From: an uncultured Thermoanaerobaculia bacterium
Lineage (GTDB): Bacteria > Acidobacteriota > Thermoanaerobaculia > Multivoradales > Multivoraceae
DNA length: 64,000 bases
Assembly: GCA_951812325.1 (NCBI GenBank)
Contig: OX638294.1
Span: forward strand, 1,138,527 to 1,202,526
Direction: 5' to 3'
Part shown: one piece after another, positions 1 through 64,000 of the stretch
Position numbering within the stretch: position 1 is the stretch's first letter
Layout: every line of letters starts with the position of its first letter
Program-made: the position numbers and the translations under genes
The notes under the pieces: generated by a model
The model's database searches: none
The model's input: the letters and a program-made list of their open reading frames with translations, nothing else
What the model was told of the DNA's origin: nothing

Positions 1-27
1 GACTATCCGGTCCCGGCGTCCTTCCTG

Positions 28-807
28 TTGCCGGACGCCACACCGGACAACCTGGCGCCGGACCTGGACTGGCTCGAACCGCACTTCGTCACGCCTGGCG
101 GCGAGCGGCTCAAGATGATCATCCAGGCCTTCCTGGTCGAGTCGCGCGGCCTCAAGATCGTGGTCGACACCTGCGTCGGCAACGACAAGTTGCGCGGCCT
201 GCCGGCCTGGAACGAACTCGACGGTCCGTTCCTCGAGGAGATCCGGGACGCCGGTTTCCCCCGCGAACAGGTCGACCTCGTGGTCTGCACCCACCTGCAC
301 GTAGACCACGTGGGCTGGAACACGATGAAGGTCGACGGCGAGTGGACGCCCACGTTCCCCAACGCACGCTACGTGATGGCGCGCCCCGAGTTCGAGTACT
401 GGCGGGACGAGGGGGAGGCCAGCTGGGGCGACGTCTTCGGCGACTCGGTGGCGCCCGTGTTCGAGGCCGGCCTGGTCGACCTGGTCGACTGCAACCACCA
501 GATCAACCCCGAGCTCCAATTCTTCCCCACTCCGGGGCACACGCCGGGCCACTGCAGCATCGCCGTCTCCTCCCGCAGCGAGGAGGGCGTGATCTCGGGC
601 GACGTGATGCACCACCCCTGTCAGTGCGCTCACCCGGAGTGGTGCTCGATCGCCGACATCGACCGCGAGGCGGCGACCGCCGCGCGCCGCAGCTTCTGCG
701 AGAAGTTCAGCGACAGCGGCATCACGGTCGTGGGCACCCACTGGGCGTCGCCGACCGCGGTGCAGATCACAGCCCACGGCGACGTCTGGAGGACCCGGAT
801 TGAGTGA
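28..807 (+). CDS. Metallo-beta-lactamase-fold hydrolase (lactonase-like). The 5' end may lie just before the window
   Basis: The translation carries the HxHxDH zinc motif (THLHVDHVG) and downstream His/Asp residues typical of the MBL fold. It is a 259-aa ORF on the ORF track. Confidence 0.75.
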   Translation: MPDATPDNLAPDLDWLEPHFVTPGGERLKMIIQAFLVESRGLKIVVDTCVGNDKLRGLPAWNELDGPFLEEIRDAGFPREQVDLVVCTHLHVDHVGWNTMKVDGEWTPTFPNARYVMARPEFEYWRDEGEASWGDVFGDSVAPVFEAGLVDLVDCNHQINPELQFFPTPGHTPGHCSIAVSSRSEEGVISGDVMHHPCQCAHPEWCSIADIDREAATAARRSFCEKFSDSGITVVGTHWASPTAVQITAHGDVWRTRIE

Positions 808-930
808 GCCGCCTGCCGGCGGCCCACCGCCCCCCATCGGCTGGAGTTCACGGCCCCGTTCACGAGCACTTCCCGGTGGACCACTTCCTCGTGCGGCTCT
901 CGCGAGGGGACTCCGCTACACTCCCCTGCC

Positions 931-1413
931 GTGTTGAGCCGCGCCCGCAGATTCCCGGTTCCGGCCGCCGTCGTCGCGGCGGTCGCGCTTGGATCGTGCA
1001 CCGCCGAGGAGACCGGCCCCCCCTTTCGGGAGGTCGCTGGTACACGGCTGTTGATGGCGTCGGTCATGGAACCGGCCGCCGACCACCTCTGGGCTTCGGT
1101 CGGCTGGATCCTCACCGCCGAGGGCGAGGAGCATATTCGGCCGCGGACCGACGAGGAGTGGACGCTCGTGCGCAACTCCGCGGTCACGATCGCCGAGTCG
1201 GGCAATCTCCTGATGATGGACCGGCGAAAGATGGACGACGAGGACTGGGTCGCCTGGAGCCGGGACCTGATCGATGCCGGCGACGCCGCGATGCAGGCGG
1301 CCGACGCGCGCGATGTCCAGGGCGTGTTCGACACCGGCGAACAGGTCTACTTCGCCTGCGCCGGCTGCCACGCGCAGTATTGGGCCAACGATCCGAATCA
1401 GTTCCGGCAATAG
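931..1413 (+). CDS. Lipoprotein with a C-terminal CxxCH haem motif; resembles class II cytochrome c (cytochrome c'/c556-like)
   Basis: Signal peptide with a lipobox (AVALGSC). The mature part is about 135 aa with a single CAGCH motif close to the C-terminus (FACAGCHAQYW), the arrangement seen in four-helix-bundle class II cytochromes c. GTG start. Confidence 0.5.
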   Translation: MLSRARRFPVPAAVVAAVALGSCTAEETGPPFREVAGTRLLMASVMEPAADHLWASVGWILTAEGEEHIRPRTDEEWTLVRNSAVTIAESGNLLMMDRRKMDDEDWVAWSRDLIDAGDAAMQAADARDVQGVFDTGEQVYFACAGCHAQYWANDPNQFRQ

Positions 1414-1459
1414 GCGCCTCGCTGAAGGCCGCGCGGACAGGGCTCGGAGGAGGACCGGG

Positions 1460-3025
1460 TTGCAACGCGGGCTGATCCTCCTCCACCGCTGGCTGGGTAT
1501 CGCCGGCAACCTGCTGTTCGTCGTCTGGTTCGCGTCGGCGCTGGTCATGATCTATGCGCGGATGCCGGCGCTCGATTTCGGCGACCGGCTGAACCGGCTG
1601 TCGCCTCTCGACCTGGACGCGGTTCAGGTGGCGCCGGCGCAGGCCGCGTCCGCAGCCGGTCTGGATGCCGAGAGCCGGGAGGCGGTTCAGATCCGCCTCG
1701 GCATGGCCGGCGACCGGCCGATCTACCGGCTGCGCACGGCGACCGGCTGGACCGCGGTGTACGCGGACACGGGCAGCCCGATGCTGCAGCTCGCCGAGGG
1801 GCAGGCGACGGCCATCGCCGCGCAGTTCGTCGAGCAGCCAGCCGGCGGCGCGACGCCGACGCCGACCGTCTACGACCGACTCCTCTCCCGCCCCGACCAG
1901 TGGACGCTGCAGCTTCGGCCTCTGCTTCCCGCCCATCGGATCCGATCGGGCAGCGACGTGCTCTACGTCTCCGACCGCACCGCCGAGGTCGTGCTGGAGA
2001 CGAGTGCGACGTCCCGGTTCTGGGGCGCCGCCGGCGCCGTCTTCCACTGGCTCTACTTCACGCCGTTGCGATCGCACACCACGCTCTGGTACCAGCTCAT
2101 CGTCTGGGCCTCCGCCGCCGGCTGCGCACTGACCCTGTCGGGCCTCGCCGTCGGCCTGATGCGCCTGATCCGGCGGAATCGCTCGCCCTACTCCGGCATC
2201 ATGCGCTGGCATCACTACAGCGGCCTCGCCTTCGGCGCCGCGGCGTTCACCTGGCTGCTGAGCGGCGCCCTTTCGATGGATCCCTTCGGCTGGCACGCCG
2301 GGAGAACGACGAGCCAGGCCCAGCATGCCGCGGTCGCCGGTGGAGGCCTGCGGCTCGCCGACTTCGATCTTGCTTCGATCCGGCCCCGCCTGGAGTCGCT
2401 CTCCGAGTCGTTCCCGACGCGCGAGGTCGAGTTTCTCTCGTTCGACGGCGAGCCCCTGCTGCTCGCGTACCGCCCGCCGGAATCAGGCAGGAGCGGCGGC
2501 TACCGCGCCGGCTGCTGCGGCGGCGGTCCTGCTGCGTTTCTTGAAACCGTACAGCCGTTCAAGCACCGGCTCGTTACGCTCGGCGGCGGAAAAACGCGGC
2601 GCTTCGACCGCGACGAGCTGATCGCCGCGGCCACCGCGGCGATGCCCGGGGCGCAGGTCGTCGACGCGGACGAACTGTCCGAGTACGACGCCTACTACGG
2701 CGACCGCAGGCACGGCCGCGATCCGCTGCCGGTCCTCCGCATCCGCTTCGACGATCCGGAGCGCACATGGCTCTATCTCGACCCGGCGCTGGGCCGCATC
2801 GTCCACCGCGAACAGCGCCGGAGCCGACTCGACCGCTGGCTCTATCGGGGCCTGCACCGGCTCGACTTCCCGGGCTTCTACGACCGACGCCCGCTATGGG
2901 ATGTCGTCGTGATCGTTCTGCTGCTGGGCGGCCTGTTCTCCGCGGCCTCGTCCTTCGTCCCGGCGGCAAGACGCCTCAGGCGGCACGGAGCACGCCTGAG
3001 GCGCAAGCAGCTGCAGAAGAACTGA
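1460..3025 (+). CDS. PepSY-associated TM helix protein (PiuB-like)
   Basis: N-terminus LQRGLILLHRWLGIAGNLLFVVWFASALVMIY is the characteristic PepSY_TM signature. There are several hydrophobic helices and a large periplasmic region. The start is taken as the in-frame TTG about 1460, because the upstream part of the 583-aa ORF overlaps the preceding gene. Confidence 0.7.
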   Translation: MQRGLILLHRWLGIAGNLLFVVWFASALVMIYARMPALDFGDRLNRLSPLDLDAVQVAPAQAASAAGLDAESREAVQIRLGMAGDRPIYRLRTATGWTAVYADTGSPMLQLAEGQATAIAAQFVEQPAGGATPTPTVYDRLLSRPDQWTLQLRPLLPAHRIRSGSDVLYVSDRTAEVVLETSATSRFWGAAGAVFHWLYFTPLRSHTTLWYQLIVWASAAGCALTLSGLAVGLMRLIRRNRSPYSGIMRWHHYSGLAFGAAAFTWLLSGALSMDPFGWHAGRTTSQAQHAAVAGGGLRLADFDLASIRPRLESLSESFPTREVEFLSFDGEPLLLAYRPPESGRSGGYRAGCCGGGPAAFLETVQPFKHRLVTLGGGKTRRFDRDELIAAATAAMPGAQVVDADELSEYDAYYGDRRHGRDPLPVLRIRFDDPERTWLYLDPALGRIVHREQRRSRLDRWLYRGLHRLDFPGFYDRRPLWDVVVIVLLLGGLFSAASSFVPAARRLRRHGARLRRKQLQKN

Positions 3026-3223
3026 ATCCCTGAACGACGCGGTGTATCCGGGGTCGGAGAACTGGCCGCCTGAGGCGCAAGCAGCTACAAGGGAACTGAA
3101 TCCGGCTGCGTCACGGCGCGGACCGTGCGGCACCGGCCCCGGGAACGTGAGGATCGCACTCGCATTCCCGGAAGCCGCCGCTGCGCGCCGAGTGCCGGCC
3201 GGACGGCCGGCGCGCCCGGTGGT

Positions 3224-3664
3224 CTACCGGGGCGGTTCAGTCGGGTCGCGACCGTCGCGCGGGGCGCCGGTACCCGAGGAACCCATGAAGATCTTGCTGC
3301 CGTCCTCGAAGGTCACGTCACGGCCGTTCGCGCGGCGTGAGCGGTCCTTGCTCTGGTAGCCGTCCACGATGATCACCGTGCCGGCCTGGAGGTCGTCCCG
3401 GGAGAGGCCGCGGCGCAGGAGGGTGTTGGGCGTGCCGCCCTCGACCATCCAGACGTGCTCGGTGCCGTCTTCCTCGGTGTGCTTGATGTGAATCCAGGTG
3501 TGCGGATTGACCCACTCGACCTTGACGACCGGGCCCTTCAGCAGCAGCGGACGGTTGGGATCAAACTCGGCGCCGAACGCGTGGTGAGCTACCAGGGGCG
3601 CCGCCACCGCGATTGCCGCGACGACAAGGCCGACCCCCGTGATGATCATGGCTCGCTTACTCAT
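3224..3664 (-). CDS. Small secreted protein, DUF6152-like
   Basis: N-terminal signal peptide. Motifs HHAFGAEFDPNRP...KGPVVKVEWVNPH resemble the DUF6152 family. 146 aa. Confidence 0.55.
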   Translation of the reverse strand: MSKRAMIITGVGLVVAAIAVAAPLVAHHAFGAEFDPNRPLLLKGPVVKVEWVNPHTWIHIKHTEEDGTEHVWMVEGGTPNTLLRRGLSRDDLQAGTVIIVDGYQSKDRSRRANGRDVTFEDGSKIFMGSSGTGAPRDGRDPTEPPR

Positions 3665-3739
3665 GGACGTCTCTCACTCCTCTGTTTGTGTCAGTGGTTC
3701 GGTTCGGTCAACAGACTCTAGCAGGATCCGGGCGCGGCT

Positions 3740-4825
3740 CTACTCTCCGGAATCGCCCGTACTGGCGGCCTTGGCCAGGGCGTCCTCCTCCAGAAGGCGG
3801 GCGCCGCGCATGATGTTGCCGAGGGCGTAGTTGCCCTCGTGACAGGCGTACTCGTAAACGAGGGCGTCGCTGCGAGGCCAGGCGTACTCACCGCTCCAAG
3901 GCGCCGTCCACACGTTCGGATCCTCGACGGTGAACTCGTATCGCAGGTGATCCGGACCCATCGGAGTGAACCGCTCGACCACATGCAGGTCGCGGGTCGC
4001 CGAACGCAGAGCCGGCCGGTCGGCGAAGTTCGTCGTGTCGATGACGAGAGTGTCGCCTTCCCACCAGCCGATCGAATCGCCCATCCACCGGCGCTCCGGC
4101 GCCGGGGCATGCTCGCCGCCGATGCGGACGACGCGCGCGTCGTGGACCATCTCGACCAGGATCATCACGTGGTCCTCCGTCTGCACGATCCGCTTCAGGT
4201 TGTTGTAGAGGGCCGGCAGCATCGGCGGCCCGCCGGTCGAGCTGAAGCCCAGCAGGCAGCGCTCCGCCAGCGGTCGCAGTTCCGGATCGTCGTAGGGGCC
4301 CGGCCCCTCCCGCTCGAGCCACCAGGCCTCGCCCGTGTTGGCGCGGAAGAAGCCCCTCCGGGCGGCGAAACGTTCCCGGACAGCCTCGGTCACCGGCGGA
4401 TGACGGCCATTCTTCGGGTCGACGATGATCGAGGTGCGGAACCTGCCGTCAACCTCGAAGACATCCGTCCCCCGCTCGATCCAGAAAGCGTTGTAGCCAC
4501 CGACGTTGCCGGCGGCGCCCGGCGAACCGTCGCCGCCCTCGGGGGGCGCTTCGCGGTCGGGATCGCTGACCTGACCCGCCTCCTGCAGGCGCAGACGCTC
4601 CTGCTCGGCGATCTTGTCGGCTTCCTCCCGCGACAGGTACAGATTGTCGCCAAACGCCTGCGGACGCGCCAGCGGCGTCAGGGTGCCCACGTTGTAGTAG
4701 CCGGAGATGTCGGGCCGGCCGGACGGGGTCCGGGCAAGCTCCTCGTCGCCGGCGGCCACGGCAGGCGCGGCGAGTCCGACGACGGCAAGAAGAACAACAG
4801 CAACCTTGAGTCCGGATTCGCGCAT
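3740..4825 (-). CDS. Secreted protein of unknown function (paralogue family A, member 1)
   Basis: Signal peptide MRESGLKVAVVLLAVVGLAAPAVAAG. Motifs GWWEGDTLVIDTTNF, LRYEFTVEDP and YEYACHEGNY are shared with the ORFs at 4902-5828 and 31754-32752. ATG at 4825 is preferred over the upstream TTG at 4870. Confidence 0.6.
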   Translation of the reverse strand: MRESGLKVAVVLLAVVGLAAPAVAAGDEELARTPSGRPDISGYYNVGTLTPLARPQAFGDNLYLSREEADKIAEQERLRLQEAGQVSDPDREAPPEGGDGSPGAAGNVGGYNAFWIERGTDVFEVDGRFRTSIIVDPKNGRHPPVTEAVRERFAARRGFFRANTGEAWWLEREGPGPYDDPELRPLAERCLLGFSSTGGPPMLPALYNNLKRIVQTEDHVMILVEMVHDARVVRIGGEHAPAPERRWMGDSIGWWEGDTLVIDTTNFADRPALRSATRDLHVVERFTPMGPDHLRYEFTVEDPNVWTAPWSGEYAWPRSDALVYEYACHEGNYALGNIMRGARLLEEDALAKAASTGDSGE

Positions 4826-4901
4826 GCTTGACCTCGCTTTGGCCCGTTGGCGGAAGCGGCGCGACACCAAGGGGCGCGACTCCCGACAGGCGGCGCCGTT
4901 T

Positions 4902-5828
4902 CTAGTCGACCAGCTTCATCCGCGGCAGTGGATTGCGGCGGTACTCGCCGTACATCAGCTCCTCGACGAACTCGACGCACCGGAAGTCCATCAGGCGGGC
5001 GTTCGGCTCCATCCGCCGGTAGAGCGGCATCTCGATCGTCCACGGCTCGGTGTACGTCATCGGATCGGTGAGCGTCGCCTCGTAGTGGAGGTGGTTCGGG
5101 CCGGCAACCGTGAAGCGCTCCTCGACCTGCAACTGGTTGCTGTAGTGGTTGCCCGAGCGGTCGAGCCAGCCGCCGCAGCCGGGCATGTCTTCCGCGCGCT
5201 CGGCGCAGTCCTTGGCCAGCAGGCCGCTGACGTCCACGACCAGCGTGTCGCCATCCCAACGGCCGTAGGACGTGCCCATCCAGCTGTCGACCTGGGACGG
5301 CTTCGGATCTTCCATGTAGATGTCGCGGACCGCGCCGGCGTACTGGTAGGCGATGAAGACCGCGTTCTCGCTGTGGAAGATCTGGAACGGCTGCGGCATG
5401 TACGTCGCACGCGGCACGCCGGGCAGGTAGCAGAAGACTTCCTGGTCGCGGGTTGACCAGTTCGCCATGTTCTCCATCTTCTTCGCGGCTGCCGCGTCCG
5501 TGTACGGGATCTTCCCGCCGCCCTTGATCACGCCCATGCCCGGGGGCACCGAGCCAACCGCGCCGAAGTTGAGAACCTCGGCCGCGGGCAAGGGACCGTG
5601 CGGACCCTCGCGCAACTGCATCGCGGCGCGGGCCATGTGCAACTCGAGGTCGTAGTTCGCCTCGTTCAGGGCCTGCCAGATGCCGTTCAGATCGGGCTTG
5701 CCGTCCGAGAGCCGGTTCGGCTCGAAGTCTTGGGCCGCAAGCGGCGCCACCGCCACGGCGAGAACCGCGACCGCAGCCACGGCAGTTCGAGAAAACGCGC
5801 TAGTTCCCAGTTTCATGACGTTGGCCAT
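4902..5828 (-). CDS. Secreted protein of unknown function (paralogue family A, member 2)
   Basis: Signal peptide. GRWDGDTLVVDVSG and HLHYEATLTDP motifs are shared with the 3740 and 31754 proteins. 308 aa. Confidence 0.6.
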   Translation of the reverse strand: MANVMKLGTSAFSRTAVAAVAVLAVAVAPLAAQDFEPNRLSDGKPDLNGIWQALNEANYDLELHMARAAMQLREGPHGPLPAAEVLNFGAVGSVPPGMGVIKGGGKIPYTDAAAAKKMENMANWSTRDQEVFCYLPGVPRATYMPQPFQIFHSENAVFIAYQYAGAVRDIYMEDPKPSQVDSWMGTSYGRWDGDTLVVDVSGLLAKDCAERAEDMPGCGGWLDRSGNHYSNQLQVEERFTVAGPNHLHYEATLTDPMTYTEPWTIEMPLYRRMEPNARLMDFRCVEFVEELMYGEYRRNPLPRMKLVD

Positions 5829-5969
5829 ACTCCTCTTTCGGCGAAACGCCGAGTTGTCTGAACGGAAGGAAGGTGAACCCTGTCACCTTAGGCGCACGGG
5901 GTCAACCCCAAGCGGTCCGCCCTGCCACGGGCTGCCAGGGTGCGACGAGCGTAACGCACCCTGTCGGCC

Positions 5970-7736
5970 TCAGGGCAGCGCGAAGACGAACAGCGTGTTG
6001 TTCGAGCTCGGACGCAGTTCCGCCGTCAGCCGGCGGAACGTCGACGTCGAGCCGCCCTCGGCGCCGGTGCCGACGGCCACGTACTGCCTCCCGTCCACCG
6101 CGTAGCTGATCGGGAAGCCGGTCACCGAGGAGCCGATGTTGATCTCCCACAGCACCTCGCCCGTCTCCTGGTCCAGCGCCCAGAAGCGGCCGCCGACGTC
6201 GCCGCCGAAGACCAGGCCGCCGCCGGTCGCGGCGAGCGACATCGTCGCGGGCAACCGCTCGTGGAGCCAGAGCGTCTCACCGGTCTCGGCGGAGATCGCG
6301 TAGACCGTGCCGAGCAGTTCCTTCCCCGGCGCGAACTGCGTGTCGTTTACCAGGGCGTAGTGCATCGCGCCGCGGCCGACGCGCGTCGTCATCCGGGAGC
6401 AGAGGTTGCGGAGCGGGTAGTACATCGCGTTGGTCAGCGGACTGTAGGCGCCGGCCTCCCAGTCCTTGCCGCCGAGGAGCGAGGGGCAGATCAGGCGTTC
6501 CTGTTCCAGCTCGGTGAACACGACTTCCGGGTTCAGGGCGACGGCGCCGGTCTCGCCGTCGATCCGTTCGATCACGTTCTGCGGCACCGTCGGCCGCGCC
6601 CACAGGAACTCGCCGGTCTCGCGGTCGAGCGTGTAGACCAGGCCGGTCTTGCCCGGCACACCGGTCACGACCTTGCGCATCTCGCCCGCTTCGATCCGCG
6701 GATTCCGCCAGGCGACGGCCTCGGCGTCCGGCGCGACCGCCGTGTCGACGAGCAACCGCTCGAAGGGATGATCCAGATCCCAGTGGTCGTTCAGGTGCTG
6801 GTAGTACCAGCGCACGCTGCCGGACTCGATCTCCAGCGCCAGCGTCGAGTTGTGGTACAGGTGGGTCTTCTCGTTGCCGCCGATCAGGAACTTCGGCGCC
6901 GGCGAAGTGACCGACGTGCCGACGATGAGGAGTTGAAGATCCGGGTCGTAGCTCGGCGCCATCCAGGAACCGACGTGGTGGCGGTTCTCGAACGGCACGT
7001 CGCCCCAAGTCTCGTTTCCGGGCTCACCCGGTCCCGGAATCAGCGGACGGCGCCAGAGCTCCTCGCCCGTCGCCGCGTCGTGGGCGGCGATGAAACAGGC
7101 CTCGGGGCCCCGGTGCGGCCGGCAGCTGCGCCCCGAGATCACGCGGCCGGCGGCAATGATCGGCCCCGTCGAGTGCCTCGCCGGGTCCTCCTCGTAGTCG
7201 ACGATCCGGGTCTCCCAGACCAGTTCGCCGGTCACCGCGTCGAGCGCGTAGGCGTAGCCGTCGTTCGCCGTGTCGATGATCAGTCCCCCGTAGATCGCGA
7301 GACTGCGGTTGACCGTCTCCAGACCGCCCACCCAGGTCGCGATGTCGTCGGGGATCGGCCGCTTGTACTCCCACAGGAGATCGCCCGCAGCAGCGTCGAT
7401 CGCCTGGGTCACGCTGCTCGGATTCGGGTAGTACATGACGCCGTCGTAGACGAGCGGCGTCCCCTGCTGGCTCCCCTCCTCGAGACCGCGCGACCAAGCC
7501 AGGGTGAGGTCCGCCACGTTCTCCCGGTCGATCTGGTCGAGCGGGCTGTAGGCCCAGCCGTTCTGGGTACGACGCCAGTGGAGCCAGTCCGCGGGATCGG
7601 GCTCCTCCAGCATCGCGTCGGTGACGGGAACGAAGGAGTCGTCGGACTGGGCGCCGGCAGGCAGGCCGATGGCCAGCAGAAGCGCGGGGACCACGACGAT
7701 CCGCAGCGTCAACCGAAGGACGGGCTCTCGACTCAT
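5970..7736 (-). CDS. PQQ-dependent dehydrogenase (quinoprotein alcohol/sugar dehydrogenase family), periplasmic
   Basis: 588 aa with a signal peptide and beta-propeller repeat pattern (PLVYDGVMYY, W-repeat motifs). The family is recognisable from the translation. Confidence 0.8.
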   Translation of the reverse strand: MSREPVLRLTLRIVVVPALLLAIGLPAGAQSDDSFVPVTDAMLEEPDPADWLHWRRTQNGWAYSPLDQIDRENVADLTLAWSRGLEEGSQQGTPLVYDGVMYYPNPSSVTQAIDAAAGDLLWEYKRPIPDDIATWVGGLETVNRSLAIYGGLIIDTANDGYAYALDAVTGELVWETRIVDYEEDPARHSTGPIIAAGRVISGRSCRPHRGPEACFIAAHDAATGEELWRRPLIPGPGEPGNETWGDVPFENRHHVGSWMAPSYDPDLQLLIVGTSVTSPAPKFLIGGNEKTHLYHNSTLALEIESGSVRWYYQHLNDHWDLDHPFERLLVDTAVAPDAEAVAWRNPRIEAGEMRKVVTGVPGKTGLVYTLDRETGEFLWARPTVPQNVIERIDGETGAVALNPEVVFTELEQERLICPSLLGGKDWEAGAYSPLTNAMYYPLRNLCSRMTTRVGRGAMHYALVNDTQFAPGKELLGTVYAISAETGETLWLHERLPATMSLAATGGGLVFGGDVGGRFWALDQETGEVLWEINIGSSVTGFPISYAVDGRQYVAVGTGAEGGSTSTFRRLTAELRPSSNNTLFVFALP

Positions 7737-7873
7737 ACTCGGACTCCCAATTCCGTGCTCGACGCCCCGCCGCCCGATGGCGGCCGGGAGGTCGGCCCAC
7801 CCGATGCGCCAATTCAGGCTTCCTGCGCAGAGAGCGGCGAGCGTAGCGCAGGCAGCGGCGCTATCCTCGCGCG

Positions 7874-9124
7874 ATGCCTGCGACCGACAACGGCCGGATC
7901 GTGATCACCGGGCTCGGCGCCGTAACGCCGGTTGGCAATGACGTGACAACCTTCTGGCGGCGGATGAAGGCCGGGGACTCGGGCGCCGGCCCGATCACCG
8001 CGTTCGACACGGAGGCGTTCAACGTCAAGATCGCCTGCGAGGTACGCGACTTCGACCCAACCGAGTGGCTGGCCGGCAAGGCGGCGCGCAGGATCGCGCG
8101 CTCGACCCACTTCGCGGTGGCCTCGGCCAAGCAGGCGGTTGCCCACGCGGGGCTGGCAATCGACCCGGCCGTGGCGCATCGGCACGGCGTCGCTTTCAAC
8201 ACCGGGGGCGGGGGCGCGTCGAGCATGGAGAGCGGCACGCGCCGGCTCGTCGCGCGTGGTCCGCGGAAGGCGAACCCGTTTCTCGTCACCGACGTGATGC
8301 CGAACGCCGTCTCCTGCCTGATCTCGATCGAACTCGGCGTGACCGGGCCGACGACGACCTCCACCATGGCCTGCGCAAGCGGCAACTATGCCCTGCTCGA
8401 GGCCTACCGGCTGCTGCGCTCGGGCGAAGTCGACGCAGTGATCGCCGGCGGCACGGAGGCGGCCATCACGCCGCTGATCGTCGCGACCTTTTCGCGGCTC
8501 CAGGCTCTCTCCACCCGCAACGACGACCCGCCGGCAGCCAGCCGGCCGTTCGACGCCGACCGCGACGGCTTCGTCTTCGGCGAAGGCGCCGCCGCGTTCG
8601 TCGTCGAGACCGAGCGCCACGCGGAGAAGCGGGGCGCCCACGTCTACGCCGAGGTGCGCGGGGGCGCCGTGACCGCCGACGCGCATCACCTGACCGCTCC
8701 CCGCCCCGACGGCGCCGGCGCGGCGGCCGCGATGACGCGAGCCCTCGAATCGAGCAACACGGACCCCGGCGAGGTCGACGCGGTGTTCGCGCACGGTACG
8801 GCCACACCGCTCGGCGACGTCGCCGAAACCCTGGCGATCAAGGCGGCGATCGGCGACCGGGCCAAAGATGTCGCCGTGGCCGCCACGAAGTCCCAGGTCG
8901 GCCACATGCTGGGCGCCGCCGGCGCGGTATCGGCACTCGCCGCGGTCAAGACGATCGAGGAGGGCACGATCTGCCCGACGATCAACCTCGAGCAGCCCGA
9001 TCCGCAGTGCGACCTGGACTACGTGCCGAACCGGGCCCGTGCCCACCCCACCGGCGTCGCGCTCGTCAACGCCTTCGGCTTCGGCGGCCAGAACGTGGTC
9101 GTCGTCCTCGCCGACGCCAACTAA
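7874..9124 (+). CDS. fabF: Beta-ketoacyl-ACP synthase II
   Basis: 416 aa. Starts with the typical RIVITGLGAVTPVGN, has the active-site Cys in MACASGNYA, the HGTAT motif with catalytic His, and a GFGGQN C-terminus. Confidence 0.9.
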   Translation: MPATDNGRIVITGLGAVTPVGNDVTTFWRRMKAGDSGAGPITAFDTEAFNVKIACEVRDFDPTEWLAGKAARRIARSTHFAVASAKQAVAHAGLAIDPAVAHRHGVAFNTGGGGASSMESGTRRLVARGPRKANPFLVTDVMPNAVSCLISIELGVTGPTTTSTMACASGNYALLEAYRLLRSGEVDAVIAGGTEAAITPLIVATFSRLQALSTRNDDPPAASRPFDADRDGFVFGEGAAAFVVETERHAEKRGAHVYAEVRGGAVTADAHHLTAPRPDGAGAAAAMTRALESSNTDPGEVDAVFAHGTATPLGDVAETLAIKAAIGDRAKDVAVAATKSQVGHMLGAAGAVSALAAVKTIEEGTICPTINLEQPDPQCDLDYVPNRARAHPTGVALVNAFGFGGQNVVVVLADAN

Positions 9125-9128
9125 GCCC

Positions 9129-9305
9129 GCCTCGTGCCCAAACCGGGACTCCCCGGCGTCCTCGCCAGCGCGAAACCAGCCTCGTGCCCGGGCGCGCCGT
9201 CGTCCGCGCCAGCGCGAAACCAGCCTCGTGCCCGGGCGCGCCGCCTCCCTCGCCGGCGCCAACTAGCCAGCCTCGTGCCCAAACCGGGCGCCCCGGCGTG
9301 CCATC
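9129..9305. repeat. Four imperfect tandem repeats (about 44-50 bp) beginning GCCTCGTGCCC, in the fabF/SRPBCC convergent intergenic region
   Basis: Units start near 9129, 9179, 9223 and 9270, each GCCTCGTGCCC(A/G)..GCGCGAAACCA-like. Seen directly in the sequence. Confidence 0.7.
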
Positions 9306-9306
9306 C

Positions 9307-9390
9307 GTGCGCCCGCTGACGGGCGCACGGACTGGTTCGCGTGTGGCGCGGAACGCGCCACACGGGTTCTCGCCGGCATCCGGATGCCGC
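9307..9390. terminator. Cluster of three GC-rich hairpins between convergent genes (likely bidirectional terminators)
   Basis: GTGCGCCCG-CTGA-CGGGCGCAC; CGTGTGGCGCG-GAA-CGCGCCACACG (11-bp perfect stem); palindrome GGCATCCGGATGCC. Confidence 0.5.
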
Positions 9391-9409
9391 CCGACGCCAG
9401 AGCCCGAAC

Positions 9410-10081
9410 TCACTCGCGCGACAGCACTCGCTCCCGTACCGACGCCAGCACGCTCCGCAGCGCGCGGGGCGCCGCGTAGTCCACGATCCAGGCCGGGAGT
9501 CGGCCGCCAGGGTCGGTCAGCAGCCGGTAGACGACGACCGTCCGTTCGGGATTCAGCGGAATCAGCGTCCACGAGCCCTTGCTTTCCTGCACGTTCCCCG
9601 AACCCTCGACGTACGTCCAACGGGCCTGCCAGCCGGCGCCGGCGCCGGTCTCGACGGCCCCGGTATCCACGCGAACCGTGTAGCGCCGGTCGTCGACGGG
9701 AAACGGCATGTCCAGGATCTGCCGGTTCAGGTAGACGCCCGGCGAGACCGGCTCGACGTCGGACTCGAGAACCCGGGGCATGAACTCGTCGAAGTCCGCC
9801 GCCGCGTCGACCACGTCGCGGACCGCCGCCAGCGGCGCCTCGATCACGCCGATGCCGCAGCCCTCGGAAACGCGGCGACCCGCATCGCGTCTCGAAACGC
9901 GCCACTTCCCGACTGCCGGCAAGTCCCACGTCGAAGGACTGCCGCCGAGACGTTTCCGGGGCGCTGATTCGAAATCGAACTCGCACGGATCCATCCCCTG
10001 CGCTTGTGGGACCACCAGCACGAGACAGACCACGAGCGCGCCGGCCGCTCTCTCCATGACGTCGGACTCTACTGCTGCCAT
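9410..10081 (-). CDS. SRPBCC (START/polyketide-cyclase-like) lipid-binding domain protein
   Basis: 223 aa. It has a hydrophobic N-terminus and the helix-grip fold signature of the SRPBCC superfamily. Confidence 0.5.
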   Translation of the reverse strand: MAAVESDVMERAAGALVVCLVLVVPQAQGMDPCEFDFESAPRKRLGGSPSTWDLPAVGKWRVSRRDAGRRVSEGCGIGVIEAPLAAVRDVVDAAADFDEFMPRVLESDVEPVSPGVYLNRQILDMPFPVDDRRYTVRVDTGAVETGAGAGWQARWTYVEGSGNVQESKGSWTLIPLNPERTVVVYRLLTDPGGRLPAWIVDYAAPRALRSVLASVRERVLSRE

Positions 10082-10172
10082 CCCGGATTTGCGTCCCGTT
10101 CGTCAGCTCCTCCTGAACCCGCTGCACGCCGTCATACGAAGATCCGATCGATCGCGGTACCGTTGTACGGCC

Positions 10173-10379
10173 ATGACACAAGTGACTCTTTCGCCCAAGT
10201 ATCAGGTCGTCATTCCACTTGAGATCCGCACCGCTCTGCGACTCAAGCCAGGCCAGAAGATCCAGGCCATTCGTGTCGGCCGCTGCATCCAGCTGATCCC
10301 GGTCAAGCCGATGCGGGAGTACCAAGGCTTTCTACCCGGTATCGACACCGAAGTCGAGCGCGAACCGGACCGCCTGTGA
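10173..10379 (+). CDS. AbrB/MazE/SpoVT-type antitoxin-like DNA-binding protein (VapB-like)
   Basis: MTQVTLSPKYQVVIPLEIRTALRLKPGQKIQ is a classic swapped-hairpin AbrB-type N-terminus. 68 aa. Its stop overlaps a downstream GTG (GTGA). Confidence 0.6.
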   Translation: MTQVTLSPKYQVVIPLEIRTALRLKPGQKIQAIRVGRCIQLIPVKPMREYQGFLPGIDTEVEREPDRL

Positions 10380-10405
10380 ACGTCGTCGACTCGTCGGCCA
10401 GGTAG
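10376..10405 (+). pseudogene. Nine-codon remnant of a PIN-domain (VapC-like) toxin gene
   Basis: GTG overlaps the antitoxin stop and encodes VNVVDSSAR before a stop. The V-x-V-V-D-S-S-A start matches the conserved VapC N-terminus (MxxLDTSxxI). The rest of the gene is absent, and the convergent transporter gene ends at 10419. Confidence 0.35.
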
Positions 10406-10418
10406 CCCGCGACCGGTT

Positions 10419-11774
10419 TCACTCCGCCCTTCGCTCCGCCCGCAACCGCCCGAAGTACTCGAATGCGGCCGCCTTGACCTTCGGCGCCAGCAGCAGCGTC
10501 GCGATCAGGTTCGGCACCGCCATCAGGGCCAGGGCGGTGTCGATCAGGTTGATCACCATGCCGGCGCTCCACCAGGCGCCGACGAAGATGCCGACGAGGT
10601 AGAACCAGATGTAGAGCCCGGCGTGCCTGGCGCCGAAGAGGTAGGCGAAGCAGCGCTTGCCGTAGTACGAGTAGCTCACCATCGTCGAGATGGCGAAGAG
10701 CATCACGATCAGGACCAGCAGCGCGCGGCCCGGCGCGCCGAGCGCGCTCTGCACGGAGTCTGCGGTCAGCGACACGCCGCTGATCTCGCCGACGGTCTCC
10801 AGGCCGCTCGAGAGGATGACGAAGGCGGTGAGAGAGCAGACGACGATCGTGTCGATGAAGGGACCCAGCATCGCCACCAGGCCCTCGCGCACGGGTTCGT
10901 TCGTCTTCGCCGCGCCATGCGCGATCGGCGCGGTGCCCAACCCGGCCTCGTTCGAGAACGCCGCGCGGCGGACGCCGATCATCAACGCCTGCTGGAATCC
11001 GATCCCCATCGCGCCTCCGGCCGCGGCGGTGCCGGTGAACGCTTCGCGGAAGATGCGGCTGAACACCTCGACGGCCACGTCCGAGCGCACGAACAGGACG
11101 CAGAGCGCCATGCCCAGGTACAGCAGGCACATCGCCGGCACGAAACGCGCCGTCACCGCGCCGATCCGTTCCACGCCGCCGAACGCGACCAGCGCCACGA
11201 GGGCCACGCAGCCCACGCCGGCCAGAATCGGCTCGAGTCCGAACTGGGCCTCAAGCAGTTCCGCGACCTGGTTGCTCTGGAACATCGGCAGGCAGCCGAA
11301 CAGGCCGAAGGTACAGAACATGATCGCCAGCGGCCGGAACCTCTTTCCGAGGCCGAGCTCGATCGTGTACATCGGACCGCCCTGGAGGGCGCCCCGCTCG
11401 TCGCGGCCGCGGTAGATCTGGGACAGCGTGCAGGAACAGAACTTGGTCGCCATGCCGACCAGCGCGGCGACCCACATCCAGAACACGGCCCCGGCGCCGC
11501 CCTGGGTCACCGCGATCGCCACGCCGCCGATGTTGCCGACGCCGATGGTCGCCGCCAGCGCCGTCGACAGCGCCTGGAAATGGCTGATGTGACCCGGATC
11601 GTCCGGCGAGTCGTACTTCCCCAGCGTGACCGCGGCGGCGTGCCCCATGTGGAGCAGGGGCCGCAATCGCAGATAGACGCAGAAGAAGGCGCCCGAGCCG
11701 ATCAGCAGGATGACCAGGGGCATGCCCCAGGCGTACCCGACCGCCGCTTCCAGGAAGCTGTCTAGAGCCTGCAA
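10419..11774 (-). CDS. Alanine/glycine:cation symporter (AGCS family)
   Basis: 451 aa with multiple TM helices and AGCS family signatures (GVGNIGGVAIA..GGAGAVFWMW, SNEAGLGTAPIAHGAAKT). Confidence 0.85.
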   Translation of the reverse strand: MQALDSFLEAAVGYAWGMPLVILLIGSGAFFCVYLRLRPLLHMGHAAAVTLGKYDSPDDPGHISHFQALSTALAATIGVGNIGGVAIAVTQGGAGAVFWMWVAALVGMATKFCSCTLSQIYRGRDERGALQGGPMYTIELGLGKRFRPLAIMFCTFGLFGCLPMFQSNQVAELLEAQFGLEPILAGVGCVALVALVAFGGVERIGAVTARFVPAMCLLYLGMALCVLFVRSDVAVEVFSRIFREAFTGTAAAGGAMGIGFQQALMIGVRRAAFSNEAGLGTAPIAHGAAKTNEPVREGLVAMLGPFIDTIVVCSLTAFVILSSGLETVGEISGVSLTADSVQSALGAPGRALLVLIVMLFAISTMVSYSYYGKRCFAYLFGARHAGLYIWFYLVGIFVGAWWSAGMVINLIDTALALMAVPNLIATLLLAPKVKAAAFEYFGRLRAERRAE

Positions 11775-11819
11775 ACGATCACGTTCCGTTCACCGCCGGC
11801 CGCCCGGGTGGCGGCGGTC

Positions 11820-13358
11820 TCACTGCTCCACGACTTCCAGACTCACCGGATCGCGCACCGGCAGCATGGTAACCCTGCCTCCGAGCTTCGCCGCAACGTC
11901 CGCCATCGTCGCGCGACCGTCGCTGTCACCCGGCTCGATCGCATCCCAATCGCCGACGACCAGCATGACGAGCCGGTCGGGCGAGAGGTAGCGCTCCGCC
12001 ACCCGCTGCACGTCGGCCGGCGTCACCGCCTCGACGCTCTCCCGATACGTCCCCCAGTAGCTGTGCGGCCGGCCCAGAAACTCGTCCTGCGCGAATATCT
12101 CGGCCACGGCCAGGGCCGAGTCGAACTCGTTCGGGAAGGTCTCGATCGCGGCCGCCTTGACCGTCCGGAGCTCGTCGTCCGAAACCGGCTCGGCCCGGAT
12201 GCGGTCGATCTCCTCGAGCGCGATCTTCGCCGCCAGAGCCACCGTTTCGCTCTTCGACTGGAAGGTGACGCTGAGATTGTCCGGCCAGTAGTTGCCGATA
12301 CCGAAGCGGGAGTAAGCGCCGTAGGCCAAACCCTCGTCCGAGCGGATCCTCTTCATCAACCGGGTCGTGAAGCCGCCGTTGCCGAGGACACCGTCCATCA
12401 TCGCCAGAGCGAAGTGATCCGGGTCACTCCAGCCCTGGCGCTGCAACGTCCGGTGGCCGATCTGCACCCGGCCCTGCGGGACGTCCTGCCGGGCAACGTA
12501 GACCCCCGCAGCGGGCTCATGCCCCGCGGCCTGCGGCGGCCACGGCGCCTGTCGCCGCCCTTCGCCGCCGAAACGGTCGAGCAGCGCCGACAGCCGGGCG
12601 GCGAGTTGGTCGGCGTCGAAGTCGCCGGCCGCCGCGATGACCATGTGCGCCGGATGGACATGGCTGTTGTGGAACTCAGCGAGGTCCGGCTGCCCGATCG
12701 CCGAGAGCGAGGCCGCCGTGACGAACCGGGACTCGACGTGATCCCGCCCGTAGAGCAGCCACTGACCCTCCCTGCCCGCGACATCGATCGGATCGTCATT
12801 GCGCTGCTTCAGTTCCTCCAGCTCGTTCTGCTTCGCCAGGTCGAGTCGGTCGGCATCGAAGCGAGGTTCGCTGAGCATCGAGAAGAACAGGTCGAGACAC
12901 TCGTCGAGCACCGTGGTCAGGCAGTTCATCGACATCCGGGCGCTCGTGCTCCCGATGGAGGACGAGAAGTCCCCGGCTATCGCTTCCACCGCCTCGTCGA
13001 AGGCCTTCGCTTCGAGTTCGCCGGCGCCGCCGGTCCGCATCAGGGCGCCCGTGAGGCCGGCCAGCCCCGCCTGCTCCACCGGCTCCAGGTAGGCGCCGAT
13101 CCGCAGACGCACCGTGACGTCGACCAGGGGCAGCGAGCGGTCCTCCACCAGGTAGGCCGGAACGCCCCCCGCGAGCTCGCGCCGGTAGGAGTCGGCGCCG
13201 GGCAGCTCGAAGTCGAGCGGACCGTAGGTCAATCCGGTCGGGTGATCAACGATCCCGGCGCCGTTCTGGGCACTGCCGGGGGCGGTCAGCCCGATGAGGA
13301 GGGCCAGGACGAGGAGAGCAGGAAGGGAGAGAGTACCCGGTTGCCGGCGGCCGATCAT
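11820..13358 (-). CDS. M16 family peptidase, non-catalytic-type subunit (lacks HxxEH)
   Basis: 512 aa with a signal peptide and the M16 fold pattern (ICT_IPR insulinase-like) but no inverzincin motif. Its start overlaps the upstream M16 gene by 4 nt (ATGA). Confidence 0.75.
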   Translation of the reverse strand: MIGRRQPGTLSLPALLVLALLIGLTAPGSAQNGAGIVDHPTGLTYGPLDFELPGADSYRRELAGGVPAYLVEDRSLPLVDVTVRLRIGAYLEPVEQAGLAGLTGALMRTGGAGELEAKAFDEAVEAIAGDFSSSIGSTSARMSMNCLTTVLDECLDLFFSMLSEPRFDADRLDLAKQNELEELKQRNDDPIDVAGREGQWLLYGRDHVESRFVTAASLSAIGQPDLAEFHNSHVHPAHMVIAAAGDFDADQLAARLSALLDRFGGEGRRQAPWPPQAAGHEPAAGVYVARQDVPQGRVQIGHRTLQRQGWSDPDHFALAMMDGVLGNGGFTTRLMKRIRSDEGLAYGAYSRFGIGNYWPDNLSVTFQSKSETVALAAKIALEEIDRIRAEPVSDDELRTVKAAAIETFPNEFDSALAVAEIFAQDEFLGRPHSYWGTYRESVEAVTPADVQRVAERYLSPDRLVMLVVGDWDAIEPGDSDGRATMADVAAKLGGRVTMLPVRDPVSLEVVEQ

Positions 13359-15181
13359 TGCGCTTCTCCTTCGTCTTCCTGCAGTTCAGCGAGCCGTGCC
13401 TCTACCACACCCCGCATCCAGTCGAGCGCAGGCCGCATGTCTTCGGGCACCTGAGCCGCCTGGGCATCGATCTGCTGCAGAACCGCCTCCAGCTGGACCG
13501 GGTCCCCGAGCTCCCGGATCGCCGCCGCATCGGACATGAGAGCCGTCCGCATCTCCGGCGGCAGGGCCTGCAGCTCGGCGGGAATGTCCCGGGCCTCGGT
13601 GCCCGCCTTGCGGTAGTACAGGCTGACCAGCCGCTTCGACGGCTCGAAGTACTTCGCCGCCACCCGCTGCACGTCCTCGGCAGTGACCTGATTCGTACGC
13701 TCCGCGACCGTGTTCAGGTAGCGCCAGTCGCCCATCGAGTCCATGATCGCCAACTGGATCATCAGGAAGAACGGCTCCCGAAGTTGACGGTAGGTGTCGG
13801 CCGACACGCGGTTCCTGACCTTGGCCAACTCGTCTTCCGGAACCGGCTCGGCGATCAGGTTCGCGACGATCCCGTCCCAGGCGGCCAGCAGCTGCTCGGG
13901 TGTGGCGGCGCCCTTCGTCTCGGCGCGCAGATTGAAGACGCCCGCGTACTTCCTGGGTTCGTGGAACGCGCTGGCGCTGGACGCGATCTCGGCGCCCTCG
14001 ACCATCTCCTCGTACAGACGGCCGGTGCGGCCGTTGAGCACACCCGCGATCACGTCGAACGCATACCCGTCGGCGTGGCCGAACGGCGCCGCGTGGTAGC
14101 GAATCTGAAGTTGCGGCTGGCAGTCGCACTCCGCGGTGAGCCGCTTCTCGGCCAGCTGCTCGGCCTCAAGCGTCACGACATCCGGAACCTCCCGGGCACT
14201 CCGCTCCAATCGACCGAAGTAGCGTTCCGCGAGTTCCCTGACCTCGGCCGGATCGAAGTTGCCGACCAGAATCCCGGTCAGGTTGTTCGGCGCGTAGTAG
14301 GCGGCGAAGAACTCGTCCGCCTGCGCCTTGCTGATCACCTCCAGGTCGGACGCCCAGCCGCCGACCGGCCAATGGTACGGGTGTGACTGCCAGAACATGG
14401 CGTCCGCCTGCTCGTCGTAGCGGCCCGTGGGCGTCGACTCGATGCGCAGGCGCCTCTCCTCATGGACCACGTCCCGCTCGGCGTAGAACTCCCGGAACAC
14501 CGGATTCAGCAGCCGGTCCGACTCGAGCCAGAACCAGAGTTCCAGCCGGTTCGCCGGCAGCTGGTTGATGTAGACCGTGAAGTCGTTGCTGGTGAAGGCG
14601 TTGATGCTCGTGCCGCCGCCATCCGCGTAGACCTTGTCCAGTTCATCCTTGACCATGAGTTCCCGCTGCTCCTCCACGAGCTCCTGGAACTCCGCGCGCA
14701 GGGCGTTCAGGGTGTCGGTGCGGTGGGCCGGGTCGTAGGGGTCGTCGATTTCGCCGAGCCTGAAGCGGCGGCGCTGCTCCCGCAATTCGGCGCGGATCTT
14801 CTCCTGAACCGCCTCCTGCTCCGCAATGATCTCGAGATCCCGCTCGATGTCCTTCGTGCCGATCGTGTGCGTCCCCTTGAACATCATGTGCTCGAAGAAG
14901 TGGGCGAGGCCGGTGATTCCCGGCCGCTCGTTCGCCGAGCCCACGCGGGCCGCCCATGCCGCCGCGACCGTGGTCAGCTCCGGGCGCCTCACGAGCAGGA
15001 AGCGCATCCCGTTGTCGAGCTCGAACTCCTCGACCGGCACCGCCGCCGCCGTCGCGTCCTGCGCCGCGGCGGCGCTGTGCGGGACGAGCGGCAGGACGAG
15101 CGCGAGCGCCGCCGCCGCCGCGACGCGGGCAAACCCGGATCCGGCTCCGCTGTTGGACAAGCTGTTGGACAATCTGCTCAA
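13355..15181 (-). CDS. M16 family zinc peptidase (pitrilysin-like), catalytic subunit
   Basis: 608 aa. Signal peptide. HFFEHMMFKGT carries the inverted zinc-binding HxxEH motif. Confidence 0.85.
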   Translation of the reverse strand: MSRLSNSLSNSGAGSGFARVAAAAALALVLPLVPHSAAAAQDATAAAVPVEEFELDNGMRFLLVRRPELTTVAAAWAARVGSANERPGITGLAHFFEHMMFKGTHTIGTKDIERDLEIIAEQEAVQEKIRAELREQRRRFRLGEIDDPYDPAHRTDTLNALRAEFQELVEEQRELMVKDELDKVYADGGGTSINAFTSNDFTVYINQLPANRLELWFWLESDRLLNPVFREFYAERDVVHEERRLRIESTPTGRYDEQADAMFWQSHPYHWPVGGWASDLEVISKAQADEFFAAYYAPNNLTGILVGNFDPAEVRELAERYFGRLERSAREVPDVVTLEAEQLAEKRLTAECDCQPQLQIRYHAAPFGHADGYAFDVIAGVLNGRTGRLYEEMVEGAEIASSASAFHEPRKYAGVFNLRAETKGAATPEQLLAAWDGIVANLIAEPVPEDELAKVRNRVSADTYRQLREPFFLMIQLAIMDSMGDWRYLNTVAERTNQVTAEDVQRVAAKYFEPSKRLVSLYYRKAGTEARDIPAELQALPPEMRTALMSDAAAIRELGDPVQLEAVLQQIDAQAAQVPEDMRPALDWMRGVVEARLAELQEDEGEAQ

Positions 15182-15554
15182 GAACGATCCCTCCTGACTG
15201 TGGTTCCCAGGCGCCGCCGCGCCAGGGCGTCGGCGCGGCGCCGGGACACTCTACCGTTTCGACCCGCACAAGAGCAACGCCCAAGACCGTTCCGAAGTCG
15301 GACTTCGACGACCGAATTCAGGCCACCGCTCCGGAATCCACTCCAGAATCGGCGACTCCGTGCCGGTACCGTTCTCAAGGTCCGGGAATAACGACCTCCT
15401 GCCCGCTCCTGCCCGCCCTCGGCGCAATGCACTGGACGCAGGAACCGCCCTGACGGCAACGGCACGGAGGATCGACATCCGCCCCGCGCCCGCCGCAGCC
15501 GCGCAGGCCGACGCGCTTCTTCAGACGGCAGCGACACGGCAGCGTCACGGAAGG

Positions 15555-15582
15555 TTGACATCCGCCCGGCGTCCGTCTATTG
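15555..15582 (+). promoter_or_regulatory. Sigma70-like promoter of groESL (TTGACA-N16-TATTGT)
   Basis: TTGACA at about 15555-15560 and TATTGT at about 15577-15582, spaced 16 nt apart, immediately upstream of the CIRCE element. Confidence 0.55.
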
Positions 15583-15609
15583 TCAGCACTCGCGCGGGAG
15601 GAGTGCTAA
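15583..15609 (+). promoter_or_regulatory. CIRCE inverted repeat (HrcA operator)
   Basis: TCAGCACTC-N9-GAGTGCTAA versus the consensus TTAGCACTC-N9-GAGTGCTAA (one mismatch). It lies about 105 nt upstream of groES. Confidence 0.85.
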
Positions 15610-15715
15610 CAGCGACCGCCTGAGCGCCGGCGATGCCGGCATCCGCAGTTTCGCACAGCACCTCAACGCCCGCCGCGAAGAACACAGCCCACCGACAACC
15701 AACACAAGGAGGAGT

Positions 15716-16009
15716 TTGCTGGTGAGTGTACGTCCGCTTCATGACCGGGTTCTCGTCAAGAGGCTCGAAGAGGAGGAGCAGGTCCGGGGAGGCATCATCA
15801 TCCCTGACGCTGCGAAGGAGAAGCCGCAGGAGGCCGAGGTAGTCGCCGTCGGTCCCGGCAAGGTACAGGACAACGGCGAGCGTTCCGCGCTCGACGTCAG
15901 CATCGGTGACCGCGTACTGATCGGAAAGTACTCGGGCAGCGACATCAAGGTCGACGACGAAGACATGGTCATCCTGCGCGAGGACGAGATCCTCGCGGTC
16001 GTGGAATAG
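15716..16009 (+). CDS. groES: Co-chaperonin GroES
   Basis: 97 aa: [17 protein letters not shown]...[30 protein letters not shown] ribosome-binding site upstream. TTG/GTG start. Confidence 0.95.
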
Positions 16010-17677
<1,668 letters not shown>

Positions 17678-17740
17678 GCCCTTCAGCATGGGCGACCGGC
17701 CTTCCCGGTCGAGCGCCCATCCGGGTCCTGCCGGAACGAA

Positions 17741-17771
17741 TCAGGGCGGCCCTTCGGGGCCGCCCTTTTTC
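17741..17771 (+). terminator. Rho-independent terminator of groESL
   Basis: GGGCGGCCC-TTCG-GGGCCGCCC followed by TTTTT. Confidence 0.7.
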
Positions 17772-17951
17772 CTATGCCGGGAGCGTTTGCCATCCAGGAG
17801 CCTGCTCCGCACGGGTCGCCAGCGCGCAGCCGGCAAGCGCCGGGGCCGACCACGGCAGCCGGGCCGCTCTGCCCCCGCTCCGGTGTTCTGACGCTGGTAT
17901 CGTCCCCTCGATCCACTCGACCGTCCGTCGAGAAGAGAGGCAATCCGCCCC

Positions 17952-19025
17952 ATGTCATCGGCTCCACACGATCAACCCGTCTGGCTCTGGTGGAGCGGCG
18001 GCAAGGACTCGGCGTGGGCCCTGCACACGCTGCGGAACGATCCGGAGTGGGAAGTGCGCGGGCTCGTGACACATGTCAACCGGCACAACGGTCGGGTGGC
18101 CATGCATGGAGTGCATCGACACATGATCGAGCGACAGGCGGCCGCGGTCGGCCTGCCGCTCCATGTGATCGAGTTCGACTGGGCGGCGTCCCGGAACGAT
18201 CACGACGCCGCCATCGAGGAGGGCCTCCTGCGCTGGTGCCGGGGCGGCCGGAAGTTCGTCGCCTTCAGCGAGCTCCTTCCCGGCCGTGCCATGCGACGCC
18301 GTTCGGCGCTTGTCGGCCGCATCGGACTCCACGCCGTGTTCCCGCTGCTCGGCCGCGACCCGGCCGACCACGCCGCGGAGATCCTGGAGGCAGGTTTGAA
18401 GGCCAGGGTGTGTTCCGTCGAATCGGACCGCCTGCCTGCCTGCCACGCGGGTTGCCGCTTCGACGAGGACTTCGTGGGGTCGCTGCCGCGAGGCGTCGAC
18501 CCCTGCGGCGAGGACGGCGAGTTCCACACGTTCGTCGAATGGGCGCCCGGGTGGTCGTCGCGGATTCCGACCGACGCTGGCGCCAGAATCGAGTGCTACG
18601 GCTTCGGATTCGCGGAGATCGTGGAGTCCTCTCGGGCGCCGCGGAAGGAAGAAGACCGCCGCCCCGGGACCGGCAACGACCCCTTCGGCTACTACGCCCG
18701 GCTGAGGAGGGTCCGCGAGCACGTCGATCAACATCTCGACGAGCCTCTCGACCTGCACGCTCTCGCGCCCGTCGCGGCGATGAGTGCCGGGGGGTTCGGC
18801 AGGTTCTTCCGCAAGGCCACCGGCCAGTCGTTCCACGATTGGCTCAACGAGCGCCGCCTCGAGCGGGCCGCCGTCCTCATCGGCGACCACAACGAACCGA
18901 TCGGGCGAGTGGCGGAGACCGTCGGTTTCGGTTCTGAACGAACGTTCCGGAGGTTGTTCCAGGGGAGATTCGGCTGTACTCCCTCGCGGTTCCGATCTCA
19001 GGCACGGGATACAGAAGCGGGATAG
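17952..19025 (+). CDS. Fusion protein: N-terminal PP-loop ATP pyrophosphatase (Dph6/MJ0570/DUF71-like, SGGKDS) and C-terminal AraC-family HTH domain
   Basis: N-terminal part: WLWWSGGKDSAWAL (the SGGxDS PP-loop) and a GEFHTFV motif, as in diphthine-ammonia ligase-like N-type ATP pyrophosphatases. C-terminal part, about 100 aa: LHALAPVAAMSAGGFGRFFRKATGQSFHDWLNERRLERAAVLI..ETVGFGSERTFRRLFQGRFGCTPSRFR, a canonical AraC HTH. It is a single uninterrupted 357-aa ORF. Confidence 0.65.
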   Translation: MSSAPHDQPVWLWWSGGKDSAWALHTLRNDPEWEVRGLVTHVNRHNGRVAMHGVHRHMIERQAAAVGLPLHVIEFDWAASRNDHDAAIEEGLLRWCRGGRKFVAFSELLPGRAMRRRSALVGRIGLHAVFPLLGRDPADHAAEILEAGLKARVCSVESDRLPACHAGCRFDEDFVGSLPRGVDPCGEDGEFHTFVEWAPGWSSRIPTDAGARIECYGFGFAEIVESSRAPRKEEDRRPGTGNDPFGYYARLRRVREHVDQHLDEPLDLHALAPVAAMSAGGFGRFFRKATGQSFHDWLNERRLERAAVLIGDHNEPIGRVAETVGFGSERTFRRLFQGRFGCTPSRFRSQARDTEAG

Positions 19026-19110
19026 ACGCGCCAGGCAGCCGCTCCAGACGGGTGGCAGTCCGGGACCGCTCTCGCCTCGATTCGCGGGCTCTTGCCACGG
19101 GCTGCCTAAG

Positions 19111-21077
19111 CCGAAGTTCTTGAGCTTCTGCGGCCCCGTGATGGTCGATAGTCGTTGCCAGGCTTGGGTTTGCGGGTTGTTGGCCGGTCGTTCGGGGGCG
19201 CATATCGTAGCCATGTAAAAATGAGAGAAGAGGTAGACAGTCACGACGATCTAGAGTACAATGCGAAGCCATGTACATCGAGAGCATACGCAACCGGAAC
19301 TCGCCGCCTGCCGTCCTGCTTCGAGAGTCCTACCGCGAGCACGGCAAGGTCAAGAAGCGCACACTCGCCAACCTCTCCAAGTGGCCGGACCATCTCGTCG
19401 AGGGGCTGAGGACCCTCCTCAGGGGCGGCGTCGCACTGCCGTCTCTCGATGCCGCCTTCGACATCGTCCGCGCCAGACCGCATGGACACGTTGCCGCCAC
19501 GCTCGGCGCCGCCAGACGGGTCGGTATCGAGCCCTTGCTCGACCGGAGGCGGTCGAGACAACGCAGCCTCGCGACCGCGATGATCGCCGCGCGCATCCTC
19601 GATCCCCGGTCCAAACTCGCGACCGCGCGAGGACTCGCGTCCGAAACGATCACTTCGACCCTCGGTGAAGAACTCGGTGTCGAGGAGGCGTCGGCCAGCG
19701 AGCTCTACGAGGCGATGGACTGGCTGCTCAAGCGGCAACCGCGAATCGAGCGGCGCCTGGCCAAGCGCCACCTCGAGGAAGGAGCCCTGGTCCTCTGCGA
19801 CCTGACCTCGGTCTACTTCGAGGGCTCGTCCTGCGAGCTTGCCGTGCACGGGTACTCCAGAGACCGCAAACGGGGCAAGGTGCAGATCACCTTCGGCCTG
19901 CTCTGCAACCAGGACGGCTGCCCCGTGGGGGTCGAAGTCTTCTCGGGCAATACCGCGGACCCCTCGACAGTGGCCGCGCAGGTGCACAAGCTCAAGGAAC
20001 GCTTCTCGCTGGACCGGGTGGTCATGGTCGGCGACCGCGGCATGATCACCGATGCGCGCATCAGGGAGGACCTCGACCCCTCCGGACTCACGTGGATCAG
20101 CGCCTTGCGGGCGCCGGCGATCCGCTCCCTGGCCGAACAGGGCCACCTGCAGCTGTCTCTCTTCGACGAGAGAGGCCTCGCCGAGATCAGCGCTCCGGAG
20201 CTCTTCCCCTCAGAGCGGCTGATCGCGTGCAGGAACCCCCTGCTGGCCGACGAACGCGCCCGCAAGCGCCAGGAACTGCTCTCCTCCACCGAGGTCCAGC
20301 TCGAAGCCATCGTCAAGGCCACACGGCGCCAGAAGAACCCCTTGCGCGGCAAGGTCAAGATCGCCGCACGCGCCACGCGCGCCCTCGACCGCTTCAAGGT
20401 CGCAAAGCACTTCGAAACCGAGATCGAGGACGACAGCTTCAGCTATCGCCGCAATCAGGCACGCATCGACGAGGAAGCCGCACTCGACGGCTTCTACATC
20501 ATCCGCACCAACGTCCCCGAGGACCAACTGACCGCGGCCGATGCCGTGCGCTCCTACAAGAGCCTCAGCCGCGTCGAACGCGCCTTCAGGAGCCTGAAGA
20601 GCGTCGACCTCAAGGTGCGGCCCATCTACCATCGACTCGACGACCGGGTACGCGCCCATGTCTTCCTGTGCATGCTCGCCTACTACGTCGAGTGGCACAT
20701 GAGGCGCGCACTCGCACCCCTGCTCTTCGACGACGAAGACCACGACCACAACACCCGATCACCCGTCCTGCCCGCCCGCAGATCGGCCACCGCCATGGCC
20801 AAGGTCAACTCAAGGCGAACCACCCACGGATTCCCCGTACACAGCTTCCAGACACTCCTCGCCGACCTCGCCACGCTCACACGCAACCGGGTCCGAATCC
20901 AGCAAGCCGGCGACTCCACTGCCGATCTGCTGGCCACGCCAACACCTCTTCAGAACCAGGCCCTCAAACTCCTGGGCGTGAAACCCTGAGGACACGTACC
21001 CAGTAGGCTGCAACCCCAAATCGACGAAAAACCCCACCACTACAGGGGATTCCTCGATTCCGCGCCGAGAACTTCGG
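19111..21077 (+). mobile_element. IS1634-family (IS4 superfamily) insertion sequence, about 1.96 kb, with imperfect terminal inverted repeats and a target-site duplication
   Basis: Left end CCGAAGTTCTTGAGC and right end GCCGAGAACTTCGG (reverse complement CCGAAGTTCTCGGC) are flanked by a duplicated CCTAAG / GCCTAAGCC (6-9 bp; the exact boundary is ambiguous). The uninterrupted target GGCGGCCTAAGCCGGAATCAGGTCT is present in the paralogous locus at about 26310-26336. Confidence 0.8.
19271..20989 (+). CDS. IS1634-family DDE transposase
   Basis: 572 aa. MYIESIRNRNSPPAVLLRESYREHGKVKKRTLANLSKWPDHLVEGLR is the hallmark N-terminus of IS1634/IS1549-type transposases. The DDE region is downstream. Confidence 0.9.
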   Translation: MYIESIRNRNSPPAVLLRESYREHGKVKKRTLANLSKWPDHLVEGLRTLLRGGVALPSLDAAFDIVRARPHGHVAATLGAARRVGIEPLLDRRRSRQRSLATAMIAARILDPRSKLATARGLASETITSTLGEELGVEEASASELYEAMDWLLKRQPRIERRLAKRHLEEGALVLCDLTSVYFEGSSCELAVHGYSRDRKRGKVQITFGLLCNQDGCPVGVEVFSGNTADPSTVAAQVHKLKERFSLDRVVMVGDRGMITDARIREDLDPSGLTWISALRAPAIRSLAEQGHLQLSLFDERGLAEISAPELFPSERLIACRNPLLADERARKRQELLSSTEVQLEAIVKATRRQKNPLRGKVKIAARATRALDRFKVAKHFETEIEDDSFSYRRNQARIDEEAALDGFYIIRTNVPEDQLTAADAVRSYKSLSRVERAFRSLKSVDLKVRPIYHRLDDRVRAHVFLCMLAYYVEWHMRRALAPLLFDDEDHDHNTRSPVLPARRSATAMAKVNSRRTTHGFPVHSFQTLLADLATLTRNRVRIQQAGDSTADLLATPTPLQNQALKLLGVKP

Positions 21078-21089
21078 CCTAAGCCGGAA

Positions 21090-21914
21090 TCAGGTCTGGA
21101 CCATCGTCTCCAGGTAGACGCCCTCGAGATCCGCCTGATCCAGGGCCTCCCGATCCAGGATGCGCTCCATCCTGCCCTTGCGCATGATGCCGACCCGGTC
21201 GCAGAGACTCTGCGCCCGGAGCAGGTCGTGGGTGCAGATCAGGATCGCGGCGCCGTCGCAACGCATCCCGTCCAGCAGGGTCAAAAGGTCCGCTGCCGCC
21301 TTCGGATCGAGACCTGACGTGGGTTCGTCCAGGAGAATCGCGGGCGCGCTGCGAATCACCGCCACCGCCAGACCGACACGCTGACGCATGCCCTTCGAGA
21401 ACCGGTCGACGCGCCGATCAAGGACATCCTCGGCCAGCCCCACACGAAGAAGCGCCTCGCGAACGCGGTCCCTGGTCGGCGACACTCGCTGGCCCACCGC
21501 GCTGAAGAACTCCGCGTTCTGCACCGCGGTCAACGCCGGGTAGAGGGCCACGTTCTCGGGAATGAGGTCGAGGCGGCGCTTTGCTCTGCGAGGCTCGCGG
21601 GCGACCTCGATCCCGTCGATCAGGGCGCGGCCACCCGTGGGTCGGATGAAGTCGAGGAACATGTTGATCGTCGTCGTCTTGCCGGCGCCGTTCGGCCCCA
21701 TCATGCCGAGAATCTCTCCCGGCGCCACTTCGAAATCCACGCCGTCGACGGCAAGCGTGTCGAACAGCATCATCGGTACACGCTGCTCGTATGGAACGGA
21801 AACGATCGTCGGCTCCAGCAGCACGCCTTCCTGATGGCCGCGAACGGTCTTGAGGCTGACGATCGTGCCGACGGCAGCTCCGCCCGTCTCGCGGCGCGTC
21901 CTCCCGCTCACCAA
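21090..21914 (-). CDS. Chimeric ABC transporter ATP-binding protein (copy A). The ATPase lacks its native N-terminus and is fused to a fragment of the periplasmic-protein gene; possibly a pseudogene
   Basis: From AVDGVDFEVAPGEILGMMGPNGAGKTT to the C-terminus it is identical to the ATPase at 26337-27071. Residues about 17-50 (IVSLKTVRGHQEGVLLEPTIVSVPYEQRVPMMLFD) match an internal segment of the 27068-28606 protein. Walker A/B and the signature motifs are intact. Confidence 0.6.
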   Translation of the reverse strand: MVSGRTRRETGGAAVGTIVSLKTVRGHQEGVLLEPTIVSVPYEQRVPMMLFDTLAVDGVDFEVAPGEILGMMGPNGAGKTTTINMFLDFIRPTGGRALIDGIEVAREPRRAKRRLDLIPENVALYPALTAVQNAEFFSAVGQRVSPTRDRVREALLRVGLAEDVLDRRVDRFSKGMRQRVGLAVAVIRSAPAILLDEPTSGLDPKAAADLLTLLDGMRCDGAAILICTHDLLRAQSLCDRVGIMRKGRMERILDREALDQADLEGVYLETMVQT

Positions 21915-21935
21915 TCGCGAACCGGCCGCGGACGG

Positions 21936-23393
21936 TCATCGGCAGTCATAGCGCTGAAAGCGCAGGAAGGTGAACGCACCCGCCACGCCGACGAAGAGGA
22001 GCATCCACAGCTGGTCCTGAAGCGTCTGGGCCGCCAACTCCGCCGTGCTCGGCGGTCGCCAGACAAACCGGGGCATCTCGTCCGCGGGCGCCGGCACCTC
22101 CGAGTAGTCCAGCGTGCTCAGTGCTTGCAGCACGTACTCCTCGCCATCGTCGTCGGTCACAATGGCCTTGGCGCCGCTCCGGAACGCCGCCTCCCGGTGC
22201 AACTGGCGTTGGTTCAGCACGAAAGACGTGAACACCGGCTTGAACCCGGACAACTGGCGACGGAACTCCCTCCGCCCGGATGAGCCGGTAACCGCCAAGC
22301 GGTTCATCGCGCCGCGCACGAGAGTGTGGGGCGACAAAACGCCCCAACGATCGATCCACTCCTCCTGGGCGGCGAATTGCAGCAGATGCTGGCTGCGCAG
22401 CTCGGCATAACCCTCCTCCCTTTCCCGCAGGGCTGCTTCCTGGTCGACCCACATCTTCGACTCGAGATCCCGGATCCGGCGACGTTTCTCGGCGGAGGAA
22501 ATCTCTGGCGTGCGAACGATTTCCTGAAGCGGCATGGAGGAAACAGCCAGCCGCATTCGGTAGGCCTGCTGGTGAACGGAGATGTTCCGCTGGAACGTCA
22601 TCTCCGATTCGACCGGATGAAACACAGAGGCCAGAACAACGATGAGCCCCGGCACGGCCAAGGCCAGGAGCGACCATGCGCCGACCGCCCGCTGCAGAGC
22701 GGACTCGGGCATCGACGTACTCACCGAGGCCGCCATCCCGAGCAACACGTTGAAAAGCAGGAACACGACAAACTGCACCACGGCCAGGACCAGAACCAGC
22801 CCCTGCGAGGCAGTCGGAAGCAGACCACCGCCGATCACGGCAACCGCGAGTCCCGCGAGGACGCCGAGCACCAGGGATGCGGACACGACAAGGAAGCAAG
22901 CCAGCATCTTGCTCAGGATGAGTGGTACGCGCCCCGTTGGCCGACTCGCCAGGACCCGCAAGGTTCCGGCAGCCTTCTCCCCCGCCACCGCATCGAAACT
23001 CAGGGCTACCGCCATCAAGCTGTAGAAGAAGATGACGACCGCCGTCCAGTCAAGCGGTTCGGCGGCAAAGAGAAACGAGCGATCGGAAACCTCCGTCTCG
23101 AACACGTCGACGAGATGCGGACGAACGACTGCGGCTTCGCCCCACTGCTCCCTGGACCCGCCGCGCAGGAAACCCAGGGAAGGAGCCGGTCTGGGGACGA
23201 CGACCCGTTCCAGATTCGCGGTGCTCTCTGCCTTGTGCGCCAGCCGCGACCAACTGGAGCGCAGCTCCCGAACCTCGTCAAGGTGAATCAGCGTCGCGGC
23301 CACGATCAGCAGAGGACCGGCAACGAACAGCACCAAAAGCCGATAGCTGCGGAGGTACCTCGCGAGCTCCCAGCGAATCAGATGACCGAGCAC
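21936..23393 (-). CDS. ABC-2-type transporter permease with a large extramembrane domain (copy A, large permease; DUF3526-like)
   Basis: 485 aa, hydrophobic helices at both ends, paralogue of 28606-30060 (about 50% identity by eye). Tightly linked to the ATPase. Confidence 0.65.
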   Translation of the reverse strand: MLGHLIRWELARYLRSYRLLVLFVAGPLLIVAATLIHLDEVRELRSSWSRLAHKAESTANLERVVVPRPAPSLGFLRGGSREQWGEAAVVRPHLVDVFETEVSDRSFLFAAEPLDWTAVVIFFYSLMAVALSFDAVAGEKAAGTLRVLASRPTGRVPLILSKMLACFLVVSASLVLGVLAGLAVAVIGGGLLPTASQGLVLVLAVVQFVVFLLFNVLLGMAASVSTSMPESALQRAVGAWSLLALAVPGLIVVLASVFHPVESEMTFQRNISVHQQAYRMRLAVSSMPLQEIVRTPEISSAEKRRRIRDLESKMWVDQEAALREREEGYAELRSQHLLQFAAQEEWIDRWGVLSPHTLVRGAMNRLAVTGSSGRREFRRQLSGFKPVFTSFVLNQRQLHREAAFRSGAKAIVTDDDGEEYVLQALSTLDYSEVPAPADEMPRFVWRPPSTAELAAQTLQDQLWMLLFVGVAGAFTFLRFQRYDCR

Positions 23394-23419
23394 GCCCGCC
23401 TACCCGCCACCGCTTCGGC

Positions 23420-24676
23420 TCAGCAAACGTCCAGACGTTCAAGACCGACGCCAGCCGCGAGCAGCAGCGCGACGGTCCCGAAAGCGAGCGCTCCTGCCGG
23501 AAGGCTCGCCTGACGTAGGGAACTGCCGATGGAGACCGACTCGTGAACCGGCTCCGGCAAGCCCCCGATGTCGAGCGGCTCACCGTAAACCGACCGTTTC
23601 TCTCGCTCCGGGTAAAGAGCGAGTTTGCCGGCTTGCCAGGCAATGAAGGACCTCTCGGCCGAGTCGACCTGGCGCCGAAAGTGCTCGTGATCGGCGGGCG
23701 AGGTACCTGCCAGCACCTGACCGCCATCGAGAAAGGCGGTAAACGGCAGCAGCACCGCCAAGCGCCGGTAGTACCGATACGCCATAACCTGAATGTTCCG
23801 CCCCGCCATCGAGCGGTTCCGGTCCTCCTCAAGGTTCTCAACCCCGGCAACGACAGACGCCGACGCCACCGGAACGGTCGGCGCCAGCCGGGATGCCGCC
23901 CACCCGGCAAGCTGTGGGTAGAGCGCCGCAGAAAACGCCCACACCAGGACCCCCACCACGAGCGAGGTTTCCACCTGCCTGCAGACGACGGACAGCAGCA
24001 GAGAAAACGCCAGCCAGAAACAGCCGTAGAGCGCGACCAAGCCAAAGAAGAACCCTGCCCGCCACCACTCTTCCCCTTCCAGAGGCGGGCCGGCTCCGGT
24101 CGCCGCCCACACCAGAAAACCAAGCAACAACATCGAACACGGCAGGACCACGGTCAGCACGCCCCCGACGAACTCGCCCGTCAGCAGGGTCGACCGCGGC
24201 AGCCCTCTGGCCAGCTGCTGCTTGAGCGTGCCCTTCTCACGCTCGCCGTTGACCACCGCATGGCCGGCGACCAGGCATGAAAAGCCGAACACCAGCGCCA
24301 GCACCCACGCCAGATCCACGTTCAGGCGCCGCGCATCCTCCACCACCGGCCGATCCCGCCGCGTGATCCGAGGCTCACCAAACCGACCCGGAATCGCAGC
24401 CCTTGATCCCAACTGCTCTCCCACGCCTCGACTCAGGAGGCTGAGCACCGCCGGAGGCCGCTCCAGGCCAAGCTCGAGTTGCATGTAGACCTGAGCCCTC
24501 TCGAAAGACATCTGGCCGGCCAGACGGCTGGCCTCGAATAATCGAACCCGTTCCTGATAGTCGATCCAGGAAACCTGGACGGTTGCGCCAACCATCACGG
24601 CGCCAACGGCCCAAGTCCCCAAGAACCAACCGTTCTGCAGGCTCAGCCTGAGTCGCTTGAGCGCAACAATCCACAT
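23420..24676 (-). CDS. ABC-2-type transporter permease (copy A, second permease)
   Basis: 418 aa membrane protein, paralogue of 30067-31329 (MWIVALKRLRLSLQNGW.. versus MLRIALKRCRLSARSGW..). Confidence 0.65.
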   Translation of the reverse strand: MWIVALKRLRLSLQNGWFLGTWAVGAVMVGATVQVSWIDYQERVRLFEASRLAGQMSFERAQVYMQLELGLERPPAVLSLLSRGVGEQLGSRAAIPGRFGEPRITRRDRPVVEDARRLNVDLAWVLALVFGFSCLVAGHAVVNGEREKGTLKQQLARGLPRSTLLTGEFVGGVLTVVLPCSMLLLGFLVWAATGAGPPLEGEEWWRAGFFFGLVALYGCFWLAFSLLLSVVCRQVETSLVVGVLVWAFSAALYPQLAGWAASRLAPTVPVASASVVAGVENLEEDRNRSMAGRNIQVMAYRYYRRLAVLLPFTAFLDGGQVLAGTSPADHEHFRRQVDSAERSFIAWQAGKLALYPEREKRSVYGEPLDIGGLPEPVHESVSIGSSLRQASLPAGALAFGTVALLLAAGVGLERLDVC

Positions 24677-24767
24677 GGCCCTCAGTCCGCAGACGCCCCT
24701 CCCAAACCCCGGATCCCCAGCAACGGACCAAACTCGCAGGCTCTCTGGGGTTGACCCACTGAGTGGA

Positions 24768-25865
24768 CTACCGAATCCAGTCCGTCACCGGCGGAAGTTC
24801 TGCCCGCCAAAGCGACGAAAAACCAGTAAACCAAGCGACGCCATCCGCAACCGAGACGGATCCGAAACTGGCCTGGGCGCCGCGCTGCCTGAGAATCCCG
24901 AGCTGGCCTCCGGTCGGAGACAGAACGTACAACTCGCGGCCCCCTACAAGGCAGAAAACGAGGCCCGTCCGCGAGTCAACAGCCACACCCGTCAGCATGG
25001 GAAGCGCGTTGATTCCGTCGGTCGCCAGGTTCTCGGTGATCCAAGGCGTCCAGGCTTCCCGCTCTTGCATCGCCACGCCCATCAGGTCGCCAATAAGCCG
25101 ACCCCGAAGACGTGTCTGAAACTCAAGTTCCCCGTCAACCGAGTACCGAGAAACGACAGGAGCCGCCGTGAACGCTGCCACCAGGGCATCGGACGGCGCG
25201 ACCGCCATGACGACGCGGTTCAGTCGCACGGCGAAGCGCCGGTCTCGGCAGCGGCTGTGTTGATCGCAATCAGGATACACATCGCCCGGCCTCAGGAGTT
25301 CCCCGATCAGAAGTTGCCTGTCGCCGAGTGGCGAGTAGCGCACGATTACCGAACCTTGGCGAGGTTGATTCAGAAACATCCGGCCCTTTGAGTCAAGCGC
25401 AATCGAATAGCTGTGCCAAGCTTCGGCGTCGTCCGGCGTCGTTCCCTGCAAGACGGTGTCCAGAGAGCCACCGGTCCGAAGGGAATAGCCGTGGATGGAC
25501 ATCAGACCGGCGGTCGAAACCAATCGTACCGTATCCGCGCTTCCGACAGCGAAATCCATCGGAAAGCGCATCTCTCCCGGCCCCTGTCCGACGCGGCCGA
25601 GCTGCCGCTTGATCGCGCCAGATGCATCAAGATCAAGCAGGCGATGGTTCAATCGCTCCAGCAGGAGAAAACCATCATCATGAGGCGTCAGACGATAGGC
25701 GCCATTCACCGTCAGATCTTCAAAGACGCGAACCGGCTCAAAGGTTCCTTCCGGAACCTCTTCTGTTTCTTCTGACGCCGACGCAACCCTCGCCACAACA
25801 AACAGACAAAGTGACGCAAACGCCAAAAGAATGATGCGGCGCGCGCTACTGCCTGTGAGCATTTG
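24768..25865 (-). CDS. Secreted hypothetical protein (beta-propeller-like)
   Basis: Signal peptide MLTGSSARRIILLAFASLCLFVVARVASA chosen as the start, because the longer ORF start overlaps the upstream gene. No diagnostic motif. Confidence 0.45.
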   Translation of the reverse strand, partial: QMLTGSSARRIILLAFASLCLFVVARVASASEETEEVPEGTFEPVRVFEDLTVNGAYRLTPHDDGFLLLERLNHRLLDLDASGAIKRQLGRVGQGPGEMRFPMDFAVGSADTVRLVSTAGLMSIHGYSLRTGGSLDTVLQGTTPDDAEAWHSYSIALDSKGRMFLNQPRQGSVIVRYSPLGDRQLLIGELLRPGDVYPDCDQHSRCRDRRFAVRLNRVVMAVAPSDALVAAFTAAPVVSRYSVDGELEFQTRLRGRLIGDLMGVAMQEREAWTPWITENLATDGINALPMLTGVAVDSRTGLVFCLVGGRELYVLSPTGGQLGILRQRGAQASFGSVSVADGVAWFTGFSSLWRAELPPVTDWIR

Positions 25866-26163
25866 GCACCTCCAGTTCGTCTTCAATCGTCGACACCGCC
25901 TGCACCCGGCGGTGATACAGCAGAATCCCGAGACCTCCGCCGAACCCATGTTCAGCAGCCACATTCTGCCGGCCTTCGGAACTTTCAACTCTCCAGTCCG
26001 GCATCCGCTCGCCGTAAACCGCTACGGTCCCCGAAGGGCGCAGCATGTAGAACAACCAAGCGACGCTGACTAACGCACTCCCTACGACAAGCCCGCCGAC
26101 CAAGGACTCGCGCCAAGGGAACTTGTGACGGGGTCTGGCGTGGGGCATACGGTACTCAGCCAC
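25846..26163 (-). CDS. Small single-pass membrane protein, hypothetical
   Basis: 105 aa with one TM helix (LVGGLVVGSALVSVAWLFYML). Its stop overlaps the downstream start, suggesting translational coupling. Confidence 0.35.
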   Translation of the reverse strand: MAEYRMPHARPRHKFPWRESLVGGLVVGSALVSVAWLFYMLRPSGTVAVYGERMPDWRVESSEGRQNVAAEHGFGGGLGILLYHRRVQAVSTIEDELEVPNAHRQ

Positions 26164-26336
26164 TTGACTACAACGGTCGAGGAAGCCACGAGAAGGTCTG
26201 AGAAGAGAGTCTAGGGTCGGAGGCCTTCACCTGTCAAGTGCCAGAGCTGTCCAGCGTTCGGCGTTGCCCGGCTGCTGTTCGCTTCGTGACGAGGCCTCGA
26301 TTCGCGGACTCTTGCCGCGGGCGGCCTAAGCCGGAA

Positions 26337-27071
26337 TCAGGTCTCGACCATCGTCTCCAGGTAGACGCGCTCCAGATCCGCCTGATCCAGGGCCTCCCGA
26401 TCCAGGATGCGCTCCATCCTGCCCTTGCGCATGATGCCGACCCGGTCGCAGAGACTCTGCGCCCGGAGCAGGTCGTGGGTGCAGATCAGGATCGCGGCGC
26501 CGTCGCAACGCATCCCGTCCAGCAGGGTCAAAAGGTCCGCTGCCGCCTTCGGATCGAGACCTGACGTGGGTTCGTCCAGGAGAATCGCGGGCGCGCTGCG
26601 AATCACCGCGACCGCCAGACCGACACGCTGACGCATGCCCTTCGAGAACCGGTCGACGCGCCGATCAAGGACATCCTCGGCCAGCCCCACACGAAGAAGC
26701 GCCTCGCGAACGCGGTCCCTGGTCGGCGACACTCGCTGGCCCACCGCGCTGAAGAACTCCGCGTTCTGCACCGCGGTCAACGCCGGGTAGAGGGCCACGT
26801 TCTCGGGAATGAGGTCGAGGCGGCGCTTTGCTCTGCGAGGCTCGCGGGCGACCTCGATCCCGTCGATCAGGGCGCGGCCACCCGTGGGTCGGATGAAGTC
26901 GAGGAACATGTTGATCGTCGTCGTCTTGCCGGCGCCGTTCGGCCCCATCATGCCGAGAATCTCTCCCGGCGCCACTTCGAAATCCACGCCGTCGACGGCA
27001 AGCGTGCCGTCCTCGAACCTCTTCGTGAGTCCGATTGCCTTGATCACTGTCGACTCTCCAATGTGGGTCAG
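26337..27071 (-). CDS. ABC transporter ATP-binding protein (copy B, intact)
   Basis: IKAIGLTKRFEDGTLAVDGVDFEVAPGEILGMMGPNGAGKTT (Walker A), LSKGMRQRV signature, and ILLDEPTSGLD Walker B. The start is taken as the TTG/GTG just after the upstream gene's stop; the ORF track's longer start at 27152 overlaps that gene. Confidence 0.85.
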   Translation of the reverse strand: MTHIGESTVIKAIGLTKRFEDGTLAVDGVDFEVAPGEILGMMGPNGAGKTTTINMFLDFIRPTGGRALIDGIEVAREPRRAKRRLDLIPENVALYPALTAVQNAEFFSAVGQRVSPTRDRVREALLRVGLAEDVLDRRVDRFSKGMRQRVGLAVAVIRSAPAILLDEPTSGLDPKAAADLLTLLDGMRCDGAAILICTHDLLRAQSLCDRVGIMRKGRMERILDREALDQADLERVYLETMVET

Positions 27072-28606
27072 CGTCGGCTGAGGAGGATGCCGCCCCGGAT
27101 CAGCGCCGCGAGCAGCGCCACCACGGCAGCCAAAAGAAGCAACGCCAGCCACGGATTGCGGGCTGCCGTCACGTGAATGCGAACTGTCTTGGGATCGCTC
27201 TCCACCAGACGATCACCAGCCAGCGTGCCGACGACGATCGTCCCTTCGTAGTCCCCCAGGATCACGTCGGCGGGCGGCGCAAGCGTCACGTTGACCGCTT
27301 CGCCGGTGCCGGGGGCGAGCGCATCGAACAGCCGCGGTTCCGCTCCCACCCGCCAACCGAACGGCGCCTCGACAACGACTTCCACCTGCTCGAGATCCAG
27401 ACTGCCCGCATTGACGATCCTGACTTCGAACGAGCCGGTATCGCCGCGCAGAATCTCCTGGTAGAGGTTCGCCGCCTCGACCTCGAGCGCGGCGACACCG
27501 CGCGGAATGAGCTCCAGATCCAGCCTGCCCCCGCCTCCGGCCGCGTCACGGTCGGGCTCGAACAACACGGAGAACGGAATCGACGTGCCCGGCTGCACCG
27601 CAGCCGTCGGTCGACTCGGCAACGTCAGCGCCAGACGCAGACTGCGGCTGGTCACCCCCTCCGACAGGAACATCTGACTGAACGTCGCCTCGGTCTCGGG
27701 ATCAAAGAGCCGCGCCGCAACTTCGGGCGGAAGACCCTCAAGCCGCACTCCGTACGTCGCGTCATCGACGTCGAAGCGCTCCACCTCAAGGACGAACTCG
27801 GCCTCTTCACCCAGTTCAGCGTCCAGGGCAAGCTGAGCGGAACGCACGACCAAGGGTTCCTCGGCGCCGGATCGCTTGCCCAACAGGACCTGTCGATCGT
27901 GGGTCTGATGATTGTAGCGAAGCTCGACGAGCAACTCCTCGACATCGGCCAGAAGAAGTCCGAAGTCGACGGTGGTCGGTTCGTCGAACAGCATCATCGG
28001 TACACGCTGCTCGTATGGAACGGAAACGATCGTCGGCTCCAGCAGCACGCCTTCCCGATGACCGCGAACGGTCTTGAGGCTGACGATCACGTTCGATACG
28101 CCGGTCGGAAGCGGCAGGTCCAGCAAACCGCCCGACTGCTGCTCGACCACTTCCGCCTCGACGCCGGAGGACCAGCGCGCCACCAGCTCCAGTTCGACAC
28201 GGGCCTCGCCGTCGGGCCGCCTGTACTTCCGGGCCGCGCGCAGGACGACCTCGGGATCCGCCGCGATCATCTCCAGATAGGCTTGTGCCAGATCGAGATC
28301 CGCGAGCCTGAGCTGCGCTTTCTCCGTATCCAGCTCCGCCTCGGAGAGCAGCTCGTTCTCGAACAGCTCCTCGGCGCGACCGAGCTGCTTCTCGGCTTCC
28401 TCGTACCTGATCCGGGCAGCCGCGTACTCGAGGCCAAGCCGACCCGAAGCCTCCGTCTGACCAGGCGCCGGCCCCGCCGCCGCGACGATCAGGAGGGCGG
28501 TAGCGGCCAGGCCCGCGAAACCGTCCCGGCGCCGCCTGAACCTGGCGGGCCAGGCCGCCTGGGGCCTGGCGGTAGCGGCGGCCGTTCGATCAAGAGCGGC
28601 GGGCAT
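27068..28606 (-). CDS. Periplasmic protein with N-terminal coiled coil, beta-sandwich-like repeats and a C-terminal TM anchor (component of the transporter locus)
   Basis: About 512 aa from the MMPAALDR start. There is an N-terminal signal/TM segment, a coiled-coil stretch (EEAEKQLGRAEELFENELLSEAELDTEKAQLRLADLDLAQ), and a C-terminal hydrophobic helix (WLALLLLAAVVALLAALI). It is absent from copy A apart from the fused fragment. Confidence 0.55.
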   Translation of the reverse strand: MPAALDRTAAATARPQAAWPARFRRRRDGFAGLAATALLIVAAAGPAPGQTEASGRLGLEYAAARIRYEEAEKQLGRAEELFENELLSEAELDTEKAQLRLADLDLAQAYLEMIAADPEVVLRAARKYRRPDGEARVELELVARWSSGVEAEVVEQQSGGLLDLPLPTGVSNVIVSLKTVRGHREGVLLEPTIVSVPYEQRVPMMLFDEPTTVDFGLLLADVEELLVELRYNHQTHDRQVLLGKRSGAEEPLVVRSAQLALDAELGEEAEFVLEVERFDVDDATYGVRLEGLPPEVAARLFDPETEATFSQMFLSEGVTSRSLRLALTLPSRPTAAVQPGTSIPFSVLFEPDRDAAGGGGRLDLELIPRGVAALEVEAANLYQEILRGDTGSFEVRIVNAGSLDLEQVEVVVEAPFGWRVGAEPRLFDALAPGTGEAVNVTLAPPADVILGDYEGTIVVGTLAGDRLVESDPKTVRIHVTAARNPWLALLLLAAVVALLAALIRGGILLSRR

Positions 28607-30060
28607 CATCGGCAATCGTAGCTTGCGAAGCGCCGGGCGACCCATCCGGTTGCACCCGCCACGAAGAGCACCATCCATAGAACGTCTCCCACCGTCTGGT
28701 TCACCAGTTCTCCCGGCGATGGCCGGCGCCAGGCGAACCGCGGCCCCTCGCCGGGCCGTATCGGGAGCGCCGCGTAGGACAGGCCCGTGATCCCGCGCAG
28801 TCGGTATTCCTCGCCCTCCGCGTCCTGGATCAAGGCCATCGCCACGCCTTCGCCCGCTTCATCGCGTCGCTGTCGTCTCTGGTCGATCACGAACTCGGTG
28901 AAGGTCGGCTCGAACCGGTCGACCTGCCGCAGGAACTCCCTCTCGCCGCTCCACCCGGCAAAAGAAAGCCGATCCAGCGAGCGGCGCAGCAGACTGAACG
29001 GCGAGAGAGCGCTGAACTTCTCCGTCCATGTCCGTTGCGCCGCCGACTGGCGCAGATAGTCGCGACGCACTTCCGCCAGGGCTCGCTCCTGCTCCGCCAG
29101 GGCGGCTTCCTGATCCGCCATCATGTCGGCTTCGAGTGACGCGATCCGGGCACGCTTCTGAGCCGGCGAGAGGTCCTCCCTGTTCACGATCCCGGCGAGC
29201 GCCTCAGACGAGACCGAGAGCCGTTCCCGGAACTCCATGGACACGAGCCCGAAGTTCCGCTGCAGTTCGGCCTCCGATTCCAGCGGATGGAGCATCGAGC
29301 CCGCCACCGTGACGCCGGCCGGCACGACCAGCGCCAGAACCGTCCAGGCGCCCAAAGCCCTCTGCAGCGCGGCCGCCGGTCGAGCGACGCTGACCGATGC
29401 GGCCACTCCGAGCAGCACGTTGAACAGGAGAAACACGAGCACCAGCATGACCGCCAGGACAAGGTTCGGAGCTGTCTCGGCGGAAAGGGAGCCGCCCCCG
29501 TCAACCGCGACCACGGCAAGCGAGGCCACCGCACCGAGGACGAAGGAGAGGGCGACGACCAGGAAGCTGCCGGCGATCTTGCTCAGGATGAGCGACATGC
29601 GCCCGATCGGTCTGGCTGTCAACACCCGGAGGGTTCCCTGGGCCTTCTCGCCCGCCACCGCATCGTAGGTCAGAGCCACGGCCATCAGGCTGTATAGAAG
29701 GACGACGACAGCGGCCCAGTCGAGAGGCTGGGCGACGAAGACCCACGACCGCTCGGAAACACCCGGAATGACAGGCGCCGCCAGGTGGGGCCGCAAGACG
29801 GTTGCCTCCGTTCGATCGGCGCCGTCGGCCGAAACGAAACCCAGAGTCGGGTACGGCCGCGGCAGGAGGACCCAGTCCAGATTCGCGTCGCTCTCCGCAG
29901 ACCGGGCGAGACGCGAGTAGGCGGACACCTGCTCCCGCAGGTCGATCTGGTGGATCGTCGCGGCGACGACCATGCACAGGGGGCCCGCCACGACCGCCAG
30001 CAGCAGCCTGTAGCTCTTGAGATGGCGAGTCAGTTCGCCAAGAACCAGGACACGGAACAT
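28606..30060 (-). CDS. ABC-2-type transporter permease with a large extramembrane domain (copy B)
   Basis: 484 aa, paralogue of 21936-23393. Confidence 0.65.
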   Translation of the reverse strand: MFRVLVLGELTRHLKSYRLLLAVVAGPLCMVVAATIHQIDLREQVSAYSRLARSAESDANLDWVLLPRPYPTLGFVSADGADRTEATVLRPHLAAPVIPGVSERSWVFVAQPLDWAAVVVLLYSLMAVALTYDAVAGEKAQGTLRVLTARPIGRMSLILSKIAGSFLVVALSFVLGAVASLAVVAVDGGGSLSAETAPNLVLAVMLVLVFLLFNVLLGVAASVSVARPAAALQRALGAWTVLALVVPAGVTVAGSMLHPLESEAELQRNFGLVSMEFRERLSVSSEALAGIVNREDLSPAQKRARIASLEADMMADQEAALAEQERALAEVRRDYLRQSAAQRTWTEKFSALSPFSLLRRSLDRLSFAGWSGEREFLRQVDRFEPTFTEFVIDQRRQRRDEAGEGVAMALIQDAEGEEYRLRGITGLSYAALPIRPGEGPRFAWRRPSPGELVNQTVGDVLWMVLFVAGATGWVARRFASYDCR

Positions 30061-30066
30061 CGTTCT

Positions 30067-31329
30067 TCAGACCCCCGCCTCGGTCAGGTCCAGCTTCTCG
30101 AAGCCGATCACGCCGCCAACCAGCAGAAGGGTCGTGAAGAGCGAAAGCGCGCCAACCGGGAGTGCCGCGCCACGGAGCGAAGCTTCGACCGGGAGCGGAC
30201 GATACTCCGGCGCCGGCAGACCTCCGATGTCGAGAGCCTCCTGGCCGCTGTGCATCGTGTTCTCGCGCTCAGGGTAGCGCTCCAGTTTCTCCGCCTGCCA
30301 CGCGATGAATCTTCTCTCCACGTCGTCCACATCGGCGAGAAACGCGATGTGGTCATCAACGGATGTCGTGGCCACCAGCCGCGCAGCCTCCTGGAATGCG
30401 GTGACCGGGCCAAGCGAGGCCAACGTCCGGTACCGCATGTACTGCTCGGCCCGCACGTTGCGCCGGGTGCGAATCGCCGCACGCCGAGCGGCCACGTCCC
30501 GGTCGGCCGACGCTGCCGCGGCTTCCAGCGCAGGCGGCGCTGCGCGCGTAGCCGCCCAACCCGCCAGAGGCTGGTAGAGCGCGGCCGAGGACACCCAGAT
30601 CAGGATGCCGACCAGAAGCGACGTCTCCCGCTGCCTGAGGAAGACCGAGAGACACAGGGAAAGAGCCACCCAGAACGCGCCGTAGAGAGTCGCAAGGCCG
30701 AAGAACAGGAGAACCCGAAGCCACTCGCGACCGTCCAGCGAAGGACCAGCCGTGGCCGCCCAGGCCAGAAAGCCGAGGCAGAACAGCAGCAGCGGAATCG
30801 CCACGACGATCAGGCCGCCGAGGAACTCGCCAAGCAGCAGGTGCGGCCTCGGCAGACCGCTTCGGAGCTGGAGCTTGAGCGTACCGGCCCGTCGCTCGCC
30901 GTTGATCACGCCGTGACCGGCGAAGACGCCGGTGAAGCCGAGCACCAGCGCGAAGGTCCAAGCCAGATCCGCGTTCAGTCGCCGCGCCGCACCCGTTCGC
31001 GGCCGGTCGCGCCGCGCAAGCTCGGGCTCGCGATAGCGGCCCCTGATCCTCGCGCTCACGCCGAGATCCTCACCGACCCCTCGGCTGATCAGGCTCAGCG
31101 GCGTCGGCGGCCGCTCGAAACCGATCTCCACGCCGACGTACACCGTGGCGTCCTCCGCCTTCACCCGCTGAGCGATCCGGTTGCCTTCGAACAGATCAAC
31201 GCGCTCCCCGTAGCCGATCCACCCGACCCAGACCGTAGCCGCCGCCAGCGCAGCGCCCACGGCCCAGGCGCCAAGCAGCCAGCCGCTCCGGGCACTGAGA
31301 CGGCAGCGCTTCAGCGCGATTCTCAGCAT
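30067..31329 (-). CDS. ABC-2-type transporter permease (copy B, second permease)
   Basis: 420 aa, paralogue of 23420-24676. Confidence 0.65.
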   Translation of the reverse strand: MLRIALKRCRLSARSGWLLGAWAVGAALAAATVWVGWIGYGERVDLFEGNRIAQRVKAEDATVYVGVEIGFERPPTPLSLISRGVGEDLGVSARIRGRYREPELARRDRPRTGAARRLNADLAWTFALVLGFTGVFAGHGVINGERRAGTLKLQLRSGLPRPHLLLGEFLGGLIVVAIPLLLFCLGFLAWAATAGPSLDGREWLRVLLFFGLATLYGAFWVALSLCLSVFLRQRETSLLVGILIWVSSAALYQPLAGWAATRAAPPALEAAAASADRDVAARRAAIRTRRNVRAEQYMRYRTLASLGPVTAFQEAARLVATTSVDDHIAFLADVDDVERRFIAWQAEKLERYPERENTMHSGQEALDIGGLPAPEYRPLPVEASLRGAALPVGALSLFTTLLLVGGVIGFEKLDLTEAGV

Positions 31330-31753
31330 TCGCGTTCTTCCAGCAAGTCAGGGCGAAAGGCGCGATGGCCCTTTGGCGTCTCCTCCCTGGAGGTTGTCGT
31401 CAATGGAGGTGGATACAACCGCACACGGTTGGCTTTGCCTGGCGCCGCCGCCTTGCGAGCTGGCGAGTCCGCTGAATCGATCAGCGAGTCCGTCAGCGCG
31501 TTCCGCGTGTTGGGCATCGGTCACAAGAAACAGGCTAGCCGAGCGCCGCAGTCGGCAATAGGGCCCTCAGACGACCAAAACCGGACACCAGAGAACCAGA
31601 AACGGCCAATCCGGTACCCGGCGCCGGTTTGCTGGCCGAACCACCCGGACCGTTTCCGCCGCCGCGGCGCCGACCGTGACGCCCATCGCTCCGGGATGGA
31701 GCAAACCGAGAGTGGCGATGGTCAAGGGATCGCCTGTCGCCGTTCGGCCGGCG

Positions 31754-32752
31754 TCAGCCGCCCGACGTCCCCGCCGCCCTGGCGGCCGCCTCGGCTTCCG
31801 CGTCCTCCGCCCGGGCGCCGCGAAGCAGGTTCAACATGCCGTAGTTCCCCTCGTGGCAGGCGTACTCGAACATCGGCAACGGGTTCCTCGTCATCGGCAC
31901 GACGGCCGTCCACCGTCCGGTGAAGGACTCCGGATCGTCGATCGTGTACTCGTAGACGAGCCGGTCCTGCTCCACGCGGGTGAACCTCTCGGTCAGGCGC
32001 ATGTTCGGGCCCGAACCCCGGAAGCTCGTCTGGTCGGTGAAGTTCGTCGTCACGACGACCAGGGTGTCCCCTTCCCAGTGGCCTCGCGAGTCGCCCCGCC
32101 ACTGGCGGACGTCCTCGGGCAGCGGGGAGCGTCCGTCGAGCGGCACGATGCGCGAGTCGTGCACCATCTCGACCAGCAGCGCGACCGTCTCCTCGGTCTG
32201 GAAGATCTGGACGTTGTTGTTGTACGCACTCGGACTCATCGGCGGCCCGGCGTTGAAGCCCAGGATGCACCGTTCGGCGACGCCGCGGTCCTCGGGCCCG
32301 TGGGCGGGTCGGCGGCGCGCCGCGGTGCGCTCGGCAACCCGTTGCTTCGCCGCCTGGGTCAGCTCGGGAATCCGGCCGTCCGGCGGATCGACGACGAGCG
32401 ATGTGCGCCGATCCTCGGTCAGCTTGTCCCCGTAGTCCCACCAGAACTGGTTGTAGGCGTTCGCCACGTCCGCCTGAGCCGAGAGACCGTCCTCGGTGCG
32501 CCGGTCCTTGTTTCGCCGCGCCAGCGTCCGCTGCTCGAACTCCGCCGCCTCTTCGCCGCTGAACCGCTCCTGCTCGCCCAGCTCCTCCGGACGCTCGAGC
32601 GGCGTGATCGTCCGGAAGTCCCAGACCCCGCGCAGGTCGGGCGCGCCCCAGGGAGTGCGATCAAGCTCCGGCGCGCCTTGTTGCGCGGCGAGGGGAGTTC
32701 CAGCCAACACGACGATGGCGAACACTGCGATCGGCGTCTTGCGTTTGCCCAT
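31754..32752 (-). CDS. Secreted protein of unknown function (paralogue family A, member 3)
   Basis: Signal peptide. GHWEGDTLVVVTTNF, LVYEYTIDDP and FEYACHEGNY motifs are shared with 3740-4825. Confidence 0.6.
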   Translation of the reverse strand: MGKRKTPIAVFAIVVLAGTPLAAQQGAPELDRTPWGAPDLRGVWDFRTITPLERPEELGEQERFSGEEAAEFEQRTLARRNKDRRTEDGLSAQADVANAYNQFWWDYGDKLTEDRRTSLVVDPPDGRIPELTQAAKQRVAERTAARRRPAHGPEDRGVAERCILGFNAGPPMSPSAYNNNVQIFQTEETVALLVEMVHDSRIVPLDGRSPLPEDVRQWRGDSRGHWEGDTLVVVTTNFTDQTSFRGSGPNMRLTERFTRVEQDRLVYEYTIDDPESFTGRWTAVVPMTRNPLPMFEYACHEGNYGMLNLLRGARAEDAEAEAAARAAGTSGG

Positions 32753-32783
32753 GCGAGTCCCTCCCTCTTGGCCTGGCCCGAGT

Positions 32784-34160
32784 CTACCCGGCGGACGGCG
32801 GCTCGCCCGTCAGCAGGGACCGGTCCGGCGGCCGGCAGAACCAGATCGACGCCGCGCCCAGGACCGCCAGGGCAGCGAGGGTCCAGAGCGTGCCGGCATA
32901 GGAACCCGTTCGATCCGCCGCGGCGCCGGCCAGGGCCGGCCCGAGAGCGCCGATCACGCCGATCAGGGCGAGCCGGACGCCGGTCGTGCCGACGAACGCC
33001 GCCCGCCCGAAGAACCAGCCGAACACGACGACTTCACTCGTGTAGGCCGCGCCGTAGGCAGCGCCGATCACGACCACGCAGGAATACGCGACGACCGCGG
33101 AGGTCGCCGACACGAAGACCAACAGACCGACAGCGTTGACCAGCAGGGCCAGCGCGAGGACCCGCGTCGGCGCGATGAAGTCGCCCAGCGAGCCGCTCAG
33201 CCGGCCGAACAGACTGGCGCCCACCCGGAAGCCCAGGATGCTCGACACGGCCAACGTGGTGAAGCCGAGGTCTTCCAGATGGAGGCCGCCGTGAGCGGTT
33301 ACGACTCGCCACGGCACGGTGTTCGCCGCCGTCGCGAAGGTGGCGATCCAGAACTGGGGAGTGCGCAGAGCGCGCAGGACGGCGCCCTTCGGCGCCGACT
33401 TGTCGGCCGCTTCGCCGCGGCTCCCCACCGGCCGCGCCCCTGCCCGCCGACCCGGACCGCCAAAGTCGCCGGGTGCGCCGGCCATCTGGCCGGCTTCCGC
33501 GAAGGAATGCGCCGCATCCGGACCGCCGGCCTCGACCGGCGCCAGTCCGTCGCGACGCTGGCCGATGTCGCCAGGCTGGTTGCGGATGAAGAGCACGGCG
33601 ATCACCGCGACGAACAGCGAGATCCCGGCGACGATCTGCCAGCCGACCCGCCAGTCCCACGATTCAAGGACGAGCCCGGCCGCCGGCGACCACAGAAAGC
33701 CGACGATCGCGGCGCCGGTCAGGATGATCGCCGTCGCCCGCGCCCGATACCTGCGAAACCAGAACACCGGTATCGCCTGGGCGGGCAGCAGCGTCGAGAA
33801 ACCGATCCCGATGCCGCCGACGAGCGAGTAGCCGACGTAGAGCTCGGCCGCGCTCTCCGCCTGGCTCACCAGCCAGAAGCCGCTGGCGGCGCACAGCGCG
33901 CCCGCGGTCACCGTGGCCCGGATGCCCCAGCGGCGGATGACCGCCGCCGCAACCGGACTGACCAGGCCGTAGGCGAAGGTGAACGCCCCGAACATCTGGC
34001 CGATCTGCTGGCGGGTCAGCTCCAGATCGGCGATCAGCGAGGAGGCGAAGATGCCCAGGCCGTAGTAAGCCGGGGCGATTCCCAGGCCGTAGGTCACAAA
34101 ACCCACGGCGACCATCGGCCAGCCGTAGAACCTCCGCCCTGATCCGGGCGAAACGGTCAA
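32784..34160 (-). CDS. MFS transporter
   Basis: 458 aa with a 12-TM pattern and a cytoplasmic loop in the middle. Typical MFS organisation. Confidence 0.75.
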
Positions 34161-35197
34161 ACCGCCAGGTCCCCGGCCTGGCCGGCGCCGGCGGCGGGCG
34201 GCGAAGAATCAGGGTACAGGTGGCAGGCGACGCGGGCCGGGCCGACCGCCTCGAGCAGAGGCTCCACGCGATTGCAGTGGTCGAGCGCCTTCGAACAGCG
34301 CGGGTGGAAGCGGCAGCCGGACGGCGGGTTGCGGACGCTCGGCACTTCACCGGCGATCAGGTGGTGCGCCCTCGCCGCCTCGACCACCGGATCCGGCGTC
34401 GGTACGGAGGCCAGGAGCGCCTCGGTGTACGGATGCCTCGGCCGCTCGAACAGCTCGTCCCGCGTCGCGATCTCGACGATCCGACCGAGGTACATCACCC
34501 CGACCCGGTCGCTGATGTGGCGCACGACGGACAGGTCGTGGGCGATGAACAGGTAGGTGAGACCCAGCTTCGCCTGCAGGTCCATCAGCAGGTTGAGCAC
34601 CTGCGCCTGAATCGAGACGTCGAGCGCCGACACCGCCTCGTCGCAGATCAGCAGATCCGGCTCGAGCGCCAGAGCCCGGGCGATGCCGATCCGCTGGCGC
34701 TGGCCGCCCGAGAACTGGTGCGGGTAGCGGTTGGCCATCGACGGCAGCAGGCCGACCAGGTCGAGCAGTTCCGCGACCCGCTCCCGGAAGCGGCGGCGAC
34801 TCCCCGCCACGCGGTGGACCTTGAGCGGTTCGCCGACGATCTCCCGCACCCGCATCCGCGGATTGAGCGACCCGAACGGATCCTGGAAGACCATCTGCAT
34901 CCGCCGGCGAAGCGGCCGCAGCCGGCGCTGGCTGGCCTCCGAGATGTCCTCGCCGTCGAAGACGATGCGGCCGGCCGTCGGTTCCAGCATGCGCAGGATC
35001 GCCAGCGCCGTCGTCGACTTGCCGCAACCGCTCTCCCCCACCAGGCCGAAGGTCTCGCCGCGCCTGAGATCGAACGACACCCCGTCGACCGCCTTGACGG
35101 ATCCCGTCCGCCGCCGCATCAGCACCCCTTCGGTGACCGGGAAGTGGACCTTGAGATCCTCGACGCGAAGCAGCACCCGGTTGGCGGCTGAACTCAC
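34157..35197 (-). CDS. oppF: Oligopeptide/dipeptide ABC transporter ATP-binding protein OppF/DppF-like
   Basis: [14 protein letters not shown].., Walker [18 protein letters not shown], and a C-terminal oligopeptide-ABC domain (CRFHPRC). The start is the GTG that overlaps a TGA inside repeat copy 1. The ORF track's longer N-terminus (to 35689) is frame-incompatible junk. Confidence 0.8.
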
Positions 35198-35534
35198 GGC
35201 GCGGATTCCGCCTCGTAGCCGTAACAGGCCCAGGCCCGCGAGCCGGCGGCGGCTTCGAGCGACGGCGGCGCCGCCAGGCAGCGATCGTGCGTGTACGGAC
35301 AGCGCGGCGCGAAGGCGCATCCCGCGGGCAGCGCGGCGAGGTCCGGCGGTTGACCCTCGGCGGCTGAACTCACGGCGCGGATTCCCCCTCGTAGCCGTAA
35401 CAGGCCCAGGCCCGCGAGCCGGCGGCGGCTTCGAGCGACGGCGGCGCCGCCAGGCAGCGATCGTGCGTGTAGGGACAGCGCGGCGCGAAGGCGCACCCCG
35501 CGGGCAGCGCGGCGAGGTCGGGCGGTTGACCCTC
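35183..35534. repeat. Tandem direct duplication, 2 x 176 bp (about 97% identical), spanning the oppD 3' end and the oppF start junction
   Basis: GGCGGCTGAACTCACGGCGCGGATTCC... occurs at about 35183 and again at about 35359. The copies differ at only about 5 positions. Copy 2 holds the true oppD C-terminus. Copy 1 holds a duplicate 57-aa C-terminal fragment plus the oppF GTG start. Confidence 0.85.
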
Positions 35535-36362
35535 GATCGAGTCGAGGCGGCCGCCGCATTCACCCTCCAGGCGCGGCACGGAGCGAAGCAGCCCCTGGGT
35601 GTAGGGGTGGCGCGGGTCGGCATAGAGGGCCGCCGCGGGCCCGCTCTCCACGATCCGGCCGCCGTACATGACCGCCACCCGGTCGGCATAGCGGGCGACC
35701 ACGCCGAGGTCGTGGGTGATCAGGATGAGCGCCGAATCCGCCTCCCGGGTGCGCTCCTTGAGCAGTTCCAGGATCTGCGCCTGCACCGTCACGTCGAGCG
35801 CCGTCGTCGGCTCGTCGGCGATCAGCAGGCGCGGATGGCAGGCGAGCGCCATCGCGATCATCACCCGCTGGCGCATGCCGCCCGAGAACTGGTGGGGATA
35901 GTCGCCAAGCCGCTTCGCGGCATCGGGAATGGCCACCGACTCAAGGTGTTCCACCGCCTGTTCGAGCGCCTCCCTCCGGCTGAGCCCGCGGTGCAGTCTC
36001 AGCGGCTCGGCGACCTGCCGGCCGATCGTCAGCACCGGATTGAGCGAGGACATCGGCTCCTGGAAGATCATCGCGATGCGGTTGCCCCGCACCGACCGGA
36101 TGCCGGCATCGTCGAGCGCGAGAAGGTCCTGACCCTCGAACAGGATCCTGCCGTTCTCGATTTGTCCCGGGTCGGGAATCAGCCGCAGGATGGAGAGCGC
36201 CGACACGCTCTTGCCCGAGCCGCTTTCGCCGACGATCGCCAGCGTCTCGCCCGGCGCGACCTCGAGCGACAGCGACGTCACCGCCCTGACCTTCGGCCGG
36301 TTGCCGAACCCGCCGCGGAAGGTGACGTCCAGATTCTCGATCCGGAGCAGAGGTTCCGTCAC
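35370..36362 (-). CDS. oppD: Oligopeptide/dipeptide ABC transporter ATP-binding protein OppD/DppD-like
   Basis: [38 protein letters not shown]..; C-terminal CAFAPRCPY motif. Confidence 0.85.
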
Positions 36363-36398
36363 GACGGGTCAGCCGCCCTCACCGGAAGCAGGCCGCCA

Positions 36399-36479
36399 GG
36401 CAGCCCGTGGCAGAAGTCGCGCTGCATTCGAGCGGCCAAGCATCCCGCCCGGCATCGTTGCTCCTCGGTCGAACATGGC
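36399..36479. repeat. About 80-bp conserved element (copy 1), in the oppA-oppD intergenic spacer
   Basis: GGCAGCCCGTGGCAGAAGTCGCGCTGCATTCGAGCGGCCAAGCATCCCGCCCGGCATCGTTGCTCCTCGGTCGAACATGGC is nearly identical to 40444-40524. Confidence 0.8.
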
Positions 36480-36496
36480 CGGGCGCCCCGCCGCCA

Positions 36497-38356
36497 TCAG
36501 AAGCCCATCTCCCGCTTCAACTCCTGATCGATCCAGAGCCGCGCGTAAATCGGACCGGGACGCACCGCCCCGGCCCGCAGCTCGCCGCCGTAGTTCTTCA
36601 CCCACGGCCACCAGGCGGTGTAGAGGTAGGGCACGGGCAGCCACAGGTACGGGGCCTCGTCGAGCATCTCCTTCGTGATCTGCTTGACGATCCGCTGCCG
36701 TTCGACTTCGTCCCGAGTCAGGAACATCTCGTGGATCCGGCGGTCGAGTTCCGGGTCCGACCACATCGACGGATTCCAGGTCTGTCCGGTGACGAAGTTC
36801 TTGCGCAGCGTGGTCGTCGGATTCACGTGGCCGCTGCCCATCAGGTAGCCGGGCCCGTGGGTGCGGGTGGTCATCATGGACAGGTAGGCCGCGTACTCCA
36901 TCACCTCGATCTCGATCGTCACCCCGATCCGGTCCAGGTAGCTGGCCAGCAGCGGCGCCAGCTCCATCCGCATCGAGTTGTTGGCCGACACCTGCATCCT
37001 GAAGGTGAAGCCGTCGGGGTAGCCCGCCTCGGCGAGCAGGCGGCGCGCCTTCTCGGGCTTGTACTCGAACAGTTCCTGCACGGAAGGCGGCATCGCCTCG
37101 AGCGGCTCGAAGTAGCCCTCGAACGAGGGGTGCTGCGGATAGGCGAACAGCTCGGCGTTGCCGCCGAAGAACAGGTCGACGATCTCCCGCTGGTTCACCG
37201 CCAGGTTCATCGCCCGCCGCACTCTGACGTCGTCGAACGGCGCCTGGTCGACCCGCATGACCATGAAGGTGCCGCCGGTCGAGAGCCACCGTGACCAGCG
37301 CAGTTCAGGCGTCGTCTTCTTCAGATGATCGACGGCGATCCAGCGGATGTACTCGAGGATGTCCAGCTTCCCCGTGCGAATGGCCGTCAGGTAGGTCGCC
37401 TCGTCCTTGATCGTGCGGTACGTGAGTTCGTCGATGAAGGGGATCTCGTAACTCTCCCCGCCGATCGTCGTCCGATCCCAGTAGTCCGGCCGGCGGAGGT
37501 AGGTCTGCGAGTTGCCGGCAATGAACCGCTCCAGCGTGAAGGGACCGGAACCCGTCAGGTTGCGCCAGTCCTTCGGGTCCACGTCGCCAAGTTCGCGCGG
37601 CACGATGCCGGAGAAATAGCCGTAGCCGAACCGGTAGTCCCACTCGGCGTTGAACTCGCCGAACTCGAAGACGACCGTGTGGTCGTCGCGAGCCGCCACG
37701 CGGTCGATGTGGTCGAAGTAGGTCGGGATCGCCTTCGGACTGTCCCGCTGACGCTCGAAGCTGAAGACGACGTCGTGGGCGTCGAACTCGCGCGACTTCA
37801 TCACGCCTGGCTTGTCCGGGAACATGACGCCCCGCCGAAGCCGGATCGCCAGCGTCAACGGATCTTCCCATTCCCAGCTCTCGGCCAGCTCGCCGCGAAT
37901 CGTCTCGGCGGAAAGGTACGCCTCGGAAACGAAGCGCTGGTCACCGCCCCGGACCGCCGCCTGTTTAAGGTCGCCCACGAAGAGCTGCTCGTAGAGCATC
38001 CCCGTGTCGTGGTTCTGCTTCCAGTTCCAGTCCGTCGTGTCCCACGACAGCGCCGACAGCGTGACGTAGACCGTGCCGACGTTCAGTTCGCCGCCGTAGC
38101 GGGGCGGCTCCACCGGCGCCCGGCCCGACTCGAACGCCAGGTCGGCTCCCATGTCCGTGCCGCCGGGCGGCAACGCGGAACGGGCGGGGAGCGCTTCGCC
38201 GCACCCGCCGAGCAGGAGAGCCAGGGCTGCCGCGCAGAGCAGGGGAAGGGCGGCCCCGACCTCCCCGGCCAGCCCGACAACGCCCGAGGAGCGGGCGCGC
38301 CGGCAGCGCCGGTGGTGGGTTCCGATAGCCGCCGCGGCGGCGGAAAATCCCTGCAT
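36497..38356 (-). CDS. oppA: ABC transporter substrate-binding protein, family 5 (peptide/nickel/opine type)
   Basis: 619 aa. Lipoprotein-type signal (LLLGGCGE). SBP_bac_5 architecture. Confidence 0.8.
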   Translation of the reverse strand: MQGFSAAAAAIGTHHRRCRRARSSGVVGLAGEVGAALPLLCAAALALLLGGCGEALPARSALPPGGTDMGADLAFESGRAPVEPPRYGGELNVGTVYVTLSALSWDTTDWNWKQNHDTGMLYEQLFVGDLKQAAVRGGDQRFVSEAYLSAETIRGELAESWEWEDPLTLAIRLRRGVMFPDKPGVMKSREFDAHDVVFSFERQRDSPKAIPTYFDHIDRVAARDDHTVVFEFGEFNAEWDYRFGYGYFSGIVPRELGDVDPKDWRNLTGSGPFTLERFIAGNSQTYLRRPDYWDRTTIGGESYEIPFIDELTYRTIKDEATYLTAIRTGKLDILEYIRWIAVDHLKKTTPELRWSRWLSTGGTFMVMRVDQAPFDDVRVRRAMNLAVNQREIVDLFFGGNAELFAYPQHPSFEGYFEPLEAMPPSVQELFEYKPEKARRLLAEAGYPDGFTFRMQVSANNSMRMELAPLLASYLDRIGVTIEIEVMEYAAYLSMMTTRTHGPGYLMGSGHVNPTTTLRKNFVTGQTWNPSMWSDPELDRRIHEMFLTRDEVERQRIVKQITKEMLDEAPYLWLPVPYLYTAWWPWVKNYGGELRAGAVRPGPIYARLWIDQELKREMGF

Positions 38357-38360
38357 GACG

Positions 38361-39257
38361 TCAGGTTCCTCTCATTCGGGGGTCCAGCAGGTCGCGCAAC
38401 GCATCCCCGAAGACGTTTGCCGAGTAGACCACGACGGTAAGGCAGACGCCCGGCGCCAGCGCCAGCCACGGCCCCAGGTAAAGGTAGGTGCGGCCGTCGC
38501 CGCTCAGCATGCCGCCCCAGGTCGGCGCCGGCGGCGGCACGCCGAGACCCAGAAACGAAAGCGCCGCCTCCGACAGGATGACGGCGCCGACCCGGGTCGT
38601 GAACAGGACGATGACGACCGGCATCACGTTGGGCAGGATGTGACGACGCAGGATGTGGAAGGTTCCCGCGCCAATCGACTGGGCGGCGTGGGTGTAGACG
38701 TGCTCGCGCACCGAGGTCACCGCGCCGCGCACGATCCGCGATCCGGCGATGCCGTAGAGCAGCCCCAGGATGATGACGATCTGGATGATTCCCGGACCGA
38801 CCACGGACACGACGACAATCAGGAGCACGAGGTCCGGAAAGGTCATCCAGGCGTCCACCAAGCGCTGCGTCAGCATGTCGAACCAGCCGCCGAGGTAGCC
38901 CGACAGCACGCCGATCACGATCGACACGACGGTGGCCAGGGCGGCGGCGCAGAAGCCGACGATCATCGATAGCCGCGCGCCCATCAGGACCCGCGAGAAG
39001 AGGTCGCGGCCGAGGTGGTCCGTGCCGAGCAGGAACTGCGTGGACGGCGGCTCGAGCCGATGCGCCAGATCGGTCTCGTTGATGCCGTATGGCGCGAGCA
39101 CGCCGGCAAAGATCCCGCTCAGCAGGAAGATGACGAAGACGACGGCGCCGGCGGCGCCCAGCGGCTTGGTCCGGAACAGGCGGACGACAAAACGCCGCCA
39201 CCGCGACTCGCCCCGCCCCGGCAAAGGGTCGGTTCCGGCTGCGGCAACGGTGGTCAT
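38361..39257 (-). CDS. oppC: Oligopeptide ABC transporter permease OppC/DppC-like
   Basis: 298 aa with a BPD_transp_1 pattern and an N-terminal OppC-type extension. Confidence 0.85.
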   Translation of the reverse strand: MTTVAAAGTDPLPGRGESRWRRFVVRLFRTKPLGAAGAVVFVIFLLSGIFAGVLAPYGINETDLAHRLEPPSTQFLLGTDHLGRDLFSRVLMGARLSMIVGFCAAALATVVSIVIGVLSGYLGGWFDMLTQRLVDAWMTFPDLVLLIVVVSVVGPGIIQIVIILGLLYGIAGSRIVRGAVTSVREHVYTHAAQSIGAGTFHILRRHILPNVMPVVIVLFTTRVGAVILSEAALSFLGLGVPPPAPTWGGMLSGDGRTYLYLGPWLALAPGVCLTVVVYSANVFGDALRDLLDPRMRGT

Positions 39258-39264
39258 GCCGCGC

Positions 39265-40215
39265 TCATCCGTAGCGCACCTTCGGATCGAGCCAGCCGTA
39301 GCTCAGGTCGACCAGCAGGTTGATCAGGAGCACCGCGACGCCCACGACCAGGAAGACGCCCGAGATCACCGGGTAGTCCCGCTCGTAGACGCCCTCGAGC
39401 AACAGCAGCCCCATGCCGGGGATGACGAAGATCTGCTCCATCACGACGGCGCCGCCGATCAGCAGCGGCGCCTGCAGCCCGATCAACGTGACCACCGGAA
39501 TCAGCCCGTTCTTCAGCGCATGCCGGACGACGACCGCCCGCTCCCTCAGACCCTTGGCCCGCGCGGTGCGCACGTAGTCCTGACGCATCACCTCGAGCAT
39601 CATCGTCCGCGTCATCCGCATCGTGATCGCCGACATCGACAGTCCGAGCAGGATCGCCGGCACGATCAGGTGGGTCAGGTTGGCGACCGGGTCGACGAGA
39701 AACGGCGTGTACTCGAGTTCCGGCGCCCACCGCCACCAGACGGACGGAAAGACCATGACCAGGGTGCCTAGCCAGAACCCGGGGATGGCCAGCATGACGA
39801 GCGAGAACGACCGCGCCGCGTAGTCGAGAGTGGAGTCCTGCCGGGTGGCCGAGAAGATGCCGACCGGCACGGCGACGGACAACGCGACGACGAGTGCCAG
39901 GAACCCGAGTTCGAACGTCACCGGCAGCCGTTCCAGGATCTGCTCCGTCACCGGCGTGCTGCGCCAGAGCGACTGGCCGAGATCGCCCTGCAGCGCGCTG
40001 CCCGCCCAGCGAACGTACTGCGAGGCCATCGGCTGATCGAGCCCCATCGCCGCCTCGAGGGCCTCCCGATCGAGGGAGGTCGAGACGTCGTTCTGCGCCA
40101 GCATCAGATCGATCACGTCGCCGGGGATGACCCGCATCGAGACGAAGACGATCAGGCTGGCGAAGAACAGCGTCGGCGCCATTGCCAGCAGACGTCGCAG
40201 GATGTATGTCTTCAT
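39265..40215 (-). CDS. oppB: Oligopeptide ABC transporter permease OppB/DppB-like
   Basis: 316 aa: MKTYILRRLLAMAPTLFFASLIVFVSMRVIPGD is the typical OppB N-terminus. Confidence 0.85.
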   Translation of the reverse strand: MKTYILRRLLAMAPTLFFASLIVFVSMRVIPGDVIDLMLAQNDVSTSLDREALEAAMGLDQPMASQYVRWAGSALQGDLGQSLWRSTPVTEQILERLPVTFELGFLALVVALSVAVPVGIFSATRQDSTLDYAARSFSLVMLAIPGFWLGTLVMVFPSVWWRWAPELEYTPFLVDPVANLTHLIVPAILLGLSMSAITMRMTRTMMLEVMRQDYVRTARAKGLRERAVVVRHALKNGLIPVVTLIGLQAPLLIGGAVVMEQIFVIPGMGLLLLEGVYERDYPVISGVFLVVGVAVLLINLLVDLSYGWLDPKVRYG

Positions 40216-40443
40216 GTAAGGCGTCAGAGAATACAGGTGCGCGGAACCTGTCGGGGACGCCGGCGTCCCCGAAGGGCGACAGATGCCCGGTCAACCTCCG
40301 CCAACAGCGTGCTCGCCCATGCCCCAACTCCGCTTCGTCTCCGGCGCGCAGCCTCGCTGGGGGCCTTCTCCCGCGGGCGATGCGCCTGTCAACTCAAGGA
40401 CTCGGCCCCGACTTCGGAATGGCTCTGATCCTCAATGGCCCTG

Positions 40444-40524
40444 GCAGCCCGTGGCAGAAGTCGCGCTGCATTCGAGCGGCCATGCATCCCGCCCGGCATC
40501 GTTGCTCCTCGGTCGAACATGGCA
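40444..40524. repeat. About 80-bp conserved element (copy 2), in the divergent region between oppB and the Uma2 gene
   Basis: Same sequence as 36399-36479 with 1-2 mismatches. It is immediately followed by TATAAT and the ATG of the Uma2 gene. Confidence 0.8.
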
Positions 40525-40539
40525 GCGGCAGAACGTATA

Positions 40540-41583
40540 ATGACTCCGATGGTTGACCCCGCCCATTCCCCGGTTTCGTCGTCGCCGCATGAAGCGCGCA
40601 CCGACCCGGAGGCGACGCCCCTGGACCCGGCCGACTTTCCCGGCTGCAGGGCGATTCACATTCCGCGTAGCGAGATCGAGGACTACGAGGGACGCCTGGA
40701 GTACTGGGAGGCGCGCACGGAGACCGCGATGGTCGTGTGCGAGCCCACGACGCGCTTTCACGAGCAGCCTTCCCATCAGTTGGCTGGACTGACACGGCTG
40801 ATCGCCGCGTCCCGCGGATCGCTGATCCCGGCCTACGGAACGACCGATCTGGGCAAGTTCGACGACCAGGGCAGGTTCAGGGTGTTGATGCAGGCGGACC
40901 AGATTCTCTATCTCCACCCCTCACCCCCCGAGGAGTTGACGCCGCGGGTCGACGTGGACCGCGACGACCTCCCCGACGTGATCCTCGAAGTCGACTACTC
41001 CACCGACGTCCGCGTCCGCAAGCTGCCGCTCTACGAAGCCTGGGGCTTCCCCGAGGTCTGGGTCGACGTGCCCGACGCGCGCTATCCCCGTCGCCCCAGG
41101 TCCCGCCTGTCCGGCCTGACGATTCACCTGCTCGAAGACGGCCGCTTTCGGGAAGCCCGGAGCAGCCGCGCCTTCCCCGGCTGGACCGCTGAGGAGATCC
41201 ACCGGGCGCTCAACGAACATTCCACGTCACCGTCGACGGCCGCCGCGCTGCACCGCGTCGGCGCCGCCCTGGGCGCAGCCGAAGGCACCGGACCGGACGA
41301 CGATTCCTGGTTGCGGCGCCACCGCGAGGAAGGACACAACGAAGGCCTGAACCGGGGCCTGGAGCAGGGCCGTGCGCAGGGCCTGGAGCAGGGCCGAGCC
41401 GAAGCCCGGGCCAACACGGTCGCCGCTCTGCTGGAGGAACGGGGCATCCTGACCTCCACTGCCTTTCCGGAGCGGCTGGGGGAACTCGGACCGATCCCGG
41501 AACCCGACCTGATCCGCGCCGCTCTGAGGTGCGCCAGCGAAACGGAGTTCCTGGAGCTCTGCGCACGACGCAGGCCGAACTGA
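40540..41583 (+). CDS. Uma2-family (DUF820, PD-(D/E)xK-like) putative endonuclease with a repetitive C-terminal extension
   Basis: The core PDVILEVDYSTDVRVRKLPLYEAWGFPEVWVDVPD matches the Uma2 signature (PDLVIEVLSPS...Y...G..EYWIVD). The C-terminus has GLNRGLEQGRAQGLEQGRAEARA repeats. The ATG at about 40540 is preferred, because the longer ORF start lies inside the 80-bp repeat. Confidence 0.65.
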   Translation: MTPMVDPAHSPVSSSPHEARTDPEATPLDPADFPGCRAIHIPRSEIEDYEGRLEYWEARTETAMVVCEPTTRFHEQPSHQLAGLTRLIAASRGSLIPAYGTTDLGKFDDQGRFRVLMQADQILYLHPSPPEELTPRVDVDRDDLPDVILEVDYSTDVRVRKLPLYEAWGFPEVWVDVPDARYPRRPRSRLSGLTIHLLEDGRFREARSSRAFPGWTAEEIHRALNEHSTSPSTAAALHRVGAALGAAEGTGPDDDSWLRRHREEGHNEGLNRGLEQGRAQGLEQGRAEARANTVAALLEERGILTSTAFPERLGELGPIPEPDLIRAALRCASETEFLELCARRRPN

Positions 41584-41979
41584 CGCTCGCGGGTCGCCGC
41601 CCGCCCGGTGCGCCCGCGGCGCCGGCGAGCCGGGCAACGAGACTCAGGGGCGACGTGCCATTCGAGAAGCGGGCCCGCGTCGGCTCGTGGATGCCGCCGA
41701 GCCATGGCCCGGCTCCTTGGGCGCGGTCGGAAAGCACGAAGTCCACCGCCACGTTGCCCGACAGGAAACGGCGAACCTCCTCAAGTGTCTGATGCCCGTG
41801 GGTCTGGAGAGTCAAGGTCATTTTCCGATGATCCCCGATCCCACCCGGCTCACGCTTGTGTGTTCCACTTCAGGCCGAGGGAGGTTGATGTCAGGACGCT
41901 CACTTCTCGCTGGACAGCTCTGCCGACGCTACGGGGGCTGTTGGCTTGTATCCTGCATTCACTCCTTTCACCCTTTGCG

Positions 41980-44328
41980 ATGATGGCCAGAAACACCGAC
42001 AACCGGCGCCGACGGCGACGCCCGCAATGCGTTCGATCGGCAGCGCTGATTGCCAGCGTGCTCGGCTGCACCCTCTTCCTGCCCGCCGGAAAACCGGCAG
42101 GCGCCCAGGAACCCGTCGACCGGGAACAGCCCTCGACCGCGGCCACGGTCGATCCGATCGACGCGATCCCCGGCATCTGGATTCGCGACGAACGGCTGAG
42201 CGAGGACCCGATCGAGAAGCTGGAGGAGGCCTACGGCCAGACCTTCGGCGGCGGGCCGGGCCGGTCGCCGGGCGCGAACCCGGGCAGCGGACGCACCGGC
42301 AGCTTCGGCCGCGGCGGCCAGGGCGGTTTCGGCGGCGGCCGCGGCCGCGGCGGATTCGGCCGTGGCTCGGGCAGACAGCCGGGCGGCACGCAGGACGGCC
42401 CGTCGGGGATGCGCGAGATGGCGCGGGACCTCGCGGAGCGCCTGGACGTGCTGCTGATCCGCATCGACGACCCCCAGGTCCTCATCCGCAACGCGAAGCG
42501 CGAGGACCGCATTCTCTTCCTCGACGGCCGCGAAATCGCCGACGGTTTCGGCGGTCGCAGCCGTGCCCGCCTGCTCGGCGACTCGCTCGAAGTGGAGACG
42601 TCCTCCCAGGGGCGGCAGCGGATCGAGACCTTCTACCTGGAGGCGGACCGGCTCGTCCTCGTGACCGACCTGCAGGGAGGACGCTTCGCCGATCTCTCCT
42701 TTCGTACCGTCTACGAGCGTTCAGGCGACGCGCCGCCCCCACCGACGCCGGCGCCCACGACCGCGGCCCGGGCAAACGACGCCGCTCCAGGACCCGACGC
42801 AGACGTTTTCGCCGCCGAAGGGAGCGAGGTCGGCGTCCCTGCCGACTTCAACAGGGCGGACCACCTGCCGCCGGTCCGAGGCGCCGCAGAGCGAGGGACG
42901 GAACGCGCCGACACCTCTCGCAGCGCCCGGCCGGCGACGATCCGCATTCTGCCGCCCGAGAAGGGCCACCGGGAACTCCTGAGCGGCCGCGTCCTCATCC
43001 AGACCCTCACGATCGACCCGCAGATCGCCGTCGTCGAGTTTCTGATCGACGGCGAGCCGGCGGCCCGGGTCACGACGCCGCCGTTCGAGGCGCGGGTCCG
43101 CCTCGCCGATCCGCCCCGCGAGCAGACCATCGAGGCCAGGGCAACGAGTGCCCGCGGCGCCCGCGCGGGAGCCGACCGGATCGTTGTGAACCGCCTCGAT
43201 CCCCCGTTCGCGGTGCGCATCACCGGCATCACTCCTGATGAGACCGGCGGCCGGGCAACCGTCCGCGTGGAGGCCGGCATCTCGGTGCCGCGCTCCGAAA
43301 CGCTGGAACGCGTCGAGTTCTACCGCACGGAACGGCTGGCCGCTTCGTTCGACGATTTCGAGGGCGAGGCCGGGCCCAGCGGCGTGCGCTCGCTGGCGGC
43401 CGACGTGCCGACCGCCGGCGTGTCGTCCGAGGACTTCGTCCGCGTCGTGGCGCGCCTCGGCGACGGCCGCGAGCTCGAAGACGTCGAACTGCTCCAGGGC
43501 GCCGAGTTCAGCAGCGAGATCGACGTCCAGCTCGTCCAGCTCCAGGTTCTGGTCGTCGACCGCGGCGGCAACCCCGTTGCCGGCCTCGGGCCCGAGGACT
43601 TCGAAGTCCGGGAGGACGGTGAGCCGCGCCAGGTGGAGAACCTCTACGTCTCGGACGACGTGCCCCTTTCGCTCGGTCTTGCGATCGACTCCTCCGGCAG
43701 CATGGAGCCCATCTGGCGGCAGACGAACGCGATCGCAGCGGCGTTCTTCGACGGCGCGCTGACCTGGCGCGACCAGGCGTTCCTGGTCGATTTCGACTCC
43801 ACCCTGCGCCTCGTGCAGCCACTCACCGGGAGCAAGCCGCTGCTGGCCCGCGGCCTGGAACGGCTCTTCCCGCAGGGCAAGACCGCCCTTCACGACGCAA
43901 TCCTGTTCTCGCTGCTCCAGTACGGCGACGCGCCGGGCCGGCGCGCCCTGGTCGTCGTCACGGACGGCTACGACTCGAACAGCCGCTCCGACCCCACCCG
44001 GGCGATCGACTTCGGCAAGCGCCTCGGCGTCCCCGTCTACGTCGTCGCCATGCGCTCCGTCGGATTCGGCCCAACGACGATGGAGGACGCGAACCTCCGC
44101 AACACCATGCGGCTGATCACGGGGCCGACCGGCGGCCGCCTGTTCCAGATCGAGTCGATCGACCAGATGGCGCGCGTGTTCGACCACATCGAGAAGGAAC
44201 TCCGGCGGCAGTACGTGCTGACCTACTACAGCGAGCGCCCGTTCGGCGCCGCCGTGGAACCCGACGTGCGCGTGCAACGGAAGGGGCTCAAGGTACGGAG
44301 CGCCCTGCCGCTTGGGGCGATCGAGTAG
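41980..44328 (+). CDS. Secreted multidomain protein with a C-terminal von Willebrand factor A domain (paralogue 1)
   Basis: Signal peptide after MMARNTDNRRRRRRP. Gly/Arg-rich low-complexity segment. Central beta-sandwich-like repeats. C-terminal VWA with a DxSxS MIDAS motif (LAIDSSGSM) and VVVTDG. Confidence 0.7.
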   Translation: MMARNTDNRRRRRRPQCVRSAALIASVLGCTLFLPAGKPAGAQEPVDREQPSTAATVDPIDAIPGIWIRDERLSEDPIEKLEEAYGQTFGGGPGRSPGANPGSGRTGSFGRGGQGGFGGGRGRGGFGRGSGRQPGGTQDGPSGMREMARDLAERLDVLLIRIDDPQVLIRNAKREDRILFLDGREIADGFGGRSRARLLGDSLEVETSSQGRQRIETFYLEADRLVLVTDLQGGRFADLSFRTVYERSGDAPPPPTPAPTTAARANDAAPGPDADVFAAEGSEVGVPADFNRADHLPPVRGAAERGTERADTSRSARPATIRILPPEKGHRELLSGRVLIQTLTIDPQIAVVEFLIDGEPAARVTTPPFEARVRLADPPREQTIEARATSARGARAGADRIVVNRLDPPFAVRITGITPDETGGRATVRVEAGISVPRSETLERVEFYRTERLAASFDDFEGEAGPSGVRSLAADVPTAGVSSEDFVRVVARLGDGRELEDVELLQGAEFSSEIDVQLVQLQVLVVDRGGNPVAGLGPEDFEVREDGEPRQVENLYVSDDVPLSLGLAIDSSGSMEPIWRQTNAIAAAFFDGALTWRDQAFLVDFDSTLRLVQPLTGSKPLLARGLERLFPQGKTALHDAILFSLLQYGDAPGRRALVVVTDGYDSNSRSDPTRAIDFGKRLGVPVYVVAMRSVGFGPTTMEDANLRNTMRLITGPTGGRLFQIESIDQMARVFDHIEKELRRQYVLTYYSERPFGAAVEPDVRVQRKGLKVRSALPLGAIE

Positions 44329-44348
44329 CCGGCGGGGAGCGAACGCCC

Positions 44349-46559
44349 GTGACGGCCACAGCACGACTTCGACACGTTCACGACCATCATGGATGGCGGC
44401 GGCGGTTCGCGTCGCTCCCGGTGAGGGCCACAACACCACCTCGACACGTTCTCGCCGGACGGATCCGATTTGCCGCGCTTGTCCTCGCCCTGTGCTTCCC
44501 GACCCTGGATCCGGTCGGCGCCCAGGATCCTTCGATACCGGACAGGCTTGACATGCAACTACTCGAACGGCTTCTGGATCTCGAAAACGCCCGCGACCCC
44601 TCCGGTGTCGGACAGGCTCGATCGCAGCTGCTCGACCGGCTTGCCGATCTGGCCGGTCCCTGGATCAGGAACGAGCAGGCGAGTGAGGATCCGCGCCTCG
44701 AGGTCGAGCGAATGGGGCTCGCACCGGAGGACGCTTCGCCGACGGTCCACGAACTGGCGGAGGCCCTCGCCGACCGCTACGGCACGGTCATGATCCGGCT
44801 TTTCGAAGACGCCGTGGCGCTTCTCGACAGTCGCGGAGGCACGCGGGTCCTGTCCCTCGACGGCCGCCGGCATCCCCTCGGCCGCGGCGTCGGCGGGCGC
44901 GTTCTCGAGACCGAGGACAGACTGGCGATCAAGATGGTCGGCGCGGGTTGGCAACGTCTCGATGCCTTCTTCAAGCAGCAGGGCCGGCTCGTACGGACAA
45001 CCGAGCTCGTGGTCCGTTCGCAACCCTCGGTGAAGTTCCGCACGATCTACGACCGTCCGCAGGGCGATGCCGCCTCGGATCCGCGCCATGCCCGGTCTCG
45101 CGGCTCGGCCCCGTCGACCGCCCTCCGGATCGTGCCGCCGGACCGGAGGTTAGGCGAACGGCTGCGCGGCAGAGTCGAAATCCAGACCCTGATCATCGAT
45201 CCGCTGGTCGCTGAGGTGGAGTTCTTCCTCGACGGCAAACGGATCAGGCGAGCCAGGAGGCCGCCGTTCACGACCCGCATCGTCCTCGCCGACCCGCCTC
45301 GGGAACAGAGGCTCGAAGCTCTGGCCCGGGACCGGGAAGGCTCGTACCGCGGCAGCGACGAGATCGTCCTGAACCAGATCGACAGGCTGTTTGCCGTCCG
45401 CCTTGCGCAAATCCGGAGCGTGCAGGCGAACGGGGTTCCCGCGATCCGGGTTGCCGCCTCCGTTTCCCTGCCGGGCTCGGCGACGCTCCAGCGGGTCGAG
45501 TTCTACCGCAGCGAGCATCTCGTGGCGACACGGCACAGCTTCGACGGAGAAGGAACGCCCGGCACGGCCCGGACCGTTGCCGTCGAGGCGTTGATCGAGG
45601 AAGGACGGCCGGACGACTTCATCCGCGTCGTGGCCAGGCTCGCCGACGGCCGCGAGCGGGAAGACGCGAAACTCCTGCAGGGAAGCGAGATCGACATCCG
45701 GCTGGTTCAGTTTCAGGTGCTGGTGACCGACCACGACGGGAATCCCGCCGGCCGGCTCTCGCCGGAGCACTTCGCCATCCGGGAGCAGGGGATGGAGCCC
45801 CGGGCCGTCGACGTCCACACCGCCAGGGACGTTGGTCTCGTTCTGGGTCTGGCGATCGATTCGTCCGACAGCATGCTGCCTACGTGGGGCCGCCTGAAAC
45901 AGATCGCCCGCGGCTTCCTCCGCTCCACACTGACACCGGGCGACCGGGCCTTCCTCGTCGACTTCGACGACACCGTGAGCCTCGCGCAACCACTGACCGG
46001 AGACCGGCAGCTGCTGTCCGCGCGGCTCGACCGCCTGATTCCGTTCGGCGGCACGGCTCTGAACGACGGCCTGCTGTTCGCCCTGCTCCAGTACCGCCGG
46101 GAGCCCGGCCGCCGCGCTCTCATCGTCGTCACGGACGGCTTCGATGAGCACAGCCGCTCCCGGCCCCATCAGTCCACCGACCTGGCAAGGCGCCTGGGGC
46201 TACCGATCTACTTCATCGAACTCGATGCCGCGGCCGAATCCGCAGCGACGTCGATCGACGGTTTCGTTGCCGCCAACCCCACGTCAGGACGGCAACGGCG
46301 CCAGGCGCGGAAACGGCTCATCGAGATCAGCGAACAGACCGGCGGTCGCCTCTTCCACATCGCAGTCGACGCCGGCACGACCGGATGGACCGACCGCATC
46401 AGAGAGGTCTTCGATCTGATCGAAGCGGATCTGCGGCGCCAACACGTGCTGACGTACTACAGAACCGAGCCGCTCGGCACGCCGATCGAGCCGGAGATCC
46501 GGATGACCCGTCAAGATCTCAAGCTGCGGAGCGTCGTGCCTCTCGAAGCGATCCAGTAG
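44349..46559 (+). CDS. Secreted multidomain protein with a C-terminal von Willebrand factor A domain (paralogue 2)
   Basis: Same architecture. LAIDSSDSM and IVVTDG. The central region aligns with paralogue 1 (RVEIQTLIIDPLVAEVEFFLDGK.. versus RVLIQTLTIDPQIAVVEFLIDGE..). Confidence 0.7.
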   Translation: MTATARLRHVHDHHGWRRRFASLPVRATTPPRHVLAGRIRFAALVLALCFPTLDPVGAQDPSIPDRLDMQLLERLLDLENARDPSGVGQARSQLLDRLADLAGPWIRNEQASEDPRLEVERMGLAPEDASPTVHELAEALADRYGTVMIRLFEDAVALLDSRGGTRVLSLDGRRHPLGRGVGGRVLETEDRLAIKMVGAGWQRLDAFFKQQGRLVRTTELVVRSQPSVKFRTIYDRPQGDAASDPRHARSRGSAPSTALRIVPPDRRLGERLRGRVEIQTLIIDPLVAEVEFFLDGKRIRRARRPPFTTRIVLADPPREQRLEALARDREGSYRGSDEIVLNQIDRLFAVRLAQIRSVQANGVPAIRVAASVSLPGSATLQRVEFYRSEHLVATRHSFDGEGTPGTARTVAVEALIEEGRPDDFIRVVARLADGREREDAKLLQGSEIDIRLVQFQVLVTDHDGNPAGRLSPEHFAIREQGMEPRAVDVHTARDVGLVLGLAIDSSDSMLPTWGRLKQIARGFLRSTLTPGDRAFLVDFDDTVSLAQPLTGDRQLLSARLDRLIPFGGTALNDGLLFALLQYRREPGRRALIVVTDGFDEHSRSRPHQSTDLARRLGLPIYFIELDAAAESAATSIDGFVAANPTSGRQRRQARKRLIEISEQTGGRLFHIAVDAGTTGWTDRIREVFDLIEADLRRQHVLTYYRTEPLGTPIEPEIRMTRQDLKLRSVVPLEAIQ

Positions 46560-46764
46560 CAGATGCTCGCGTTCTTCACCTTCTGGTTGCTCATGTCGAT
46601 CGCGTTCCTGGTCCTGATCATGGTCGACCAGGTGCGCGACCTCCGGCCGCCAAAGGACCGGAAGACACGGTGGTCCTGGCCGAGCCGAATCAGGAAACCG
46701 CAGAAGATGCGGCGTGGCGGAAGCGCCATCGACAGACAAGCGTCAGCAACAGGAAACAGATCGA

Positions 46765-48897
46765 ATGGCCCGGAGTGATGGGAAGAACACCGCGATGCGC
46801 TTGAGCCGGTCCGTAGCCGTCGAACGTCACGAGGAGCCGGGACTTGGAGTCGTCGGCGCGATCTGGATCGACAATCCGCCGGTCAACGCTCTGAGCCAGC
46901 ACGTGCGCGAGGGCCTCGCGGCGGCGGTGCCGGCAGTAGCCGACGATCCCGAGATGCAGGCCGCCGTGATCGTCTGCCGCGGCCGGACCTTCATCGCCGG
47001 CGCCGACATCCGCGAGTTCGGCAAGCCGCGGTTGCCCCCGGACACGAACGAAGTCCGTCGGATGATCGAGAAGTCACCCAAGCCGTTCGTCGCCGCAATC
47101 CACGGAACCGCGCTGGGCGGCGGACTGGAGATGGCGATGGCCTGCCACTTCCGGGTCGCCGACGCCAACGCACGGCTCGGCCTGCCCGAGGTCAAGCTCG
47201 GCATCCTGCCGGGCGGCGGCGGCACCCAGCGCCTGCCCCGCCTGGTCGGCGTACCGCGAGCGCTCGAGATGGTCACGAGCGGAGAACACATCACCGCAGC
47301 CGAAGCGCTGGACCTGGGCCTGATCGACGGCGTCGTCGATCGCCTCGCAAACACGAGTCCGGCTGTCGGCGCGTTCCGTTTCGCGCTCCGCGCCGTGGCC
47401 GAGGGCCGCGGCCTTCCCCGGGTCCGCGACATCGAGAGCCACCGCGCCGCCGTGCGGGAGAACCCGGGGATCTTCAGCGACTTCCGCCGCCGGATCGCCC
47501 GCAGGATCCGCGGGTTCAACGCTCCCGAGGTTTGCATCCAGTGCATCGAGGCGGCGGCCGAACTGCCGTTCGACGAGGGCCTCCTGCGGGAAGCGGAGCT
47601 GTCGCGGCAACTCCACGCGGACCCGCAGTCGCGGGCCCAGCGCTACTACTTCTTCGCCGAGCGAGCGGCGCGCAAGATCCCCGACGTTCCTGCGGACACG
47701 CCGGTTCGGGAGGTTGCCAGGGTCGGCGTCCTCGGCGCCGGCACGATGGGCGGCGGCATCTCGATGGCCTTCGCCAACGCCGGCCTGCAGGTTCAGATCG
47801 TCGAGCAGAGCCGCGAGGCGCTCGACCGGGGTCTCGCCACCGTGCGGCGCAACTACGACCGCAGCGCCTCCCGCGGACGCTTCACCCAGGAACAGGTCGA
47901 GGAGCGGATGGGCCTTCTTGCGGGCGGCACGGACCGGGACGCGCTCGCCGAATGCGACCTGGTGATCGAGGCCGTGTTCGAGGACATGGAGCTGAAGAAG
48001 AAGGTGTTCGCGGGACTCGACCGGATCGTCAGACCGGGCGCGTTGCTGGCAACGAACACGTCGTACCTCGACGTGAACGAGATCGCCGGCGAGACAAAAC
48101 GGCCCGAGGACGTCGTGGGCATGCACTTCTTCAGCCCCGCCAACGTGATGAAGCTGGTCGAAGTCGTTCGCGGCGAGAAGTCCGCGCCGGACGCGATCGC
48201 GACCGCCATGTCGATCTCCCGAACGATCGGCAAGGTTCCGGTTCCGGTCGGCGTCTGCCACGGCTTCGTCGGCAACAGGATGCTCTTCCAGCGCCGACTG
48301 CAGGCGGACCGCCTCGTGCTCGAGGGAGCGCTGCCCTGGGACATCGACCGCGTGCTCTACGACTTCGGCATGCCGATGGGGCCGTTCCGGATGAGCGATC
48401 TGGCAGGACTCGACGTGGGCTGGAACGCGGCGACATCGTCGTCCAGCACGTTGCGCGAGATGCTCTGCGAGCGCGACCGGCGGGGCCGGAAGACGGGCCG
48501 CGGCTACTACGTCCACGACTCGGCGACACGAGCCGCGGCGCCCGACCCGGAGGTGCTGGACCTCGCCCGGGAACTGGCCGAGCGGCTCGGCATCGAACAG
48601 CGCGAGATCGACGACGAGGAGATCCTGAACCGCTGCCTGCTCTCCTCCGTCAACGAAGGAGCGAAGATCCTCGAAGAGGGCATCGCGCTGCGCGCCAGCG
48701 ACATCGACGTCATCTGGATCAACGGCTACGGCTGGCCCGTCTACCGAGGCGGCCCCATGTTCTGGGCCGACGAGTTCGGCCTCGACAAGATCACGGGCAT
48801 CCTCGACGACTACGCCGCCCGCTTCGACCCCGACCAGTGGCGGGCTGCGCCGTTGCTCCGGGAAACCGCCGCTGACGGCGGCCGGCTCAGCGGCTAG
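46765..48897 (+). CDS. fadJ: Fatty-acid oxidation complex alpha subunit: enoyl-CoA hydratase plus 3-hydroxyacyl-CoA dehydrogenase (FadJ/FadB-like)
   Basis: N-terminal crotonase fold (GGGLEMAMACHFRVA) and a central NAD-binding motif GVLGAGTMGGGISMAFANAG. The start is uncertain among GTG 46714, ATG 46765 and ATG 46795. Confidence 0.85.
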   Translation: MARSDGKNTAMRLSRSVAVERHEEPGLGVVGAIWIDNPPVNALSQHVREGLAAAVPAVADDPEMQAAVIVCRGRTFIAGADIREFGKPRLPPDTNEVRRMIEKSPKPFVAAIHGTALGGGLEMAMACHFRVADANARLGLPEVKLGILPGGGGTQRLPRLVGVPRALEMVTSGEHITAAEALDLGLIDGVVDRLANTSPAVGAFRFALRAVAEGRGLPRVRDIESHRAAVRENPGIFSDFRRRIARRIRGFNAPEVCIQCIEAAAELPFDEGLLREAELSRQLHADPQSRAQRYYFFAERAARKIPDVPADTPVREVARVGVLGAGTMGGGISMAFANAGLQVQIVEQSREALDRGLATVRRNYDRSASRGRFTQEQVEERMGLLAGGTDRDALAECDLVIEAVFEDMELKKKVFAGLDRIVRPGALLATNTSYLDVNEIAGETKRPEDVVGMHFFSPANVMKLVEVVRGEKSAPDAIATAMSISRTIGKVPVPVGVCHGFVGNRMLFQRRLQADRLVLEGALPWDIDRVLYDFGMPMGPFRMSDLAGLDVGWNAATSSSSTLREMLCERDRRGRKTGRGYYVHDSATRAAAPDPEVLDLARELAERLGIEQREIDDEEILNRCLLSSVNEGAKILEEGIALRASDIDVIWINGYGWPVYRGGPMFWADEFGLDKITGILDDYAARFDPDQWRAAPLLRETAADGGRLSG

Positions 48898-49304
48898 CCG
48901 GGAGGGGCCGACGTGTCCCTGCGGCGGTTCGCGGTCGCCGTCCGCGGTTGTTGCGCTCCAGGAAGAGGGCGAAGCGGCCGTTGCCGGAGCCGAGATCGAC
49001 GACGCGCAGCAGGCAGGCCGTGAGCCCTGCCGCGGCGCCATCCCGGCCATCCACCCGGGCGCCGGGTACGGTCAAAGTGACCGGCATGGCGGCGGTAGAA
49101 GTCCAGCTTGATCTGGCAGAGGGCGGCCTGGGTTGACGTGTCCATCCGGAAGAGATCGGGGCCGGCAAGCCATGGCTTGCCTGGCATCTGGCGGCGCCGG
49201 TGGCGCCGGGGTGTGGGACGCACCCGGACGGCGACGGTCCGTTGCCGGACCGCCGCCGCATGCGGCTGGCTCGTCCTCAGGAGTTCCGGGGACGAGCCGG
49301 ATCG

Positions 49305-52067
49305 CTATTCCTCGGCCTGCCGGCGCAGGTGGGGCACGATGCCGATGAGCCGTGCGACGTGGTGCTCGAACAGCGTGCCGTCGTCCGCCTCGTCCGCGTC
49401 CACGCCGACCGGGACCGCCGCCGCGGGGCCGTCCAGCAGGTCTCTGCAGACCAGCGGCGCGACGGCCGCGTTCCGCGGGCCGTCGACCCAGTACCAGCCG
49501 CCCGGCCTGGCGCCCTGGACGGACACCTCGCTGGCGATCGGATTGCCGGCGGCGTCGGTGCAGGAGTTGCTGTCCTCGCGCAGCAGCTGGACGACCAGGC
49601 CGTCATCGTTCGCCTGCAGCGTCTGCGTCGTGGTCTCGCCGCTGCAGGTGGTCCGCCACTCGACGGACTCGCCGTCGGTCGGCTTGACGACGATGCCGCC
49701 GGCGCCCCGCCAGTACGGTTTGACGTACTCGCTGCAGACCCCGTCATCGGGCTTCGGCAGGTGCGGCACGATGCCGATCAGCCGTGCGACCTCGTGTTCG
49801 AAGAACGTGCCGTTGTCCGTCACCTCCGTCTCCACGCCGGCGGGAATCGTCGCCACGGCGCCGCCCAGGTCGACTTCGGAGACCAGCGGCGCGACGGCGG
49901 CGTTCCGCGGGCCGTCGATCCAGTACCAGCCGCCGGGCTCGATGTCCGTGACCGACACCTCGCTGCGGACGGCATTCCCGTCATCGTCCGTGCACGCGCC
50001 CCGGCGCACCAGCTGGACGATCAGGCCGTCGTCGTTGGCATACAGCGTCTCCGTCGTGCGGGCGCCGCGGCAGGACATCCGGAACTTCACGGAAAGGCCG
50101 TTGGCCGGCTTGACGACGATGCCGCCGGTGCCCCGGAAGTACGGCGCCACGAACCGGTTGGGATCAAGCGGCTCCGGTTCCGGTTCGGGATCGGGGTCCG
50201 AGTCGGGATCGGAGTCGGGATCGGAGTCGGGATCGGGGTCGGGTTCCGGGGGAGGGGGACAATCGGGCGCCGGAGCCACGTCGTTGATCGTGGCCTCGGC
50301 GATCCACTTGTAGCTCCAGAGTACGTCGACCGGGCTCTTTACTTCGCTGCCGTCGGGGGTGACGTCGACCGAGTATGACTCCGTGGCCTCGACGCTGAAC
50401 GTCTCCGACCCTTCGTTGGCGCAGTCGGTGCGGGCGGCCAGCTCAATCGTCCCCGTTGTCGAGGTGAGGGAACTGCCAATCGACCCAAGCCTCACGGTGG
50501 CCGAGGTCGTGGCGGCGTAGTCTTCACTCGTGGCCGTGCCTTCCTCGGTGGCGTAGACCACCTCCAGAGGAGGCGCCCCGCTGATCTGGGGGAAAACCGA
50601 GTAGCTCACGTCGAAGCTCAGATCCGTCCCTTCGTCCCCCTGCGCGTCGTCGACGCCAAGACACGAGTAGACGCTCAGGTCGCCGTTGTTCCGCCGCGTC
50701 GTCGTGGCGGACGGCAGGTTCCCCGTGAGACTCGTCTCGCACAGGGACAGATGCTGCAGGTTGGTCAGGGTGCCGAGGCTGGAGGGAATGGCGCCGGTAA
50801 AGCCGTTCGACCCGAGGAGGAGGTGCGTGATGCCCGTGGCGGCGGTCGCGTTGTTGATGTTCCCGGTCATCTTGTTGCCGCGGAGGTTGAGCACCCTCAT
50901 GCCGGTGCTGGTGATGCTGGGGATGCCCCCGGTCAAGCTGTTGAAATGGGCCGAGATCTCTTGCAGGTTGTTGCCGGTTGGCAGGGCCGGGATGGCCCCT
51001 GTCAACTTGTTGTCGTTGACGACGAGCTGCTTCAGTTTCACTAGGGTGGACAGGGCGGGGATTTCCCCGGTCAGGTTGTTGCCGACGCCTCTCCCGTCGA
51101 ATCGGAAGTTGTTGCCCACATTGAGACGCTCCAGTCTCACGAGGGCGGACAGATCGGGGATTCCCCCGGTCAGGTTGTTGTCGTTGAGATCGACCTCCCT
51201 CAGGAAGATGATGCCGTTCAACGGCGGGATGCTCCCGGTGAACTTGTTCCTGCCGAGAGCGAGCCACGTCAGGCTGCTGACGTTGGTAATCGCTCCGATC
51301 TCCCCGGTCAGCGCGTTTCTGCTGAGATCGAGTGTCGCCAGGTCGTGGAGGCCGCTGGGATTGGGGAACTCCCCGGTCAGCTCGTTGTCGTTGAGAAGCA
51401 CATGGATCAGGGCGGTGAGGCCGCTCAACGACGGGATGGACCCGGTCAGCTCGTTGTTGTCGAGAAAGATACGCTCCAGGCTGGTCAGGGCGCTCAGATT
51501 CGGGATTTCCCCGGTCAGGGCGTTCCCACTGAGCCTGAGGTACGTCAGATTGGTCAGGTTGCTGAACGATGCGGGGATTCCCCCGGTGAACTTGTTTCTC
51601 CGGAGGTCGAGGTGCGTCAGGTTGGTCAGCGCGCCCACCCACGCCGGGATCGGCCCGGGGGTGAGGTTGTTGTAGGTGAGCCGGAGATACGTGAGTGCGT
51701 CGAGGGCGCTCAGATCGGGGAGCGTCCCCGTAATGTTGTAGCCAGGGCCGAGCGTGAGCCGGGTGACGCGGCTCCTTTCGCCGTTCATGCCGATCGATTG
51801 CCACCGATGCATGCCCCTGTTGCGCGCCCAGTTCAGGCTCGTGTTGTCGCCCGAGCCGAGAGTCAGCGCGGCCTTGAAGGCCAGCAGGGCGGTGCAGTCG
51901 GCAGCCAGCATGTCCCGCTTGGCGTTGCTCAGAGTCCTGCTCCCCACGGCCCCAATGACGGCTACGTCGCCCCTCACGCAGGTTGGCGACGTCTGGGCGT
52001 GGGACGCGCCGCCGAACAGGCCGAGCGCCAGCGCCAGGACGAGGACCTTGAGCACCAGACCCGGCAC
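49305..52067 (-). CDS. Secreted leucine-rich-repeat protein (plant-specific-type LRRs) with two tandem C-terminal repeat domains and an Asp/Pro-rich linker
   Basis: 920 aa. Signal peptide. About 17 repeats of 24 residues, LxxLxxLxLxxNxLTGxIPxxL (for example LTNLTYLRLSGNALTGEIPNLSAL). Linker PEPDPDPDSDPDSDPDSDPDPEPEPEP. Two roughly 140-aa C-terminal repeats (YFRGTGGIVVKP... and YWRGAGGIVVKP...). Confidence 0.8.
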   Translation of the reverse strand: MPGLVLKVLVLALALGLFGGASHAQTSPTCVRGDVAVIGAVGSRTLSNAKRDMLAADCTALLAFKAALTLGSGDNTSLNWARNRGMHRWQSIGMNGERSRVTRLTLGPGYNITGTLPDLSALDALTYLRLTYNNLTPGPIPAWVGALTNLTHLDLRRNKFTGGIPASFSNLTNLTYLRLSGNALTGEIPNLSALTSLERIFLDNNELTGSIPSLSGLTALIHVLLNDNELTGEFPNPSGLHDLATLDLSRNALTGEIGAITNVSSLTWLALGRNKFTGSIPPLNGIIFLREVDLNDNNLTGGIPDLSALVRLERLNVGNNFRFDGRGVGNNLTGEIPALSTLVKLKQLVVNDNKLTGAIPALPTGNNLQEISAHFNSLTGGIPSITSTGMRVLNLRGNKMTGNINNATAATGITHLLLGSNGFTGAIPSSLGTLTNLQHLSLCETSLTGNLPSATTTRRNNGDLSVYSCLGVDDAQGDEGTDLSFDVSYSVFPQISGAPPLEVVYATEEGTATSEDYAATTSATVRLGSIGSSLTSTTGTIELAARTDCANEGSETFSVEATESYSVDVTPDGSEVKSPVDVLWSYKWIAEATINDVAPAPDCPPPPEPDPDPDSDPDSDPDSDPDPEPEPEPLDPNRFVAPYFRGTGGIVVKPANGLSVKFRMSCRGARTTETLYANDDGLIVQLVRRGACTDDDGNAVRSEVSVTDIEPGGWYWIDGPRNAAVAPLVSEVDLGGAVATIPAGVETEVTDNGTFFEHEVARLIGIVPHLPKPDDGVCSEYVKPYWRGAGGIVVKPTDGESVEWRTTCSGETTTQTLQANDDGLVVQLLREDSNSCTDAAGNPIASEVSVQGARPGGWYWVDGPRNAAVAPLVCRDLLDGPAAAVPVGVDADEADDGTLFEHHVARLIGIVPHLRRQAEE
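49335..50170. repeat. Intragenic tandem duplication, 2 x about 420 bp (about 75% identical), encoding the two C-terminal repeat domains of the LRR protein
   Basis: GCAGGTGGGGCACGATGCCGATGAGCCGTGCGAC... at about 49335 and GGCAGGTGCGGCACGATGCCGATCAGCCGTGCGAC... at about 49755. Confidence 0.7.
50170..50265. repeat. 12-bp microsatellite-like repeat (GGGATCGGAGTC)n encoding the (DPDS)n linker
   Basis: GGGATCGGGGTCCGAGTCGGGATCGGAGTCGGGATCGGAGTCGGGATCGGGGTCGGGTTCCGG. Confidence 0.7.
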
Positions 52068-52155
52068 GTGGGCCGACTGCCGGAACCGACGCTCAAGGAG
52101 CGTGAGAAGCGTTCGGCGACGATCAACTCCGGCAGCCTGTGGTGAAAGTCGTCCT

Positions 52156-52172
52156 TGGGGGGGGGGGGGGGG
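52156..52172. repeat. Homopolymeric G17 tract (C17 on the minus strand) about 90 bp upstream of the LRR-protein gene start
   Basis: TCCTTGGGGGGGGGGGGGGGGGCGGGGGAGG: 17 consecutive G, then C, then 5 G. This is extreme even for a 70% GC genome. Confidence 0.7.
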
Positions 52173-52536
52173 CGGGGGAGGACGACGAGGCCGGGATTCG
52201 ATCTGGAGCTTGATCCATCACGCTCTCCTTGAAGGCAGGTACTCGAAGGCAGGTAGTCGTGGCGCCAGGATGGCCGGTGATCCGCAGGGTCACCTTCTCG
52301 CCGCCGCGGTTGGGGAGCTGGCTGGCTGGCTGCGAGCAGAGGAACGAGCGACGCCGCTCTTCAGGCAGGGGGAGTTTAGCTTGTCTTCGTCCAAACGCAG
52401 AAGTGCTTGATTTTGCTGGGCTAACGCCAGGCGGCGGCGCGCGACGCTCGCTCCGAGGCCGCCGGGACCCCACTCCCCTCAGGTGGCCCTGCGCGGGCGA
52501 CGAACCCGGTCCGGACCTCGCTGCTACTGTTCGTCG

Positions 52537-54534
52537 ATGCTCAGCCAGAGGTGTTGTCGGGTGAGGTGGCTGCCGGTCGGGCTTGCGCTGGCGGTCGGCG
52601 GCGCGGCTTTGGCCCAGGAGCCTCTGGACACGGACTGGCCGGTGACCACGGGCAACAACGCGAGTCAGCGGTACGCGCCGCTTGAGCAGATCGATCGGGA
52701 CAACTTCGGGGAGCTCGAGGTCGCCTGGCGATGGTCGTCGCCGGACAACGAGTTGATGACCGGGGATGGCGCAACGGGCGGGCGGCGCATGACGCCGCGA
52801 AACCACGAGGCGATTCCGATCAAGGTGGGCGACCGGCTCTACGTGACGACCGGCTACGGGCAGATCGCGGCGATCGATATCGAGCGGGGGAAGAGCTCCT
52901 GGACCTACGATCCGAAGGCCTACGTTCACGGCCGGCCGACGAACCTCGGCTTCACCCACCGGGGCGCCTCGTACTGGAAGGACCCGGACCTGCCCGGCGA
53001 AGGCGGCCGGCTGGTGTGGGCTGGAGGCGACTCCTTCCTGCGGGCGGTCGACACGCTGAGCGGCGAACCGATCGCGTCGTTCGGAGACGGCGGCGCCGTG
53101 GACCTCACCCTCGGTCTGCACCGGGAGGTGTCGCGCCGGGTCTACAGCGTGAGTTCGCCGGTCACGCTGTGCCGCGACGTGGCGATCGTCGGTTCTTCGA
53201 TCTCGGACGGTCCGCGCGCGCCGGAGGCGCCGCCTGGGGACGTGCGCGGATTCGACGTCCGCACCGGGGAGCAGCTCTGGACCTTCCACTCCGTCCCGCA
53301 GGAGGGGGAACCCGGGCGCGATACGTGGGAGAACGGTTCGTGGAAGGTCAGCGGCAACACGAACGTATGGACCCTGATGAGTGCGGACCCGGGGCTCGGC
53401 CTCGCCTACCTGCCGTTCGGAACGCCGACCAACGACTGGTACGGCGGGCATCGCCTCGGCGACAACCTCTACGCCGAGTCGCTCGTCGCGGTCGACTGCG
53501 AGACCGGTGAGCGGCGCTGGCACTTCCAGACGGTCCACCACGGCCTGTGGGACTACGACCTGCCGACGCCGGCGATCATCGGCGACATCGAGGTCGAGGG
53601 CCGGTCGATCCGCGCGGCGATGCAGCTCTCCAAGCAGGGCTTCCTCTACGTCTTCGACGCCCGCACCGGCGAAGACGTCTGGCCGATCCTGGAGCGCGAA
53701 GTGCCGCAGACCGGCATTGTCGGCGAGCGGACATCGCCGACGCAGCCCTTCCCCACCAGGCCGCCGGCCTTCGAACGCCAGGGCATCGGCCCGGACGATC
53801 TGATCGACTTCACGCCGGAACTCCGCGCCGAGGCGATGGCGATTCTCTCCCGGTACCAGTACGGCCCGATGTTCACGCCGCCCACGGAACGCGGCACGTT
53901 CCTGATGCCCGGCTACGGCGGCGGCGCGAGCTGGCCCGGCGGCGCGTTCGACCCGGAGGCCGGCATGCTCTACGTGCCGTCCTTCACCTGGCCCGTGGTC
54001 AACACGCTGCGCAAGCCGGACCCGAGCCGGTCGTCCTTCGACTACGTCGGCCGCATCAACAGCGATGTCCGCGGGCCCCGCGACCTGCCCCTGGTCAAGC
54101 CGCCCTACTCCCGGATCACCGCCTACGAGATGAACCGCGGCGAGATCGCCTGGACCGTGCCCCTGGGCTACGGCCCGCGGCGCCATCCGGACCTGGCCGC
54201 GCTCGACCTGCCGCCGCTCGGTTCGGGCGCCCGCGGCCACGTCGTGGCGACGAAGACGCTCCTGTTCGTGACCGCCGGCCGGTCGCTCGCCTTCCGCGGG
54301 ATCGACCGGGAGGCCACGGCCGAGGGCGCGGTACGCGACGACTGGCGGGTCGAGACGCCGGCGCTGCGGGCGTTCGACAAGGCGACGGGGGAACTCGTTG
54401 GCGAAATCGAGCTGCCGGCGCACACCGACGGCAGTCCGATCACCTTCCTGCATCGCGGCCGGCAATACCTGGTGTTCGCGCTCGGCGGACGCGGCGCGCC
54501 GTTCGAGCTGATCGCCTACCGGCTTCCGGCCTGA
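52537..54534 (+). CDS. PQQ-dependent dehydrogenase (quinoprotein, glucose/alcohol dehydrogenase-like), periplasmic
   Basis: Signal peptide MLSQRCCRVRWLPVGLALAVGGAALAQEP. Repeated W-containing propeller motifs (WAGGDSFLRAVD, WTFHSV.., WHFQTVHHGLWDYD). Confidence 0.8.
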   Translation: MLSQRCCRVRWLPVGLALAVGGAALAQEPLDTDWPVTTGNNASQRYAPLEQIDRDNFGELEVAWRWSSPDNELMTGDGATGGRRMTPRNHEAIPIKVGDRLYVTTGYGQIAAIDIERGKSSWTYDPKAYVHGRPTNLGFTHRGASYWKDPDLPGEGGRLVWAGGDSFLRAVDTLSGEPIASFGDGGAVDLTLGLHREVSRRVYSVSSPVTLCRDVAIVGSSISDGPRAPEAPPGDVRGFDVRTGEQLWTFHSVPQEGEPGRDTWENGSWKVSGNTNVWTLMSADPGLGLAYLPFGTPTNDWYGGHRLGDNLYAESLVAVDCETGERRWHFQTVHHGLWDYDLPTPAIIGDIEVEGRSIRAAMQLSKQGFLYVFDARTGEDVWPILEREVPQTGIVGERTSPTQPFPTRPPAFERQGIGPDDLIDFTPELRAEAMAILSRYQYGPMFTPPTERGTFLMPGYGGGASWPGGAFDPEAGMLYVPSFTWPVVNTLRKPDPSRSSFDYVGRINSDVRGPRDLPLVKPPYSRITAYEMNRGEIAWTVPLGYGPRRHPDLAALDLPPLGSGARGHVVATKTLLFVTAGRSLAFRGIDREATAEGAVRDDWRVETPALRAFDKATGELVGEIELPAHTDGSPITFLHRGRQYLVFALGGRGAPFELIAYRLPA

Positions 54535-54767
54535 CCCGTTCAGGCGTCCTGGCCACCGCTCCGGGCACACCGCATCCCGGCCAGCGAGACCGAAGAGAAG
54601 CACGAGGAGAAACAGGATGAGAACGACGGCGCCTGCACGCGGGACGCGACCTGCTCCGTCCACGTGCCGATGCCGGACGGCGTCGGCATATCGCCGTCGA
54701 CAGATCCGCTTGCATGGCGCCCGCAGGACCTCGTCGGCACCGAGGCCGCGGCGTTCCGCGACTGGGT

Positions 54768-55550
54768 CTACGAGACTCCGTCCGACCCGTTCATCACCAG
54801 CGTCCACAATCGACAGGCAGCAGCGCCGTTTGTACCGCCAGCATCGCAGGCGCCAGCATCGCAGGTGATCGCGTAGCAGCCGACCAGGGTTGCCGCTACG
54901 CCAGCATCGCGGTCGATCGTCGCACGCAGCCGCAGGTCTCCGCTGCGCTTTGTGCCCTTCGCGCCGTCCCGCCGCTTGAGTTCGACATCCGAAAACCCGA
55001 GCACACGGCGGTGGACTGGAAACAGCGCCTTGTACGCGCTCTCCTTGGCCGAGAACGCGAGCGTGAACATCTCCTCCCTGGTCAGGCCGCCGTTCTCGCC
55101 GCAACGGAGTTCCAGTTCCCGATCGGTCAACACCCGCGGTCCGAGACGCGAAGCCTGATCCGCCGAAACGACTCGTTCCACGTCGACGCCGAGGCCCCGG
55201 CAGCGGTGCGCGGCCACGACCGCCGCGAAGCCGAAGCCGGCGCCGTGGGAAATCGAGCCGACCACGCCTTCCGGCCACAGCGGGACATCGTCGTCGTCCG
55301 CGGCGACATCGCCCTCGGCAACGGCGGTCCCCAACAGGTCCGACAGCGCGCGCGCCGCGCTGATGCGACCCGCCAGATACTCGCGGCGACGCTTCTCGAT
55401 GGCGCCTTCCAGGGAAGCAGGCAGAGCGATCCCCAGGCGCTCCGCCTCGGCGCCGAGGTCCTCGAGCCGGCCGATCCGCTGCGCCGCCGTGCTGATGTGG
55501 CGAGGAAGGTGGCGCGCCAGGCCGGGAGGAACTCCGTTGGCGGCTTTCAC
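54768..55550 (-). CDS. Sfp/EntD-type 4'-phosphopantetheinyl transferase
   Basis: PLWPEGVVGSISHGAGF and FSAKESAYKAL motifs. The GTG start at about 55550 overlaps the upstream stop; the ORF track's longer N-terminus overlaps the DCC gene. Confidence 0.65.
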   Translation of the reverse strand: MKAANGVPPGLARHLPRHISTAAQRIGRLEDLGAEAERLGIALPASLEGAIEKRRREYLAGRISAARALSDLLGTAVAEGDVAADDDDVPLWPEGVVGSISHGAGFGFAAVVAAHRCRGLGVDVERVVSADQASRLGPRVLTDRELELRCGENGGLTREEMFTLAFSAKESAYKALFPVHRRVLGFSDVELKRRDGAKGTKRSGDLRLRATIDRDAGVAATLVGCYAITCDAGACDAGGTNGAAACRLWTLVMNGSDGVS

Positions 55551-56023
55551 GCCAGGAAGTAGCGCCGCTGCTCCGGCGTCGGCGCCGGGCACTCGGCAAG
55601 CCGCCGTCCGACGCGCCGGCGATTCTTCGCCACCTGCCTGTAGCCCCAGTCCAGGATCGCCCGGGGCGCCATCCACGGCAGCAACGCCAGCCATCGCTCG
55701 GGCCCGCGCAGCCGGGACGCGAGCCAGATCACCGCCTCGCTGCGCACACGGATTCTGCCTGCCGGATCGGCCGGCAAACCGCCCCGGTCCGGATCGTCAG
55801 CGGGCGGACTCTGGATCACCATGCTGTCGACTCCGGCCAGATCGGGGCGCAGATCGACCAGGCGTCTGAACAGCTCGCTGCTCTGCGGCGCGAAGCGGAC
55901 TCCCGATGGCACACCCTGCGCCAGGCACCGCGCCACCGACCAGTTGCAGAGCGCGCAGTCGCCGTCGTAGTAGACGATGGCCCTGGCGGGCCAAGGCTCG
56001 TGACCCCTGTCCATCAGCCTCAT
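55547..56023 (-). CDS. DCC1-like thiol-disulfide oxidoreductase family protein (DUF393)
   Basis: IVYYDGDCALCNWSV is the DUF393 signature. Confidence 0.7.
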   Translation of the reverse strand: MRLMDRGHEPWPARAIVYYDGDCALCNWSVARCLAQGVPSGVRFAPQSSELFRRLVDLRPDLAGVDSMVIQSPPADDPDRGGLPADPAGRIRVRSEAVIWLASRLRGPERWLALLPWMAPRAILDWGYRQVAKNRRRVGRRLAECPAPTPEQRRYFLA

Positions 56024-56120
56024 TCTACGGTCGCCGCGCCACTCGACCCGCTGACGACATGGCGGCAGTCCGGGCGCGTCGAACGGCGCCAGGCGGAAGG
56101 CCAGCGTTCCCGGGCGGCCG

Positions 56121-56657
56121 CTACCTGTTGGCCGCCTCGTCGAGGACCCGCAGAAACGCCGCGCCGTTCATCAGTTGCGGTGAGCCGTCCACCATCTCCA
56201 TGCGCTCGACGTACGACGCCGTCCGGCCATCGGCGCTGTACATCACCAGGGTCGGATAGCCGCGCACTCCCAGTCGCTGGCCCAGCTGGCTCTCGCGGCC
56301 GCCCGACTCCGGGTTGAGGCGCACCGCGAGCACCGCATCAAGGTAGCTGTCGACCTCCGCGTCCGTGAGCAGCTCACGCTCGAACTGCCGGCAGTACGGG
56401 CACCAGTCCGTGTAGATGTAGAGGAACAGCGGCAGGTTGTCGCGCTGTTGCACGTCCAGCGCCTCTTCCAGACCGGCAGCCCCCTCGTACCAACCCTCGA
56501 AGTCCGGGCGGTTGGGCGAGTCGGCCCCGGCCGGGAGCGTGTACGCCAGAAGCGCCGCGAAACCGGACATGAGGAGAACCGCCGTTCCCGCCAGACCAGC
56601 TCGCGGACCCCACCGCCGCATGCCGGGACAACATCTCATGGTGTCCGAGAGTATCAC
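56121..56657 (-). CDS. Thioredoxin-fold protein (TlpA/thioredoxin-like), membrane-anchored or secreted
   Basis: N-terminal hydrophobic segment. WCPYC active-site motif in LFLYIYTDWCPYCRQFE. Confidence 0.7.
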   Translation of the reverse strand: MILSDTMRCCPGMRRWGPRAGLAGTAVLLMSGFAALLAYTLPAGADSPNRPDFEGWYEGAAGLEEALDVQQRDNLPLFLYIYTDWCPYCRQFERELLTDAEVDSYLDAVLAVRLNPESGGRESQLGQRLGVRGYPTLVMYSADGRTASYVERMEMVDGSPQLMNGAAFLRVLDEAANR

Positions 56658-56790
56658 CCGGCCTCACGCTCAACGCTCGCCGAACCTCGGGCGGCAGCCG
56701 CTGCCTGGCGCGCCTGCGGCCGCTGCGGCGGAACCACCCCGGCGCCGATCGGGAGCGACTCGCGGGACCGCAACTCCGTTCACGATCATC

Positions 56791-58476
56791 TCAGGATCGG
56801 ATGACACGGGCCGCGCCAGGGTTCGTGGACGGCCCCGGCAGCAGCGGCGCCGCCCTGCCCATCGCCTTCTCGGCGGCCTCCACGAGCCGGTCCAGACCCG
56901 CCCGCGTGTGCGCGCTGACGGCGACCGCATCGAGTCGCTCCGCCAGCAGGCGGGCACGTTCCGCGGTCACGAGATCGCACTTGTTCAAGACGACCAGCAG
57001 CGGCTTGGAGCCGAGCGACAGCTCCTCGAGCAGCCCGTCCACCGCTTCCGCCTTGGTGCGCCACGCCGGATCGGAACCATCGACGACGTGGAGCAGCAGG
57101 TCCGCGTCGTCGAGTTCCTCCAGGGTGGCCCGGAACGCCCGCACCAGGTCCGGCGGCAGCTCGGCAAGGAAGCCGACCGTGTCGGTGATCACCACCTCGC
57201 CCTCCCTCGGAAAACGAATCCGCCGACTGGTCGGGTCCAGGGTCACGAAGAGCTGCGAGGCGGTCTTCACCGAACTCCGGGTCAGCGCGTTGAGGAGCGT
57301 GCTCTTGCCCGCGTTCGTGTAGCCGACCAGCGACAGCACCGGCACCCGCCGGTCGCGCCGCCGGCTGCGCGCCACGTCCCGCTGTCGCGAAAGACGCTCG
57401 ACCTGCTTCTCGAGCTTGCGGATCCGGTCGCGAATGCGACGGCGGCCCACCTCGAGCACCGTTTCCCCCGGCCCCCGGCCGCCGATGCCTCCGGTCAGCC
57501 GGGACAGTCCCTGGTCCTTCTCGGTCAGCCGCGGCAGGGAGTAGCGCAGTTGGGCCAGCTCGACCTGCAGCTTGCCGTCCCGCGAGCGCGCACGCTGCGC
57601 GAACACGTCCAGAATCAGTTGGGTGCGGTCGATCGCCTTGAGGCCGGTCGCGTCCTCGAACGCCCGAGCCTGCGCGGGCTTCAGGTCGATGTCGAAGATC
57701 GCGACCTCGGCGCCCGCGCGCATGCTCTGAAGCACGATCTCGGTCAGCTTGCCCCGACCCACCACGGTCCGCGGATGAATGCGGGAACGGCGCTGACGCA
57801 TCACGCCCGCAACCTCGACGCCGGCCGAGCGCACGAGATCGACCGTCTCGCGGAAGTGGCCGTCGTCCGGTCTGACGCCGATCACGAGGGCGCATTCGCT
57901 CTCCGCTTCCCGTCCGCCGCGCTGGCGGCCCATCTCCCGCTCGACCGCCCGGATGGTCGCCGCGAAGTCAAGTTCCAGCTCGTGGACCCGCGGCGCGTCG
58001 ACACGAAGAAAGTGCGTGGTCCCGGCGCTGCCGTCCATCGGCGGCTCGGGCGCCAGCCAGGCCACTTCGATACCGCCCGCGGCGCCGTCCTCGAGAGCCT
58101 GAACCACCGCGACCATGTCCAGGCGAAGCAACGCGAGGTCGTTGAGGTCGTCGGCGCTCAGACTCTCGCCGCGCAGATGGGTATGGACGAGACGCAGGCG
58201 CCGAAAGCGGCCTGGGCCTCCCCGCAGGCGTCCGATATCCGGAATCTCCAGTTGCCCGGCATCGCCGACAATCACCTTGCTCACCGCGCCGTCGCGGCTC
58301 AGCAGCACGCCGACCTGACGTCCGATGTCACGCGACAGGGAGCAGAGATGACGGGCCAGCTCGGTCGAGACCACCTGGTCCGGGCGGACCTTCCGCCGGT
58401 AGGTGCGCTCGAGAGCGCCGCGCTGCGCGGCCTTGAGTCCGCGAATGTCGCCGTGAAGCGGTCTCATTCGGGCCAA
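56791..58476 (-). CDS. hflX: GTPase HflX with an N-terminal extension
   Basis: [15 protein letters not shown] (G1), DTVGF (G3), NKCD (G4), and HflX N-domain motifs. 561 aa. Confidence 0.85.
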
Positions 58477-58557
58477 CCGTCGGTTCCAGTGTTTTCCAAT
58501 AGAGAAATGAGCGTGGAGCGGCGACGGTAGAGAGGCTTCAATCCGGTTCGGTTCAGG

Positions 58558-59796
58558 TTGGTTTCCGGAAGCGGCAGACGGCTCCGTACCGTCTGCCGCC
58601 TAAGGGTAGCGCGCTGGGCACTGGGGCGGGGTCCTCGTAGCGCGGCACCGCAGTCGTGGAGCTGGCGGCTGTGGCGATGGATGGCATCGGAGCTGGCGCG
58701 TCAGCTGCGACTCCGACTTCCCGGTCATCTTCATCAGGTATGCCCGGATCGAGCCCTTGTCGCGCCGCGGAAGCGCGCGGTAACGGAACTTGACCAGCGT
58801 CTCGACGATGAACGAGTAAAGCCGAAACGCGGCCAGGGTTCCGGGGAGCCGCCCGACGTTCTCCACGCCCACCCCGACCGCGATTCGGATGAGCCGTACT
58901 GGGTCGCGGCTTCGTACGCCTTCAGGCCGGATGGTACGGTGCGTAGCTCAGAACGCATAGGCAAGGCGCGAGCCAGCGCCCTGGCCGAGTGGCTCACGCG
59001 GCCGGCGCCGGAGAGATTTCAGTCAGTGTCCGAGGACACGCCTTGGACGGAACTGGGCTGTGAGATCAGCGTCGAAGAAGCGGCATCGATCCGCGAACTA
59101 ATGCGCCTCCGGCAGCGAACAGTGTTTCCTCCCGGAGACTTTCGAGGTTGGACGGCGGCTTCGGATGCCGTCGTGCTGGGGGCAATGACGGGCTTCGTTC
59201 CGGGATTCGACCAGGAAGGCAGGCCGAACACGCTGGTTTTCCTGAGAGACGCCGAGCATCTATACCCGTCGCGAAAGTACTCGTACTCCGTGAAGTACGT
59301 CATCCTTCCCTACGCCCGTTTCTTTGCTGCAGGCCGGGTGTTCTGCGCACCGGCCGCCACTCATCAGGAATACTACCCGAAGGTCGGGGACCGTCTGTTG
59401 ATAGCTGCGGATGCGCCGGCCGACCGCGCCGGCGAAGCGTTGACCGTCATGAGCATGAGTCGGGTGGTCCAGGTGGAAGACGATGGCGTCCTGAAGACCT
59501 ACGGGCGGTCGGATTTCTATCCTGTGGCCTTCGCGCCGGATTTTCCAGAGACGTTGGACGCGGCGAGAGCGCGTGCCTGGGATGTCTGGCGGGATGGTTT
59601 CGTGGACTTGGCGGACACGTTGGGTCATGAAGAGTTCACCAAGCTATGGAGGGGCGTGAAGGGCAGTGCCGCCGAAGCTGTCCGCTCCGGTTGCTTCGTG
59701 ATCGGAGTTCTTCCTGATGCGAGCGGTTGGACACTGTCCACCTCCTGTCCGCCACCGGCGCCGCCACCGGCAGAAGAGAGCGAGGCTTCATCGTGA
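58558..59796 (+). CDS. Hypothetical protein, true start uncertain
   Basis: 412-aa ORF with no recognisable motif. Its first 100 codons overlap an opposite-strand 90-aa ORF (58600-58872) of similar plausibility. It ends PPPAPPPAEESEASS. Confidence 0.3.
   Translation: MVSGSGRRLRTVCRLRVARWALGRGPRSAAPQSWSWRLWRWMASELARQLRLRLPGHLHQVCPDRALVAPRKRAVTELDQRLDDERVKPKRGQGSGEPPDVLHAHPDRDSDEPYWVAASYAFRPDGTVRSSERIGKARASALAEWLTRPAPERFQSVSEDTPWTELGCEISVEEAASIRELMRLRQRTVFPPGDFRGWTAASDAVVLGAMTGFVPGFDQEGRPNTLVFLRDAEHLYPSRKYSYSVKYVILPYARFFAAGRVFCAPAATHQEYYPKVGDRLLIAADAPADRAGEALTVMSMSRVVQVEDDGVLKTYGRSDFYPVAFAPDFPETLDAARARAWDVWRDGFVDLADTLGHEEFTKLWRGVKGSAAEAVRSGCFVIGVLPDASGWTLSTSCPPPAPPPAEESEASS
58571..58599. other. 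Perfect 11-bp stem hairpin (GCGGCAGACGG-N7-CCGTCTGCCGC)
   Basis: Seen directly in the sequence. It lies between hflX and the hypothetical region, with no U-tract. Confidence 0.5.
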
Positions 59797-60193
59797 AGCG
59801 GATCGCAGCTGTCACCCTGGTTGCCTCGTTTGCCGTGGCAAGCGGTGCATACGGACAGGCAAATTGCACCCGCACGCTTAGTGCTGGAGTGGCCGGACAC
59901 GCGCCCCTCAATTCCGGCGGCTTCGGCCCGACGCTGCATCACCCGGCGCGCCGTGCTGGCGTCTATCGCCGTCCGCGCCGAAGCGGCGGACGCTGACCTG
60001 CGAGAAGTCCAACTACAGAAGCCCACCGAAGCCGGAAAGGCTGGCCCGCGAGAGCGACGCCAGGCGGTATGCACTGGCGCGAGGTCCCGGCGCCGCTGAA
60101 ATCCGGCCCGTTCCCTGTCGCATGAATGCCAGGACCCGCAACGCTCGCGCCCTCAAGCTGGCGCGCTACGCTCGTTCAAGGGGTCTCCAGGTC

Positions 60194-60898
60194 TCAGGGC
60201 GCCGGCACCGGGAAGCGGCGGATCGTCACGTCGAGCTGAGCGCTGCTGCGGAACGACGGCTCGAAGCGCCCCCCTCCGGAGCCGCCGAAGGTCCCGGACG
60301 CCGGCCCCGGGCCCGAGCCGCTCGCAGGCTGCCTGCCTCCCGGACCAACCGGCGTTCCCGCCTGGACCGCGCCACGCCTCCCTGAAGTCGGGCTCGACGA
60401 TGGCTGCGGCGACCCCGCGGGAACCCCGACCACCCCGCCGGAGCCGAGCGTGCGACGACGAAGGTCGTCGCGCGTGAACACCTGGGGCTCTCCCCCGGTA
60501 CGGCGGTCGGACGCGGGTTCCGCCCGTTCGTCCCGCGCACTGGCGGTGACCGGAGCTTCGGCTGTGGCCGGACGGACCGTCGGCTCCTGGAACGCGTTGC
60601 CGTCGGGAACTGCCGGGACCGTCGACCGGTTCACCCGCCGGGAGCTGTGCCGGTCCACCGTGACGGGCCTCGCGGCCTCGCCCGGTTCGACCTTGCCGGC
60701 ATCGTCTTCAGGGACTTTCTCCGCCGCCGCGGCCTCTTCGCGGCGCGGCGCCGTCTCCGGGACGCGCGCCGGCAGCAGCAGGCCGCTGATGCGGCGCGGC
60801 TCCGAATAGGTCCTCGGCGGCAGGGCCTCGACGCGCGTCCGGTCGGCCCGCAGCAGAATCTCGGTGGCGTACCGGTTCACGAGGAAGTGAGGGTTCAC
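60194..60898 (-). CDS. Hypothetical Pro/Gly/Ala-rich protein; possibly a truncated or frameshifted gene
   Basis: The ORF begins at an internal GTG. The frame continues upstream (AVEHYTRAVGLDSRLAFGD...) to a stop, while a +1 frame (60708-61112) carries the only upstream ATG. The C-terminal half is low-complexity. Confidence 0.25.
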   Translation of the reverse strand: MNPHFLVNRYATEILLRADRTRVEALPPRTYSEPRRISGLLLPARVPETAPRREEAAAAEKVPEDDAGKVEPGEAARPVTVDRHSSRRVNRSTVPAVPDGNAFQEPTVRPATAEAPVTASARDERAEPASDRRTGGEPQVFTRDDLRRRTLGSGGVVGVPAGSPQPSSSPTSGRRGAVQAGTPVGPGGRQPASGSGPGPASGTFGGSGGGRFEPSFRSSAQLDVTIRRFPVPAP

Positions 60899-61112
60899 GT
60901 CGCCGAAGGCCAGACGTGAATCCAGACCGACGGCGCGCGTGTAGTGCTCGACCGCCGTCCCGGCGTCGCCGCGGTACCGGCGACCTGGGCTCCGAGGCCG
61001 GCGCCGCCGAAGGGCGCCGCCGCCGCCCCGGGCAGAAGCAGGCAGAGGGCGAGAGCAGCCGCTCTCGAGAGTGTCTTGCAGGCGTCAGGGCTGTTCTCGG
61101 TCGCAAAGTCAA

Positions 61113-61477
61113 GAAACTGCTATGGTTGCCGCCACGGCGGCGACGCTGGCCCCGGTTGGCGCGCGCCGCGCACTCGACAGTACGAGTCAGCGCTTGGCTT
61201 CAGCCTTTGTCCTCTGAACAGTCCGTCCATCGCGAGACGATTCACGTCGTCCCGGAGCCGTCCAGGCTGCCCGCGATGCACTCAGGCCATGCCAGCCCGC
61301 CGCCTGCAATGACGATCCGGTTCTTCAAGCTTCTCGCGCAGGTGGAACTGCAGCGAACGCGGGGCAGCCGCCCGGCGGATTCCGTTCACGGAATCCCGCC
61401 GTGGCCCGGCGCCCGCGCAACCGGAAGCGTCCCACCCGATTCAACCGGCGGCGCACTCGCCGCCACCCGGAGATTTT
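61113..61477 (+). promoter_or_regulatory. Long (about 360 nt) structured 5' leader of rne
   Basis: It includes the hairpin GGCGGATTCCG-TTCAC-GGAATCCCGCC at about 61376-61403. Proteobacterial rne leaders have comparable length and autoregulatory hairpins. Confidence 0.45.
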
Positions 61478-63712
61478 GTGACCCGAAGAATGCTCATCAA
61501 CGCGCAGAGCTCGACCGAGCTCCGCATCGCCATCGCCAACGACTCGGTACTTGAAGACCTCAAGGTCGACATCGCCGAACGCGGCCTGACCCGCGGCAAC
61601 ATCTACTACGGCAGGATCACGAACATCGAGCCGAGCCTGAACGCCGCCTTCATCGACTACGGCGCTCCCAAGCACGGTTTCCTCGCCATTCAGGACGTGG
61701 TGCCGGACGCCTACTACCAGGCGGTCGCGAAGTCGAAGCGGCCGAGGATCGAGGACGTGCTCGTCCGCGGCCGCCCGATCGTGGTTCAGGTCACCCGGGA
61801 GCCCGAGGGCAACAAGGGCGCCGCCCTGACCACGAACCTGAGTCTCGCCGGCCGCTACCTGGTTCTCACACCCTTCGACAAGACCTGCGGCGTCTCCCGC
61901 AAGGTCGACACGGAGGAGGTCCGGCTCAAACTGAAGGCGATGGCGGAGTCGCTGCCGGTCCCGGACGGCGGCGGCGTGATCGTGCGCACCAATGCCCACG
62001 GCCAGACCAAGACGGCCCTGAGCCGGGACATGAACGCGCTGCTGCGCCTGTGGAAGCGCATTTCCCGCGATGCCCGCGATTCGAAGGGCACGAAGCTGCT
62101 CTACAGCGACCAGGACATCGTGCTCCAGGGACTGCGGGACTACCTGGACAAGTCGATCCAGGAGGTCTGGGTCGACGAGGACACCGCCCATGGGCGAGCC
62201 GAACAGTACATGCGCGCCTTCATGCCGCGCAGCAAGACCTCCCTCAACCGCTACACGGGCCGCCGGCCGCTCTTCTCGGTCTACGACCTCGAACCGCAGA
62301 TCGAGAACATCTTCGAACGCCGGGCCGACCTGCCCTCGGGCGGCTCGATCGTGATCGATCCGACCGAAGCCCTCACCGCCATCGACGTCAACTCGGGACG
62401 CTCGATGAAGGGATCGAACCAGGAGGAGACCGCGGCGAACACGAACGTCGAGGCCGCGGCGGAGGTCGGCCGGCAACTCCGGCTGCGCGACATCGGCGGC
62501 CTGATCGTCGTCGATTTCATCGACATGCGAAGCCCTCGCAACCGGCGCAAGGTCGAGAAGGCGATGAAGGACGCGATGAAGGCGGACAAGGCGCGCTTCA
62601 GCGTCAGCCGCATCAGCGCCAACGGACTGCTCGAGATCAACCGCCAGCGAATCCACCAGGCGCTGCAGTTGCGCACCCACGGCGACTGTCCCAAATGCGC
62701 CGGTACCGGGCGCGTCGCCAGCCCTGACCTCGTCGCCCTGCGCCTGCTGCGCAACATCGAGTCCCATGGCGCCGCCGGCTACATGCGGGGCGTGCAGATT
62801 GCCGTGCAACCCGAGCTGGCCGACTTCGTCCAGAACCGCCATCGTCAGGCGCTCGTCAACCTGGCCGGCGAGTTCGATCTCGAGATCGAGATTTCGGGGC
62901 GTCCGCACATGGAGGGCGGTGAGCCGGACATCAGCTGGATTGCGCGTGACCTGGCCGACGTGAAGAAGAGGGAGAAGGAAGAGGCCAAGGAGAAGAAGCT
63001 CGAGCAGGAAATGCTGGCCACGCCCTCGATCGGGGATACCGACGACGAAACCGCCGAGGCCGAGGTTGAGGCCGAGGCCGAGGCTGAGGTCGAGGTCGAC
63101 GCCGAGGCCGGTGACGGCCCGGCGGAGAGCGCACCGAAGCGACGACGCCGGCGCGGCGGACGACGGCGACGCCCCGCAGCGGCCCGCAAGACGAAGGCGA
63201 CGGAGGAAGCCCAGGGCGAGGACGGCGCCGCCGGACAGGACGTCAAGGCCAGGCCGGCAAAGCAGAGCGGCAGGGCCGCAGCCAAGGGAGGAGCGGCGAA
63301 AAGGAGCGCCGCCCCCGCCAAGGCGAAGCCGGCAAGGAAGAGTGCTCAGGCCCCTGCCAGGGCGAAGCCGGCAAAGAAGGGTGCCCAGACCCCCGCCAGG
63401 GCGAAGCCGGCGAAGAAGGGTGCCCAGACCCCCGCCAGGGCGAAGCCGGCGAAGAAGAGCGCCAGGGCCCCTGCCAAGGCCGCCAAGGCGAAGAAGACCG
63501 CCGGCACGGAAGCCATCAGGGTGCCAGGCATCGACACTCCTCCGGCGGACGCCGCGGCAGGCGGCAACGGCAAGGGCCACGATGCAGCCGCGGCAGGCGG
63601 CAACGGCGCACCGCGTCCGACCAAGCGGCGGCGGCGCAGGCGCAGACGGCCCCGCCGGTCGCAGGGCGCGGCGGCAAGCGGCGAGTCCCCGCCGGCTGTG
63701 ACAACCCCCTGA
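61478..63712 (+). CDS. rne: Ribonuclease E (RNase E/G family) with a Lys/Ala/Pro-rich repetitive C-terminal scaffold region
   Basis: VTRRMLINAQSSTELRIAIANDSVLEDLKVDIAERGLTRGNIYYGRITNIEPSLNAAFIDYG (S1 domain), the catalytic DNase-I-like region, and the Zn-link CPKCAGTGRV. The tail has AKPAKKGAQTPAR x3 repeats and Arg-rich segments. Confidence 0.9.
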   Translation: MTRRMLINAQSSTELRIAIANDSVLEDLKVDIAERGLTRGNIYYGRITNIEPSLNAAFIDYGAPKHGFLAIQDVVPDAYYQAVAKSKRPRIEDVLVRGRPIVVQVTREPEGNKGAALTTNLSLAGRYLVLTPFDKTCGVSRKVDTEEVRLKLKAMAESLPVPDGGGVIVRTNAHGQTKTALSRDMNALLRLWKRISRDARDSKGTKLLYSDQDIVLQGLRDYLDKSIQEVWVDEDTAHGRAEQYMRAFMPRSKTSLNRYTGRRPLFSVYDLEPQIENIFERRADLPSGGSIVIDPTEALTAIDVNSGRSMKGSNQEETAANTNVEAAAEVGRQLRLRDIGGLIVVDFIDMRSPRNRRKVEKAMKDAMKADKARFSVSRISANGLLEINRQRIHQALQLRTHGDCPKCAGTGRVASPDLVALRLLRNIESHGAAGYMRGVQIAVQPELADFVQNRHRQALVNLAGEFDLEIEISGRPHMEGGEPDISWIARDLADVKKREKEEAKEKKLEQEMLATPSIGDTDDETAEAEVEAEAEAEVEVDAEAGDGPAESAPKRRRRRGGRRRRPAAARKTKATEEAQGEDGAAGQDVKARPAKQSGRAAAKGGAAKRSAAPAKAKPARKSAQAPARAKPAKKGAQTPARAKPAKKGAQTPARAKPAKKSARAPAKAAKAKKTAGTEAIRVPGIDTPPADAAAGGNGKGHDAAAAGGNGAPRPTKRRRRRRRRPRRSQGAAASGESPPAVTTP

Positions 63713-64000
63713 CCGGCCCGCAGCTGTTTCGCAGCAGTCGAGGCTCGGTGTGTGTCCGGTCGCGTCGCGAGGCGCTGGCGGCGGCCCCGGCCTCCCTGCC
63801 TTCCGGGCGGCGCCACTCGATCGACGGCACCCTCGACAACTGACTTCGGAAGCCTCCGCTGCCAGGTCCGGGTCGAGACCTCGCTGGACGAGGACGGTCC
63901 GGTACCGAATCAGCGGGTGACGTCTTCCCTTCCGAGTCCGCGGTTCCGTACAATCGCGCTCCATCATCCCGGCCAGGGGCTCACCCCGCACCGGTGGAGC

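Follow-up and report, generated by a model that had tools for sequence, protein, structure and literature searches.

TIGR03436 (acidobact_VWFA, NCBIfam) is a family of VWA proteins from the phylum Acidobacteriota that is known for paralogous expansion. To our knowledge, proteins of this type are among the most expanded families in the phylum and none has a known function, and a literature search on TIGR03436, Ca. Multivorans and acidobacterial VWA proteins of sponge symbionts returned no reports. Other VWA proteins of interest for comparison are BatA and BatB, the Ig-stalk adhesins (Mfa5, RrgA, PitA, GBS104, SpaC and the LapA vWFA domain) and metazoan VWA domains, which bind extracellular-matrix proteins such as collagens. 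The gene pair described here shares with TIGR03436 its phylum and a C-terminal unit comprising a small beta-sandwich and a VWA domain with a MIDAS, but differs by a ~450-aa N-terminal part (a barrel head, a linker and two Ig-like domains) and by its placement in an ordered syntenic array, both of which lie outside the family definition. A VWA domain with a MIDAS is likewise shared with BatA/BatB, of which BatB is a close structural neighbour, whereas the proteins studied here have no membrane anchors and no MoxR/DUF58/TPR partners and score far under the cut-off of the BatA HMM. In contrast to the Ig-stalk adhesins, the VWA domain is C-terminal and not at a pilus tip, and neither an LPXTG/sortase motif, type V pilin or T1SS features nor a pilus operon was found. 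The head is predicted to fold like the iLBPs (FABP/CRBP/LBP-8/SAHS, calycins) but is bacterial, shows no detectable sequence similarity to them, is exported whereas they are cytosolic, in many cases has its helices separated by a Gly/Arg-rich insert, and is here fused to Ig-like and VWA domains. New here are the variable ordered array and the previously unannotated head domain, that is, a new architecture on a known uncharacterised family and not a new kind of system.

Within the window (the whole analysed stretch of 64 kb, G+C ~68%), both open reading frames were found where the preliminary description had placed them, on the plus strand with a spacing of 20 nt and encoding 782 and 736 aa. 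The paralogy it had proposed was borne out, as BLASTP aligned the two proteins over 667 columns with 42% identity (E 5e-143); at the DNA level only short patches of 70–85% likeness are left. Judged by this similarity, the pair goes back to an old tandem duplication of a single type of exported multi-domain protein, and has the following features:

41980..44328, plus strand: gene 1 (VWA1), ORF of 782 aa starting with ATG; orthogroup B; TIGR03436 149.3 bits
41980..42105, plus strand: gene 1 signal peptide, residues 1-42, with RRRRRR, a hydrophobic core and PAGA/Q (from the sequence and its conservation in homologues; cleavage site inferred)
42157..42726, plus strand: gene 1 N-terminal head, residues 60-249, predicted FABP-like beta-barrel (N-domain profile E 1.6e-50; fold taken from the domain model of the paralogue)
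42235..42387, plus strand: gene 1 Gly/Arg-rich insert, residues 86-136 (51 residues, 63% G+R), separating the barrel's two helices
42721..42924, plus strand: gene 1 Pro/Ala-rich linker, residues 248-315, specific to orthogroup B (alignment gap versus the other groups)
42931..43500, plus strand: gene 1 two Ig-like beta-sandwiches, residues 318-408 and 409-507 (mapped from the gene 2 model; weak Big_7 match)
43513..44241, plus strand: gene 1 TIGR03436 unit, small beta-sandwich (512-561) and VWA domain (562-754)
43687-43701, plus strand: gene 1 predicted MIDAS, D570-S572-S574, with T635 and D662
44349..46559, plus strand: gene 2 (VWA2), ORF of 736 aa from GTG 44349 (alternative start GTG 44421); orthogroup A; TIGR03436 118.4 bits
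44346..44454, plus strand: gene 2 start-region tandem duplication of 72 bp with two candidate GTG starts (repeat 44346-44382 / 44418-44454, 84% over 37 nt)
44349..44522, plus strand: gene 2 signal peptide region, residues 1-58, ending in FAALVLALCFPTLDPVGA/Q (aligned with homologue signal peptides; model pLDDT <50)
44640..45062, plus strand: gene 2 N-terminal head, residues 98-238, predicted FABP-like 10-stranded barrel
45114..45683, plus strand: gene 2 two Ig-like beta-sandwiches, residues 256-346 and 347-445 (AF2 model; weak Big_7 match)
45684..46472, plus strand: gene 2 TIGR03436 unit, beta-sandwich (446-495) and VWA domain (496-708)
45858-45872, plus strand: gene 2 predicted MIDAS, D504-S506-S508, with T569 and D596

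Both N-termini comprise an Arg-rich stretch, a hydrophobic core and a GA/Q site, a pattern kept in 30+ homologues, in keeping with the signal peptides previously suggested for the two proteins. This N-terminal signal is the sole hydrophobic segment in either protein, with no further transmembrane anchors, and the C-termini (ALPLGAIE and VVPLEAIQ, respectively) lack LPXTG or any other sorting signal. A short direct repeat had been described near each start; this holds for gene 2, where it corresponds to the 72-bp duplication, and no comparable duplication was found at the start of gene 1. GTG 44349 of gene 2 is preceded by GGGGAG 9 nt upstream, GTG 44421 is in line with the starts of the homologues, and judged from the sequence the start is ambiguous between the two. 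The public annotation instead starts gene 2 at M69 (44553), giving a protein of 668 aa, which is probably wrong because the conserved signal peptide is thereby cut off. A scan for promoters and terminators over 40200-47000 gave nothing over shuffled expectation.

The gene 2 product was modelled with AlphaFold2 using a 38-sequence alignment (pLDDT 79.5, pTM 0.73). The model consists of a disordered signal region (residues 1-68), a helical stretch that is mostly gene 2-specific (69-101), the head, the two Ig-like domains, a small sandwich (446-495 plus 716-732) and the VWA domain (496-708), so the central beta-sandwiches proposed earlier were recovered in the model as two Ig-like domains and a third, small sandwich. 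The domain order is a Sec signal peptide, a head barrel of ~140 aa, a linker, two Ig-like spacers and the TIGR03436 unit. In a Pfam comparison VWA_2 was the only family above threshold for both proteins, and the profile search that had been suggested for the central repeats gave Big_7 matches below threshold.

The preliminary description had assigned the pair to no known system. This needs correction, as the TIGR03436 model matches residues 514-773 of gene 1 with 149.3 bits and residues 448-708 of gene 2 with 118.4 bits, against a curated cut-off of 81.25. On these scores both proteins are members of a named, functionally uncharacterised acidobacterial VWA family, with a match that spans the last ~260 aa, about a third of each protein. 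The modelled domain has the Rossmann-like fold of VWA domains, and the intact DxSxS MIDAS reported earlier was found complete in both proteins, the D-x-S-x-S motif being accompanied by the distal Thr and Asp that would make up the predicted metal site. These five residues (D-S-S-T-D) were invariant wherever aligned (158–160 of 161 copies) and in all orthogroups. A fold search with the whole protein gave as neighbours BatB, Mfa5, PitA, RrgA, LapA, ANTXR and collagen VI, with TFIIH Ssl1 and Rpn10 scoring equally well; the matches are thus generic to VWA domains and do not narrow down the function.

The N-terminal region had been described as low-complexity or helical. The Gly/Arg-rich region of gene 1 and the helix of gene 2 agree with this, but the region is also predicted to contain a folded 10-stranded beta-barrel. 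A separate AF2 model of the head, based on a 22-sequence alignment (pLDDT 89.8), showed strand A followed by two helices and nine strands, i.e. the 10-stranded barrel with a helix-turn-helix between strands A and B by which iLBPs/FABPs are recognised. In structure comparisons the head model gave the highest figure with C. elegans LBP-8 (14.3), followed by SAHS1 and Oplophorus luciferase (both 13.4), UnaG (13.2), CRBP and FABPs (12–12.5), nitrobindins (9–10) and classical lipocalins (7–8). The head is accordingly predicted, from the model, to fold like a fatty-acid-binding protein (FABP). No link to FABPs was found at the sequence level: Pfam gave no family for the 22 head members at E<=1, a profile search of the PDB gave no sequence match, and hhalign of the head against human FABP4 returned a probability of 0.2%. 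The C-terminal '(F)RTVYER' of the head resembles the 'TRVYER' of FABPs, though in a different register and with an Arg that varies between copies. Strand A carries a G-x-W motif that is invariant in the 38-sequence alignment and nearly so over the 161 copies.

When compared to 1.84 billion cluster representatives, the head profile matched 466 proteins at E<=1e-3, and the make-up of the family was assessed on the 145 new representatives among the best 150 of these 466. In this set, 127 of the 145 were stand-alone proteins no longer than 300 aa, with a median of 215 aa; of these 127, 109 had an N-terminal hydrophobic run and 84 a Gly/Arg-rich window or insert. The motif G.W..[ND]...S[EDQ] was present in 114 of the 145 representatives. 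All 13 long representatives carried D-x-S-x-S and are therefore VWA fusions. Ten of the stand-alone proteins had no Pfam or NCBIfam family and were named 'hypothetical protein' in the databases, and the few stand-alone proteins with an organism name came from Thermoanaerobaculia. The head thus constitutes a new domain family, absent from Pfam and NCBIfam, with at least 466 clusters at 50% identity and mostly found in small exported proteins. One stand-alone head gene (locus L059) adjoins genes for an ECF sigma factor and an LTXXQ (Spy/CpxP-like) protein.

The pair itself is not a fixed unit. In about 35 loci from related Thermoanaerobaculia (Ca. Multivorans), a conserved slot was found in which SBP5-OppC-OppB on the minus strand is followed by a VWA array on the plus strand and by FadB-PQQ, each slot holding 1–8 tandem paralogues in conserved order, which agrees with the multi-copy paralogous occurrence typical of TIGR03436 in Acidobacteriota. 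Clustering of 161 copies at a distance cut-off of 0.45 (~55% identity) gave orthogroups in the order C [TauE] (D) B (E G F/I) A A-short (H/J). Group B, to which gene 1 belongs, was present in all related loci in which the OppB flank is retained, with orthologues 70–83% identical (the copy in L029 being internally deleted), and was the sole copy, with no A, in L038, L039, L040 and L048. Groups A, E, G, F and others varied in copy number. B and A, with 35 and 47 members, were the two most widely retained groups, the latter including short forms without a head, and gene 2 was 65–71% identical to the copy following B in the closest genomes. Nine loci contained frameshifted or truncated copies, and such decay in several arrays points to gene birth and death. 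The gene 1/gene 2 pair (B A) is among the smallest forms of this variable array. The window array is without the C copy and the TauE gene, of which no remnants were found in the window; their place is taken by an unrelated 382-aa ORF that was found in no other locus. Homologues were labelled as MAGs of Ca. Multivorans, Multivoraceae, Multivoradales, Thermoanaerobaculia, Holophagales, Holophagae and Acidobacteriota, and single B-like genes occurred in more distant Acidobacteriota. Judging by the isolate names, we take many of the relatives to be MAGs from sponge and coral metagenomes.

Going by aligned identities, the paralogues differ most in the head: between orthogroups the head averaged 0.33 identity, the first and second Ig-like domains 0.54 and 0.48, respectively, and the VWA core 0.61. 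Inside group B, identity was 0.88 in the head and 0.93 in the VWA core, and inside the broad group A the head reached only 0.49. The divergence of the head could reflect a looser constraint and not new specificities.

Overall we favour, with guarded confidence, a role as independent, modular exported tethering proteins. Each protein would act alone as a two-ended tether, without needing the other as an obligate partner. At the unchanging end, the VWA/MIDAS would use a divalent cation to bind an acidic side chain on a shared partner, which could be a cell-envelope or host-matrix component, and the head, most divergent between paralogues and tightly held within each orthogroup, would be the specificity end. 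The predicted fold suggests a small hydrophobic or amphipathic molecule as a possible ligand of the head, and the Gly/Arg-rich insert of gene 1 may in addition bind a polyanion. We infer this tether mechanism from established VWA/MIDAS biochemistry combined with the conservation pattern. The proteins would be exported, which fits the periplasm and the cell surface alike; no outer-membrane, sortase, T1SS or T9SS signal was recognisable in them, which leaves a surface or host-facing location hypothetical. As an entry point to TIGR03436 the locus is tractable, with a syntenic array, one always-present member and paralogues differing mainly in one domain, and the predicted lipid-binding-type fold provides a concrete biochemical hypothesis.

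Host-directed adhesion is an unlikely explanation, although several observations speak for it. Here the proteins would be adhesins of a sponge or coral symbiont, with the MIDAS binding host matrix proteins such as collagens and the array having grown to match host ligands. The presumed sponge and coral origin of the relatives would fit, a 920-aa LRR protein is encoded 2.7 kb downstream of the pair, and the structural neighbours include the adhesin VWA domains of Mfa5, PitA, RrgA and LapA as well as ANTXR and collagen VI. Moreover, reef-invertebrate Acidobacteriota, including Thermoanaerobaculia, have been reported as most enriched in eukaryotic-like proteins (PMC13083261). However, the structural matches are generic to VWA domains, with Ssl1 and Rpn10 scoring as high, neither an outer-membrane transport signal nor an anchor is present, and B, the most conserved member, also occurs in Thermoanaerobaculia and Holophagae MAGs that are more distantly related. 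If array size were to track a host-associated lifestyle, the proteins would form a new class in the 'eukaryotic-like' repertoire of sponge and coral symbionts.

A bolder version of the tether model, to which we assign a low probability, takes the head as a true bacterial branch of the FABP/calycin fold, close matches of which are otherwise animal, fused to Ig-like spacers and a MIDAS module in reef-invertebrate symbionts, where multiplication would have given an ordered array of as many as eight 'capture-and-tether' proteins with diversified ligands. If true, these proteins might use a fixed docking site to sequester different lipids, sterols or pigments from the host or the envelope.

It is improbable that the proteins are instead periplasmic envelope proteins with a role in maintenance or stress and not in adhesion, in which the barrel would be a carrier or sensor for an envelope lipid or another hydrophobic compound of the envelope, with the VWA domain docking on an envelope protein. 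The presence of a Sec signal only and the prevalence of stand-alone exported proteins of ~200 aa in the head family are consistent with this, as is the ECF sigma factor and LTXXQ context of the L059 gene, but that context is a single example and the need for up to eight diverged copies is left unexplained.

The heteromeric complex suggested in the preliminary description, taken here as an obligate one in which the gene 1 and gene 2 products would build a single extracellular machine through contacts of their VWA or Ig-like domains, is highly doubtful. The genes lie next to each other on one strand with 20 nt between them, were probably retained as a pair when other copies were lost, and represent the two most widely retained orthogroups. 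However, the variable copy number, with some copies decayed, is a poor fit to a fixed complex and, together with B standing alone in four loci, argues against an obligate heterodimer. Finally, Bat/MoxR-type proteins, of an aerotolerance operon or of AAA+ chaperone-assisted metal or cofactor insertion, are extremely improbable and effectively refuted by the BatA model NF047508 (28 bits versus a cut-off of 380) and by missing partner genes, since no MoxR ATPase (none had been seen nearby before either), DUF58 or TPR Bat gene was found among the likely genes of the 64 kb or in the inspected related loci (no MoxR/DUF58 called in L001-L003), nor do the proteins have transmembrane anchors beyond the signal peptide.

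The surroundings of the pair were inspected by Pfam scans of the likely genes in the 64 kb, which gave no further VWA gene, and no pilin or sortase genes were found near the pair. No RNA genes were detected in the window at Rfam gathering scores, and no tRNAs. Anti-phage defence was rejected for lack of a PADLOC match, and a plasmid or mobile origin for lack of a megablast match in the plasmid collection. An Opp-type ABC transporter is encoded at 34157-40215 on the minus strand, and other genes of the window encode a FadB-like enzyme, PQQ dehydrogenases, ABC-2 transporters, a transposase, M16 peptidases, GroEL and RNase E/G. The proximity of the Opp transporter and FadB genes to the array may represent conserved gene order only.

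The start region of gene 2, the second and last VWA gene of the array in the window, contains a 72-bp tandem duplication (window 44346-44454), the product of which is two in-frame GTG starts with similar N-termini (VTATARLRHV and VRATTPPRHV). The public annotation of gene 2 instead describes a protein of 668 aa starting at M69 (window 44553); this start is located downstream of the signal peptide that homologues conserve and was probably mis-called.

Related arrays, found like that of the window between oppB and fadB, vary in composition. The following genes were considered in this comparison:

L001/L002 (related loci) 6874-7626, and the corresponding sites of other loci: gene for a membrane protein of the TauE family (sulfite exporter-like)
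Window 40435-41583, + strand: 382-aa ORF upstream of the array

In many arrays, the TauE-family gene is found between the first VWA paralogue (orthogroup C) and the group B copy, and the window array lacks it. The 382-aa ORF occupies the site where relatives encode the C-group paralogue and the TauE gene; it had no family match in Pfam or NCBIfam and no counterpart in any of 53 related loci, and the 'EQGRAQGLEQGRAE' repeat at its C-terminal end gave only weak FliH-like or invertase-like matches. The ORF may have arrived by insertion or be mobile. Nine loci (L009, L013, L014, L025, L029, L030, L036, L043 and L054) have arrays in which VWA copies are frameshifted, split or internally deleted; one of them is L029, where the B copy, universal elsewhere, lacks its middle. 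These altered copies could represent true pseudogenes or long-read assembly errors.

The N-terminal head domain of the VWA proteins also occurs alone:

L059 (Ca. Multivoradales chromosome) 4402-6292: region with P0146, stand-alone head-domain homologue, 212 aa

P0146 contains a Gly/Arg-rich insert and adjoins genes encoding an ECF sigma factor and LTXXQ/Metal_resist (Spy/CpxP-like) proteins; this setting may indicate that the head-domain family has a periplasmic context linked to envelope stress.

Other genes noted in the window are:

5970-7904, - strand: first PQQ-dependent dehydrogenase gene
19271-20989, + strand: DDE transposase
21090-23393, 23420-24676 and 26337-31329, - strand: repeated ABC-2 permease and ATPase modules
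49305-52067, - strand: 920-aa leucine-rich-repeat protein (LRR_4, LRR_8)
52411-54534, + strand: second PQQ-dependent dehydrogenase gene

The transposase precedes the repeated ABC-2 modules (19271-31329), and the G+C content drops to 0.62 between 24 and 26 kb. The second PQQ-dependent dehydrogenase gene is part of the conserved FadB-PQQ flank of the VWA array. The LRR protein shows weak similarity to XopAC, XopL and internalin in their LRRs. Eukaryotic-like repeat proteins of this type have been reported in invertebrate symbionts, and LRR homologues are also encoded close to VWA copies in L033 and L040.

Follow-up and report, generated by a model that had tools for sequence, protein, structure and literature searches.

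The 64,000-nucleotide stretch of DNA analysed here, hereafter the window, carries on its minus strand a gene for an LRR protein, which lies between a FadB-like gene and a divergent neighbour encoding a PQQ-dependent dehydrogenase (PQQ-DH; Table 1). The predicted product begins with a Sec-type signal peptide and contains plant-type LRRs, a linker rich in Pro and Asp, and an unannotated beta-sandwich domain in two copies, and Pfam matches to LRR_4 (3e-30), LRR_1 and LRR_8 place it in a secreted LRR family. The signal-peptide-like h-region, with its ASHA/Q site, was judged by eye, and the open reading frame (ORF) from GTG 52067, the first in-frame GTG, encodes a complete Sec-type signal peptide (MPGLVLKVLVLALALGLFGGASHA/QT). 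The beta-sandwich domains are lectin- or CBM-like, and the product fits the usual targets of phase switches. Related proteins come from MAGs with names pointing to sponge hosts; from these names and from the literature, the bacterium is probably associated with a marine invertebrate (sponge or coral). Reef-invertebrate Acidobacteriota have been reported as the group most enriched in eukaryote-like proteins (PMC13083261).

The relatives that were compared at this site (L012, at 5624-5928, and L013) pass straight from the FadB-like gene to PQQ-DH, and the cassette that carries the LRR gene in the window is a lineage-specific insertion. The start of PQQ-DH is most likely ATG 52537, not GTG 52483. 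A RES/Xre toxin-antitoxin pair that follows PQQ-DH in L012-L015 is missing from the window (about 54610-54791). Scans of the whole window for tRNAs and Rfam families gave no matches. Other repeats in the window include a tandem duplication of 176 bp (35183-35535; 2.0 copies, 97% identical), and a dispersed repeat of 80 bp that is present at 36401-36480 and 40445-40523, and once in L004, with 97-99% identity. The segment at 19105-19248 matches, at 87-92% identity, DNA located 150-300 nt upstream of several LRR paralogues in the CATOTG01 Thermoanaerobaculia MAG (L003, L004, L005); it lies at the 5' end of an unannotated ORF of 429 codons (17955-19244, minus strand) without a Pfam match, and may represent a gene or element commonly found next to LRR copies.

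Table 1. Features of the LRR locus, predicted products of different tract lengths, and tract alleles in related contigs. Positions are those of the window unless a contig is named.
Feature	Position	Strand	Basis or detail
LRR cassette (gene, ~300 nt upstream and 400 nt downstream; 3.6 kb)	48899..52518	-	Absent from relatives with 93% identical flanks
Whole LRR gene	49305..52218	-	970 aa if C15, 971 aa if C18; +1 nt out of frame in the assembly
LRR ORF as assembled	49305..52067	-	920 codons from the first in-frame GTG
TGA closing the 31-codon ORF from ATG 52218 at C16	52123..52125	-	
Insertion of ~40 nt, CCCG-C16-AAGGACGACTTTCACCACAGG, in the conserved leader	52137..52176	-	DNA and protein alignments; boundaries ambiguous by a few nt
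Perfect 8-bp inverted repeat, GTCGTCCT / AGGACGAC, around the tract	52148..52186	.	Sequence
Homopolymer C16	52157..52172	-	Codons 16-21 of the LRR gene counted from ATG 52218; orthologous alleles C21 and CCCCT+C19
Family-conserved ATG start codon of the LRR gene	52216..52218	-	Family leader alignment and paralogue DNA
Shine-Dalgarno-like AAGGAGAG	52223..52230	-	4 nt before ATG; GGAG core 6 nt before
PQQ-dependent dehydrogenase gene	52537..54534	+	Divergent neighbour; lies 365 nt from the tract, which is upstream and within the LRR gene
Product with C12, C15 or C18	From ATG 52218		Single ORF of 969, 970 or 971 aa to the family-conserved C-terminus; in-silico tract replacement
Product with C13, C16 or C19	From ATG 52218		30-32 aa; in-silico tract replacement
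Product with C14, C17 or C20	From ATG 52218		80-82 aa; in-silico tract replacement
C21 allele	L011 1658-1678		Followed by AAGACG
CCCCT+C19 allele	L017 7090-7113		

The LRR family, a eukaryote-like one of uncultured Thermoanaerobaculia (Acidobacteriota), is multi-copy, with at least four members (P0001, P0002, P0003 and P0007, which include the closest paralogues) on one 4.63-Mb contig and six copies in the CATOTG01 MAG loci. Its members (P0001-P0010) are mosaic: the C-terminal 284 aa of the window protein (49305-50160) are 94% identical to P0001, overall identity is approximately 78% to P0001 and about 60% to the other paralogues, the central parts are much less conserved, and LRR numbers vary by blocks. 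This mosaicism suggests gene conversion or recombination within the family. The linker, of the form (D/E/S-P)n, is encoded by an in-frame hexanucleotide repeat (50185-50248), in which most substitutions in the LRR gene between the window and the related contigs L011 and L017 cluster. A further LRR paralogue (P0010), accompanied by VWA-domain gene material, is found in L011 at 9400-13200 and is absent both from the window (about 44150-44350) and from L017, such that LRR copy number is structurally variable between haplotypes about 1% apart.

The plus strand of the locus contains an uninterrupted run of 16 G, corresponding to 16 C on the coding strand, in the context GTCGTCCTT-G16-CGGGGGAGGACGAC. 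The original prediction had described this run as a G17 homopolymer at 52156-52172 directly followed by CGGGGG; both the long run and the CGGGGG after it are present, but the length is 16, since base 52156 is a T. The next longest runs in the window, which has a G+C content of 68.2%, are of six G and seven C, and a first-order Markov model predicts only 3e-5 (G) and 2e-4 (C) runs of 16 nt or more per window. Among 178 kb of related loci, runs exceeding 8 nt were limited to the same tract in the orthologous contigs L011 and L017, making it the single such tract in about 240 kb of window and related DNA. The run is real and far beyond chance, and its length is well above the threshold for a hypermutable simple sequence repeat (SSR; a homopolymer of at least about 7-8 nt).

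Family conservation points to ATG 52218 as the start codon of the LRR gene. Firstly, an in-frame leader at the equivalent ATG opens nine of the ten best homologues of the protein, with the form M[DHR]xxxDRI in eight of these nine, the leader of P0003 being divergent; for the tenth, P0008, the called protein starts at an internal Met, yet its DNA holds the same in-frame ATG. The typical homologue leader, MDQAPDRIPASSSS..GVDRRRR..SRQSAH, precedes the signal peptide, and in eight homologues reads more fully, exactly or as a close variant, M-D-Q-A-P-D-R-I-P-A-S-S-S-S-T-[IL]-G-V-D-R-R-R-R-...-S-R-Q-S-A-H-V-P-R-L-V-L-K-V-L-G-L-A-L-A-L-G-L-F-G-G-A-S-H-A-Q-T. Secondly, the paralogues in the CATOTG01 MAG have the 5' UTR, ATG and leader in common with the window at the DNA level. 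Thirdly, the minus strand upstream of ATG 52218 reads AAGGAGAG-CGTG, and a Shine-Dalgarno (SD) motif of the AAGGAG type is found in five of six aligned paralogous 5' regions, L001 being without a clear motif; other long ORFs in the window also have SD-led starts. No SD-like motif precedes GTG 52067, and the equivalent codon in paralogue L001 is CTG; hence a start at this GTG is not conserved. Across the 5' ends of seven aligned paralogues, from the leader to the start of the mature protein, every indel is a multiple of three. Substitutions in the paralogue leaders lack third-position bias in a codon-position analysis, even in the signal-peptide part, and therefore do not demonstrate protein-level constraint on the leader.

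With this start, the tract begins 46 nt downstream of the ATG, and appears to be intragenic rather than part of a promoter. The mechanical list of ORFs begins the LRR ORF at GTG 52067, which is why the tract had been placed about 90 bp upstream of the gene; this distance is true only for that first in-ORF GTG. Nor does the tract lie in the divergent spacer shared with the PQQ-DH gene, as had been proposed, because that spacer extends from 52219 to about 52536. The associated model of a promoter-spacer switch is not supported, given this geometry and the lack of flanking sigma-70-like hexamers: a promoter scan of 51900-52700 found no sigma-70-like -35/-10 pair, and a scan of the same interval found no terminators. 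In switches of the Bordetella fim, Neisseria porA/opc and Mycoplasma vlp type, the tract lies upstream of the transcription start, between the -35 and -10 elements or between an activator site and the -10 element; the LRR locus does not match this type, as the conserved SD and ATG precede its tract. Given a tract inside the gene, the mechanism to consider is a translational frameshift, and not a change in -35/-10 spacing.

The region upstream of the start codon contains further repeats. A 14-nt tandem duplication (CTTGAAGGCAGGTA / CTCGAAGGCAGGTA) at 52228-52255 is immediately 5' of the SD motif of the LRR gene, and L011 has five additional bases inside it. A tetranucleotide repeat at 52317-52332, (GCCA)n on the coding strand and GCTGGCTG x2 on the plus strand, precedes the LRR start codon by about 100-115 nt and has about four copies in the window, three in L011, L017, L003 and L004, and two in L002b, and could be a second polymorphic SSR of the shared upstream region. 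A TGGCAG-N5-xxGC sequence inside this repeat resembles the -24/-12 spacing of sigma-54 promoters, as judged by its letters.

The tract forms part of an insertion of approximately 40 nt that is found in none of the paralogues, which in the DNA alignment read ACCCTC at this position, or CCCCTC in the case of L003; the non-homopolymer part of the insertion occurs a single time in the window. The first 14 leader residues (MDQAPDRIPASSSS) are encoded in the frame of ATG 52218, and the continuation, GVDRRR...SAHVPGLVLK... (RQSAHVPGLVLKVLVLALALGLFGGASHAQT), in the LRR frame, with the tract-bearing insertion as the sole separator of the two. How the insertion arose may be reflected in the inverted repeat that brackets the tract. 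This repeat is not regarded as a functional hairpin, because the leader RNA fold is no more stable than that of shuffled sequence (z-score -0.34). Compared with all paralogues, the leader of the window lineage (52078-52120, minus strand) also shows one extra base (A) and, at a distance of 39 nt, one missing base (C), which together constitute a compensated frameshift: after GVDRRR, RRRTLLTLLERRF stands in place of RRRRSSRCSSVGS, and the sequence then returns to frame.

The LRR frame is open upstream of GTG 52067, through the tract, to about 52222, and the window ORF has no further lesion beyond a tract that is one base off intact. The repeat thus lies within the ORF, downstream of the start assigned by family conservation, and length changes that are not multiples of three truncate the product when the tract is replaced in silico (Table 1). 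In this series, tract length sets whether the LRR ORF is read from the conserved start.

This length differs between close relatives. Three haplotypes that are 0.5-1.2% apart have three tract structures, C16 in the window, C21 in L011 and CCCCT+C19 in L017, which bears out the hypermutability attributed to the tract in the original prediction. L017 corresponds to window 43560-54584 at 98.9% identity, with 101 substitutions and five indels in 11 kb, one of which is the 10-nt difference in the tract region (GTC-GC-CTCCCCCG-CCCCT-C19-AAGG, against GTC-CTCCCCCG-C16-AAGG in the window). L011 corresponds to window 47361-53816 at 98.2% identity, and differs from L017 by 0.5%. It has many +/-1 indels in short C/G runs near the contig end, where PQQ-DH is broken; most of these are probably errors, which makes its exact length of C21 less secure. 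Both contigs belong to one ENA assembly, ERZ18545498, a hint that the variants may co-occur; their names, atg000847l and atg000640l, are presumably hifiasm-style. The exact length of homopolymers of 16-21 nt is unreliable in any sequencing chemistry. The flanks are nearly without indels while the tract varies, such that length polymorphism among close strains is seen between conserved flanks, with the exact lengths uncertain, above all in L011.

The distance from the conserved ATG to the in-frame GTG is 151, 155 and 161 nt (modulo 3, 1, 2 and 2), leaving all three haplotypes out of frame as assembled, and neither these three nor the protein database contained an in-frame (ON) allele. The assembled set accordingly consists of OFF alleles. 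Exact-sequence look-ups of P0001, P0002 and the PQQ-DH of the window, the last with both candidate starts, returned no record. Were the phase random, three OFF alleles would be expected with a chance of (2/3)^3 = 0.30; hence they neither support nor exclude switching, the sample being too small. A scan of JGI metagenomes with a conserved leader 21-mer gave one chance match, in the unrelated contig L016, and PQQ-DH orthologues at 95% amino-acid identity (L012-L015) are without the LRR cassette, and so contributed no additional tract alleles.

We tentatively favour reading the LRR gene as an intragenic contingency locus, currently OFF, that undergoes translational phase variation by strand slippage. 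Slipped-strand mispairing at replication would lengthen or shorten the C tract. Within the flanks of the window, 15, 18 or 21 C would put ATG 52218 in frame with the LRR ORF and code for a few consecutive prolines, while the remaining lengths would stop translation after 31 or about 81 codons. Only 3n-compatible tracts would then let ribosomes from ATG 52218 reach the signal peptide and LRR domains, and the C16 allele of the window would be OFF by one base. The comparisons show where the tract lies with respect to the conserved start, how its length affects the frame and that this length is polymorphic between haplotypes, and they indicate an ORF that is otherwise intact in the window and apparently constrained. 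Repeat length, intragenic position and between-strain polymorphism are the structural hallmarks of a contingency locus, and all three are present. On this reading, switching would be reversible, frequent and adaptively used. The locus is therefore a candidate for a known mechanism in a new host.

It is unlikely that the gene is instead a decaying paralogue, in which a recently inserted LRR copy was inactivated by the insertion of about 40 nt and the unchecked growth of its homopolymer, leaving the tract to drift freely as a pseudogene forms. All three alleles being out of frame would fit such decay, as would the second frameshift in the LRR ORF of L017, a 1-nt deletion that reduces G5 to G4 at window 51584; furthermore, the cassette is a lineage-specific extra copy, missing in relatives, and several intact paralogues could cover its function. 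However, the window ORF is lesion-free but for 1 nt in the tract, and the compensating +1 and -1 indels downstream of the tract keep the leader joined to the LRR frame. Moreover, substitutions in the ORF are significantly non-neutral, at a level matching its housekeeping neighbours: the Nei-Gojobori pN/pS between the window and L017 is 0.23 for the LRR ORF (six nonsynonymous and nine synonymous changes; p=0.005 against neutrality), compared with 0.28 for PQQ-DH and 0.26 for the FadB-like gene, and that between the window and L011 is 0.35 (p = 0.02), the LRR values being based on small substitution counts. As the tract is found in all three haplotypes, the ORF appears to have been constrained in its presence, and this apparent selection speaks against a gene that died long ago. 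Gene conversion with intact paralogues as donors could also keep pN/pS low.

Indel errors in long-read consensus sequences fall mainly in long homopolymers, which are hard for Illumina too. A miscalled tract, truly C15 (or C18), would mean that the gene is intact with a proline-rich insertion in its leader and that the apparent frameshift stems from consensus calling; a change of one base restores the frame, and L011 has many +/-1 errors in short C/G runs. This explanation is nevertheless improbable, as sequence accuracy seems good elsewhere in the window and in L017, with intact ORFs and five indels over 11 kb, and the alleles differ by 5-10 nt plus an internal T, which is beyond +/-1 noise. 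Even were it true, the tract would remain a hypermutable intragenic repeat.

Distinctly improbable is an effect exerted through the 5' leader, whereby translation begins at GTG 52067 and the tract lies in a 5' UTR, within a uORF. Tract length would place the end of this uORF 56 nt before the GTG or overlapping it, and expression would be graded through coupling, occlusion, or G4 or poly-C structure. Such a start would rescue part of the geometry originally proposed, would explain purifying selection despite three out-of-frame alleles, and would retain the complete Sec-type signal peptide; gene callers picked it in L017 (P0269). However, this GTG has neither an SD-like motif nor, judging by the CTG in L001, conservation, whereas the upstream ATG is in frame in all paralogues and has an SD motif in most of those read at the DNA level. 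The absence of a sigma-70-like promoter around the tract, and a fold no more stable than shuffled sequence, also count against it.

The RNA:DNA hybrid of transcription is 8-9 bp long, and the run far exceeds it. RNA polymerase or the ribosome might therefore slip on the C run, each allele giving some in-frame product, which would reconcile three out-of-frame alleles with purifying selection. Rescue of frame has been described for poly(A) tracts in Buchnera, an insect endosymbiont (cited in PMC2831843). In the transcriptomes of E. coli and Buchnera, however, slippage insertions were all in A/T runs, and G/C runs, which reached only 9-11 nt, were reported not to be slippage-prone (PMC5574713). 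The alleles also need different corrections (-1/+2 against +1/-2), rather than a fixed programmed shift, and a programmed transcriptional slippage or recoding site was rejected as lengths modulo 3 are 1, 2 and 2. Given the behaviour of G/C runs and these differing shifts, slippage rescue is ranked as highly improbable.

Poly-G is a known no-signal artefact of two-colour chemistry, and the original prediction had cautioned that the run might be one; this, or a chimeric join during assembly, is effectively refuted by an internal run with unique flanks on both sides that are homologous to the family leader and continue in order, by the same insertion and tract in two more independently assembled contigs with their own SNPs (L011 and L017), and by a run length below that of usual assembly k-mers, which implies that it was spanned by reads.

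Returning to the contingency-locus reading, a possible and still more tentative extension is that a Thermoanaerobaculia bacterium, probably associated with marine invertebrates, randomly switches one member of a eukaryote-like LRR family via an intragenic poly-C tract that arose de novo, by insertion and expansion at a C-rich pair of leader codons. If true, phase variation at contingency loci, which is described mainly in vertebrate pathogens and commensals, would also act on the effector-like proteins of symbionts. The leading candidates for mediating recognition between bacteria and their sponge or coral hosts are eukaryote-like repeat proteins, with LRR, ankyrin and other repeats; switching, if confirmed, would be a concrete case of stochastic on/off control of one family member in an uncultured symbiont. 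No paper that connects SSR phase variation to sponge symbionts turned up in a search of the literature. Annotation pipelines will call the LRR gene from the internal GTG or as fragments, as in L011 and L017, and the family-conserved start and the frameshift need manual curation.

The genomes of Neisseria, Haemophilus, Campylobacter and Helicobacter contain dozens of homopolymeric tracts each, usually of 8-14 nt, whereas here there is one in about 240 kb, 16-24 nt long. The poly-G/C contingency loci of these genera (hmbR/hpuA, PMC3786947; Campylobacter review, PMC8355987) are the paradigm for an intragenic G/C homopolymer near the 5' end of a host-interaction gene, with ON/OFF translation by slipped-strand mispairing, and in these respects resemble the LRR locus. 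They belong to vertebrate pathogens, in contrast to the uncultured Thermoanaerobaculia bacterium of the window, with its probable marine-invertebrate host.

In base composition, the nearest tracts appear to be the intragenic poly-C/G tracts of tcfA and bapC in Bordetella pertussis, which has a G+C content of about 67%. The homopolymeric tracts of Bordetella pertussis, in tcfA, bapC, BP3651 and the fim promoters (Gogol et al. 2007, PMC1891110), are likewise poly-C/G in a high-GC genome, in some cases within genes for secreted or surface proteins, and are polymorphic among strains, even within cultures. This within-culture variation was shown directly, whereas here variation is between haplotypes only; and the fim tracts are in promoters, the model of the original prediction, unlike the intragenic tract of the LRR gene. 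The 7C tract of Mycobacterium tuberculosis glpK, described along with other homopolymer phase variants (PMC10334774; bioRxiv 10.1101/717272), also causes frameshifts in a coding-sequence C run of a high-GC bacterium, and is reversible; glpK is a metabolic gene with a short tract and experimental proof, in contrast to a secreted LRR protein with a long tract and a predicted switch.

The closest analogue appears to be the 5' poly(A) tract of Listeria monocytogenes inlA, which is also in an LRR protein gene, and in which A7 is in frame and A6 results in a peptide of 8 aa (Orsi et al. 2010, PMC2831843). InlA and the window protein are not orthologues, the window family having plant-type LRRs, and the A run of 6-7 nt differs from a C run of 16-24 nt that belongs to a lineage-specific insertion and is confined to one member of a multi-copy family. 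For inlA, ON alleles have been observed and the switching rate measured, whereas the alleles seen here are all out of frame. In both cases, however, a homopolymer lies a few codons into the gene for a secreted or surface LRR protein, a neighbouring length results in a very short peptide, the tract is polymorphic among closely related strains, and a variant interrupted by a substitution is found, A2GA4 in inlA and CCCCT+C19 in L017.
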